A stretch of DNA of 61,823 nt, filler included, from Platydemus manokwari (lineage: Eukaryota): the NCBI GenBank assembly GCA_037951405.1. It is 5 parts of 5 records of this genome, joined end to end, with 100 filler letters (N's around TTAATTAATTAA, not from the genome) between each part and the next. Parts side by side here need not be neighbours in the genome. Positions count along the whole stretch, not along the records: positions 36,458 to 48,009 come from JBBMOY010602216.1; 4 more parts are not named here. One strand, given 5' to 3'. Shown here one piece after another: positions 1-61,823 of this stretch. The position numbers were made by a program, and so were the translations under genes. How positions within the stretch are numbered: position 1 is the stretch's first letter; each line of letters opens with the position of its first letter. The notes beneath the pieces are model-generated. The model saw only the letters and a list, made by a program, of their open reading frames with translations, was not told the DNA's origin and made no database searches.

Positions 1-843
1 CATGCAAATCCCTTAATATCTCCAAACAAGAAATATATGACTTATACCACTTTCATAATCAAGGGCACATTTATATCAATAAAATGCGTACCATTTGTTG
101 TAATTTAAAATTTTAATTCATTTTAACATCCTCTCAAACAAGAATCTGAAAAATTAATTAGGAAAACATATTTTCATTTATTTCTCGCTAATTAGATTTT
201 CTATTTTAATTTCTTTTTTTCAATTTCTTTTATTTTGTATTATTTTATTCATTCAAATTAGTTTTATTTTTGTTTTGACTAACCGTTTGAATTTCATCAG
301 ATATAAAAGCGTTTTTAACGATGACAGCTTTTTGTTAAACCTCACAGAGTAAAGATTTATTTTCATTGTTGTAATCGTGAACAATTGAACTTGGTTAATA
401 TCATGTGTATTGAAAATCCATTCATCATTTACACTAGATTATTAGTGATTTGATTCGATTAATACGATTTAGAATTCCAGAGATATAGCATATCAAATAT
501 TTACAACTATGCTTATATAATTTTACACCTTTATTTACGATTTTATGCCAATTGGTTTGTATAAAGCAGAATATTAAATTAATTGTGAGAAATTTAAATT
601 TTTAAAGATTTAATTCATATATTTTGTATATAATTATATTTATTTCGTTGTCGTGATTTTTCAGTTCGTTTTCATAACATTGTAGTGACTTCAATTAATG
701 AAGTGAAAAATAGTGTTTTTTGGATTAATCTTAACATCAAGAATGAGCCATTTTGATTGAGAGATCTTTACACATCTTTAATAACTGTTTAATAACTCCA
801 ACATTTTGTAATTCCAAGTTTTATGACTTGTTTTTCAAAACAG

Positions 844-5117
<4,274 letters not shown>

Positions 5118-5694
5118 TTTCGTATTTTGTTTTTGAAATTTGTATTAATAAATTATATTTATAAAATTTAAATGTTTTCTCTGCCATTACTGTTTATTTT
5201 CAATTGATTCTAGCCTGTTAAATGATTATTAGAATATGACAAGAATTTTCAATCAGCAGAAAGTAGAGATTAGAATTTATTAGTTCGATGTTTCGGCCTG
5301 ATTTTGATTTACCAGGAGACAGGTCAATTACCCCCCCTTCATTTCATGTTATTGATATTAACAACAAGGATATCATATAAAAATCATAATACAAAATTAA
5401 CTTGTTTGCAAATATCTTTTCTTTAAGCTTATTAATTTTACCTTATAATTGTATTCGTAACGTCAAGGAATGAAAACGTAAATGTTAGTTGATCAATATT
5501 AATTGATAATTACTGTTTCAAGCATCTCCAAGCTGCATTTATTCATCATTCAAAGTAAAATGATTTGGTTTAGAAAAATATCAATATCTGTGATTTCTTT
5601 ACGATTTTATGCAGTTAAAACTAGCATTCTAATCTTGTAATCGATGAGTTTAGCTGCACAAATGATAGGTCTTTGATTGAGGCATTTGAGATTC

Positions 5695-6362
5695 TTATTC
5701 ATCACGATGAAGCTCATCTAACATGTTTATCGATTTATATTTCATAGAAATAGAAGCAATTTCTCGTAAACTCTCTTCTTTCAGACTTCTGTCTCCGCTC
5801 CTGTTGTTGGTTGGAATTTTAACTTCTGCATTTCTGTATTGTTGATGAACCTTGATTAACAGTAAAGATTGGCAATGTGAATTGTTATTGGTATACTTTT
5901 ACTAATATAATTATATGGCTGATTACCGATCCTGTAAACAATGAAGCTACGAATAGCATAACGATTCCCGCAGTTTCGTTTTCAGCAAAGACAACAAGTC
6001 CATTTATCCATCCACTAAAAATATTGTTGAAAAACATCGTATTGTAAATGATAATTTTCATAAAAGAAATTTTCTGTATCTCATTTTAACGCATCATGTA
6101 TGGTGACTTTTATTTTCAAACTTATGTCAAATCGAGAATTATTTTTCAACTATAAACGAAAAAGTGAATTTTGTAGCTGTGATGTATTTGTGAATGTTCA
6201 ATTAAATGAGATCAAAGTGGGATTTGTTCTTAATATGTTGTATATACAAAAATATCTAACCAAGATCCAAGCCAATTGACGCCGAGAGACTGTATACTGA
6301 TCACAATGATTTGACTGAACATAGCCAAGAAGAAAATGAAATATTGAATCGAGCTATCGAAT
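5695..6362 (-). CDS. SCAMP: Secretory carrier membrane protein (SCAMP), 3' exons 6362-6261, 6014-5897, 5850-5695. 5' exons not found.
   Basis: Spliced minus-strand translation (R)FDSSIQYFIFFLAMFSQIIVISIQSLGVNWLGSC-GWINGLVVFAENETAGIVMLFVASLFTGSVISHIIILVK-VHQQYR matches the SCAMP TM3/TM4 pattern (SDSSxxFFxFF...GxxGW...VHxxYR). GT-AG introns are in phase. Confidence 0.82.
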
Positions 6363-8048
6363 CTATTAAAACAAAAACTAAATATTAATAATTATATTTT
6401 TTCCAATGAGATAATTAGAATCAATCAAATGATAATATTGAATTGAGTAACTAATTAATGAAAACGTGAAAATAAAATATTGGTCAAGTATTTGTGTATT
6501 AACAATTGTAACAGCTGTAAGTCTTTATAAGTGATTCCCTGTTTCTATCTCAATGTTGATCCATGTGCTTTACAGGTATAAATCTCGTTAATAATTCTAT
6601 TATTGTTCTATTATTAGATTTGTATATAAATATTAGTCATATTTACAATTGAATATTATTATCGTTTCTATTGATAATCATTATTTTCAAAATTATTGAT
6701 TATCCGTATTATGTTTTGTTAATATAAATATTATTACATAATAATTATTGCAAGTCGCTACTCTTTCATAAGGCAAGCACTGAAAGCTAACTTATCGCTA
6801 CGTCACTAAATTATATTTTAATAACAATTATTCATTTTATTATAAATTCTCCCATTCTCCTTTAGGTAAAATCTTTGATTTCCTCTGAATTCTTAATTAT
6901 TTTTGTATCAAATTCTCTAGACATTTATGCACATATAAATTTATATTTCTTCTCTACTTTATGTTATCTTTATATCATCTCTGTATATTTTTATATCTTC
7001 TTTTTATCTTATGTTTCAATTCTTTATAACATCTCTATACCATTTTTATGTGTTTTGTAAATCCCCACTTTTACTTTATATCTTCTAATCCAATTTTTCT
7101 ATATCAAATTCACATCTTTTTTATATTTTCTCTTCTTTACTTCCATGCCATGGACATTCTAAGAATCGAATTCAAATGCGTGGTCGCCATGTTTTTATTG
7201 TTCACTAATAACGTTTGGCCTTAAAACATTTAAAAGACAGTCAAATAATATCGTTCTTGATGAGTTTCTTTTACTTACTGAAATCACATGATATTCAGTA
7301 GTATGTTTATTGATAATCATTAATAAAACCCCTATAAAAATGTCATTCATTTTACGGATCGATATATTATTTGATAACTTGTAACTCTACTTGTTTCGTA
7401 ATCGAATATTATTATTTAACAATTTCGAGGTCTGAAAATTCGCCGATAATATCCAATACACACATAATAATAATTCGAGTTTAATCACAATGTTTAGAAA
7501 ATGAAAGACACAATTTAAACAAGAAGCTTGACTAATATGGATGCTATTATCTAAGAAACAAAATAATTCAAGTAATGACAAAACCTAATTTGCCGAAAGC
7601 CTCGTCCATTGATGAATATTAATGAAGAATATTTCGTGATAGAGCTAATAAAAGTACAAAATAAAACCAAAGTACATAAAATCAATTTTGTTTATCATTG
7701 GAACATAAACAACAACAAATCAAACCAATAACATTACTCTGATAATACATGTCATAGCAACGAAATTCGCTGACAAATTACCGTCTGTAATTCAACTTTG
7801 TCATTAGCATGGATCAAGAAATGTTTCACTTTCATTGAGAATTTATTGAATTAAATAATACGACTTTGTGCTATTGGGGATATGTTTTGAACATCAACGG
7901 AATACATGGCGATCGTATACATTAGAGATTTGCTAAAACAAGAAATATGTTTCCCTAGATAAATATTTCTTTCAATAAATATCACTTTCAGAAATACTTC
8001 AAGTCATTAACCACGTCGTTTAAATAATGGTTTTTTTGTTTTTTACAG

Positions 8049-9952
8049 AAATGATGCAACCTCCATATTGGCAAAATTATCCACGCTGGAGACTCTTAAT
8101 ACATGGATTAGTGAACAGCAAATATTTCGATCTGGCAATTGCGGGAATTATCGGATTAAATGTCATTACCATGGCAATGGAGTTCTACATGATGCCTTAT
8201 GTTGGTATTACTTTTCTAGTTCAGATTTGTGTCATCGATGGCTGCAGTTAAATAATTTGATGAATTTATTATTATAAAAATTACAATGGCTAACATATTG
8301 ATTTTATTCTGATATCAAGGATCAATAAATAAACCTTAGTTATTGGAATAAGTGTGCTTTGAAGAATTTAAAATTTATTACGCACCTATTTTTATCATAC
8401 TAATGAGGAATGGAGATTCGATCTGGTTTCTACATTATCATATCCGTCTGGCACACACACACATATTTTCAAAATAATCGATTAGGTGAAAATTTCTAAA
8501 ATAATTTTTCAAATCGAAATTTATTTTTCACTTAATTATTCAAAATAGAATCGCCTTGTAGTATTAATTGAAACAAAATAACATTTTATTTTAAAATTAT
8601 TTTCTCTCAAAAATAACAACAAAATCGAATATAATAAAACAAGAGAGGAAAATATATAGTTCTTAAAATTTTCATTATTCTAACCAAGTTTCTCTCTCTC
8701 TCGATTAATGGAGTATTTCTTTTTTGAGATTCATTTATGGAATATATTTTCCTTTGCTGAGCAAACTTCCGTAGTCAGGATATTTTTACAGATTTTCCTG
8801 TACATAATGAACTGCAATTTATACCAATCATTTACTGACATTATCTTTATCGAATGATGCTTTTTCATAACGATATTCCATTATCAATCAACAATTTTAT
8901 CATCATTCAATATTATATTGTCTCGAATAAAAAATTACAATGAATTTTTCCATACATATAAAACGCATCTTAAGGACTTCCTGAATTAGGAGAATTGAAA
9001 TCTAAATTGTTTAGAAAAAGAATAAGATCAGGGAAAATCTGATGAATAAAAATCCCTGTTATTAATAATCTGTAATAATAATCAGTAAATATCATAGTGT
9101 CGCTATGTACCTATGGGAATTTCGGTTATTTTATTTAATTTTTTATTATATTATTGGTTAGTTCTCAAAAAAAATAAAATAGCTGTTAGAAAAGATTAAA
9201 GAATGCTTCATTTCAATTGATCTTAGCAAAATTCCTTGATTAGCTGGGATTCGGGATTTAAAAAAAATATAAAATCTCTTAAATAATCATGGAAATATTT
9301 CTCAAGATTATCAGTAATGAATTCTTCGAGAAAGTGAATGTTTGCAATGGGAAAGTGGGGGGGGGGGTAAATGACCCTCAGTGAAAAACATTTATTGTTC
9401 TATTTGCGATGAACTTGGTAGTCTTTACACAAATGATCAAACATTCATTGTCTTCATTTTGTTTTAAAATTATGTTCACTTCAATCGATAGGTTAAACGA
9501 AACATTTCTAAAGACGTATTTGTGATTATCATTATTGTAAATTCTAATCAAACATTTATTCCGACCAGTTTCGAAATGAAACTGATTTATCAATCATTTT
9601 TCTTTATGTTATCAATATTATTATATATAATATCATCAACAATATGTTGTAAAAACTTTTTTAAACAATGGATCCATTTGAGAGCCGTCTGTGCTCCTCA
9701 GGTTTGTGTATTTTTAGTTAACCTAATAACGAACAACAAAAATTGATTCATAACTTAATTCATAAATCTGCACTCATTTTTAAGATGGAGAAGTTAATTT
9801 AAAAATACTTATAATTAGTGAAATAATATGTCATTATTTCAGGAACTAGAATTGGTACTGAAGAGTTTAAACTACATTTTTACATCAGTATTTGTGATTG
9901 AGGCTCTGATAAAAACATCGGCATTCGGGCCTAAGCGATACATAGTGGATAG
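8049..9952 (+). CDS. T-type (Cav3) voltage-gated calcium channel alpha-1 subunit, two internal exons (8049-8200, 9843-9952) encoding domain IV S1-S2
   Basis: PYWQNYPRWRLLIHGLVNSKYFDLAIAGIIGLNVITMAMEFYMMP | ELELVLKSLNYIFTSVFVIEALIKTSAFGPKRYIVDR matches invertebrate Cav3 IVS1/IVS2. AG/GT boundaries are in phase 0. Confidence 0.85.
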
Positions 9953-10052
9953 GTAATTTTATGTTTGTTTAATATTTTATGAAATAATAATGTTTGATAA
10001 AATATAGTAAAATTTAATTAATATTGTATTATTATTATTATTATTATTATTA

Positions 10053-10152
10053 NNNNNNNNNNNNNNNNNNNNNNNNNNNNNNNNNNNNNNNNNNNNTTAA
10101 TTAATTAANNNNNNNNNNNNNNNNNNNNNNNNNNNNNNNNNNNNNNNNNNNN
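10053..10152. other. Artificial contig spacer (N44-TTAATTAATTAA-N44)
   Basis: 100-bp N run with a six-frame stop linker. The contig before it ends in (ATT)n. Confidence 0.97.
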
Positions 10153-10450
10153 TTTAAATTTGTAGAGTGTATTTCATAAATATATATAGTTTATTTAATC
10201 AAATTTTTTTAAATTTGTAGAGTGTATTTCATAAATCTATATAGTTTATTTAATCAAATTCTTTTAAAATATTTTGAATTTTTATTTAAGCACTTGTGAA
10301 CAATTTTAGTTGTTTATAATCAAATATTATATACGCTGAACTTTTAATGTCTACTAATTCTTTGAAAAACTGGTCAAAGTAGGTCAAAATGCAATTAATT
10401 GAAAATTAGTGTGAACCATTTTTTAACTTTAAAACCAAATGGAACGATAA
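10153..10450. repeat. Dispersed AT-rich repeat, with a second copy at ~26,920-27,170
   Basis: TTTAAATTTGT(A/G)GAGTGTATTTCA...TATATAGTTTATTTAAT...TTTTTATTTAAG(C/T)ACTT...TTGAAAATTAG is shared with 26,920-27,170. Confidence 0.75.
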
Positions 10451-10599
10451 AATTTTAGTTTCTTGTAAAAAGTGACTTGAAAATCATTGAAAAGTGCCAG
10501 GAAATAGATACTTGTGTTTGATCTGAAAATAAGTATATTAATATTTATTTAACAGATTGGATATATAGACCCAAGACTTGTCGATCCAATGTTTATACA

Positions 10600-11265
10600 A
10601 CAATTTACCACAAAATGACCCTTTCGACTGTTTCTAGCAAGTGGAGGTGTAATGCACGACAATGTCGGGAAAAAATCAATCTTTGAAAAGGAACTTGACT
10701 GGCGTAGTGTAGGATGTAGTTTAGGACGGTAATTCTTTTCATATGTTGATGGTCAAAAAATATGACAACAATTAAATTCCGCTAAGAAAAATTATCTAGT
10801 GGTCACACGACTGCTGTTTACCCGAAGAAGTTTCTTTGCGAAACTTTCACTTGGCAGCTTTTGCAGACTCCAAAAATTGTCGGAGCCCCAGGTTTGCACG
10901 TCGACACCAATGAAATAAGAGTTCTTTCCCAGCAGCGGATTTCCGGAGGGATCTATCCGGAGAAGTGTTCATGTATGCAGTGCCAGATTGAAATGGTGCC
11001 ACTCCGTTAGACACAATCCAGGCTTGCATAGCTCCTGGCTTAATCATCATTGATGATATGATGGCATCGTATCAATGAATTGAAATGATGATTGCCATGA
11101 ATCACACTGATAAAACGATTAATCATACGGATAACTTTGTGGATCAAATGTCTTGAGCTCACGCACAAGCCATCGAATCTTTCTGGCACGTCTAAAAGAC
11201 GCAGAATAAGCGTCAATGCGGTCCACATAGATCTTTAGTGGACAGCTACTTATGTGAGTTAGTTT
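10600..11265 (+). pseudogene. Merlin/ISXO2 (IS1595-like) DDE transposase relic
   Basis: Frameshifted, stop-containing translation: WRCNARQCREKI (Zn finger), VFMYAVPD*NGATPLDTIQACIAPGLIIIDDMMASY, TINHTDNFVDQMS*AHAQAIESFW, LVDSYLCE. These match the Merlin motifs I.PG..I.SD, VNHS..FVDP..G.HTQ.IE..W and L.SYL.EF. Confidence 0.8.
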
Positions 11266-11619
11266 GACATGTCTCGATATCACCATCTTCAATTAGAACT
11301 AAAAATACGTTTCATATCCTCTTTTTATAATCCGTTTTGGGTAGTAGAGTTTAACTGGAAAAGATCCATAATAAATTTACTAATGATAATATAAAATATT
11401 ATTATTATTTAACAGAAAAATTAATTTATAAAAGGTTGTGGAAGAATTCAAAAATATGAATAAATATTTTGAAAATAATTATTTGTTATATTTTAATGCT
11501 AATAATTGAAATGATTTGGCAATGAGTTAACAACTAAAACACAAAAATTTCAGATTGTTAAATTATTGTTATCAATATCTTATTACAATAATATTTTAGC
11601 CTAATTCGTAGATGAATTT

Positions 11620-12250
11620 AACCGAGACTCTGAACAAGAATTAATTTTAGAAGTTAATTTTGACTTTCAAGATAAACAATTAACTAAAGATTTTCCATTA
11701 GAACCTGAAAAAAAGATAGTTGATTTTAGAATATTTAGTTAAAATCAAATGACAAGATAAGAAAAAAATTCTCATTTAACTAAATTATTTATTTGTGATC
11801 AAACAGATAGATATGAAAATAAAACGAATAAATAGAGTAGTGATTTATAATCATAATCCATGGTTGAAAGAATATGTTCAATTGAATTCTAATTTTCGAA
11901 CTAAGAGCACATTCGACTTCAAAAAATATTTCTAAAAATTAATGAATAACAATTTTTTTGGTAAAACGATTAAAAATTTAAGGAAATGCAAAAATATGAA
12001 ATTAGTTACAGTTAATGAAAGAAAACACAATACTAAACCAACTAATAAAAGATTCATAAAATTTAGTGATGAATCATTTGCGATTCATTATCTTAAAGAA
12101 CAAGTAAAGTTAAACAAACCGATTTATTTAGGATTTTGTATTTTAAAATTAAACAAATTATTAATGAATGAATTTTATTATAAAGTTCCTAAATCTGAAT
12201 ACAAAAATAAAATAGAAGTATTACATATTGATATAGACCTTTGCAGATGA
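11620..12250 (+). pseudogene. Protein-primed family B DNA polymerase fragment (Polinton/Maverick/adintovirus-like)
   Basis: ILEVNFDF, DFPLEPEK, PWLKEYVQLN, KLMNNNFFGKT (motif B KLxxNSxxGK), KPIYLGFCILKLNK and the degenerate motif C HIDIDL (YxDTDS). Contains stops and frameshifts. Confidence 0.8.
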
Positions 12251-15200
12251 CATTTATCAAGATATAAATTCTTCTTAAACTATTTTTTGATTCATAAAAT
12301 AATTAGAAGTATTACTTGCGATTAATGCATCGTTATCAGTGTTATATAAGATATTTATCAAAACTATTCCTGCCCAGAAACTGCAAGCAATGAACACCTC
12401 ATAAATTGAGATAATAGCTAAAAGAAATAAAATTATCGGGATAGGACCACACTACATGAGCTTTCTCTAAATAAGCAAATCGGATGAAATGAGTGATTTG
12501 GTGATCGAAAATAAATCTATCATTTAGAACGAGTTCAAGAATATTTATAAAAGAACGATCAACATTTATGAAATAAAACAGGCTTCACAGATATTTGCGC
12601 GCCGAGCCATAGATATGATTTTCAGTGTCAGGACAAGAAACAGAGATAAATGAGTTTCAAGAATGTCTTCAATGTTCAATGCAGCATTTATTATAGAGCT
12701 GGATTCAATTTATTTTTCATGCTTATTGCTTTCATGACACTTCTACTTATTAATTTATTGTTCGTGATTACACCCGACAATTTTTTAGTCAAAATCGCAA
12801 AACAAAATTAATTTTATTTTGGTTGTCTTTACTGGTCTTTGGTAAGAGATTTGTATTGAAATTACATCGCTTGTGAAAAAACAAAACAGTGATATATTTT
12901 TATGAAACAAATAAGTGATAAAATTAAGAGGTCACGAGAATTAATTATCAAATTATCGATTTATCTTGTGGCAAACACTTATTAATTTATTAAATATCTT
13001 TTGAACTCACATATATATTATATAATTTATGGCAGTTACTGGTTCTAAGGGGTTTCAGTAATGGGTATGAAGACCAAGCTATTGGAAAAATGGTTTCTGA
13101 ATTTATCTAAAGGATTTATTGCGGCTAAGGCAATGAGTACTCTAACTAAGTTGTACTTAATTATGATGAGAAAACTGAACGATTGATTGGCGTTGCAATC
13201 TGAAATTAATAAATTTAATTTTCGAACACAAAGGAAAACAACTGAAGTTATCAACACAAAAATATTAGCAAATAGTCGGTACGTTGCCCCAGCAAGTAGC
13301 CAACACAATCCCAAGAAGAAGGAGAGAAGCGGTCAAATAAATAGGAGATGAAATTTGATTTTTCTTCCTCAAAGTGATTACGCTGACTTCAGTTATATCC
13401 TCGCTATCGGTGTGAGTCAAAAGTGTTCCCGGTTCTGGTTTAAGATTGGTATTTATACCTTGCTGAAATGTCTCCAGCGTTTCTATTCTTAATAACCTGA
13501 TCGTCCGTTATTAACGGGGTCTGCTTTTATTATTTTTTGATTTCTTCATGCTCACGTTTGTACTTGTTGTGGTTTTTGATATAATTTTAAAATACTAACA
13601 TATGTTTCTCTTATTTTTTACTTTTAATATTCATATTATTATAATTCCACTGTGTTATTATATTTATACCTTATTGTAATTTTGGCATTATACTTCAAAT
13701 ACCTTATTTTATTTGTAACTTATTATATCTAGATATATATTTTAACATCTATAAATTGATAGATATTTAATCGCCATTTTGACATATTTTATATTAATAT
13801 TTACTGTATTTTTTATAATATTATTATTCCTAAAATCTGCCATGACTCCTCTCCCTCCGCTTCTTTACATTATTTATAGAAATAGTTTCAAAACATGATA
13901 AAATTTTCAATTATAAACACAATTATTTTATTAAACAATAAAGTAAACATAAAATTGTCACAACAGGACCATTGTCACAAATGTCATGTTGGGCTAATTG
14001 TTGCAGCAATTGGTTGGGTTGAGGCCAGCTTTGAATTCGGATTAGATGAACTTGAATTCGGGTGACTTTCACGCTCATAGTCAAGAGTATGTATAAGTTA
14101 TAATGCATTGCATTTCTTATTTATATGTTATAATACATTGTTGTATTGGTTTTTCTATTGTATATTTGTTTGACTTTTGATGTGTTTGGTTGCGCTTTAT
14201 TCCTTACTAATGTGCTCGTTGATTCCAATCGGACTTCTAACGATTGGTTACGTTCGATAGAAGTAGTTCATAAAGTAAATAGCAATATAATAATAAATGA
14301 ATAACGATAACTCACTGAAATAATATATAATTATTAATCAAAATAATACAAAAATTAGTTACAATTAGTTAATATGTTTGTTAACAAAGAACTGGCGAAG
14401 CGTGGCTTGCTCAACCAGAGGGCAAGAATCACGATACGGGTGGACCGTACAATTAAATAAAACCTATTAAAAAGTTAAAAAGATGGGAGAAAAATGAAGA
14501 GTTAATTTAGTTGATACCGAATCTATCGACACCGTATAGAAAGAATACTCAAATATTTCGGTCTTTTCCTATCTGATCAACTGTTCGTCTGATGGCGGAG
14601 AGTTTCTATGCGCTGATTCCGGTAGCTAAATTCTCTGACAGTAGTTGCGTTCGGTGCTGAAACTGTTCGTAGTGATTACTGTTCTAGTAATTTTATGGCG
14701 ATTTTTACTGAATTACTATCCGCTTATATATCAATTTTCGTTGTGTTGTCACCCAATCGTAATTTTTCTATATTTAGTATGACGTAATTCTATTTATAGT
14801 TTGTTTATTTATCTTACTATCTTTGTATTTTACAAATTCCATATTTGATCATGTGTCTATTTTAGGAATTACGTCATTACTATTTTAGGACTTTGGTCTA
14901 TTTTTGTAATTTTAATTATGTGATTATATTTGTGGGTGTAATATGTTGTCGATGATTCACTGTGGGTGGATTCGGATCCTAACACTCCTATATTGAATCG
15001 AATTACCTTTGCAATGCCCTGTGGAAGAGCAAAGTGAAATTCATTCTTGAAACTTCGACGAAACAGATGCATTAGCCAAAATTAATGCTAACATCATAAT
15101 CAGGGAATTCATTCATCATGCACATGGACTATCACATAATATAAATTAATTATTTTCTGATGAAATCTACTTCTTTCTGGTACAATCATGTCGAAAACAT

Positions 15201-17389
15201 CAAATTTGCAAATACACCTCAAACCATCATCGACAATTTATCAAGTCCATAAACTAAATTGTACTGGGTTGTGGTTGATGATAATTTTATTCAACTCAGC
15301 AGCGTGAGTTCTGAAAGTTTTATCAAATGACACAATAACACAATTAGTAGAATAAGATTTATTCGAAATAACGTACAATTTAACACGGACAAATATGTTT
15401 TAATAAACAAATCTGCAAGAACGCTCGGTTTTCCTTATGATTTTATGGTACAGATTTTATTATTTTATTTTGCTGTATGAACCAAAAAGCCCGTCACTTT
15501 TAGTGTAAATTATTATGTGTATTTATCAAAAATTATTCTTTTACCGAAAGTTTAGAAATCAATAGTATAAAATTTCGGTAGCTAAAATGTGAAGTGATGA
15601 ATTCAACTAGATTTCTAACTCGGGAGATTTTTGAGAATGAATTGATCATTTTGAGCATCGACTTACATAGTTATCGACATCGAGTGCTTTATACCCATGA
15701 TGGTAGACTAGAATTTATTATTTTCGATACTTTGTACCGTAATTTCTATTGAATATTTTAAAATATCATGAATTTTAAACGATTATTATTTCTACATTTT
15801 AAAATCTTACTAATTCATTTTGGCATTACAAATTATTAATTGGTTTTTATTTTATTTTTCCTTAATTAATTTATTTCTGTTGATTTTTTTTCTTCATTGA
15901 TTTAATTTATTATCATAAATATAATTTATAAATGTATATCTTATATATGAAAAAATTTTACAAATTATCATAAAAATAGCATCAATGTTTTGGATTTATC
16001 AAATTATCAAAATTGAATAAAATGTTTCAAATTTAGATTTACAAATGATCACAGAAGATCAAGATAATTAATAGTGAAGTGTTTAAGATTATAATAAAAT
16101 ATTTCACAGTCAGAATCAAAATCATATATTAAAAAATATTTGTCAGACATTGAAGTCTGGAATCATTATTGGGATTTTGGAATTCGTAGATTTACAGCAG
16201 CTGGAATTTAAAATTTCCACTAACCTCAAATGTCTAATTCTATGCTCTAGCTGTTTTTCCCCGTGAATCTTTCTTCTCTTCCTAGCTCTTTTTAGACTGG
16301 ACTTTGCTGCAAGGTGACATTGGTTTTTATTGGTCTTTTAAATTCTTCGATGGTTAGACCCTGTTTTTCTGATGTTGTTTGTGATTTTGATGGTTGTGTG
16401 GCTTAAGGTTTGGTTTCAGCGATCTTCTTCCTCCATGTACCATATGAGCTAATGCCGATGGGTATTTTTTATCCAGGTAGAGCACTAGCCGATCTATCCA
16501 AATACTTGTCAGTACCAAAATTGGATGCTCCCGACCAGAATTGGATTTCAGATAGATTTCTCATGATTATTCGGAAAGCATCAACAAAAACCAGCTAAAT
16601 CAATTTTTATTTCGATTTTGAGGATTCTTTCATCGCGCCATATAGAAACCTGTTTGTTTATGATAAATTTGTACAGAGGTAATATGAAAGTATGATGAGA
16701 TTGAAACAATAATTAATGTTCTGTTGGGTTTGGGTTATTTTAATTGGTGTTGTGACACTCGATAGCGTGAATTCTTATATGTATATTAACGTTTGCTTAT
16801 TAAAGATCATAATACAGGCATGCACATAATCAACGCATGTATTTATTTATAAAAATTATTTTCAATCAAATAGTATTTGTATAGTTTAACTGACAGAGAC
16901 ATTTTAAAACAAAACGCATGAACTCCTTGATATCCTTATTGATTTTTGAAGATAGATTCTTTAATAACACGTTATACTGGATGTATAGTGGGATGACATC
17001 CCCACGTTATGATTATTTACTGCTTAGAACAATTTTCTTGTTCTGATTTTTGTTTATTTTGTTGATTTTATTGATTCATTATTCAGTTGAGAATTCACAC
17101 TGTTCTTATTATCTTTCGACGTAAAATTGATTAAATACATTAATATATTAAAATTTTTAGAGATACGAAAAAGAAAATTAATAACTACAAGGTATTAAGT
17201 AATCTTTTAATATTTACCCTCAACAATGCGAACAGATCAACGTTATATATGCTAGCCATCTTTGCTTGTTTAAATCTATTATTGATGTTCACTTCTGTAT
17301 AATATCATTTGATTAACAATTCTTATTAATAATAAGTTTTAATTTTATGTTGTTTTCACCAAATTGAGTTCCAGTAGTAATCCGTTTTG

Positions 17390-18208
17390 ATGCAAAATTG
17401 TTTTGATTATCTTTTAAAATTTTTGATCATTGGTAATACTAGCACCGGTAAATCATGCTTATTGCTTCGGTTTACGGAAAATAAATTTGCTGAAAATAAG
17501 CAGCACACCATAGGAGTTGAATTTGCTAGCAAAATCATATGCGTTGGAAATAAAAAATTAAAGCTACAAATTTGGGATACGGCAGGTTTAATTGATTAAT
17601 ATTTTATTGGTTAATTAGATTTTATTGATTTCATTACATTGTTACATGATTTGTCGAATTTTTTACAGTTGAATAGAATTTATTTTCTCCAAAAATAATC
17701 ATCGTGCAGCTTTTGATTATTGTATTTAGGACAAGAACGATTTCGCTCAGTCACCAGATCTTATTATAGAGGAGCTGCTGGAGCTTTACTGGTATATGAT
17801 ATTACAAATCGATCTTCCTTCACAGCTATCGGTAAATGGTTAGCGGACACTCGACATTTAGCAGATCCTGATGTGACAATTGTTCTAGTTGGGAATAAAT
17901 CCGATTTAGAATCACATCGCGAAGTAACGAAATCAGAAGCGCAAGCCTTCGCCAATGAAAACAATTTGATTTTCATTGAAACATCAGCATGCACCAGTGA
18001 AAATGTTGAAGAAGCATTTATCAATTGCAGTCGTACAATTCTGTCCAATATCGAATCTGGCAGTCTGGATCCCGACCGAATTGGATCCGGTGTTCAAGTT
18101 GGTAGTGAAAGGAATTTGAATCTCAATCCGAAAATATCTGTTAGCAATTATCGTGGTAAATCTCTGACATCGGAATTGAGAAAAGCTACTGCAGATTGTC
18201 AATGTTAA
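17390..18208 (+). CDS. RAB4: Rab4 small GTPase, exons 17390-17585 and 17730-18208
   Basis: [33 protein letters not shown]|[34 protein letters not shown], the Rab4-specific [16 protein letters not shown] and a C-terminal CQC prenylation motif. One phase-1 GT-AG intron. Confidence 0.95.
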
Positions 18209-19328
18209 TCGATTGAATATCGATCTGTGTGTGTGTGTGCGTGCGTGTCGTCATTGTCCATAATATTAATAATAATTATTTTAATCAATCTCCTTCACAA
18301 CAAATCTCGTTTATATTTATACATGTTTATATTTTTCTTGTTTAAACGGAAATTATTGATTTTTAAAAATAAATTTTGTCATTTCTGAATTTATATATGA
18401 TTTTACAATTATAAGCCGCGAGTGGTTGGCGGGATTCCCCAGTTCTAAATTTGTTTTTCCTTTTTAGATATTCATTCAACTGTTTTTTTAAAAAGAGCGC
18501 CTTTACATCCTCAATATGAAGCTTGGTAATCAATTTAGTGAGAATTATGATTTATAAAATTGCACCAATCTCTGCCACTCAGAATATTTCATTATATTAT
18601 CTGGTATTACTGTTCTATTTTCTTATTTAATTTGTTGGGTTTCTGTTATTTGATTGGTTACACTATTCTGTTAATTGAGTGAACAAGTGAGTTCGGATTC
18701 AATAAAATATTTTAATATAAGATTTAACTTTACAACTGGAATCAAAGCACGTCATTTGGTAAAAATATTCAAGTTAGAACTTGCCCCCACACTCGCCATA
18801 CAACAAATTATACAATTAATTTTTTAAAAACGAGATCTTATTCAAGAAAAATCAACATCTTCAGCATTCTGTATTAATAGTTACATTGTTTAAAACATTC
18901 ATAAATAAAATAATATGTAAGTAACAATTAGAAATTTTCCTGACTCGTTTTTCTATGTCCTTCGATACTCTTCACTTTATACTTTCTGAATTCACATTTT
19001 TATACATTTAATACAGTATCTCTTTACGCGTTTTAAATTTTATGAGATTTTACAATTTTCAAGACGGCTCTCAAATTGTGACATTATATATTCTATTTTC
19101 ATCGTGGCCAATTCCTTCTAATCGAGGTACTGATATTTGATTATGATTCTATAAATCTTAAAATTTCAATAGTTTAAAATATAAAATTAATTTATTTTAA
19201 TTTTGATACAAATTCGTTATAAAATTATGTTTTATGCTAAAATCCATCAAATGAAATTAAGTCAAAGAACCCATTTTCTTAACTTAAGCTCGAAAATGGA
19301 TTAATTAATTTAAAAAGTCACTAATTTT

Positions 19329-19439
19329 TAGTTAAAATGGCGGATATTTAAACAAAAAGATTAATTATTATATAATTGCAGCGGAAATCTCAAATATATA
19401 ATAATTAATCTTTTTGTTTAAATATCGAGATTTTAACTA
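19329..19439. repeat. Long inverted repeat (hairpin)
   Basis: Perfect 32-bp arms GATATTTAAACAAAAAGATTAATTATTATATA (19343-19374) and its reverse complement (19395-19426), a 20-nt loop, and outer 10-bp arms TAGTTAAAAT/ATTTTAACTA. Confidence 0.85.
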
Positions 19440-22147
19440 GACATTATTTTTTTTCTGGTTCTTGAGTTTATTCCTCTCAAGGGACTTCGATAGTAAGTAT
19501 TGTGGACTATACTATCGGTAAGTAATTATCTAAAGGTTCCTTTTGATTTTAAAACTCATCACGGGGCACTAAATATAAATGAATATAACCTAGTTTAATC
19601 GTTAACTGAACAAAGTTGATTAATAATAAGATTTCGAATTATTTCTTGTCTAAATTATAATTAACAAACAACAACGACTGCTGGATTAAATTGTGTCACA
19701 TTTATAATCAGTAACTACTTCTAAAGAAAAACTATTGAAATGTGATATAAATAATATTTTACGAATGATCAAAAATTACAATTAAAAATAAAAGAAAACA
19801 CAAAAGGTTTTTCGGCAATCTCCAATGTCCCACGTAAGTGAATTATCGGAAGTCGAAAGCGGACGAAGAGGATGAGGATCTTGAATTTGATATTTTAGTA
19901 CTTATATTAATATTATATAAAGGATTAAATAGTATCGATTTTAACTTGATTATGAAAGTTCGAATTGTAAAAAATAAAAATACTTATTCTTAATCAAATT
20001 AAATAAATTATTAGTTGTTAAAATAAATAATTTGAGTCACATTGTGAAAATAATGCAGTCAAAAAATCAAACATGTTTGAAAGTAATATAATAAGATTTT
20101 ATTGCATCTTTTAAACTTAGCTACTTTAAATTGAATTGATCATTGACTTAATATTATTCTGGAATCAGTAAGACACTCTTTGTTTAGTGGTTTATTGAGT
20201 TACTATTGTTAAAGCAATGTTGTTTAAATCGGATAGAACTCTTACATTTCATAAAGAGTCATGAAGTTTTGATTTGTTGTTGTTACTTAATTACTAGTTA
20301 TCAATGATTCGAGGACAAAAGCTGTAATTATATTGTAGTCCTTTAAGAGTATAAATAAATATACTAGGACACAATAATTAATAATAGTACCACACAATTA
20401 TAATACCAAAAAGTTTCATATTATTGGTAAAAAAATCCCAAGATAAAAGTAAAGTCACACAAGGAGGAGTTAACACTTTGAAGAAAGTTCATTTTACAGT
20501 CCAAAACTTGTGCTAAATTGGTATTCCCATTTGTTGTGTTGTTAATGTTCCAGATTTGTTGATTTTTCAATTTTTTGATTTTATTTCTCATTGAATTTTT
20601 ATAGTATTTACTGTCTTGTATCAATCGACATTTAGTGGTCCAATTAAAAAGTACACATTTCAATATATTTGAATGCTTACAGACTGTGCTTGGTGCACCT
20701 AGGCGTGCTGTTATGTGATATTGGGGTTTTTTACAGGGTTGCTATACACTACCCATCTTAATATTTTGATTATAATAATTACAAGTTATAAAGGTTGATT
20801 GAACCACTGACAAATTCTTAAGAAAGTCTATCAACGAAACAGTTTTGTAAAATTATCTTTTTATTGCTGATATATCTGAATCCAAGTCCTTTTCCACAAA
20901 TTTCACAAATACTTACTATCTGACAGAGGGTACTTATTGTAATTATATTTTGGTTTAATATCAACCTATCTAAATTATATATATCCTTATATAATTAAAA
21001 TATTAACAATTATAATTATTGATGAATAAAATAAGATTTACAATTAAAGTTTATTTGGATTTTATCTATCCATCTTTCAATTTGTAAATGTATTATAAAT
21101 GTGATAAACATTTCTTGAATTTGATAAATTATAAGCAATATATTTACTTCTGAAAATGAATTATTTCCATTTGTTTTGTTCATAAATATCCTTCAAATTT
21201 ATCCAATCATGATTTGTTTTAGAATTAAAGCGAAGATATTGAATTATCAATGATTCGCATAGTTTATTCATTTCATTAGTAACTCTCAAAATAAATAATA
21301 AGATAATGAGATATGAATGGTTACATAAATATTTATCCATAATGAATTATCGATAATATCTATTTTTATTCGATCTCAGTTGAGGAGGCTAGTGATGTGG
21401 ATTAATCTTAATTAATCCTACGATAAATTCGAGGTTTCTCGGAAAATATGTTGCGTGTATTTAATTTATATAATGGGAGATAAAATATAGAAAATAAAAG
21501 AAATAAATTAAACCATTATTAATGAAAAAAAGAAACACAGATAATTTTTAATAATATTGTATATGTAAATGATAAGTTTTAAAATATATTACAACTATAA
21601 TGTCCTGAAGAAATTTGGCACAGTCCAATGGTTTTCTAATGCGTTATAAAACTCACCGACACGATATCTTAGTAATTTAATTACTAAAAACAAATTTTCG
21701 CTTCTGAGAATTTTGGAAAATAATGAATAAAATTTACTATGTATGAGTATTGAAATAATTAAGCAAATAATAGATGAGAAATAAATAATTGATTTGTGTA
21801 ATCGTGGTTTTCTTTTTTCACTGAAGATAGAATCAATCCAATTGCTTTGTTTCTATAAATACTGGTTGTAAATTTACTGTTGGGCCAATTGAGATTTCAA
21901 TTGTTTAGCTGGCTGTCCATAACTGAGAAATGAAATAATAATGATTTCCTTAATCATTGACAGAAATAAAGTGCTTCTGTCTCTACAAGAAATTATGTAC
22001 TTAATTCCTTTGTGAGACTTTTTATGAATTATTTTATGAACAATATATTTTTGTCGTAGGCACTTTGAATATTTCAGATTTAATTATATTGGATATTTAT
22101 ATTGTATTTTAACTTGGATATTTGATTTCAATAGGTATATATATATA

Positions 22148-23150
22148 TACTCCCTTTGAGATTCACACAACTATTTTTAGGGGCCCACAATAATGTTTTC
22201 GTTTTTCTACGTACATAATATCTTATCAAAATCTAAAAAATACAATTTCAAACATTTATTTGTGAAAATCGCATGTACAAATATACTAAAAGTGTTAGCA
22301 AACCATAACAGAGGATAAAAATAGTCTCCATCAGCTTCAGTGACACTCTGGATGTGATGACTAAAATTTTGAAACTCGCTTGTGATCTTGTAATCCGATG
22401 TTGACTCTAAATATTGGTGAAAAGCGTTGCTTATCTCTCCTGAATTACTGAGGTTTTTTCTATGTCGGTAGCACTCGTAGTTCCTGAAGATAAAGCGATC
22501 CTTGAGGTTTGTGTCGATTGAGTAGGCCGACTGCTTTAATAGAGACACGCGATGTTCTTCAAGCCAAATTCGAAGTAATTGTGCTGCTTGAGGTCTGACA
22601 TTGTCATGCTGAATGAACATTTCCCAAGCAGGTAGTCTTTTTTGAAAGTTTAAAATCATATTCGGCAAGAATTATAGGTGGATCCACCGTCGTGAAGAAT
22701 TTCGAAATACTTGTGATTTTGCATAGTTACTGGGAACTATAATCAAAACTTTGCGATCAAATATTGTCCGCCTAGCAATAGTTGGACGATTACCTGTGCT
22801 ATCCACCCAAAGTTGGTTGCATTCCTGTATGGGTACGTCTCGAAAATTCTTTTTTCATCGATCACGATGATCTTTTTCTTAGTCCTTCTTGACGAATAAA
22901 CATTCAACATTTCTTGAAAGCAAGTGACTCTGATTCTCTTCTTATTATTCGTCAGAATGTGAGGAATCCATCTCCTACAATGTGACTTCTTTCCAAGTTC
23001 TTGTTACAATATGCGAATCTTGAAATGACTGTAAAGCTTAAGTGGTAATCTTCTTAAATCATTTTATGCACAATTATGACATTCTCTTCCGCAGTGCTCG
23101 TTCTTGCTCTTCTTCAACCTTTAACTTTGATCTTTAGATATTTTCTTACT
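22148..23150 (-). mobile_element. Degenerate mariner (D,D34D) transposon
   Basis: Minus-strand RRWIPHIL (WVPHxL), VIDEK, QHDNVRPQ...AYSIDTNLKD (HDNARPH...YSPDLxxxD), with exactly 34 residues between the last two Asp. One TIR-like end (TACTCCCTTTGAG...) sits next to a TA run at 22,148. Confidence 0.85.
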
Positions 23151-24939
23151 GATAAAAACGAAATTTATTTCCCGCCCCTGTGTATATCGTAAAATTTGAA
23201 TAGAAAAATCTGTTTAAAAAGATCTTAAGTTGTACTTTAGAGATGATTCGTAAGAGCAGCTTAGTGAGTAGCTGAGTCTGATAACGTGATTCTCACAAAT
23301 AATTCCTGAACACATGAACATATTAAGTAAACTAAGAAAACAGTTATTAATAATAACACGCTTTTATTTAAATAAAATAGTGATCAATTATCAGGAAATT
23401 AAAAAAATTCGTTGCAGGTACAATGACGAAATTGAACGCAATACTTTGATTAATAAAGTAATTGATAGATGAGAAGACAAGTATAATTACTAAATGTTTA
23501 TTGATAGTAAGTTGAATAAGGAAAACATTGTTGAAATAACTGAGCCTACTGATTAGAGTATTTGTGAACAAGAACTACCGTAATTATGCCAATAGAGATC
23601 AAAAAAATTAATTATGATATAAAGGCTTACCACTCAACTGTTACACTCTACTAGAACTTACCTGCAAAAAAACGATTTATTTGTATTTGAGACTTGCTCA
23701 AAGGTACCTGAAATCTTTCTTCAATGAATATAATCCCCAGAAAGTTCTAAAACCAGAATTCGTTCACTAAAAGGTGAAAAAAGTACGAAAATTATTATTA
23801 TTTTAATATTCGGGGGCTAGGTACTGTTTTTGAATATGCTATTACTGTGACCTTTTCTCACAGCATTTTGAAAATATTTCATAGTCATCTTTTTTTTTGA
23901 TCATTTTATGATCACCAGATTATGTGATGCAACCTTTTCTGAACGAGGGGAAAGAATATTGAAGATATGGATAAATATAAATTAACCAACCGAGCTGCTG
24001 CTATATTTAATGACTAATGGCTGTTCTTATTGAAAAAATATGGAAATCTTTTTTTAATAAAAAAATCTCTATTATAAAACTGAATTATTTGTTCTCACTA
24101 TTCAAACGAGTAAGTCCACAGAAATTGATCTTTTTTAAAATTATTTTTCTCGTAGAATCAATATTATTTATTGTAATGGCTAACATAAATGGCAATTGTT
24201 TTTATTCAATGTTCGCTCATCTTTATCATATATTGTTAATTTATAGTCTCCTAGTAGTCAGATGATTTCTAATGAATAGTTGCTTAGTCTTCTGCTTAAC
24301 AATGTCGGTGTCTATTATTTTATTCTTAATATATGGGCTGATGCGTAGGTGCTATCTTGATCTTGTATCTGATTGACCTAAGAGCACAGAAATAATTTTT
24401 TGGTATAAACATGATTATTGGGAGATTGACCTCAATTGCAGATTGCCTTGCGAAGTGAGCGAAATGTATTGGGTAACTTGGATTTAGTTGCGGGATTTGG
24501 GGATTAGCTGTATTTACTGTATTTTAGAATGTGTTCCAAACAAAAATAGTGTACTGATGTTATCTGCAGTTAACAGTAAGCCTCGTACTTATAATTACTC
24601 GATTTGATTTGAATTTACTGTGGTAATCACTGTCAATCAACTGCGGCCACCTGCTAAATGAACCCAACAATGTTTGCATAGTCCGTATTTTGCTCAGATA
24701 AATATTTATTTTCATAACGATTTAATCTGTCTTATTGCCGCTCTTTATCTATTTAATGTGTAGTTTTACACTATTTTTTGTAAGTATTGCGGTTTGCTTT
24801 TTGATATTTTCTGTGTTTTATACATGTATATTATGATTTGAGTTATTCCAACGTGTTTTCCCAGGATTTGTAAAATAAAAAAACTTTAAAAATCAATTTT
24901 TTAACAACAATAACAATAACAATAACAATATATATATAT

Positions 24940-25014
24940 ATTAGGTTGTCCCATATGAAATGTCCGATTTTCATGCACATATTTGAAGAAGCATAACTCA
25001 TAAGAAAATATTTT
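24940..25014. mobile_element. Terminus of a mariner-like element inserted in a (TA)n run, truncated by the contig end
   Basis: TA|TTAGGTTGTCCCATATGAAATG... resembles mariner TIR starts (TTAGGTTG...) after a TA target. Confidence 0.55.
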
Positions 25015-25114
25015 NNNNNNNNNNNNNNNNNNNNNNNNNNNNNNNNNNNNNNNNNNNNTTAATTAATTAANNNNNNNNNNNNNNNNNNNNNNNNNNNNNN
25101 NNNNNNNNNNNNNN
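25015..25114. other. Artificial contig spacer
   Basis: N44-TTAATTAATTAA-N44. Confidence 0.97.
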
Positions 25115-25346
25115 ACGAAAGTAGAAAATAATAAGTTAAATTAATAATAAAAGATAAATGTTAAAAATAAAATGAAATTATTAAAAGTGAAAAATAAAAT
25201 AGGAAAGTAATTTAAAATTAAATTATTATTATTAGAAATAAATATCAGCAAGAAATAACGAATAAATAAATTAATTAAATAATTAAAATAGAAATTAAGA
25301 TTTGTTTTAGTAAATTAAAAAAATGAAAATAATAATAACTCCCTAA

Positions 25347-25996
25347 TGTAGGCAGTTATTGATTTAAGCCAGCCGGGGAAATGTATGCTGACCATCAGTA
25401 GCTGATTGTCTCAGTTGAATATACAGTTAAGAGAGAAAGAAATCAGAATGTCATTTGGAATAATCAGAAAATTGTTATATGATTTTACCAGAACTAACAG
25501 GTTATTTTACTTTTGATAATTTCTTTTGTTTCAGTAGAAATATTCGAGGAAAGAATTTTTGGACTACAAGGAGAAAAGTAAAGTTTAGATATTCGAGGAC
25601 CCAGTGTCGGAATATCCGTACGAATATCTTAGTGTAGTGCATCCGTGACTGTAGTCTCGCACGATAGTAAGTAGCATAGACCAGGAATAGTTCTTCGGCC
25701 TTTATTCCAAACTTGTGAAGCGGATTTGATCCGTGTTTTATTTTTGCAACGTAACTTCAATAGGGGCTAGGCCCTTAGTCGTATAAATTGAGGTCGTATA
25801 TTGTTATATAAATATATCTTAGTGTACAACCCTTGTTTTGTTTTTGGAGTCGGATTGATAGCGAGAATTGTAAGCCCGGTAGACCCAACATAAATATAAA
25901 TGATAAATTATTTAAATAAATTTAACCACAGAGTTTCTCGGCCATAATAAATTCATCCATGAAAAATATGTGTAAGGCGTTATATAATAATCCTAT
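25347..25996. mobile_element. Possible solo LTR
   Basis: GC-richer island starting TGTAGG and ending CCTATA (near-inverted ends), with an internal TATAAAT and AATAAA. No TSD is visible. Confidence 0.3.
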
Positions 25997-28900
25997 AAAA
26001 TATCAACGAGTTACTTATCTATGCCAATATAAGATAGTAGTCACAGTTATTTCGTGGGCAATGTAGACACAGTCACAGATATTATAATACCAAAAACACA
26101 ATAAAATTGTGATTACATTGCAGTAGATAATTTTGTGTCGAGGATTGAGAATTCGACTGGCAGATAATTTAAACAGCCAAGAAGAATTCTCCAGGATACA
26201 CAAGATAAATTAAAATGATTTATGATTTGAAACGTATATGGCTAGCTAAGCCCATTCTTGAGAGAAAGAGACTTATTGACCACGAAACTTCTGCGAATTG
26301 TGATAACCATTGTCCAACATTTTTGTCCATAAAAGTAGTGCCTAACAATATTGTAATTTGGTGTATTTGGGTGATAAACATTTTATATATCAATAAAGTC
26401 CAGTTGTTAATTTTGTAGAGTACCTGTTGGTTTCATAACATTCATTTAATAATTCAAATTATCATTCACATTGTCATTCATCACCTTTATGGAACAGGTC
26501 TGAGGAGTACCAAATATATAGGGATAAGTAGTACAAAGAAGGCAGATTTAGGCCAAACACCAAACCCAACCCCATAAAATCTTTTTAAAATTTTTTCAAT
26601 TTCAGATTTTTCTAAATTTGCAACGTCATATGGTTTTCTTAGAATAACAATAAATTTTATTTATATTATAAAAATAAATAAAAAATAAACCAATAAAAAA
26701 ATAAATAGTATCTGATTCCACATCTAAAAATAAAATTAAATAAATTTATTAAAAAAATTTAAATTAACATTAATTTCGTTTTAAAAAAATGAAATTCGTT
26801 TCAATAAAATAAAAAAATAAAAATTAAATTTCTTTAAAACGAAAATAGAAATTTAAAACAAATTTCTTAACAATAATATAAAATAAAATGGATCTAAAGT
26901 TAAAAGGGGCCTAAAATGAAATTTTAAATTTGTGGAGTGTATTTCAAAATCCTATATAGTTTATTTAATTATATTCTTCAAAAACATTTTAAATTTTTAT
27001 TTAAGTACTTCAGAAGAATTTGAGTTGTTTGAAATCAGATGTTAAATACACTAGAGCTTAAAAATTGCCTAAAATTTTATTATTTGTAAAAATGTAAAAA
27101 GTTGGTCGAATTGCAATTTATTGAAAATTAGCGAGGACCTCTTTTATAACATTAGAAGCAAATTGAAAGATATTTTCAATTTTTACAATTATTTTATAAA
27201 AATAAGAATGGTATTATTGAACATATCTGTAATTAACAAACTCGATTTATAATTATAAAATTTAAATTTAAAAACTCAAATAATCATATAGAGATGTTTT
27301 GATTAGAATGGGAACTTGATTTTAAAACTGTGTTTTGTCACTATTAGACAACTTAAAAAGTGAGATATCAAGTGAATTATACGAATAAATCAAATATAGT
27401 AGTGATATACAAAATTAAGTTATAAATTTATCTCATGCGCGAAAATTCATCATTACGAAAGTAGATCAAAGGACCCTTTTTCTTAACTTAAGCTTAAAAA
27501 TGAAATAAATTTCCTTTCAATGTAAATAAAATTCAAATTTCGCAAAAACAAAACAAAAATAAGTTTCTTAAAAATAACATAAAAATAATTTTTTATAAAT
27601 AAAATAGTTTTTTTAAATTTTGTAATATGATAGATAATACTAAATAATGAACCAAATTAAATGTACTAAATACGAATAATTATTATATTAAATTTAGTAA
27701 AATAGGATTAAAAACATTGTTCAACACTGCTTATTTCGTCTCCATACGAGCATTAGAAATGAACGAGTTGAAAGAACATCAAACATCAAGGTTTATAAAT
27801 ATCCATGGGTCATCAGAACTCTAGAAATAGGTTAAGTCATAGACATTGTTAGAAACAACAATAATTACAATGAAAGCAAATGGATCTCAAAAGGAACAAG
27901 TAGGCAAAAGATATAAATATAGAGGATAAAGATAGACAAAGAAAATTAGTTATTAAAAATACAGAATAAATACATATGTATACAGTGTTTCCTACAGCGA
28001 ATCTCCAACCAAAATTATTCTAGGATAAATAAAAATTCATTTCGTTGTATAGCAATAAATTCTATTGACTCTAAAAATTCGAATTCTTTTGATTATCGAT
28101 TGATTGATTTGTCTATTCAATTTAAATAAATACTATGACATCAAATAACTGAAGAGTACACGATTATTGGATATGATTTTTTATAAAAAAGGATACTGCA
28201 GATCAATTAATCGATTGTCAATTGCTTCTTTAATTAAGAGATCTGGATCAAGTACAAGTGTTGATTCAAAAAATCAACTATAATCTCGTGATTTTCTAAT
28301 AAAATTTGCATGTGAAGATCTTTACAAAATTGTGCTTATATAGAGCATATATAGAGAATGCGATTCAGAGAATATCCAGAATAGATAGAGAATTCAATTT
28401 TTATGTTGGAAGCTTATATTAAGCGAGAATATTTCACTGTGAAATACAAAGTAATGCCCAGTCAATAAATAAGTAAAATAATGAATTCAATATTTGATAT
28501 GAAATCTGGGATGATTGATTTTCATAACTGAGTTGTTCAAATTTTGAAATCATATCTATCTAAAATAAAATGATCCTGATCATATTAATGACAAATTTAT
28601 TCAGCGATTTTAGTTTTACAAGTTGATCCTTTTCGACCGAGAATACAACTATCACTCACTCACGAGCAATTATATATTCCCAAATATAATCCATATTAAT
28701 AATTGAGAAGACATAAAAATATTTTTTTAATTTTATGTGGAAACACATCAGCAGTTCAGTTAAAATAAAATACAAAATATCATGTACTAATTTGTATTAA
28801 ATTACAATTTAAGTGTAAATGCTCTCCATCAAATTTATTTTAGGTAACAATTTTTGATTGGCTCAAAATTGGTTACTGGAGATTGTCGACACCAATAAGA

Positions 28901-30581
28901 AATCATTCGAATAATTACAATAAAATAAAATATATAAATATTTATTAGAAAAATCAGAAATAAAAGAATGAAGATTTTTCGTTCAGATATAATTCATTAG
29001 AACATCTCAACAAATGATAAATAACAGTGACATCAAGAACGGGGCGAAATCGGGAGAGCAAGTTTTATGATCTAGAAATATGAATTTCGGAATGATAACA
29101 AATATCAATTTCCGTTATGAATTTCAGATAAAGTAAAAATTGATATCGAATTTCGTTGACTTCTTCAGAAAATGAATTTGAGACGCAGTGATACACATTA
29201 TCAACTTTAGCATCATTTAACTGGTTGGAATTTTGACATATTTTCCCCTAATGATTTATAAGGCATTAGATGAAAAAGAAATTTCCCAATAATAGCAATC
29301 ACTATTGCCTCGATCTCTCAAAGAAGAAACGATTATCAAAAATATTTCCAAATTTCAGTAATCGAGTTATTTTTTCAAGCAATATTGTAATATTTTTTAT
29401 TAAATTCATGTTATGGACAGAGAATAAATGACCGAACCAAATAAAATATTTATACGTCATCAAATATTGTAAAACACAATTTTGTTAATTATTTAATATC
29501 GAGCTTTATCAATGATTGATGTACTGCAATATTCAGAATATGAGTTAGATGAATAGATCTGCAGAAATCAACGTGTTCCAATATCTGAAATTTGGTATGG
29601 AAAAAAGGAAATATTAAAAAAAAACGATCGAAAACAACCATCTAAACGGAACCATTATTTCATTTACAAAAAACCTATTATTTTTATAATACATTCGTTA
29701 TTATCATCTAATCAGTTCCAGTAAGAATAGTGATAACTGGTAAAGGTTAATTAAAAATTTATCAGGAACAACTGAGAGATTTACTTATAGCTAGGAATTG
29801 CTTTTGCATTCAGTTATAATTAATCGATTTCACTAATCCGTCCAACTAAATTTAACCTCTTTTGTCACAAATGATATTACAAAATTTGTAATGGTATTAA
29901 AAGATTATTGATGTTAAACGACATAAATTACTAGTAATCTATATTAAATGGTGAATGGATTTTCAGTTATAATGATAGTCAACTAGTATTGATATTAGCC
30001 GAGTTCGACATATTAAAAAATTGAATTTCACCTTCAATTATCATCATATTTCATATCCCACTTCTCGTCAATCTTTAATAACAAATCATTAACAAAGGAT
30101 CACAATTGGTGAAGAAACAATTTCATACATTAAACATCTTCTAGACTAAAACTAAATTTAAATCAATGGTATGTGTTCAAGATTTATTTCTAATGATGAG
30201 ACAAAACGGAAATATCTACCAACGTACTTCAATTTTACATAAGATTTTTAGTGAAAATGATCTGCTTCAAGGAATATTTATCAAGAATAAATTGGAATAA
30301 TCGTCAAACAATTTCACTGATAATATGATGATAATGATCACAATCTGATATTTATTAAAATCAAAATATATACTTACAACTCAAGTCACATTATAGCTAG
30401 ATATATATGGATAGATGTAGATAAATATAGAGATAGATAGATAGGAAAAACAATAAGTAATTAACACAAAATACGAAAAATGAAAATTATCAATTTACTA
30501 GGCACAATCAATATTCAACATATAACAAGATATTATTACAATTGTTAACAACTGTGATGTACCAGTGATCATATATGTTAA

Positions 30582-33500
30582 TTAGAAGCTAACTCCATGT
30601 CGATCTTTGTTGAAACCTAAAGCACTTTGATTGAACACCAGACTGGCTACATTTCCATACGATTCAACAACGATATTTTCTGCTTTGAACTAAATTAATA
30701 ACAACAAACAACCATCAAGATATTTTCAAAACAAAAAACAAACAAAATAAAATCGAAAAACTCAATAATAATGACAAATCATAAAACCAATCAACTCGTG
30801 TAAGAATAAAACATTCCAGAATATTTAGTTTCATTCGACAATTGGGTTGACAAATGGCTTGTTTTTAACACATTTCCCTTTTTGTGATTATTCGAGTAGT
30901 TTTCAAATCTATTCAATATAATTCTATTTTAAACACAAATAAAATATAAAAATCCCACTAATCGATTTATAATGTTCCAATTAATATGAAAACATGTTCA
31001 AAACTAATTCACAGAGCACCATATACTGACATATCAACATGAAGAGAGAGAGAAAATGAAAAAAAAATCATCCTGAAATAAACACTTTCGCATTCGTTCG
31101 GATTCTAATAAAAATTAAAATTTTTAATGATTTATAGCATAGAATATTAAACATCGATGGAAAAATTTTAAAAAGTCATGTATTTAGGTGCTCAAGATTT
31201 CTATATCAGGGTCTGAGAAAATTTTAGGTTAAAGAAGTTGAAGGCCATTCATTTTCACCCTCTGAGAATGGTTTGGTTTAGACATCATTGGGAATTCTAT
31301 AATTCAATGATTTCTGATGTTACTACTAACTATGGTGTGAACATCAATAAAATTCAGAAGCTTATAAGCCGTTACTCACACCAATATTTGAATCTGATAA
31401 AACATAAACACATCATTTACAGATTCCTCATATTAACAAGTCATTAACTATTATTACCATTCATTTATCTGTTCTTTCTATTGGCCTGCTATATTAATCA
31501 TTGTATAAAAATCTTTATTCATTAAAAATCCATTGAAAATAAACAAAAAAAACGACTCTTCAGAGACTAAATTTGAAAAACTAAACCAAAATCTGAAAAA
31601 ATGGAAAAAAATATCTCAAAACCAATAGCCATAATCCGTTTAACATTTATAGAAAAAGCACTAAAACAGGATAAGTAGATACTTATAGCTTTAATAAGCC
31701 TTTAAAATGCAAAACATTTTTACACCTTACAAATGTTTCAGAAAACAAACATTTCTAAACTGCTGCGATCTTCAAATTTATTTATTTGCATTCATATAGC
31801 ATAAATCAACAAATAAAGTCAATCTTATTGAAAAAAATATTAAAAGGTGTGGAAATCGTTAAAGAAAATTGATAGATTAAAATATGAAATACAAGTCTTA
31901 AAAATTCTGTGATCAATCAAAGAACATAGGCAAATTTAAGCCAATAGCTTTAGTCAAATCATCAACATTCAATTTTTGATATATATTGTATTATTATTGA
32001 TTAATATAGCTGAGTTCCCCATTAACAAATCCAGAATAATTTTTCACGAGATTGGCCAAGTTTTCATAATCGCATAACGAATCAATTAATTGTGAGAGAG
32101 CATTTCATGTCATTTAATGTGAAGAATAAAATAAATAAATAATATTATTAACAATTATAGTTTTGTTATTAGAATATAATAATTGTTATTAGTAAAAACA
32201 TTTTACAAAAAATAGTGAAATAAATGTCATTTGATCGGTTACCATGACAATATTGACCTATTATATCGATCGAAAAAGTACCAATCATACTTTTTGTTTG
32301 AATTTCAAATATTATTATTATTATTAATTTATAATCAAAGAAAAATTATAAAAAATATTATAGATAGAAAAATCCATTCAATCTGATAAAAGAATAATCA
32401 ATAAAAAATAATAAATTGCTTTATTGCCAGTATTTGAATACACAACAATCAGTCTCTCTAATCACAGAACTTTATATGAAACCTTACCTTAAAGCATAAT
32501 GTGACTTATTCAACAAATTCATCTTTTATTACATAATCACTGTTGATGGTTGTGTATTATAGATAAATATACATTTTTATGAGGTTTCTGATAATAATGC
32601 CATCTATATCTTGGCGCAACATGACTTTATAAATGCAATATTGAAAACCAAATCAAGTGGTTTAAGAAATAAAATGTTAACTGCATATAAATCGTTTGTA
32701 ATTGAGTTAATGCACTGTTATAAATAATTATTTGTATGATAACAAAAGACAGATATAAACTAAAACAAATATTAGGTTATTGTTATTAATTGTTGCCTTG
32801 GGAATATTTGTTGTTACTGTTTCATTAATCAATTTACTTTTCTATAAACAACCTCCATAATCCCACATCATCCTATCACAAAATGAACGAAATGCAGCAT
32901 GAAACAATTTTATCTGATAATTTCGTAATTCAATGCCACAGGATCTGGGTGTGTATCTTTAGTTGGAGAACAAAAAATTAATAAGAATAAGACATATAAA
33001 TAGAAACAGTAACAATTGTTATTTACATCCGTCAATAAAATAATAATTTTTATTGTCATTATCAGTTGGTAAACATTATAAATTTAAAATATTGTTTTCA
33101 AACACAATGAAATTAAAACAAAAAATGGAAAAAATCATCCTCATTTATCAAAGAATAGACATAGAAAAAGCCATTCTTAAATAATCAGAAAAAATGGACT
33201 AAACGACGTAGCTGATCGCTTTTAATCCTGACAATTTTAATACTTTATAAATGAAAATTAATACGCTATTTTTGGAGGTAAACAATCAACATTCAAAGGG
33301 TTTCTCAAATCAAAAAGCAAACCGTTATTTACGGTAAGGATTGAGAATTCAAAGTGCCTAAATACCGGTTGGTATTCACCCCAGAAATGGCTTCATTAAA
33401 TATTTAATCGTCAAAAATTTTAATAAGTGAAAATATATTATTTAAAAAAAATTAAATTGTCGTTATATTTGTGATTTATTAATGATTTTGTCAATACGAA

Positions 33501-35434
33501 TCTAACTTTTCGACGTAAATGAATTAATATTAAAAACAATATAAATGATAAATTCATTTTCGGTGAATATTTTTGATTAAATATACTTTTGAGGGTTTGA
33601 ATTTCTTATATTAGTTTTCAATTCATATTTAACGTAATAGTTGTAATTGACATAGTTACGACGAATTTGGATTCGATCCTGAGAAAATTAATATCAGAAA
33701 AGCCTAGAAGAAAATATAGATAATATATAGGAAATAAATAGAGATTTATATATAGAGAATTCGATACAGAAAATTTAAAGAACAGATCGAGAATTTCAGA
33801 TAGAGGCGACAAATAATAAATAGAGAATTCGATAACAAGAAATATGCAATTAAATATTCTAAATATAAGAGATGTGGAGATTTTAAAATCAATGATTACT
33901 TAAAAGAATATTTTCAATGAAAATATATTTATATAAAAAAATAGAGATGATTAATATAATTTGTTTGAATATCATCATCCAATATACTTTTATGGTTTGA
34001 AGTTCCTAGATTAGTATCTGATTCTTATGTTATGAAATATTAGCAGCCATTCATCATCTTTATTATTCTAAACTAGAATAAATGATATCATTTGTGTTGC
34101 AATTACCGAAAAAATAAATTTGATAAACTTATTATCTCCCGGCAATTTGTAAATAGGTAATAATGAAATGTGGATAAAGAATTCTCATAAATTATTAGAG
34201 GAATTATCAATCATTTATTAATAATTATAAATAATAAAATATAAAAGCTGAAATTTCATCATAGAAACTTGAATGAATTGTTTGAAAATTCACCAAATAG
34301 CGAAGATTTCTCCCGACTTCACTGAAGACATCAATATTTTAGTTTCACGCCAACATATTCCTTACATAAGTAATGCAATACTTTTTTTCTGATCTCTCGG
34401 TTGAATATCTTTAATCAAAACCTGACCATTTATTATTATTTTTGTATGAAACATTATTCGTTCATATCAAAAAATGAATCTTCTCAAAATTAATATACTG
34501 GTAGACTCAAACCATTGGGCATTTCATTCTCCTTCAATAATATTTACTTCCATATCAGCATCATCGCTACTTTTTCCTGGTTTTTGCTTTTAACATTCCA
34601 TTTATGAATAGAAATTTATGATGGAGTCACAATCAAATGAAAACATACGAAAATATTATTTTTAAAATTAGAAATATTATTTAAAAGATATTTATAAGTT
34701 TAAGAATTTCCATTTGGTTTGAAATACAACTTTATTTAAGATGAATCAATATTTCTGCTCACGTTTCAACTCATCAATTTTGATGATATTTAACCATGTC
34801 AGAAGAACATGATGAATCCCACAAGAAAGAACATTATCAATAAATCAGCGTTATATTCATTCCTGGGTCGGGAAAACTTTATTTTGAGGGATTTTATGAT
34901 TGAATGGAATTTTAGTAATAATGTAAATATTTTTTTTAAAAACTTCGCTGTAAAATCTAAACAGAAGGGTGTAATTCAAGGCTTTACAATTCCCCTTTCA
35001 AAGGATAGAATCAATAATGAATAATTCTAGAACAATGTTTTTAAATATATATCTTATTTCATTCAATTTATTATCATTAAATTCATTTTATTTCGCCAAT
35101 CAACGGGATTTTTAATCCACAATCAACCCTCTCATCCATCCGATATCGAAATTATCAACCTGATATTAGCTTCTTCAACCTAAAATGTATTCATAAGGGA
35201 AATACCTTATTTTGATCAATGGCCAAGTTACATAGTTTCGAATGTAAATCATCAATTGAAAAGTTATCTCTTGGAACTGGTGAAGAATCTCCACTATCTG
35301 ATGTACAATAGAACAGTGGATGATTAATCAATACACAACTCGGTATAGTTCTACACATTGGATTCCATCTCTGCGTCCATGTAACCTGATTGATATCACC
35401 CCAAATGATTTCAATACCAGTCATATTCCGAGCA
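30582..35434 (-). CDS. TPRG1L: TPRG1/TPRG1L (Mover, hSac2-domain family)-like protein, last two exons (35434-35206, 30689-30582)
   Basis: GIEIIWGDINQVTWTQRWNPMCRTIPSCVLINHP...DQNK | FKAENIVVESYGNVASLVFNQSALGFNKDRHGVSF* parallels the TPRG1L pattern (W...RWNPW...P...EHP; ILIExY.GLxS..N...LG....RG...F-COOH). The splice is phase 0, GT-AG, across a 4.5-kb intron. Confidence 0.75.
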
Positions 35435-36284
35435 CTGTAATCAATACACATCATATATTATTAATTTTTAATAATGTTTTTTGTGATTAATAAACTGAAA
35501 TGGTTAATATTTCAGAGAAATGATCTGAGAATTATCAGTGGATATAACAAAATAAAACAATGCTTGATTATATATAACAGTGATATATATCGTTTGAACA
35601 TTGATAAATCATGAAAGAATTCACAGATCAATGATATTAATATTCAGATATTGATCCATGTATTGAAATCGGAGGGAAAAATCAATACACTCGAGAAATA
35701 ATGAATTTTTATACAAAAATAATAACAAAGTTTTTGAATTTTGAAATCAACACATACCGCCGCAGAATGTTTTAAATATATATATATATATATCAAAGTT
35801 CAATGATTGAGATAATGATATAATGTAATAAATTATAATATTAATATGATATCCATATATCTTATCTGATATTGATTATGATCAAATCGATTTGCAAGAA
35901 TTGAAAGATTTTCAACAAAATCATTTATCAATATTTAGATTCCACTCATACAAATCTGCCAATGATTTGGAAATGTTTAATTTGGTTTGAATTATTTCAT
36001 CATTTTTCATCATGATTTGTGTGTTCATAATGAATTATATCGTGAAAAAATCATTATAAATGTTCATCTGTTATGGGACAACAGTTTATTCACAACAGGT
36101 GTTCATTAATCAAACATAAACTGTATAATAAAGTCTGGAAATACGATAATGAGTTGCCATTTGTGAATCAATTATAAAGTGTTGAATACGAGTTCTTATT
36201 CGATAATGATGAATAGAAGGGACTCTTAGACGTGTCTATCGACGAACTGCATATTGGAATTATCAATTATCTTTATGGTCCTTA

Positions 36285-36285
36285 C

Positions 36286-36357
<72 letters not shown>
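36285..36357. repeat. (AAT)n microsatellite at the contig end
   Basis: About 24 perfect AAT units directly before the spacer. Confidence 0.95.
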
Positions 36358-36457
36358 NNNNNNNNNNNNNNNNNNNNNNNNNNNNNNNNNNNNNNNNNNN
36401 NTTAATTAATTAANNNNNNNNNNNNNNNNNNNNNNNNNNNNNNNNNNNNNNNNNNNN
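36358..36457. other. Artificial contig spacer
   Basis: N44-TTAATTAATTAA-N44. Confidence 0.97.
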
Positions 36458-37279
36458 ATATATTAGCATTGGTATCAAAAATCAGTAAACCGATTGCAAT
36501 TTCACTACTTTTTAAAATAATCATTAAAATATTTTGGTAATGTTTCGATACAACAAACTTTTTTCTGTTCGACTTTTCTATTTTGTTTTCTCAAACAAGT
36601 AGCCTGTTTTAATAGGGATTTTTCAGAACAAAAATCTATCAGTTAGTTATGAAGACAAATGTGAAACAATGAACAAGAGAAATTCAAATGCGATAGGGCT
36701 TATTTCTGTGTATTCCAATAATAATTTAAAGGTACTCGACAGAAATGAAAATACAATAGAAAATATAATTAATATAATGGCAAGAAACTTTTATCCAATG
36801 CTGATGGATTGTTGGTGGTATTAGTGTAATTAGAGTGTTAATAAAAGCCGTCATCAATTTCCAGAGTGGGACTACATTCAAAAACAATAAAATCTCGTTA
36901 AATTTTCTTTTCTGCCAGAATTAAAAAATATTTTGATAAAATAAAATGAAATGATTACTAACAAACGTTATTGATTAAAAAAATATGCTTTATTTGATAA
37001 AAAAACTTGATGAAAATATTTATGCAGTCCAATACTTTTCAAACTTAACCGCCAATGAATTTCGCCCACGCTTGCGTGAGAAATAGATCGAATAAAATTT
37101 GTACCAAAATTATAGTATTTTTCTCGCAAAATTTGTGTAATACTAATGATATTTTATAAATTTATATCGTAACTGTAAAGAGAATTTTGAGAATAAGTAT
37201 CATGTTGTAATTAATTTATTAATATTTTCCATTTATGATGATGCTATTATTTCTCATTTAGATTGTGCAAATCATATCG

Positions 37280-37850
37280 GAATTGAAAATATCTTTCCCG
37301 ATTATGATTTATGGAAACAAGAAGATCCTGATTTATATACCAGAGGTGAATTGGAGTGATTTTATTATTATTTCTCTTTTCTCTTCGACTTTTCTATTTT
37401 GTTTTCTCCAAAATCATTTTATTCTAATAAATAGGATTTCTCACACTGAACCCCGCAGAATTCATTTTATAAATACGATGAACCAATGGTTTTGAAATGT
37501 TAAGTTTCTTAAATGCCCTTCGTGTGGAGAAAATGTCATCCATATTATTCAAAGCATTAACAACTGCACCAACTTTATTGTCATCATTATCATAACAAGG
37601 TTTGTCACTTGGTTTTTCACCAACACTTCCGATAAATTTGAATTTCTTAAAGAAGACATCGAGTTGCAATCAGTTGATTTGTAGTAAAAATTTTCAAAGG
37701 TCGCACTAGTTGGCGATAAATTGCTGTTTTATAAAAATTCTTTAGAATGACACCGAATTTATTGTGATGCAACGATGAATGCCATATTAAAAAGTTCAAT
37801 GAATTTTTGTCGATTTTTATTTGGGAATTTCACTGTGTGCCACACTGTTT
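37280..37850 (-). pseudogene. Tc1/mariner-superfamily transposase N-terminus (DUF4817-type HTH) relic, partly duplicated at ~36,540-36,640
   Basis: MAFIV..., KKFKFIGSVGEKP...VVNAL...FSTRRAFKKLNISKPLVHRI (KFxxTGSV..PRSG; STRRxAxxLxIS..TVxRI). A CAGTGTGGCAC TIR-like end lies at ~37,847. Confidence 0.65.
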
Positions 37851-38199
37851 AAGTCAATATTTCTGTTCTAGTATTGGCTATATTATTTTAGATAAATATT
37901 AAAATTTTCTCTCATTACCTGATCAAAACTATCGTATATAAAATATTTTTATTAATATTTTTAAATATATTAAGAATGTTCAAAGGAAATTTTTCTTATT
38001 TAAAATTTATAAAAGGAAAAATGCAGAAAATAAATAAAATCAATCTTTAAATATTGACATTAGAGTACTATTTACTTCAACATAAAATTATCGACATTTG
38101 TAAATTGAAGAAATTATCTTCTCATTTATCCTCTCCTTCGATTCATATTTTTTTTAGAAAATAGGATTAAATATTTCATATTCATGTATCAGTGGTCTT

Positions 38200-39290
38200 A
38201 TTCTTTTTAACCAATGATATTCAGGGATATACAAGCATACGAATATGCATTATCATCACAACTGTATCCAATTATATTTCTCATAAATTTAGTTTTTCAT
38301 TGTTTTGAATATTATTTCGCAGTTGAAAGCAAAAGAATGTGTTTCAAGCCTTCTGAAAGATATTAATCTTTCTCCAAATGAAAAAGTACCCGAAATTCCA
38401 CAAGTTAGAAACATCAAACAAGATATCCTTAATCAATATGCTCTGGTTCATTTGTCAAATCAGTTTGAGTGCCATAAACAACTGGAAGCGAATTTTAAAA
38501 GCCTGGTTGATCAAATGTCTTGTAAAAAATAGAATTTTTTCGGGTTTTTTAAAAGTTTTTCAATATTGTTAAATATATCTTCAATCTCATTCATTACAAA
38601 ACACAAAGAATTGTTCAAATTTTCCTTATTTGATTGACAAGATTCTGAATTATATTGATTTCAATTAAATATGGTGTGTGTGAATTCATTTGATATAACT
38701 GTGTTAAAAGAATGAGCCTATAAATCTTTTAATTTCATTTTGAGAGTTGTGATCTCTTTATAAAATGCGAAATGATGTTTTCGGTTCATGTAAAATGATT
38801 ATGGGATTTGGCAAAAATTACTAAATGATTAATTTTTTCTAGACAAAGATTTTTATAATTAATTTTCCTCGCTGTTTTATTGTAAGATTTCCTATGTCTT
38901 ATCTTTTACTTAATATTTCTTCATCAAAATATTCAAATGTTCATCAATATACAGCCATTTAAAATGTTGAACAAAAATATAGTGTTTCTGGTTCAAGGTA
39001 GAAAGTAAAAACTTGCTTCCTAATTTTAAATGTGTTGTATTGTTATTTTAGCTGCATTTTCTATAATTTGAAGATTACTCAAGATTCATCAGCAGTGATT
39101 AAATACGGAAAAGTAAACTAAACAATTAGCCAATGTTTTCATAAATATCTTTAAGATATTAAAAACCTGTTATATTAATTCATCATTTCAAAGTTCGCTC
39201 AATAGTGGATTCAAACCAATGACCTATTTAATCAACTTTAATAACATTTACGACTTTTGTGATTTCATTTAGCACCTATATTAGGAAATT
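38200..39290 (-). pseudogene. Degenerate hAT transposase fragments
   Basis: VLNEITKVVNVIK and a C-terminal dimerisation-like CEIIFKTMK..TKFMRN (CERxFSxMK..K...RN). Heavily disrupted. Confidence 0.4.
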
Positions 39291-40543
39291 TTTCGTTATG
39301 TTTGGAACTTGTTTTTAAATTTTTTAAAAACGAGAAATGAGATAAATTTAGAATGAAAATCAATGGAGATGAATTAACCATAATAAGCAACATGGCAAAG
39401 GGTTTTATAAATAAGCTATAATAAATTAGTAACTGATTCAAAACTGTAAAAATAAGATGATTAACAAATGTATAATAAATATAATACGCGTTGTGATTTT
39501 CTGTAATATCTTCTCATAATAAATTTAGATTCGTCTCAGAAAAGTTATAATAAACATTAGTCGATGGCAATATTTCACGATAGAAGAAATAATTCATTAT
39601 ATATTGTTGACGATAAGATCCTCTAAGAAGAGATATAAATTGTGCTAAACTAGGTGTCAGGATACCTTCGCGATAAAAAATGTAGGTGGGAAGCTTTGAA
39701 GGAGTCTCATCTATTTAAATGAAGCACAGATCTCTTCACATAGTTGTAGTGTCTAATGTTAAAACTAGATCAGCGATTATTGTTGCTGTAATCGTAAATA
39801 ATCCGAATTGGAAATATAAAACGACTTTTTGAAAATCACTTAAGATATTCAGAATTTTGAAAATGTTCTTCAGGGATAAAGCGAGACAAATTCTTTAGAA
39901 TTTTCAAGTTTAATTTGCAGATTTTCATTTCAGTCATGTGTGGAATCCAATATAGTCGTAAAACAGGACACATAATTTTAATCAGAAAAATATTATTCAT
40001 TAAGTAAAAAATAAGATTACAAAAATTTAAAAATTCAACCCTACAATAGAAAACTAAAAGTTAAATTTAAAAAGACATAAGCACGGAAAGTATTCAAAAA
40101 AAATTTAAACTTTTTATAAATATGCAGCAGAATTGAAAAGTATTTATACTAAATTGTTTAATGAAAGACTTAGGCAGTATGGGAATGAAAGTGAAGTCAT
40201 AGCAATTACTCGGATCTATGAAGCCGTTAAAGATCAATGGAAGGACAACAACGGAGATTGTGAAGAGCAGAGGATTATGAGAAAGAAAGAACAATTAAGT
40301 TCGTAGGCACCAGTAAATCTAATTTGGGACAATCCGATGAGGATTATGGACGGACAAAAATCGTCTGGGAAGGTGATATAGATTCGCCCAATTATGAGCT
40401 AAATTTCGTCTATCAATTAGACCTATACAACGAATATCTAGAGATAAATGGGAAAAGACCATCGAATACAACTCATAATGCAGCTCAGCCAGAGAAAAGA
40501 AAGTAAAGACGCGTGAGGACACTCTTTCCAGATCACCTTGTAG

Positions 40544-43251
40544 TGTTGGGTTTTAGAAAATCAGAGATGTGACATTCATTTTGTGCATGAAATATTTCTA
40601 TTGTGGTTATTATGTAAATATTCTATATGTCGATGTATATTCATAGTAATTTTTATCTTTAATAATATTCTAATTTTATTTCTTATTTTTCTTTCTGGAT
40701 AAAAATCCGTCCTGGTTAATTAATAGTTAATATAATAAAGAAATAAAATTGAAATAACTTTTAAAAGTTATTATTAAAGAACCAATTTTCAAAATATAAT
40801 AAAAACCCGAAAATAAACATGTATTTTTAAAACCCATTATCTAAAATATACCCTTATTTTAAAATACCCAAATATTCAAACCACTCCTATAAAATAATAG
40901 AATAAAAAATTACCTTTATTAAAATTGACTGCAACTAAACTGAACATCAATAGAATTTAAGTCCCTTTTGTTAAGAAATAATAAACATCATTTTCCACCC
41001 GTATATCGAAATAACAGCCCGTAATAAAAATAAAAATCCTTTGAAATTAATAAAGGAACCCGCATTTCAACAGAAATTCAACCTAAGTAAAATTTGTATA
41101 AATAGGCCTTTGAAATCAATAGCAGACCCATCCCGCCTGTTACAAAAGACCACTTATTGCTGAAGAACGTACGAAGTCAATAATTCGAACTCATTGAGGA
41201 GGAAAGCCAAAGCCAATTTCCCTTGAATCAATCATATGCCCAGTTCATCTGGAAGATCAGTTTTATATTGATAGTCGTTCTGATTGATAGGATATAGAGG
41301 ATCGAGGACTCGACGGTAAGATACGATTCTTGTAAAATCATCATCAATTTATATTTGAATCGCATATTCTCCCTATTCATCGGGTTAATCCCAATCATCT
41401 TGAATAATCGGTTCTACTCCTCTTGGGAGCATTGTCAACCAGAACTTTTAGCCAGAATTGTAAATCTCTGTCCATTTCAGTATATACAAGTATTGTTCAT
41501 ATTTAACCATAAATCGTTGTGTAAAAGTAGTAATTCACAGCCATAATTGTCGTATAAAAGTTGTAACTCATATTGTAATTTTTATAGCAATAAAAGCGTA
41601 TAATCATAAACGAGTTGGTTATGAATTTGCAAGTGCCCTAAGCATCACATAATTGTTTATAAAGGATCATTACATTGTCATTTCATCATCTTTTTAGAAG
41701 GGTGTAAAGAGGCGAAAAACAATAATAATAAATTGAGGCTGATTACTAATAAAGCAATATCATTGAGCCGTTCATCCCGTTTTCATACGAGGATTGATAC
41801 GATCAAGACGAAAGAAGATCATTCAATAATAGGTTATAAGAATTCCGTAAGACTGATTAGACTCTGATAATGATTTTAGGGGCTTATCGTTTTACTTTAT
41901 TTGAATTTTTGTTTGCTTTGGCAATATCTGAGTCTAATCAGCTCTCTGAGTCCGTCTGGCCCACAAGTAATCTCTAAACCTAATATTTTTGATATTTTTT
42001 CGCCTCAATCACTCCAATCCGTGTATGAAGATATTGCTATAATGATTTATATTATTATTGACCGTTAAATACTTTAACTATATCTTGCCAAAAAAGGTGA
42101 TGAGATGGTTTTTAATAATGATAATATTTATAAAAAATGATTTTTGGAACTTAATGGCAATATCAAAAACCAATTTCCTTGATATTATTCATTAATATAT
42201 ATTACTACAATTATACAACGATAATAATAAGCTTATAAATTACTACTTGTACACAATTAATTAAAAATTGGATTTTAAAAATACTTCTATGCACTTGAAC
42301 GGACGGATTTGTACAATTCTGGCAAAAGCTACCGTTAACAATGCTCCCAAGAGGAGTAGAACCGTTTATACAAGGACTTTGGGTTTAACCCTATAAATAG
42401 GGAAACATGCGTTTGATGTTATAAATTGTTGATGATTTTATAGGAATTATCTTACTCAATCTTTGGACTTCTTCTCGAACAAATTGAATATCAATTATCA
42501 AAATTTATCTTCCAGACGAATCTTGGGATATTCCGTGTGCGCAATTGAATCTTCTTTCTTGGATTTTAATACTAGTTGATGTATTACCACACTTTTAAAT
42601 AAATAACTATGCGTCGATTCTGCCAATGTTTTGCTGTCCCACTGTTGTTATTGTGCTATCGTGTCGTTTATTAATTGCAGTCACTGTCTTATCAAGACAG
42701 CGATGACTCATTCTGCGAATTTTTATTTATTATCGAGCATATGTGTTTAAAGCACTGGAATATTTTTAGGCAGTGAAAAATTTTCTGCCATTATTTTTAC
42801 CATGACAGAGTTAAAATCTCTATGATTATTTCAATGCATGGCTTATTAAACTTAATGCGTGATATTTATTTAATACCTAGCTATTTAATTTATTGTAGGT
42901 GTATATTCTATCTGCAACGCGCGATAATGGGTGTTAGATATTTGCTTTGCGATAACACATTACGGGTTATTTATTATTATTATTTTATAGGTATTTTTTA
43001 TTATAACGGATATTTTTTAAGGGTTTTTAATTGTAATAATTTGTGGGATATTTTAAAACGGTAATACAATATCATTTTGTGTATAAAATATATTATATTT
43101 AATTTATATCAACCGCAGAGCTTTTAAAGAATTATAATCCAAAACAATTTAAATATTATTTTCAAGCAATATACTTTTATACACTGATACAGGGACGATT
43201 TTAATACACTAAATCATGCAAATAACGAAGTCAATTTTCAAAACCCCAACA
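40544..43251. mobile_element. ~2.7-kb imperfect palindrome with TG...CA termini; candidate giant palindromic LTR
   Basis: Ends TGTTGGGTTTT / AAAACCCCAACA. Exact 26-bp inverted match GGTTCTACTCCTCTTGGGAGCATTGT (~41,410) vs ACAATGCTCCCAAGAGGAGTAGAACC (~42,338). Inner CTGATTAGACTCTGAT vs ATCTGAGTCTAATCAG. All pairs centre near 41,890. Confidence 0.8.
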
Positions 43252-43954
43252 CTGATATTGTCCAAAGGAATTTAATTATCGTTGATAAAGTGAGAAAACA
43301 AAAGAGACTGATCCCAAAATCGAACATAGGGATTGCCGCTTAGGTGGCCGGACTAACCTTCAACCAACGGTTGAGATGCTGATGGAATCCTACTAGCCTG
43401 TGCTTAGTAGTATCTGGTGAGTAGTTATAAGTGTAATTCAACCAGTAAAACTCGATGAATTACCTGTGCACTATTTAATTGATGATTAGAACCGGAATAA
43501 TGATGATTCCACCAATAATTCAACTTTAATCAGTAATTTGCGTGTAATAATTCAGGTGTAATAATAATAGCAATAATAATGATATAATCAATAACAAAAT
43601 GATAACTCAATACGTATATTATACTAAAGATTAATAAATGTGCTATGCGATGATTTTTACATATGGAAGTGTCGTCCCCTGAAGAAGTTTAAAACAAACC
43701 AACGTAAGGAACTAAGTGCAGCCTTACTTCAGACGATAAACTAAAGGAGATGTGAATTTGAATTTTAGTATTTTAGGGCTACAAATCTTAGCGACTTTGC
43801 AACCAATTGATTTCGTGGTACAAAGGCTTCCGCCTTTATACCAAGATCTCGTAATTTAAAAGTGCCCCAGGTAGAAACCCTTGCGGCTTTATACTCAGGT
43901 GCGAAGATCATAAGTAAAATTACCGAATGCATTTTGAGAGAAGATTTAGTCATA

Positions 43955-44078
43955 TCTGCAAATTTCGTAGATAATATCACAGATGTAAATTCCGTAGATC
44001 GTTTCGCAGATGTAATTTATATAAATGATTTCGAAGATGTAATTTCCGTAGATAAATTCGCAGATGTAATTTTTCGCA
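43955..44078. repeat. 27-bp minisatellite (~4.5 copies)
   Basis: GATGTAAATTCCGTAGATCGTTTCGCA / GATGTAATTTATATAAATGATTTCGAA / GATGTAATTTCCGTAGATAAATTCGCA. In frame these give the 9-aa repeats DVNSVDRFA / DVIYINDFE / DVISVDKFA. Confidence 0.8.
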
Positions 44079-44492
44079 GAGTAAATGTGGGCCAACCTCC
44101 TAGTAATAATATAAATACTCGTTAACACAGAATTTCTTAAATTTACTTAATTTTTACTTAACTTTAATCCATATATTTCAAATTAATTTAATGTTTATGT
44201 GGTTTTAATTAATTAATATCTTTTATATAAATCTTAATCAAATCGACATTATAAATTTAAATCAAAATCAACATTTATTTGATTCTATAAATTATTTAAT
44301 TCAATGCTATTGTTTTTTATCAATTTAAGTTTAAATAAAATACTTTTCTTAGAAACTCATCTTTCGAGGGTTCATTTTAATGAAATAAGAAATGTATTCC
44401 AGAGTGTATACTAAATTATCGTATTATTCAAAGCTTTAATGTGTTTTGTTTAAATAATATTTACTAAAATTATTTTTTAATATATTTTTTAA

Positions 44493-45727
44493 ATGGTTAG
44501 AATATATTTTTACTAGAAAGGATGACCAAATTTTTTATTTTTAGGCTCGTAGTGCTGAAAAGAAAATGTAGGATTTTATTTAGAAAAATTAGCTTTTTAT
44601 TAAATTGAATTAAAAGGACTGCCTTGGCTCGTTGGAGAGCGGTCTACGAAGATAAAATATCATTCAGAGAACGACCGAAACTTGCTTCAGAATGCAACAG
44701 TCTTAGAGATGCAAATATGTTCAGAAGACAAATCCTAAATGAAATCACGAGGAAAATAACACAAATTCAAAATTGTGAGCTCATTTTTATTTTAAACATA
44801 AGTTATTGAATTTTATCAGCTTCTCTGGGTGAATTTAAATTAAGAGATCTTAACGATGAAATTAATCGTCTCTTTCGTGAAAAGGGTCATTGGGAAGATA
44901 GAATATTAGAGTTGGGTGGAACTGATCATAAAGTTTAATATAAGTATTTTTATGTTTGTTATTTATTGTCATATAGAAAAATTCTTTCATAATGATGGAA
45001 AAAGAAGGCAAATCCTTACCTGGAAATTGGGGCTATCGATATTTTGGTGCAGCAAGGGACTTACCAGGTGTACGAGAATTGTTTCAAAATGAACGTTAGT
45101 ATTGGTAAAATTTTAAATTGTGATATAATAGTTTTCCATAGCTGATGGAATTACTAAACGACTTCGAGTGGATCTCACGGATAGTTATTATGGTTATCAA
45201 TGTGAAGCAGATGGCATTATCTTACCAATAGAAACAATATCAGAAAAAGAGTTTCGTCAGAAATTATTTAACGAATGGGATAGGAAAAAGCTCAAACGAA
45301 AAGCAGCAACTGAAGTTCTTGAAGACCAGCATGAAGAACGTGAACAAAATATCTACGAAACTGGTGACAATCCCGCAGATGTCGAACGTGATACGATATA
45401 CGATGATTTGAAAAAGAGCATGATCAACGATCACGGACCAGAATCCTTAACGGATCTCGAGTCACGAGTGAAGAGATTCACTAATATTTGCGTTCCAAGT
45501 CAGTCAGAAGTGAGATATTTCGTAAAGATATTTCACGACCTACTTTTATTTCGTTCATTCAGATTGAGAAAACCGTTGTGAATTTGAAGAAAGATAAAAT
45601 CCTCAAAAATTATATGTCGGATGATTTGATTGCCGAAATGGTGCATTCCGGCACATTATTAGGCATGGAAATCGCTTCAGAGGATCCGGTCGAAGAACGC
45701 GAAGAAACCGAATCAGAAATTAATTAG
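44493..45727 (+). CDS. ISY1: Pre-mRNA splicing factor ISY1. Exons 44493-44495, 44545-44567, 44617-44774, 44820-44932, 44977-45094, 45142-45509, 45563-45727.
   Basis: M|ARSAEKKM|TALARWR...RPKLASEC...RRQILNEITRKITQIQN|SLGEFKLRDLNDEINRLFREKGHWEDRILELGG...GYRYFGAARDLPGVRELF...YYGY...VPSQSE|IEK. All introns are GT-AG, 44-53 nt. Confidence 0.95.
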
Positions 45728-47214
45728 CATTTTAATAATAATATCGATTTGTTTTGTCGTGTTTTTGAGGCATGATGTGTATTATTTTGTATTCATTTTA
45801 TATATATTTGTTTTCCCGCCAATTTACGTTTAAATAATCACCTTTATCGATATAATGTCGTTTCATATAATGTGACATTTTTATTCTTTATTGAATCAAA
45901 TTAAATGAATCGGAAATCACAGGAGTTCGTTGATCATATATTTCAGGTAGTTCGTACAACCTGCGCAGAGACTCATTTTTAAAACAAACCAATTAGCATT
46001 AGCCAAATAACACTGAAAATTCTTTCTCACACCATTAAGTAGTGTTTTTATTTGACCTTCGAAAAATATTGTTCATTATAACAAAAACTTAATTAATTAT
46101 TTTGGACAAAATTCTTTAATTGTTTTGATCTAATATTTACCACGGATAATTGGAACTACTCGATCTTCATTGAAAATGTTAATTATTCATTTTTATAATG
46201 TTAATTTTTTTAAAATTATATAAAAGTTTTTTTCAAAAGTTAATTCATTTCTGTATAACTATAATCAGATTCATTTCTATACAGTAATATTTTAGTATTC
46301 TAATAATCTTGACTAATCTTTGTATTGCTGAATGTATCAAAAACCACTCGAAATTACTGACAAAAATCCTGGAATTAGACTAATATGAAGTACACATCAA
46401 CAAATAATAGCCACTATCACAATAGCCAATCAGAGTCTTTAAATTTGATTGGAGTTCAGTTTTAAGAATGAAAACATTCAAACAAAACCTTTACGCAAGG
46501 CTTCAAAAATCTTAAAACAAATAAATTCAATTCACAAGACATTGATCCATACAAACAAAATTAAAACTAAATAACGAGTGAGATCTGGACAGAAATTGCC
46601 AATATTTGAATAGTTCCCAACTTGGCCTATTGTTTTTATCTTTCAGTTAGTGACTCTCTTCTGTTTGTTATACTTCTTTGATTGGTGAACTTTATTCTTC
46701 AAGCTTTCGTTGTACGTTATTTATTTCCAATAGTTTTTGTTTATTTATGTTTGTTGAGATATGTTATTTCCCTATCGTAAAATAGAGCTAAATTTAAAAT
46801 AAGATTTGAGATATTAAAAGTTGCTAAAAGAATTACTAAATCACAAATTTAATCAATGAAAGAGAATTCGAAATCCAACATGAACTACCAATTTAAACAA
46901 TTTATTTCTTTTATGTGTAATATAAAAAATATGTTCATAATTTCAGTTAAGAAAAAGGGGTCCTTTGACCTTATTTCGTTATGAGGTATTTTGAGATAAA
47001 ATATAAATCTCCAAAACATTTTTAAGTTTAGACAAAAATAATACCAAATTAATAAAAATTATCTTTCCTTTGTGCTTCATTATTTTAAATTAATACAATC
47101 ATCTCGATATTCTGAATTGTAATTATTAATTTTATGGTTGTCGTATTTAAAAAACAATTATGATATTATAAATAAAAAATATTTATTTTTAAAATTTACT
47201 CATGGTATTCCTTT

Positions 47215-47688
47215 CGTAACACACCTTTTCCGGCCCTGTTTAAGCAAAATTAAAAATATTTAGTATGTCGAATAGAGGCAACATAATTGTTGAGAATAGA
47301 GCACTCTAAATACGAACCATAAATAATCCAAATCCCAATTCTTAATAATTCTCTAATCCTTCTCTCCAAATCCCAATTCCAGACAAATCTCCAATAAAAT
47401 TCAGCTCTAAACAATTCTCCAATCTGTCCAATGTTCCATCTCAGAATTATATAATTAAATTCCAATTCCTCAATCTTTCCTAATTCCAATCGATAACCTC
47501 ACAATCTTTCAATATCAATCAAAACAATCCCATTTACCATATCCTACAATTGACCGGATTAGAAAGCAGCCTCAACGATCAATATCAATATGGACAATAA
47601 CTTATTGTTAATGAACTAATTTGTGCTTTTTATTGTGTGAATAATGATTTGTGTAATATTTTGAACTGTAAACCGGAGAGAGTGACAG
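47215..47688 (+). mobile_element. Possible LTR with degenerate CCAAAT/CCAATT tandem low-complexity repeats
   Basis: Starts CGTAAC, ends GTGACA followed by a TGG-containing PBS-like stretch. Internal CCAAATCCCAATTC repeats. Confidence 0.3.
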
Positions 47689-48009
47689 TGGGAAGCGAAA
47701 AATATTTGAGCAAAATAATTAAAGAAAAATTAAATAGACAACGATAGTGAATATAAGAGCAAAATAATAATAATAACAACAAAATGAAAAAGTGGATAAC
47801 AATAAATAAATAACAATAATGAAAATAGCAGCAACAGTACTAATAAGAATCTAGGAGTATAATATAATAATAATAACAACATGAAAATAATAATAATAGT
47901 AATAATAAGTGTTCAAGTTATAAAAAGATTGCAAATACCAGGTTGAGTCAAAAGTTATTCATGTTTTTATGCAGGTATTTTATTAACACAAATTGTTATA
48001 ACGCTGAAC

Positions 48010-48109
48010 NNNNNNNNNNNNNNNNNNNNNNNNNNNNNNNNNNNNNNNNNNNNTTAATTAATTAANNNNNNNNNNNNNNNNNNNNNNNNNNNNNNNNNNN
48101 NNNNNNNNN
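48010..48109. other. Artificial contig spacer
   Basis: N44-TTAATTAATTAA-N44. Confidence 0.97.
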
Positions 48110-51100
48110 ATAGACTATATAGTTTCTTGTAATACACTCAACAAATTTGAAATTTTATTTTACAACCCCTGGCTTAAGTTAAGAAAGAGTACTTTGAACT
48201 ACTTTCGTTATAATGAATTTCCTAGCGTGAGATAATTTTATTACTTAATTTAATGAATAACTGCCATCTTTGGTTTATTCGTATAATTCAGTTAATATCT
48301 CGTTTTTTAGGATTTCTAATATTGACGAAACATTGTTTAAAAAACATGTTCCCATTGTAATCACTTCTATATGATTATTTGAGTTTTTAAATTTAAATTT
48401 TTATTTTACAATCCATCAATCAACTTCTGTATTTGTTATTTGATGGAAGGGTTATGGCTATTATTAAGAAAATCTGTGATGTAAATAGGCTTCGGTCTTT
48501 CAACAATGTCTTCATTTATTCTTCAAGGAAAGTAGGATGTTTTGGAAATAACTGCCCCTCTTCACGGCTAGTATGTACAGAATATTGTGGTGGCCTTTTG
48601 CTTTCTCAATTATAGTGATAAGATTTCCGTCAGTTCATAATAATTGAGCTCAAAGATCGAAGGCTAAAATTGAAATTTATTGTTGATAACCTCAGACCGA
48701 CAATCTGATTATTAAAAGCCTTGTGCCTATGATTGTATAAGAAGACCAAATCATACATTTGAGAAAAGAAGTATAATGCAAATTTTAAAGATTTATAAAT
48801 AATTACATTAATAAAAAGATATAAATATATTAAAATCGTTATAACTTTATTAAGTGCACTGAAAAAATATACTTTTCTTGATTGAATCTTTTAAAATGCT
48901 TCCATTTCGTAAATAATAAAATGAAAGCGCGGAAAAAACAGTTATAGGATTTTCATAGGATTTTCAAAATATTAAAAATACAAAATCAAATCATCATGTC
49001 ATTATTCACAGCTTGATGAGCGGGTTATTAATATCGACTAATTAAATAAGAAATAATAATATTATGAATTAAAACGAGACTTTAAAAATCTCAAATTAAA
49101 TTATGGCAAAGACATTTTGATATCATTTTAATATTCTATAAATAATCTGAATTTGATGTTCATTTGTAATTCAAATTTCATGTTTGTTAGAAAATGTTCC
49201 ATTTCAAGCTATATGTAAATATTTATTGATAAACATTTACAATCGAAGTAGCCCTATATTAAAGTAAGGAATCTACAATGTTTTTCCTTTCCATCGTTTC
49301 ATGAACCACATGTCGTTAGGTTAAACATATTCTCGATTGATTATTTCATGCTATTCTATATTTAGTCTCTGTTGTATCTTCTTTCCATATTTTTAATGTT
49401 CCCTTCGTTGCTATTTTCTTTCCCGTTTGTAACTTCCATTGTAGATCACTCGCAATCACATTCGACTTTAGACAGGTCAGAGCTTTTAATCTAATCCCAG
49501 TTACTTTAGAACGATATAGTTGTTCTGTGCTTGCCAAATTCCGAAATATGAAATCCATTTAGTCTGGTTTTTAGTAAGCAATATTCATTACATTATGTAA
49601 CTCACGATATTTTGTATCCAGGAAGATTTGTTTATATATATAATTAAATTTATTCTGGTTTAAACTGGCTTCATTACCTCATTATTTAGAGATGAATTGC
49701 TGTGAAATTGACTAAAACAATGGGAGTTTGTTTAATTTGGGATTAAATTTATAATAAAATCTTATGAAATAGTTAATAAAGCAATTTTTTATTATCGGCA
49801 TCATACGTTGAACCTTAAGTAATTATTATTGATTAAGTAACCAGTAATATTTTTTATTGTTCTACAAGTTTGTCTTACTTAGACAGTTGTCCTTTAATCT
49901 AATATAATATAATATTACCAGACTGCAGTTATTTTAAATTTGCACAAATAATTTCAAAGAATAATTAAAGGCCCTCTTTTCCTCAATTGGTATATTGATT
50001 TGCACTATACGTTCACAGGTGCCCAGGTCGGATTGTTGAGAATCCGATTGGTTTAGCAACAGGGCCGTTTGAAGTCGTTTTTCGTTTGATTCCCGGGGAT
50101 ACTTTTCACACTTTCGAGCACTGATCACTCCGGAATCGTTGATGATTATGGTCTACCATTGGAATCAACAGTGAGATGTGCTCACTTTCATTGTTGAAAA
50201 ATCATAATATGATCTGTCCGGGAGAATAATTAAAATATTTACAGAATCATGAGTAGCTAAGCTTTGCCAAATCCGAAGACAAGTCGAGCCATTCCAGTGA
50301 GAGAAAGCAAAAATCGGTAATATAAAGTTAATGAAGTGACGAATAAATAAAATGATTAGGTGATTAGTGATATGACAGTGTGACCCGTGTTAATTAGAGA
50401 TGATAGTGATAATGTGGATGACGGTGAGAATAATGGATGAGCCCAAGATGATTATTATGGGCTAAATAGTTGTGTTGTTTATGATTTGGTAAGGAGGAGT
50501 AAAGATGCAGTTGTTATCACTTAATGGACCCCTAATTTTGAAATTATCTTTTTATCTCTGCAAATAAATTTAATTCGCGTCTCCGATAAAATATTTCTTT
50601 TCCTTTCAACTTGTAACATTTATTGTTTTACCTTTTAATTTATAAAGACTTTAGGGTGGTATTTTAATATTTTTACACTAATCTCCTTTTTATCACTGTT
50701 ATACTTTACTGCTTTTATAATAATAACATTGGCCTATGTATGTTATTATTCTGTTTATTTCAGCCCAAACCGTGAAGCCAATGTCAATAATATATGAATT
50801 CATTCAAAACGATAGATAATTGTGACCAGATTTCAAATCACTATCCTCATTTCGAATAACCTTAACGCTGTTGCTTAACGCGATTGCTTAATCAATTATT
50901 CACTTATATTTTAATAATCTGTTAAAGTTCCAGTTGTTATTTTTAATAAAATGAATTCGTTACTGTTGACTTGACAGTGATTAATTCAATGATTTATTTT
51001 ATATTCTCGCAAATATTTGTGGAAGATAATTAATTTGTTTTGCTTGAGAAAGACGTGAACCAAATATTTTAAAGAAAAATTCATATTTTTATAAATTCAT

Positions 51101-51574
51101 ATTTATTATTTTTGTGCTTTTAAGGAAAATAAAAATTATTGATTAAATTATTCGAAATATGTTTTACAACAAAAATATGATGACGTGATAAATCACAATT
51201 TCATTATAGCTTAATTGTTTGGCTCATAAATGAGGAAATAGCAATTAGAAATAAAAAAAAACTTTATCCGCACTGGTAATAAACTGTTTCCCTCATTAAG
51301 TGCAATCAAATAAATGATAAGTGACCACTTTTCTTTATATCACTTATTCCATTTATAATATATATACTTAATATTAAAAAGACTTTTATTGCAGGTGAAA
51401 CAGAGTCAAATAATATTTTTTATTATTGATTATATAATGATAATAAATTAATTATTTATAACAATATTTAGATATTTTTATAAATATTTTTATAAAATAG
51501 ATTTCATTTACGAAAACATTTTACTCATTTATAAATTGGAGAACATCGAATTTTAAAAATAATGAATTTTAAAG

Positions 51575-52370
51575 CTGATGACATATTTTACTAGAATTTT
51601 ATTGTACCAAGCTATTGGGACTCCTATTTATCCAAGACACGATTTATGTGTTTTGGACAATACACCACCTAATCGAACATCAAAATTAGTAATCTGTGAT
51701 TCTCAATTCGCATCCAATTGCTCTCATTCATTACTATTATCGATGCGTCAGAATCCCATAACATCTCAATATGTGTACCGTTACAGTCAATTTAACTCCA
51801 CTGTCTATCATCTGCTTTTTTATACATCTCTGAGTATTTGCTCTCCATCTTGACGTTTTTCCTCTTTACTTCTATTATATCTCTAGCTGATATGTTCCCT
51901 ATTGATTCAACACCACTGATAAGATACCAATATAGTTTGACGCCAGTTTTTTGCCTCCATCGAGAGTGAGCTAACATAATTACTTCCTTCACTTTTGGTT
52001 TGAATATCGGCTTCATCTTCATCGTCATAGATTCATAGTATTTTCCTTGAACTAATATAAATAGACTTTATGGCTAATTGACATTCTCTGAACAAATCTC
52101 CTTCTTTTCCAAATATTAAAAATTTATTCCGCAGTGGACATATAAACGTCCGATGTCTAAGTTAACCACAGCAAAAGCTAGCTTCTGGTTTTAAACAATC
52201 AAAAAATGGTGTGGTTTTCATCTACAATTTTTATAAAACTTATACGCAGTAGCCTTCATTAATCTTGTTGGTCTCGTATGGTTTGGAGATTCGATAAAAT
52301 TAACTGGTTCACGATATTCCTTTACACCAGAATCTCTTTTCTACATAATTGGAATTGAATAAAGTCTGCT
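51575..52370 (-). pseudogene. Ty3/Gypsy reverse transcriptase/RNase H relic (opposite strand to the adjacent large element)
   Basis: Minus-strand remnants RRFVQRMSISHK (RMPFG-like), MKPIFKPKVKEVIM, VKLYWYLISG (VKYLG..IS) and RNase H LRIT...DVRLGGVLSK...PIAWYNKIL (GIGAVLSQ...PIAYxSKxL). Confidence 0.6.
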
Positions 52371-52769
52371 TTTGAAAGGTTTTTCTTGCAAATTTTAAGA
52401 ATTTTGAAGAATTTTAATAGAGTTAAATTTTGTATAAAATTATATAAATTTTTTTTAATAATTGGAATTCAAAGATTTGAAATAATTATTGAAATTTATA
52501 GAAGAGGATAACATTTTATCATGATTAATAATTGTGAGATATTTGATATTAAATGAATTTCAATTTGATTAGAAAAGATTTTAATGTACATTTTATTCAA
52601 ATTTTATTCAAATTTTAATCAGATTTAATTTAATTTAATAAAAAATTAAATCAAGGTAAAATTGAAAATATTTGTTTAAATATTTAGATTTAAAATAGAA
52701 TTGATTGTGTCTTGACTTTTTTTGTTTTGATTTTAGTTTGGGGTTTCTAAATACTATGAGCGGCTAACA

Positions 52770-54060
52770 ATAGTAACGTTGACATCTACGACATCCAAAA
52801 AATCTGAATGAATATTATTAGAAATTAATGCCATAAATAAGAACAATTAATGTCAATACAGACATACATGAAATAGAAAGAGAACAAAAAGAAGACAGTG
52901 AAATAAGAAAAATAAGATGGTTAATAGAGATAGATAAAAATAGTGAGAGTGAAAGGATATAAGTTGAACGACGAAAACATATTGACTTATTGTAAAGAGA
53001 ATTCAATAGTCGTACCCAAAAATCTAAGAGAACTACTATTGCACTCATATCGTGATGGGACTTAGAGGGTTTGTTTGTCGAAATGAAAAACATACGGTAA
53101 ATTAAAATGTAAATACCATTGGAATAATATGAAAAAGGATGTAGATGAATATTGTAAACAGTGTTCGTTTTGTGCAACTAGGAAAAATACAGGAAGAGTA
53201 AGAAAAGTACCATTAAAACCACTACCACTAGTAAGAAGACCCATGGAGATATGTGCAATGGGTGTAATGGGACCATTGCCAGTAACAGAGAAAGGAAATA
53301 AATAAATAATAGTATTTTGGGACTATTTCAACAAAGTTTCATTAGCATTTTCCAACCAAAAATCATAAGAGCGAGACAATAGTCAAACTATAAATAGAAA
53401 AAATAATATTTTAATATGGAGCACCCAGTAAATTATTAACCGATAAGGGAAAAGATTTATAAATTAACGACATAAAAGAAGTCACTGGGTTATTAAAAAT
53501 AAAGAAAATTAATACATTTCCATATAGACCACAAACAGATTGATTAGTACACAACGATATAATCAAACAGTCCAAAATATGCTGTCAAATTTCATTAATA
53601 AAAAGCAAATTGATTAGGATGAGTACATTAAAACATGTACTTTCTCATATAACACAGCGTTAAATGAAACAATTGGATATTCACCGTTTTATCAAATGCA
53701 TATGAGAGATACATATTTGCCTATAGACATAGAATACTTGACAAAAAACATCAAAATTAATGAATGAAAAAGAATATGTAACAATAATGAAAGAAAAACT
53801 AGGAGAAACATATCAACATGCTCAATTAAATTTAAAATCCAAACAAGAGCAATATAAGGATTATCATGAAAAGAAAGCATATGATTATGGATTTATTATA
53901 GGATATACGTATCAGAAGTAAAAAAAACGGAATATCACAGAAATTGCAAAGACCGTCGTACAAAGGACCCTGTGAGATAGTTAGGAAGACAGTCACTAAT
54001 TTGTTCATAAAAAAAGAAAAAGAATGAAGAACTGTCAGAAATACAGGTTAAAAGGTGTAA
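52770..54060 (+). pseudogene. Ty3/Gypsy pol 3' part: end of RNase H, HHCC zinc finger, rve integrase core, GPY/F module
   Basis: NSNVD..LRHP (N.ADALSR), EREQKEDSEI, IVVPKNLRELLLHSY, YHWNNMKKDVDEYCKQCSFCATRK, PLKPLP...RPMEICAMGVMGPLPVTEKGNK, YGAPSKLLTDKG, PYRPQTD, FSYNTALNETIGYSPFY, YKGPCEIV. Multiple stops and frameshifts. Confidence 0.92.
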
Positions 54061-54130
54061 AAAACAAGAACAGACATTAGTAAGAAAGGAAATTTTAAGA
54101 AAGCAACCGACTCAAACTCAAAACGATGTC

Positions 54131-55350
54131 ATGAACATTAACATAATGAAGAAAATTCAAAAGAGACAAGAAAGTAAATTGAAATCAATCGGAAGAATAG
54201 GAAAAACAATAATAGTTTCACTATTAATCAGCCTGTTGATTAGACCAGTTCAGAGTTTCAATGGAACTGATAAAGTTAATAATTCTGAATTGACTAAAGT
54301 AAAAATATCCAAGAGTTTTAAGATCATATTACCGACCATATTGGAAAATATTACCACACCAAAAACCATTTGGAATACAACACCAGTTATAGTAAAAGAG
54401 ACCATAAAATCGGCATGTGAAATAAGAAAGGAATTCATCTTATCATACTTCATAACAATAGAGAATAATAGAGCCATGATACATTGTCAGCAACAATGTA
54501 ATTGGAAAAAATTAAGGAATTTGAAGGAAGTACAAGTTAAGTATAAAAAGAATAAGATAGAATTTTTAATAAAATGTCATCAAGGATTTGGTGAAAAATG
54601 TAAAAAGGAGAAGTTAGAAGAAATAACAATAATATGGAAATGGAAAGAGTTGATAGAGCAAAAAAGGAGATAATAGGAATTCCATGGAAACCATATACCG
54701 ATAAAATAATATATTATTTAAAAGCATTATTGGAAATTGTAGCAAAAATAGGAATAAATGAAGAAAGAGAAATTAAGTAAAATAATACCATACCATTCAA
54801 AACGAATATATTACCAGTAGTAGGAACCAATAATATATCATTTACACAATCGTATGCTAATCCATACATATAAAAATGTAATTATGAGAAAAACTTTAAA
54901 TCTTGTACGACCAGTAAGGATAAAATTGTAATTAATATTCCAGAGTGGAAGCCGGCAAAAATAATTGATGATGAAAGTGAAATAGAAAACAAGAAATGAA
55001 AAGAAATAATATAGTAGAATGGAAAGCAAAGAATGAAAAAAGTGAACATCTTAGAATACGATAAAAGGCGATTCAGTGGAAAAATTATTTAGAATAAACA
55101 AAGATAAAACAGACAAAATGTTTAAAGAGAGAATTAATATGATAGAAATCATTAAAGGATGTGAACAACAAATTTAGCATTAATAACCAGTCTAGACATA
55201 ACACTCAAATCATTAACAATAGTTTTGATAACAATGTATGCCAGAAGAAAAATAAATGCTGCCACTACACCAATTATATTTATAAGAATACCAAAAATCG
55301 CAACTTTGGTGATAAAAATGATAGTTTTGCCCTGTGTTTAGATGTACGAT
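54131..55350 (+). pseudogene. env-like secreted/membrane glycoprotein segment downstream of the integrase
   Basis: Basic stretch plus hydrophobic signal IIVSLLISLLIRPVQS|F. N-glycosylation sequons NGT, NNS, NIT, NTT and several Cys. A downstream frame holds the TM-like TNLALITSLDITLKSLTIVLITMYARRK. Confidence 0.55.
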
Positions 55351-55905
55351 AACTCAATGATGATTTTTACCTTTTCATAACATAGGAAAAGAGGAATTTA
55401 AAGATTATAATAGATACGGAAAAATAATGATATTAAACAATAAGCAAAATGCATGGGAAAACAAAACTATTCACAGTACGACTTTAAAAAAATTAAAAGT
55501 TAAAGGTGAGAAAAAATGGTAAACATCAGACGATAGAGTACACAAAAGTAGTAATGGAGCAGTAAACATGTATAATTTAAATTGTGGAATCATTTACCAA
55601 ATAGAGAAAAGATGACATCATAACAATTATAGCACAAACCCCTAAATTACCCCGGAAAATATTCATTGAAAAAAGTAAAAATATTAAAAATGTTGATGAT
55701 AAAGGTTTTATTATGGTTGATAAAATTGGGAAATCATTACAAATATTTGAAGATGAGCACAAATCAAACTTCAACGTTAATACTCACAAATCGCCTAGTA
55801 TCATTGACTACAGATTTCTTTTAAGAATTTTATCTTAGACAAAACAAAAACGGTTATTTGACTCTTTTCCAAGTTTATTTAGTCTCAAAAAATTAAGAGG
55901 ATAAA

Positions 55906-56746
55906 ATGAAATTTACTATCATAAATCGCGAATTGAATTACTTCAAAGTATCTGGTAAGGATCTTAATATCAAGAATTTCGTTTCTATATTCTATAGAAA
56001 TGGTGATTTTTGGGTTAAGATTGACTTAAAGAAAGATAACTCTAAAAATCCAACATACAGCGATGCCAGCGATAACAAAAATATTAAAATGCGTCGGAAT
56101 TATCAAACTTTTGATAAGAAAACTAATGATCAAGCTCGGTTGATTAATGGAAAATTTATTAAATTGTACTTAAATAAAACACAGCTTGTTGATGTCCCGA
56201 AAACTATTATAAAGTTTCTTTGGAATTTAACGTCCGAATTATCTGAGACTGTCTTCATCGATAATCCGGAAATCAAATGTGATAAAATCAACGAAATAAT
56301 CGATAAATTGACTACTGAGAATAAAATACCTGGATTTCTGGTAAATTCAAAAATAAAATTCCAAGAAGGTAAGTTCGCATATTTTGATTTTCTGTCGAAT
56401 AAGATGAAAACTATTGATGATCGCGTTCTAAATAAGCCTATATCTAGAAATCAAACTGCCGATCTCTTTCATAGATTCCCAAGTGTAGGTGAAATAATCT
56501 TTTTGGAATCCAAGCATGACGTTGATAGATCTGTAAGTAATCTGATTGTGCAGCTTAGAGTTTGAAAAAATTCCAGAAGATATTTTTTTAAATGGTTTAT
56601 TCTATTCCAATTCATCATTAAATAGATCTCAATATAAAATAGTTTCGACATCTTGCCCAGATTTGCAATTTGATTTAGGAGAATTTAGTCTTGCTGACAT
56701 GAGTAAACATCAATACTCGAATCACTTGATGAAGAACATAAATTAG
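55906..56746 (+). pseudogene. Uncharacterised polyprotein segment of the large Gypsy element
   Basis: 219-aa and 66-aa overlapping ORFs on the same strand, separated by a frameshift, no introns, no recognised motif. Confidence 0.5.
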
Positions 56747-57062
56747 TTTATGTTATATTTCATATGAGTCACATGACTCTAAAAAGGAAAATTAGTAAGA
56801 AAAAATGACCAAGGGCCGAAGATTTTGCTAAAAACTTCCTCATAAATTGTGCTCTAATAACTTCACACATACCGATTCATGACTTAAATAACGCAATAGT
56901 TAATGATTTTGAGTATTGGGATGCGTTTATCAGTAATCATCTAATAGAGGACTCTTATTAGAAAACAGTGAACATTGATATTAACAACATTAAAATGCTC
57001 CGAAACATCAAAAAGACTAGACTTCATTAATGAAACCATCTCATTTGATATGATTTATAAAG

Positions 57063-57320
57063 TCAACTCTTTTTATCAACATACAAGGTAACTCTGATGA
57101 TATCTCGTTACAACTTGAAAATGTTCACCAATTACGGTTTAAAATTAATACCATTCAACCCAAATGAAGCAGAAATTTGAAAGACGAGACCAAATTTGTA
57201 ACGAAAGTAATTCGAGATAAAAACGAATCACTAATGAAAGATAAACGAAAGTTTTGGTGGTCAAAATCAGGTAAAATTATTTGCAATCGCGAATTGGAAT
57301 TGGAATGTGTAATGATAATT
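57063..57320 (+). pseudogene. Candidate Tpt1/KptA-like ADP-ribosyltransferase-fold remnant
   Basis: One frame gives FINIQGNSDDISLQLE (Tpt1 IRAxQGHS...LxL) and SLMKDKRKFWWSKSGKIIC (Tpt1 xLxDGxKFxxSxNGVIL). Motif spacing is shorter than in canonical Tpt1, with one stop. Confidence 0.4.
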
Positions 57321-57467
57321 AATAATAAACCAGATCCTGTAAGCGATTTGAAACCTAATGGATGTATGAACGATGGTTTAAATACGGAAAATGAAACTAC
57401 AAAAAGTAGTGAAAAATTGTTTGAAAATCTCACTTATACCGAAACTGAAAAGGATTCAAAAGTTACT

Positions 57468-57625
57468 TGCAAATTGTGTAAAAATGAAAAACCAGTAAAG
57501 AGTCTAAGCCATAATCAATACAGTATAAGCTTCTGTGATGATTGCCTTGACTGCTTTTGCACTATTAATAGTACAATCAGAAAAAGTGAGAGAAAATAAT
57601 TGTTCGTTTGCCAATATCCAATAGA
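57468..57625 (+). pseudogene. Degenerate RING-like zinc finger
   Basis: CKLC...H...FCDDC...; the final C-x-V-C-Q-Y-P-I is recovered by a single-base frameshift at ~57,604. Confidence 0.5.
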
Positions 57626-57699
57626 ACTCGACGAACTACGAAAAGGGCATTGACGTACAGCACGGGAGAACCTCAGGATTGACAATTTGTGTGTACACC

Positions 57700-58200
57700 A
57701 GTCGACAAATAAATCTTACTGGCATGGATAGCACACTCGATGAAATTGCTGAGAGACCGGAGAGGTTCGAACGTAGAGCATGGTTTGCTGATGTCGATAT
57801 CAGATTGTATCTTCATAGAAACATTGTGAATGAACATCATTTTGGTGTTAATCTTGTACTCGTCAGTGCACTGGCTGAGGGTAGGTTTGAAATTGCTACA
57901 GTTCTCCCAGGCTGGTTTTTAGAATCAATCACACTAATGTGCCCTTTGAATATTTTAAATAAACATTAAGTTCTTTTTTGTATAATAGAGAATCTCTGGA
58001 GTCTTTTATAATGGATCTACTTAAAACCCCTTATGAACAGGAAATAGCTTTAGAACTGCCAGAAAATTTGAATAGAAAATTAAACGTTATCTTGCAGGCA
58101 AAAGTTAGTATTATTGACAATCCGCATGCCAATATTTCTAGACAAAAAATGGTTATTTGTATGCGCTTATAGTTTATTTGTAGGTTATATAAGCAAGCGA
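57700..58200 (+). pseudogene. Ulp1/SENP-family (C48) cysteine protease remnant
   Basis: WFADVDIRLYL (W.ND..I..Y), LMCPLNILNKH*VLFLY (P.N...HW.L, Trp to stop), FIMDLL (YDSL), RQK..(NGY).C followed by FIC (Q.N..DCG.F). His-Asp-Cys order and spacing are correct. Confidence 0.72.

Positions 58201-61823: not shown

Follow-up and report, generated by a model that had tools for sequence, protein, structure and literature searches.

Genes and repeats around the locus

The window, which is the whole 61,823-nucleotide stretch of Platydemus manokwari DNA that was analysed, contains five stretches joined by four identical 100-base spacers (N44, TTAATTAATTAA, N44) at 10053, 25015, 36358, and 48010. Since the window is a concatenation, adjacency across the spacers is meaningless. 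Its DNA has a G+C content of about 27%. Intron-containing genes for an ABC transporter, a Ras-family protein, and ISY1 were identified with Pfam. The Ras-family exon, located in a different stretch from the palindrome, belongs to Rab4; its best match reaches 79%, and the other 119 matches listed, from animals and their unicellular relatives, reach 55-71%.

The palindrome-like unit lies within the stretch 36458-48009. It is preceded on the plus strand by a broken ORF in two frames (40109-40506, stop at 40506), which has a bin depth of 40 versus 14-24 for single-copy bins. The exons of the host ISY1 gene (44609-45724, plus strand; Pfam Isy1) follow it, in a single-copy context with a depth of 14-18; a search with the ISY1 exons gave no matches. 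Between the unit and this gene lies element C (43380-43759), a separate high-copy repeat of about 380 bp outside the palindrome, with loose ends at 43380 (45 records) and 43759 (18 records) and a depth of 2,922. GAGATG is found at both sides of it (43373 and 43747). A stem-loop-like stretch can be seen by eye in this element near 43672-43736; the Rfam search over 39.5-44.5 kb, including element C, gave no matches. The same flank contains 27-bp tandem repeats (43957-44064) that occur in varying number in other contigs. It also has a local hairpin around 43787-43870, and each strand has an open frame (plus, 43811-44122; minus, 43768-44016). The joints of other contigs in this flank fall at 43751-43871 and 43948-44025.

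Other repeats were observed elsewhere in the window. A 125-bp palindrome (19322-19446, 83% self-complementary) adjoins a dispersed-repeat piece (19206-19304) that recurs at 27257-27508, 46942-47006, and 48172-48401, and that possibly represents a MITE-like family. Another dispersed repeat is found at 10153-10449, 26912-27172, and 48110-48162 with 78-87% identity, twice at stretch ends by the N spacers.

Inverted similarity of the two arms

The unit was originally predicted to be a 2.7-kb diverged palindrome with LTR-type ends, and the inverted similarity of its arms proved to be genuine. When 40544-41890 was aligned globally to 41891-43251 in reverse complement, the score was 351; 30 shuffles gave -137±25 (maximum -83), and none of the 31 other 2.7-kb stretches in the window exceeded -34. 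Identity per column is 57% over the whole arms and 74% within a core of 307 columns (41234-41535 / 42238-42531). The arms are least alike toward the outside; the best-conserved part is the internal TATA core, not the ends. The longest exact run lies inside this core and spans 27 bp (41409-41435 / 42338-42364), one more than the 26 bp first noted; two 12-bp runs were also found. When the arms were compared by segment, five of the seven segments exceeded all 300 shuffles, in a test favoured by segment borders that were taken from the alignment itself. Two segments were weak: the arm-to-arm scores of 40700-40885 and 41066-41234 were equalled by 42 and 106 of the 300 shuffles, respectively.

The termini TGTTGGG (40544) and CCCAACA (43245) were recovered as predicted, together with the inverted matches near 41.78/42.0 kb and 41.85/41.93 kb and the loop, which measures 54 nt rather than about 55 nt. 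These inner matches hold, whereas the predicted match at about 40.7/43.2 kb is weak. The homology runs on beyond the predicted right border, as far as 43326, which the original prediction did not note. The TATA-type motif CCCTATAAATAGGG of the right arm was located at 42389-42402 on the plus strand, with TATA at 42392 and AATAAA at 42598, and the outer part of this arm is T-rich (0.40). Its decayed counterpart is found at 41371-41384 on the minus strand. These motifs, which are common in AT-rich DNA, are putatively functional.

Two related elements in opposite orientation

The right arm can be described as an element of its own. Element B (41868-43251, plus strand, 1,384 bp) is solo-LTR-like and antisense to its neighbour, element A, with a summed contig depth of about 1,250-2,170. 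Its right end, CCCCAACA, is intact; its left end is degenerate without a clean TG, and its start is uncertain within 41867-41871. The hexamer CTGATA, a candidate target-site duplication, lies at the left edge of the loop (41864-41869, plus strand) and recurs at 43252-43257; about 0.03 chance copies would be expected per 80 nt. The length of this direct repeat is ambiguous, since 3-6 bp fit; at 4-6 bp it would read CTGA, CTGAT, or CTGATA. No flanking repeat of 2-9 bp was found at the ends of the whole 2.7-kb unit.

Element A consists of the left arm plus a tail. Its main part (40544-41867, sense strand probably minus) has a TG end at 40544 and homology to B, and would be the LTR-like target of the insertion; its summed depth is 211-1,597 (bins 40691-41833). 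The conserved core of A (41234-41535, minus strand), with 74% identity to the core of B, holds the decayed TATA counterpart. The 75-bp tail (43252-43326, minus strand) includes the right copy of the direct repeat. In reverse complement, these 75 bases past the right border are similar to the loop plus the inner end of the right arm, both part of B. The global score of this similarity was reached by 37 of 17,404 control stretches. The local score was reached by 30 of 5,000 shuffles. The similarity is modest, since 31 of 2,596 window stretches (two of them self-matches) also reached the local score. The tail ends in CA at 43326, and this terminus pairs with 40544 as an imperfect inverted repeat of about 13-20 bp. 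Without B, element A measures 1,399 bp (1,324 bp plus the tail), versus 1,384 bp for B. A is flanked by the 3-bp repeat TAG only.

As an alternative, a foldback DNA element had been named, whose inverted arms would here measure 1.3 kb. Foldback elements have near-identical long arms and a duplication around the whole element. The long inverted arms and the short spacer would suit this explanation; however, no duplication surrounds the 2.7-kb unit, arm identity is about 57% per column and lowest toward the outside, the contig depths of the arms are unequal, and no internal tandem modules were reported in them. This alternative is largely refuted and highly unlikely.

Contig joints, depth, and variants

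The contig records were taken from one public run and compared at 80% likeness. The assembly may itself derive from this run, and the contig evidence is therefore not independent. Two records connect 41869 to 43299 and 43287, omitting B (depths 23.6 and 16.4; among the 15 of 145 joints listed); the short side of one of these joints has just 20 letters. In the second joint, 19 of the 28 in-between letters match the start of the tail and 6 match the loop (among the 12 of 38 such rows listed), and the match of 19 is tied by three other sites in the window.

In the left arm, the bins have summed depths of 211, 1,047, and 1,597; the values for the right arm are 2,166, 1,250, 1,586, and 1,401. These values far exceed those of the unique contigs (10-13) and of the single-copy flank bins (14-24), which marks both arms as dispersed repeats. 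The summed depth, a rough guide and not a copy number, would at face value correspond to roughly a hundred copies. The inner arms are similar in depth. The mirror-image outer bins are about 7-fold apart (211 versus 1,586 and 1,401), a difference to which a greater divergence of A would also contribute; such unequal representation of the outer arms is contrary to a unit that moves whole. Independent occurrence of the two arms, which the original prediction had set against its own reading, is nearly what the direct repeat around B, the continuation of A after it, the B-skipping records, and this difference in outer depth amount to.

The variant comparison used the 35 differences located in the arms, among the 40 of 858 difference rows listed; the five beyond 43460 were left out. 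At seven of the eight alignable core sites, most other contigs carry the letter found in the opposite arm, which is what a single dispersed family should show. Outside the core, the majority at 17 alignable sites agrees with the other arm at 6, with the window's own letter at 9, and with a third letter at 2. Some contigs switch strand between the cores, at 41416/42353 and 41450/42266, and are consistent with intermediates of A and B within the family.

No contig piece spanning the whole unit was found among the 8 of 3,735 pieces listed. Together with the short contigs of the assembly and the high copy number of the repeat, this would favour an assembly chimera of two repeat copies. A chimera would not, however, yield matching direct repeats around B with A resuming in register, and the left junction joins non-homologous sequence. 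We regard a chimera as highly unlikely.

A probable antisense nested insertion

The unit probably arose when one member of an LTR-like repeat family inserted antisense into another, beside Gypsy-related debris. The nest is supported by the homology of A and B, the direct repeat, the tail, the matching lengths, the joints that skip B, and the multi-copy depth. We infer the LTR identity of the copies, their orientation, and the order of events. A copy of about 1.4 kb, element A (40544-43326 minus the insert), would have been present first. Its diverged relative B would then have integrated in reverse orientation about 60 bp from the end of A, duplicating 4-6 bases of the target. Provided that B is an LTR, LTR-LTR recombination may later have cut it to a solo LTR. 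Insertion so near the end of A leaves nearly all of A facing B as an inverted repeat. The predicted loop of 55 nt would be the terminal 54 bases of B itself, with the A counterpart lying after B.

More speculatively, A itself may have been inserted into a third, low-copy LTR-like piece. The candidate is the right flank (43327-44128), which would be interrupted by A, with TAG on both sides of A, and is itself interrupted by element C.

LTR-like character and possible relationship to Gypsy elements

The predicted LTR-like character was upheld by the TG...CA ends, the TATA and AATAAA in the conserved core, the high depth, and the Gypsy-related ORF; the single palindromic LTR was not upheld. Considered as solo LTRs, A has both TG...CA ends (40544 and 43326) and B the right end only. 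The candidate duplication around B is 4-6 bp long, and A has a 3-bp flanking repeat. Both are dispersed and multi-copy; B carries TATA and then AATAAA on the plus strand, and the TATA of A is decayed. No PBS, PPT, or gag-pol was found adjoining A or B, and ARAGORN identified no tRNAs in the window. The motif GCGTGAGGACAC (40511-40522, plus strand) was indeed found after the ORF stop at 40506. Its reading as a pre-PPT motif was not borne out, because no polypurine tract lies behind it and only 7 of the 21 bases before 40544 are purines.

Within the broken ORF, the first piece (40109-40303) has a relative in a decayed Gypsy region, namely the last accessory-like ORF there (58805-59086), with 35% identity over 51 aa and a pairwise E of 9e-9. 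The score of this pair was 83, and the next best among 918 six-frame segments was 39. The second ORF piece gave no match to 59201-59440. A chromodomain in 40264-40503 was rejected for want of Pfam support. The HMMER search with 40109-40303 returned two matches, which were also rejected; both are tandem-repeat proteins with scores that are summed over repeats. None of the candidate stretches found with the accessory-ORF alignment (245 in one search and 150 in another) was confirmed as a relative, Atlas gave no usable match with either query, and three low-complexity tblastx matches were disregarded. Upstream of the ORF 58805-59086 there is a decayed integrase (Pfam H2C2); the one relative found for this integrase has the RT-RNaseH-integrase order of Ty3/Gypsy elements. 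A Gypsy affiliation of A and B is therefore suggested indirectly, through the flanking ORF. Judged from its TATA counterpart, A runs opposite to that ORF and is therefore probably not the 3' LTR of the same element.

The decayed Ty3/Gypsy region covers 52934-59443. It contains integrase pieces (53087-54024) and an ORF with a hydrophobic segment (54011-54670), labelled env-like by inspection and without a Pfam match. Several more ORFs on the same strand have no convincing Pfam match, and one of them is Cys-rich (57168-57596). The region may be one large accessory-gene-rich element or several nested ones. The motif TATAAATAGGG at 59955, on the same strand as the ORF, may mark the 3' LTR of this region. 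The 59.4-61.8-kb tail showed no significant DNA similarity to the cores of A and B (74 and 14 of 188 controls reached the scores).

The nested geometry could also be kept with a different identity for its parts, if A and B were non-autonomous cut-and-paste elements with TGT...ACA ends. Ginger1 and Ginger2/Tdd transposons, as described in PMC2836005, have such ends, short duplications, and TIRs of 40-270 bp. The Ginger-like explanation agrees with the appearance of both A and B without internal retroelement sequence, and TGT ends with 4-5-bp duplications are known in Ginger (PMC2836005). The ends of A and B share only the imperfect 13-20 bp where TIRs of 40-270 bp should occur, and no transposase accompanies them. 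Moreover, the duplication is not CCGG/CCGT or RTATAY, the ends do not fit the TGTNR given in that source, and conservation peaks at the internal TATA core instead of the ends. Cut-and-paste elements of this type are unlikely. Polinton-type ends were also considered, and were dropped in view of the lack of a 6-bp duplication and a long TIR.

Transcription and folding

The two TATA sites stand back to back, each pointing outward, with the left one decayed. Since they diverge, the predicted transcripts of the unit itself would be homologous rather than complementary, and dsRNA would need read-through from outside. A read-through hairpin could arise from, for example, the plus-strand TATAAATAG at 41097, upstream of both cores. 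The predicted core duplex has an energy of -250 kcal/mol, versus -80±7 kcal/mol for 20 shuffles, and is equal on both strands in silico. The whole unit also folds end to end in silico, with 484 and 571 arm-to-arm pairs. G-U-compatible mismatches number 52 on the plus strand versus 53 on the minus strand (17 versus 12 in the core); nothing points to selection for an RNA hairpin. A special two-way promoter is disfavoured, and the unit most likely came about as an unremarkable by-product of a repeat family with high copy number. No function has to be invoked for the structure, which could at most give an imperfect hairpin via read-through.

These features also bear on the original prediction of one palindromic LTR. 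The 2.7-kb unit might have been amplified whole and serve here as 3' LTR to the element with the ORF stop at 40506, the working TATA being that of the right arm. The outer TG...CA ends, the end-to-end fold, the shared strand of the intact TATA and the upstream ORF, and the position of the second plus-strand TATAAATAG would all be consistent with this, and the homologous ORF at 58.8-60 kb is likewise followed by TATAAATAGGG on its own strand. However, amplification as a whole leaves unexplained why the direct repeat surrounds B only, why A resumes after B in the tail, and why two records skip B. The roughly 7-fold inequality of depth, the lack of a PPT and of a G-U strand bias, and the dissimilarity of the 59.4-61.8-kb tail to the cores also argue against it. 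A single palindromic LTR is quite unlikely.

Comparison with known systems

Nesting of LTR retrotransposons of the same family has been documented in plants, with 4-6-bp duplications and occasional opposite orientation; LTRs are described there as uncommon insertion targets (Jedlicka et al. 2019, PMC6911290). Like these auto-insertions, the present nest would comprise a relative inserted into an older copy with a 4-6-bp duplication. Unlike the full-length plant elements of that report, it occurs in a non-plant eukaryote, involves solo-LTR-like units, and would have an LTR end as its target. An antisense nested EVD/ATCOPIA93 insertion in Arabidopsis also has facing LTRs, for which an siRNA hairpin output was proposed, not shown (PMC11624286). 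The two cases would be alike in antisense self-insertion and in facing LTRs that could give a read-through hairpin. The EVD copies are young and near-identical, whereas the arms here are about 57-74% identical with one perfect 27-bp run. Such divergence would make them a much poorer Dicer substrate than EVD.

The original prediction drew on Burro-1 as an element with a large palindromic LTR; the palindrome here is probably a nest. Burro elements are giant Gypsy elements of planarians (PMC6431247). As in Burro, the host DNA is AT-rich, and the Gypsy remnant in the window (52.9-59.4 kb) has an env-like ORF and extra ORFs. Unlike Burro as described in that source, no BIR, MATH, BCL2, or ankyrin domains were found among the 128 ORF pieces scanned in the window, and the env-like ORF follows the integrase instead of lying between gag and pol. 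The word stem "palindrom" is absent from section 7 of PMC6431247 and from PMC8532177, PMC11410931, and PMC13465017. By title or abstract, none of four papers listed for palindromic LTRs concerns a long one, and the literature searched gave no statement that the LTR of Burro is palindromic.

Implications

Antisense nesting in an abundant repeat family is known and expected, and the locus matters little as it stands. It does carry a caution: a long diverged palindrome with TG...CA ends may be a nest, which can be told by an internal duplication and a left-over tail. Exact-motif scans with the conserved core gave no matches in JGI metagenome contigs or IMG/VR viral contigs. The locus thereby flags an apparently uncatalogued, high-copy LTR-like family, and also accessory-gene-rich Gypsy debris, in a poorly sampled eukaryote. 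A broader idea, which is doubtful and at best an outside chance, is that the family homes to the ends of related LTRs and repeatedly builds kilobase inverted repeats, and that some of these composites could be propagated as palindromic LTRs. The position of B, about 60 bp from the end of A, bears on this idea, as does that of A, which may sit just a few bases into a third LTR-like piece. Amplification of the composite, or targeting of LTR ends, would provide a route from nesting to Burro-like palindromic LTRs and to siRNA-producing, self-silencing hairpin loci.

What the first reader, a model, noticed from the sequence alone, without database searches (positions are those of the whole stretch)
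57700..58200. Ulp1/SENP (deSUMOylase/deNEDDylase-like) protease captured by an LTR retrotransposon
Seen: W-F-A-D-x-x-I-x-x-Y, P-L-N-x-x-x-x-H-(W to stop)-V-L, M-D-L-L and Q-K-(N-G-Y)-x-C in canonical C48 order, split by the ORF caller into two unannotated ORFs. Established: Ulp1 domains occur in DNA transposons (MULE/Kaonashi, Ginger1, Zisupton), and SUMOylation is used in retroelement silencing. Inference: this is an anti-silencing enzyme or a polyprotein-processing protease in a Gypsy element.
Basis: partly seen in the sequence, partly recalled or inferred. Interest (0 to 1): 0.75.

Follow-up and report, generated by a model that had tools for sequence, protein, structure and literature searches.

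The report
Dead transposon-borne Ulp1-type protease gene
This is a broken copy of a SUMO-protease-like gene carried by a multi-copy jumping element, a pairing already known from many transposon groups, and it probably belongs to its own small element rather than to the retrotransposon remnant beside it.

Summary
The protease is real, the LTR capture is not shown. The motifs lie at 57781-58269 (+), split over three frames by one stop and several frameshifts. The pieces miss Pfam C48 directly, but their nearest relative P0004 is an intact C48 protease (E 1.8e-7), and the Asp/Gln piece, which was not in the query, matches it independently. The gene ends a roughly 790-codon decayed reading frame in a 2.7-kb multi-copy block (55691 to about 58430). 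A Gypsy-type integrase remnant lies 3.7 kb upstream on the same strand, but no RT, RNase H or LTR pair is in the window. The block differs from the integrase block in codon bias (p 9e-13) and repeat depth, and starts with TGT that pairs 15/21 with an ACA end seen in sibling copies. Best reading (0.55): a separate TG..CA-ended DNA element, perhaps Ginger-like, nested in a Gypsy remnant; its transposase was not identified. Cargo or ORF-bearing LTR of the Gypsy element: 0.25. Substrate unknown; this copy is dead. Transposon-borne Ulp1 is well known, and this scan noted it before on other DNA, once in a fungal LTR element (unchecked).

The parts
57712..57966 (+). Ulp1/C48 domain, piece 1: W-F-A-D helix, P-L-N strand, catalytic His (57964-57966)
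   Evidence: tblastn E 5.8e-11 with P0002, 2.5e-9 with P0004; partly circular, this was the query
57967..57969 (+). in-frame stop right after the catalytic His; a frameshift follows within about 10 nt
   Evidence: sibling contigs do not share these lesions (tables 3 and 4)
57978..58148 (+). Ulp1/C48 domain, piece 2 (other frame): catalytic Asp (58014-58016), oxyanion Gln (58143-58145)
   Evidence: 32.0 bits; best of 300 shuffles 9.8
58149..58170 (+). nucleophile motif, broken by frameshifts in this copy
   Evidence: uninterrupted in 5 sibling contigs (table 7) and in P0004
58171..58269 (+). piece 3: helix after the nucleophile, to the end of the reading frame
   Evidence: no score of its own; 5 sibling contigs stop at the same place (table 7)
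55691..58433 (+). block B: multi-copy unit that carries the protease gene; right end approximate and eroded in this copy
55691..55711 (+). left end of block B, TGTNR start, 15 of 21 complementary to the ACA-ending right end of sibling copies
   Evidence: 3 of 123,604 sites score as well at 21 nt; 46 of 123,598 at 24 nt
55906..56565 (+). N-terminal 219 codons of the block B reading frame, unidentified
   Evidence: weak Atlas rows, 0.85, giant-virus hypothetical proteins; pLDDT 36
56546..57091 (+). decayed middle of the block B frame; by eye like an integrase-type DDE core (recalled Ginger2 pattern), not confirmed
   Evidence: no significant match
57168..57740 (+). Cys-rich (zinc-finger-like) stretch in front of the protease
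   Evidence: 9 Cys in 143 aa; Znf_SCAND3 E 0.016, below cut-off
52760..54027 (+). block A, part 1: decayed Gypsy-type integrase (H2C2 finger, core, GPY/F-like motif); nothing of pol upstream
   Evidence: Integrase_H2C2 E 1.7e-10
54011..55690 (+). block A, part 2: A-rich decayed reading frame with a hydrophobic segment, 4 sequons and 6 Cys in its first 220 codons; env-like by layout only
   Evidence: no hit
58434..59443 (+). block C: A-rich decayed coding DNA at background depth, unidentified

Best explanation
57712-58269 is the dead C-terminal Ulp1/C48 (clan CE, His-Asp-Cys) protease domain of the single long protein of a 2.7-kb multi-copy DNA element (block B) with TGT..ACA ends, probably Ginger-like, that landed in the 3' part of an older, decayed Gypsy-type retrotransposon (block A). 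In intact relatives the domain would be tethered to the element's protein and cut ubiquitin-like modifiers (SUMO most likely, NEDD8 or ubiquitin not excluded) after their Gly-Gly end, on the transposase itself or on chromatin and repair factors at the element, easing transposition or silencing. Shown: family, gene layout, multi-copy state, distinct block. Inferred: independence of the block, its class, the substrate and the role.
For: Family: (P0004 best PDB hit yeast Ulp1, E 4e-5). Block: composition change point at 55705, 0 of 300 shuffles at each of 3 block sizes, both blocks homogeneous inside; third-position A:T 242:110 in A, 200:259 in B (p 9e-13), 164:181 in host exons (B vs host p 0.28); depth 179-1188 in the three bins of A before the junction, 1551-6247 in the six bins of B, a single-copy contig ending at 55699, a sibling joint linking 55790 to 58067; TGTNR at 55691, the only one in 55600-55950, pairing 15/21 with the siblings' ACA end. 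Layout end - 215 nt - one frame ending in Ulp1 - about 160 nt - end. Ginger ends follow TGTNR, five Ginger2 families are 2.75-2.9 kb or near, and C-terminal Ulp1 is known on Ginger1 and Mutator transposases (PMC2836005).
Against: No transposase was identified in block B: Pfam, NCBIfam, PDB and a two-sequence Gypsy integrase profile gave nothing (the X-joined reading scored -1.6 bits, shuffles up to 6.7). The inverted repeat is short (21 nt, 71%; Ginger TIRs are 40-270 nt), its length was chosen after seeing it, it rests on a 5-contig loose end, and this copy's own right end shows none (306 of 500 shuffles score as well). No target-site duplication found. A 77-codon frame (55605-55838) runs across the left junction. 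All frames of A, B and C face the same way. Block C is at background depth (35-44), not at A's, and the right-hand change point (58595) is about 170 nt off the proposed end. ORFs of one element can differ in composition (PMC9099904, passages). Depth comes from one run, probably the source sample, and is no copy number.
Confidence: 0.55

Rival explanations
1. One reading: block B travels with the Gypsy-type element, either as a captured cargo gene 3' of an env-like frame or as a 2.7-kb 3' LTR whose U3 holds the whole protease gene.
For: Same strand and unbroken chain of frames from integrase to protease; TGT..ACA ends with a short imperfect inverted repeat also describe an LTR; higher depth in B than in A and background depth right after B fit a 3' LTR with solo copies; giant Gypsy elements with many cargo domains, among them a SUMO-like one, exist (Burro; PMC6431247, passages).
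Against: No second LTR, RT or RNase H in the window; the purine tract before 55691 is ordinary (203 of 2908 windows of block A are as purine-rich); B lacks the A-bias of the integrase block and looks like host exons; the gene would fill about 86% of the LTR.
Confidence: 0.25
2. Block B is a piece of an endogenous DNA virus or Polinton-like element, the protease being its maturation enzyme or deubiquitinase.
For: Atlas look-alikes of the N-terminal frame are giant-virus hypothetical proteins (0.85, below the tool's 0.9 lead level); Polintons carry a Ulp1-like protease (PMC4405056, passages).
Against: No polymerase, ATPase or capsid match within 48110-61823 on the frames scanned; no relative in IMG/VR; block A's integrase has an H2C2 finger, which Polinton integrases lack (PMC2836005).
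Confidence: 0.08
3. A plus B are one Ginger1 DNA transposon (integrase with C-terminal Ulp1).
For: Gypsy-type integrase with H2C2 and GPY/F-like motif, no RT or RNase H, Ulp1 downstream, 5.7 kb in all, within the 2.6-7 kb range.
Against: About 1,230 codons, with a hydrophobic secreted-type frame, separate integrase and protease; no 40-270 nt TIR around A+B; sharp composition and depth step at 55700.
Confidence: 0.05
4. The motifs are a chance alignment or a decayed cellular SENP pseudogene.
For: No direct Pfam or PDB hit; fold model unusable.
Against: Independent match of piece 2; multi-copy, intron-free setting.
Confidence: 0.04

Closest known systems
Ginger1 DNA transposons with C-terminal Ulp1 (pfam02902) (Bao, Kapitonov, Jurka 2010, PMC2836005; parts 1-3 of 5 and passages read)
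   Same: TGTNR start, Ulp1 at the C-terminus of the element's one protein, multi-copy.
   Different: No Gypsy-type integrase detected in the same frame; inverted repeat 21 nt and imperfect; no CCGG/CCGT duplication.
Ginger2/Tdd DNA transposons (same paper)
   Same: TGTNR start, about 2.7 kb, AT-rich surroundings; by eye a Ginger2-like motif order in the middle of the frame (recalled, not from a call).
   Different: No Ulp1 domain is listed for Ginger2 in that paper; TIRs there are 45-297 nt; DDE core not demonstrated here.
Other mobile elements with Ulp1/C48: Mutator (PMC2836005), CACTA (PMC8978399), Crypton (PMC3212892), NeSL and Utopia-1_TSP non-LTR retrotransposons (PMC4640811); passages read
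   Same: Accessory C48 domain on a mobile element.
   Different: No match to their transposases, recombinase or RT; in NeSL/Utopia the protease is N-terminal to RT, here the frame stops after it.
Cellular Ulp1/SENP and bacterial clan CE enzymes (PDB 1EUV, SENP1, OtDUB)
   Same: His-Asp-Cys order and Gln; P0004 hits Ulp1 at E 4e-5, OtDUB at 0.0099, SENP1 at 0.15.
   Different: Too distant to read off the substrate.
Giant Gypsy elements with cargo domains (Burro/GYPSM1; PMC6431247, passages)
   Same: Integrase followed by much extra coding DNA; env-like and SUMO-pathway domains are known cargo.
   Different: No Ulp1 named there (0 occurrences); no RT, RNase H, gag or LTR pair here.

Membership tests
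Peptidase C48 / Ulp1 | Pfam PF02902 match of this copy's own single-frame pieces | tested here: not met
Peptidase C48 / Ulp1 | significant homology to an intact protein that passes PF02902 | tested here: met
Peptidase C48 / Ulp1 | His, Asp, Gln in order and spacing | tested here: met
Peptidase C48 / Ulp1 | catalytic Cys in the nucleophile motif | tested here: inconclusive
   broken in this copy; uninterrupted in 5 sibling contigs and P0004
Peptidase C48 / Ulp1 | clan CE fold | tested here: inconclusive
   P0004 model pLDDT 31; 0 Foldseek matches at E<=0.001, clan CE chains among rows at E 0.2-0.8
Peptidase C48 / Ulp1 | cleaves SUMO, NEDD8 or ubiquitin | not testable with these tools
   needs an assay
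Gypsy LTR retrotransposon (block A) | Gypsy-type integrase with H2C2 finger | tested here: met
Gypsy LTR retrotransposon (block A) | RT and RNase H upstream of the integrase | tested here: not met
   tblastn of 2 whole pol proteins over the window, E<=1; Pfam; the copy may be 5'-truncated
Gypsy LTR retrotransposon (block A) | pair of LTRs | tested here: not met
Gypsy LTR retrotransposon (block A) | protease block linked to block A in other copies | not testable with these tools
   no genome held; no listed contig or joint spans the junction (tables cut)
Ginger DNA transposon (block B) | TGTNR terminus | tested here: met
Ginger DNA transposon (block B) | TIR of 40 nt or more | tested here: not met
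   15 of 21 only, against siblings; none in this copy
Ginger DNA transposon (block B) | 4-5 nt target-site duplication | tested here: inconclusive
   right end eroded
Ginger DNA transposon (block B) | integrase-like DDE transposase with H2C2 finger | tested here: inconclusive
   no match to Pfam or a Gypsy profile; no Ginger2 sequence could be had to test with
NeSL/Utopia non-LTR retrotransposon | Ulp1 N-terminal to RT in one frame | tested here: not met
   frame stops at 58269, also in 5 sibling contigs; no RT
Polinton | pPolB, ATPase, capsid genes beside integrase and protease | tested here: not met

The most novel reading that the evidence does not exclude
An env-carrying Gypsy element whose 2.7-kb LTR is almost wholly filled by a gene ending in a Ulp1-type protease, so that every solo LTR seeds a deSUMOylase-like gene, in the way MMTV carries sag in U3 (that parallel is recalled). 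I found no paper on Ulp1 in an LTR retrotransposon in searches (judged from listings).
Probability: 0.2. Interest if true: 0.65.

Novelty: new member of a known kind. Interest (0 to 1): 0.27.

Why it matters
As it most likely stands it adds one more, dead, example to the known habit of mobile elements carrying SUMO-pathway proteases. It would matter more if block B proved to be a Ginger2-type element (Ulp1 is listed only for Ginger1 in the defining paper) or an ORF-bearing LTR: the latter would extend Ulp1 cargo to LTR retrotransposons and give a test case for element-encoded counter-silencing by deSUMOylation.

Tried and rejected
Direct Pfam and PDB searches of the protease pieces: nothing for C48 (best PDB row Ndt80, E 0.053, taken as chance). 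Word-index searches for longer proteins: 0 of 191 candidates with piece 1, 0 of 299 with P0004, so no polyprotein context for this protease family was found. Locus scans: no confirmed relative in metagenome contigs or viral contigs. Folds of the 219-aa frame (pLDDT 36; not searched) and of P0004 (pLDDT 31): unusable. Atlas: weak rows only, none; not run on the protease itself. P0001 and P0003 dropped as repeat artefacts. NeSL-like layout rejected (stop after the domain). A hAT/CGGBP1-like reading of 56809-57090 and a Ginger2-like reading of 56546-57091 were both by eye from recall; neither was confirmed. Polypurine tract at 55668-55690: not unusual. The siblings' right-end motif does not occur in the window within 3 mismatches. 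No RNA holder listed. No whole genome held. Earlier findings by place or sequence: none. The integrase alignments in the supplement of PMC2836005 could not be read; they bear on the Ginger2 question.

Full report
Setting. The window is an AT-rich (24-33% GC), gapped scaffold of an intron-containing eukaryote: ABC transporter, Rab4-like and Isy1 exons. It is probably an animal; that was not established. No whole genome is held.

The observation. No single-frame piece hits Pfam C48 or a solved Ulp1, and a word-index search found nothing among 191 candidates. An exhaustive search of 1.84 billion proteins gave 4 hits at E<=0.001; 2 were repeat proteins matching 20-26 residues and were dropped, 2 cover the piece: P0002 (35%) and P0004 (36%). 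P0004 is an intact C48 protease (E 1.8e-7, 31.7 bits against a cut-off of 20.7); P0002 scores 18.4 bits, under the cut-off. P0004's best solved relative is yeast Ulp1 (E 4e-5), then OtDUB (0.0099) and SENP1 (0.15). The second piece was not in the query, yet it is the second-best tblastn hit of both proteins in the window (E 6.7e-7 and 0.005; best elsewhere 0.26 and 0.34) and scores 32.0 bits on their profile, best of 300 shuffles 9.8; the third piece alone scores -1.5; the X-joined reading scores 95.0, partly circular. A fold test failed for lack of depth (pLDDT 31). In the one run that holds the stretch, probably the source sample, sibling contigs do not share the stop (12 contigs listed at that place, all differing) or the following frameshift (3 contigs), 5 carry an uninterrupted nucleophile motif, and 5 stop where this frame stops. 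So the family had a complete triad at the C-terminus of its protein, and this copy is dead.

The neighbourhood. Upstream on the same strand is a decayed integrase: Integrase_H2C2 E 1.7e-10 at 53012-53188; its 2 hits among 281 candidates are whole Gypsy-type pol proteins at 27-34%. Those two proteins find only the integrase in the window (53087-53746); no RT, RNase H or protease at E<=1. There is no LTR pair or long inverted repeat. A weak aspartic-protease-like stretch (E 0.088) lies at 51672-51791 on the other strand, facing away. After the integrase comes an A-rich frame with a hydrophobic segment, 4 sequons and 6 Cys, env-like in layout but without any hit.

Three blocks. Base composition changes at 55705 (0 of 300 shuffles at each of three block sizes) and near 58595 (0 of 300), while 52760-55700 and 55710-58400 are each homogeneous. 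Third-position A:T is 242:110 in block A, 200:259 in block B and 79:55 in block C, against 164:181 in three host exons; A versus B p 9e-13, B versus host p 0.28 (I chose the frames by eye). Contig depth is 294, 1188 and 179 in the bins of A before the junction, 1551-6247 in the six bins of B and 35-44 in C, which is background; a single-copy contig ends at 55699; a sibling joint links 55790 to 58067 (depth is no copy number, and the tables are cut). The only TGTNR in 55600-55950 is at 55691. A loose end shared by 5 sibling contigs at 58409 ends in ACA, and its reverse complement matches 55691 onward at 15 of 21; 3 of 123,604 sites in the window do as well, or 46 of 123,598 at 24 nt (the length was chosen after seeing the match). 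This copy's own right end shows no such repeat (306 of 500 shuffles) and no target-site duplication was found. Block B thus looks like a 2.7-kb unit: end, 215 nt, one frame of about 790 codons (unidentified N-terminus, decayed middle, Cys-rich stretch, Ulp1), about 160 nt, end.

What B is. TGT..ACA ends fit Ginger DNA transposons and LTRs alike (PMC2836005). For an independent DNA element: the layout, host-like codon bias, the depth step, the size, and C-terminal Ulp1 as on Ginger1 and Mutator transposases. By eye the middle resembles a Ginger2-type DDE core; that is recall, and tests with Pfam, NCBIfam, PDB and a two-sequence Gypsy integrase profile were negative (the profile scores block A's integrase at 99.2 bits, B's at -1.6). 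Znf_SCAND3 at E 0.016 is under its cut-off. For cargo or a 3' LTR of A: collinear frames, a 77-codon frame crossing the junction, background depth right after B, and the note that ORFs of one element can differ in composition (PMC9099904); against it, an ordinary purine tract (203 of 2908 windows) and a gene filling 86% of the supposed LTR. I put these at 0.55 and 0.25.

How it would work. From family knowledge, C48 enzymes cut after the Gly-Gly end of SUMO or related modifiers. Tethered to the element's protein, the domain would strip such marks from that protein or from chromatin and repair factors nearby; Bao et al. propose such a role. This is inference; the substrate cannot be read from the sequence. 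Polyprotein processing is unlikely for a domain that ends its own frame.

Literature seen. PMC2836005: parts 1-3 of 5 and passages, supplement alignments unreadable. Passages only: PMC4640811 (Ulp1 in NeSL and Utopia), PMC6431247, PMC4405056, PMC10175614, PMC8978399 (C48 in CACTA, 92), PMC3212892 (C48 in Cryptons), PMC5751038, PMC3248453 (0 occurrences of C48, Ulp1, SUMO; 89), PMC9099904, PMC13524379, PMC5753468. PMC6338049: part 1 of 4 (81). Searches listed no paper on Ulp1 in an LTR retrotransposon, judged from listings; most subscription papers are not in the library. An unchecked note of this scan reports one in a fungus, and others report Ulp1 on P-like and pogo-like transposases.

Verdict. 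Observation confirmed; interpretation partly supported. A dead transposon-borne Ulp1-type gene, new member of a known kind; interest 0.27.

Noticed in passing
window 51385-52750: Separate very high-depth repeat (10,570-79,004) that cuts off the integrase's 5' side; on the minus strand a 91-codon frame (51792-52067, no hit) runs into a weak aspartic-protease-like stretch (51672-51791, E 0.088).
   Followed up: partly
window 11801-12250 (+): By eye a fragment of a Polinton-type protein-primed DNA polymerase (recalled pattern); no Pfam hit for it.
   Followed up: partly
window 22100-23000 (-): By eye a decayed Tc1/mariner transposase (recalled pattern); no Pfam hit.
   Followed up: partly
window 41370-42403: About 1-kb element with 130-nt imperfect terminal inverted repeats (I8 and I14), MITE-like; three + frames gave no Pfam hit.
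   Followed up: partly
window 27257-27479 and 48184-48401: Two inverted copies of a 220-nt repeat, 81-93% alike; high depth at the second.
   Followed up: no
window 1474-5117, 17717-18208, 44600-45730: Host genes: ABC transporter (ABCC-like), Rab4-like GTPase (best PDB Rab-4B, E 4e-47) and Isy1 splicing factor.
   Followed up: partly
window 10053-10152, 25015-25114, 36358-36457, 48010-48109: Four 100-nt scaffold gaps, each with an artificial all-frame stop linker in the middle.
   Followed up: no
window 43957-44064: Three 27-nt tandem units inside a 104-codon frame.
   Followed up: no
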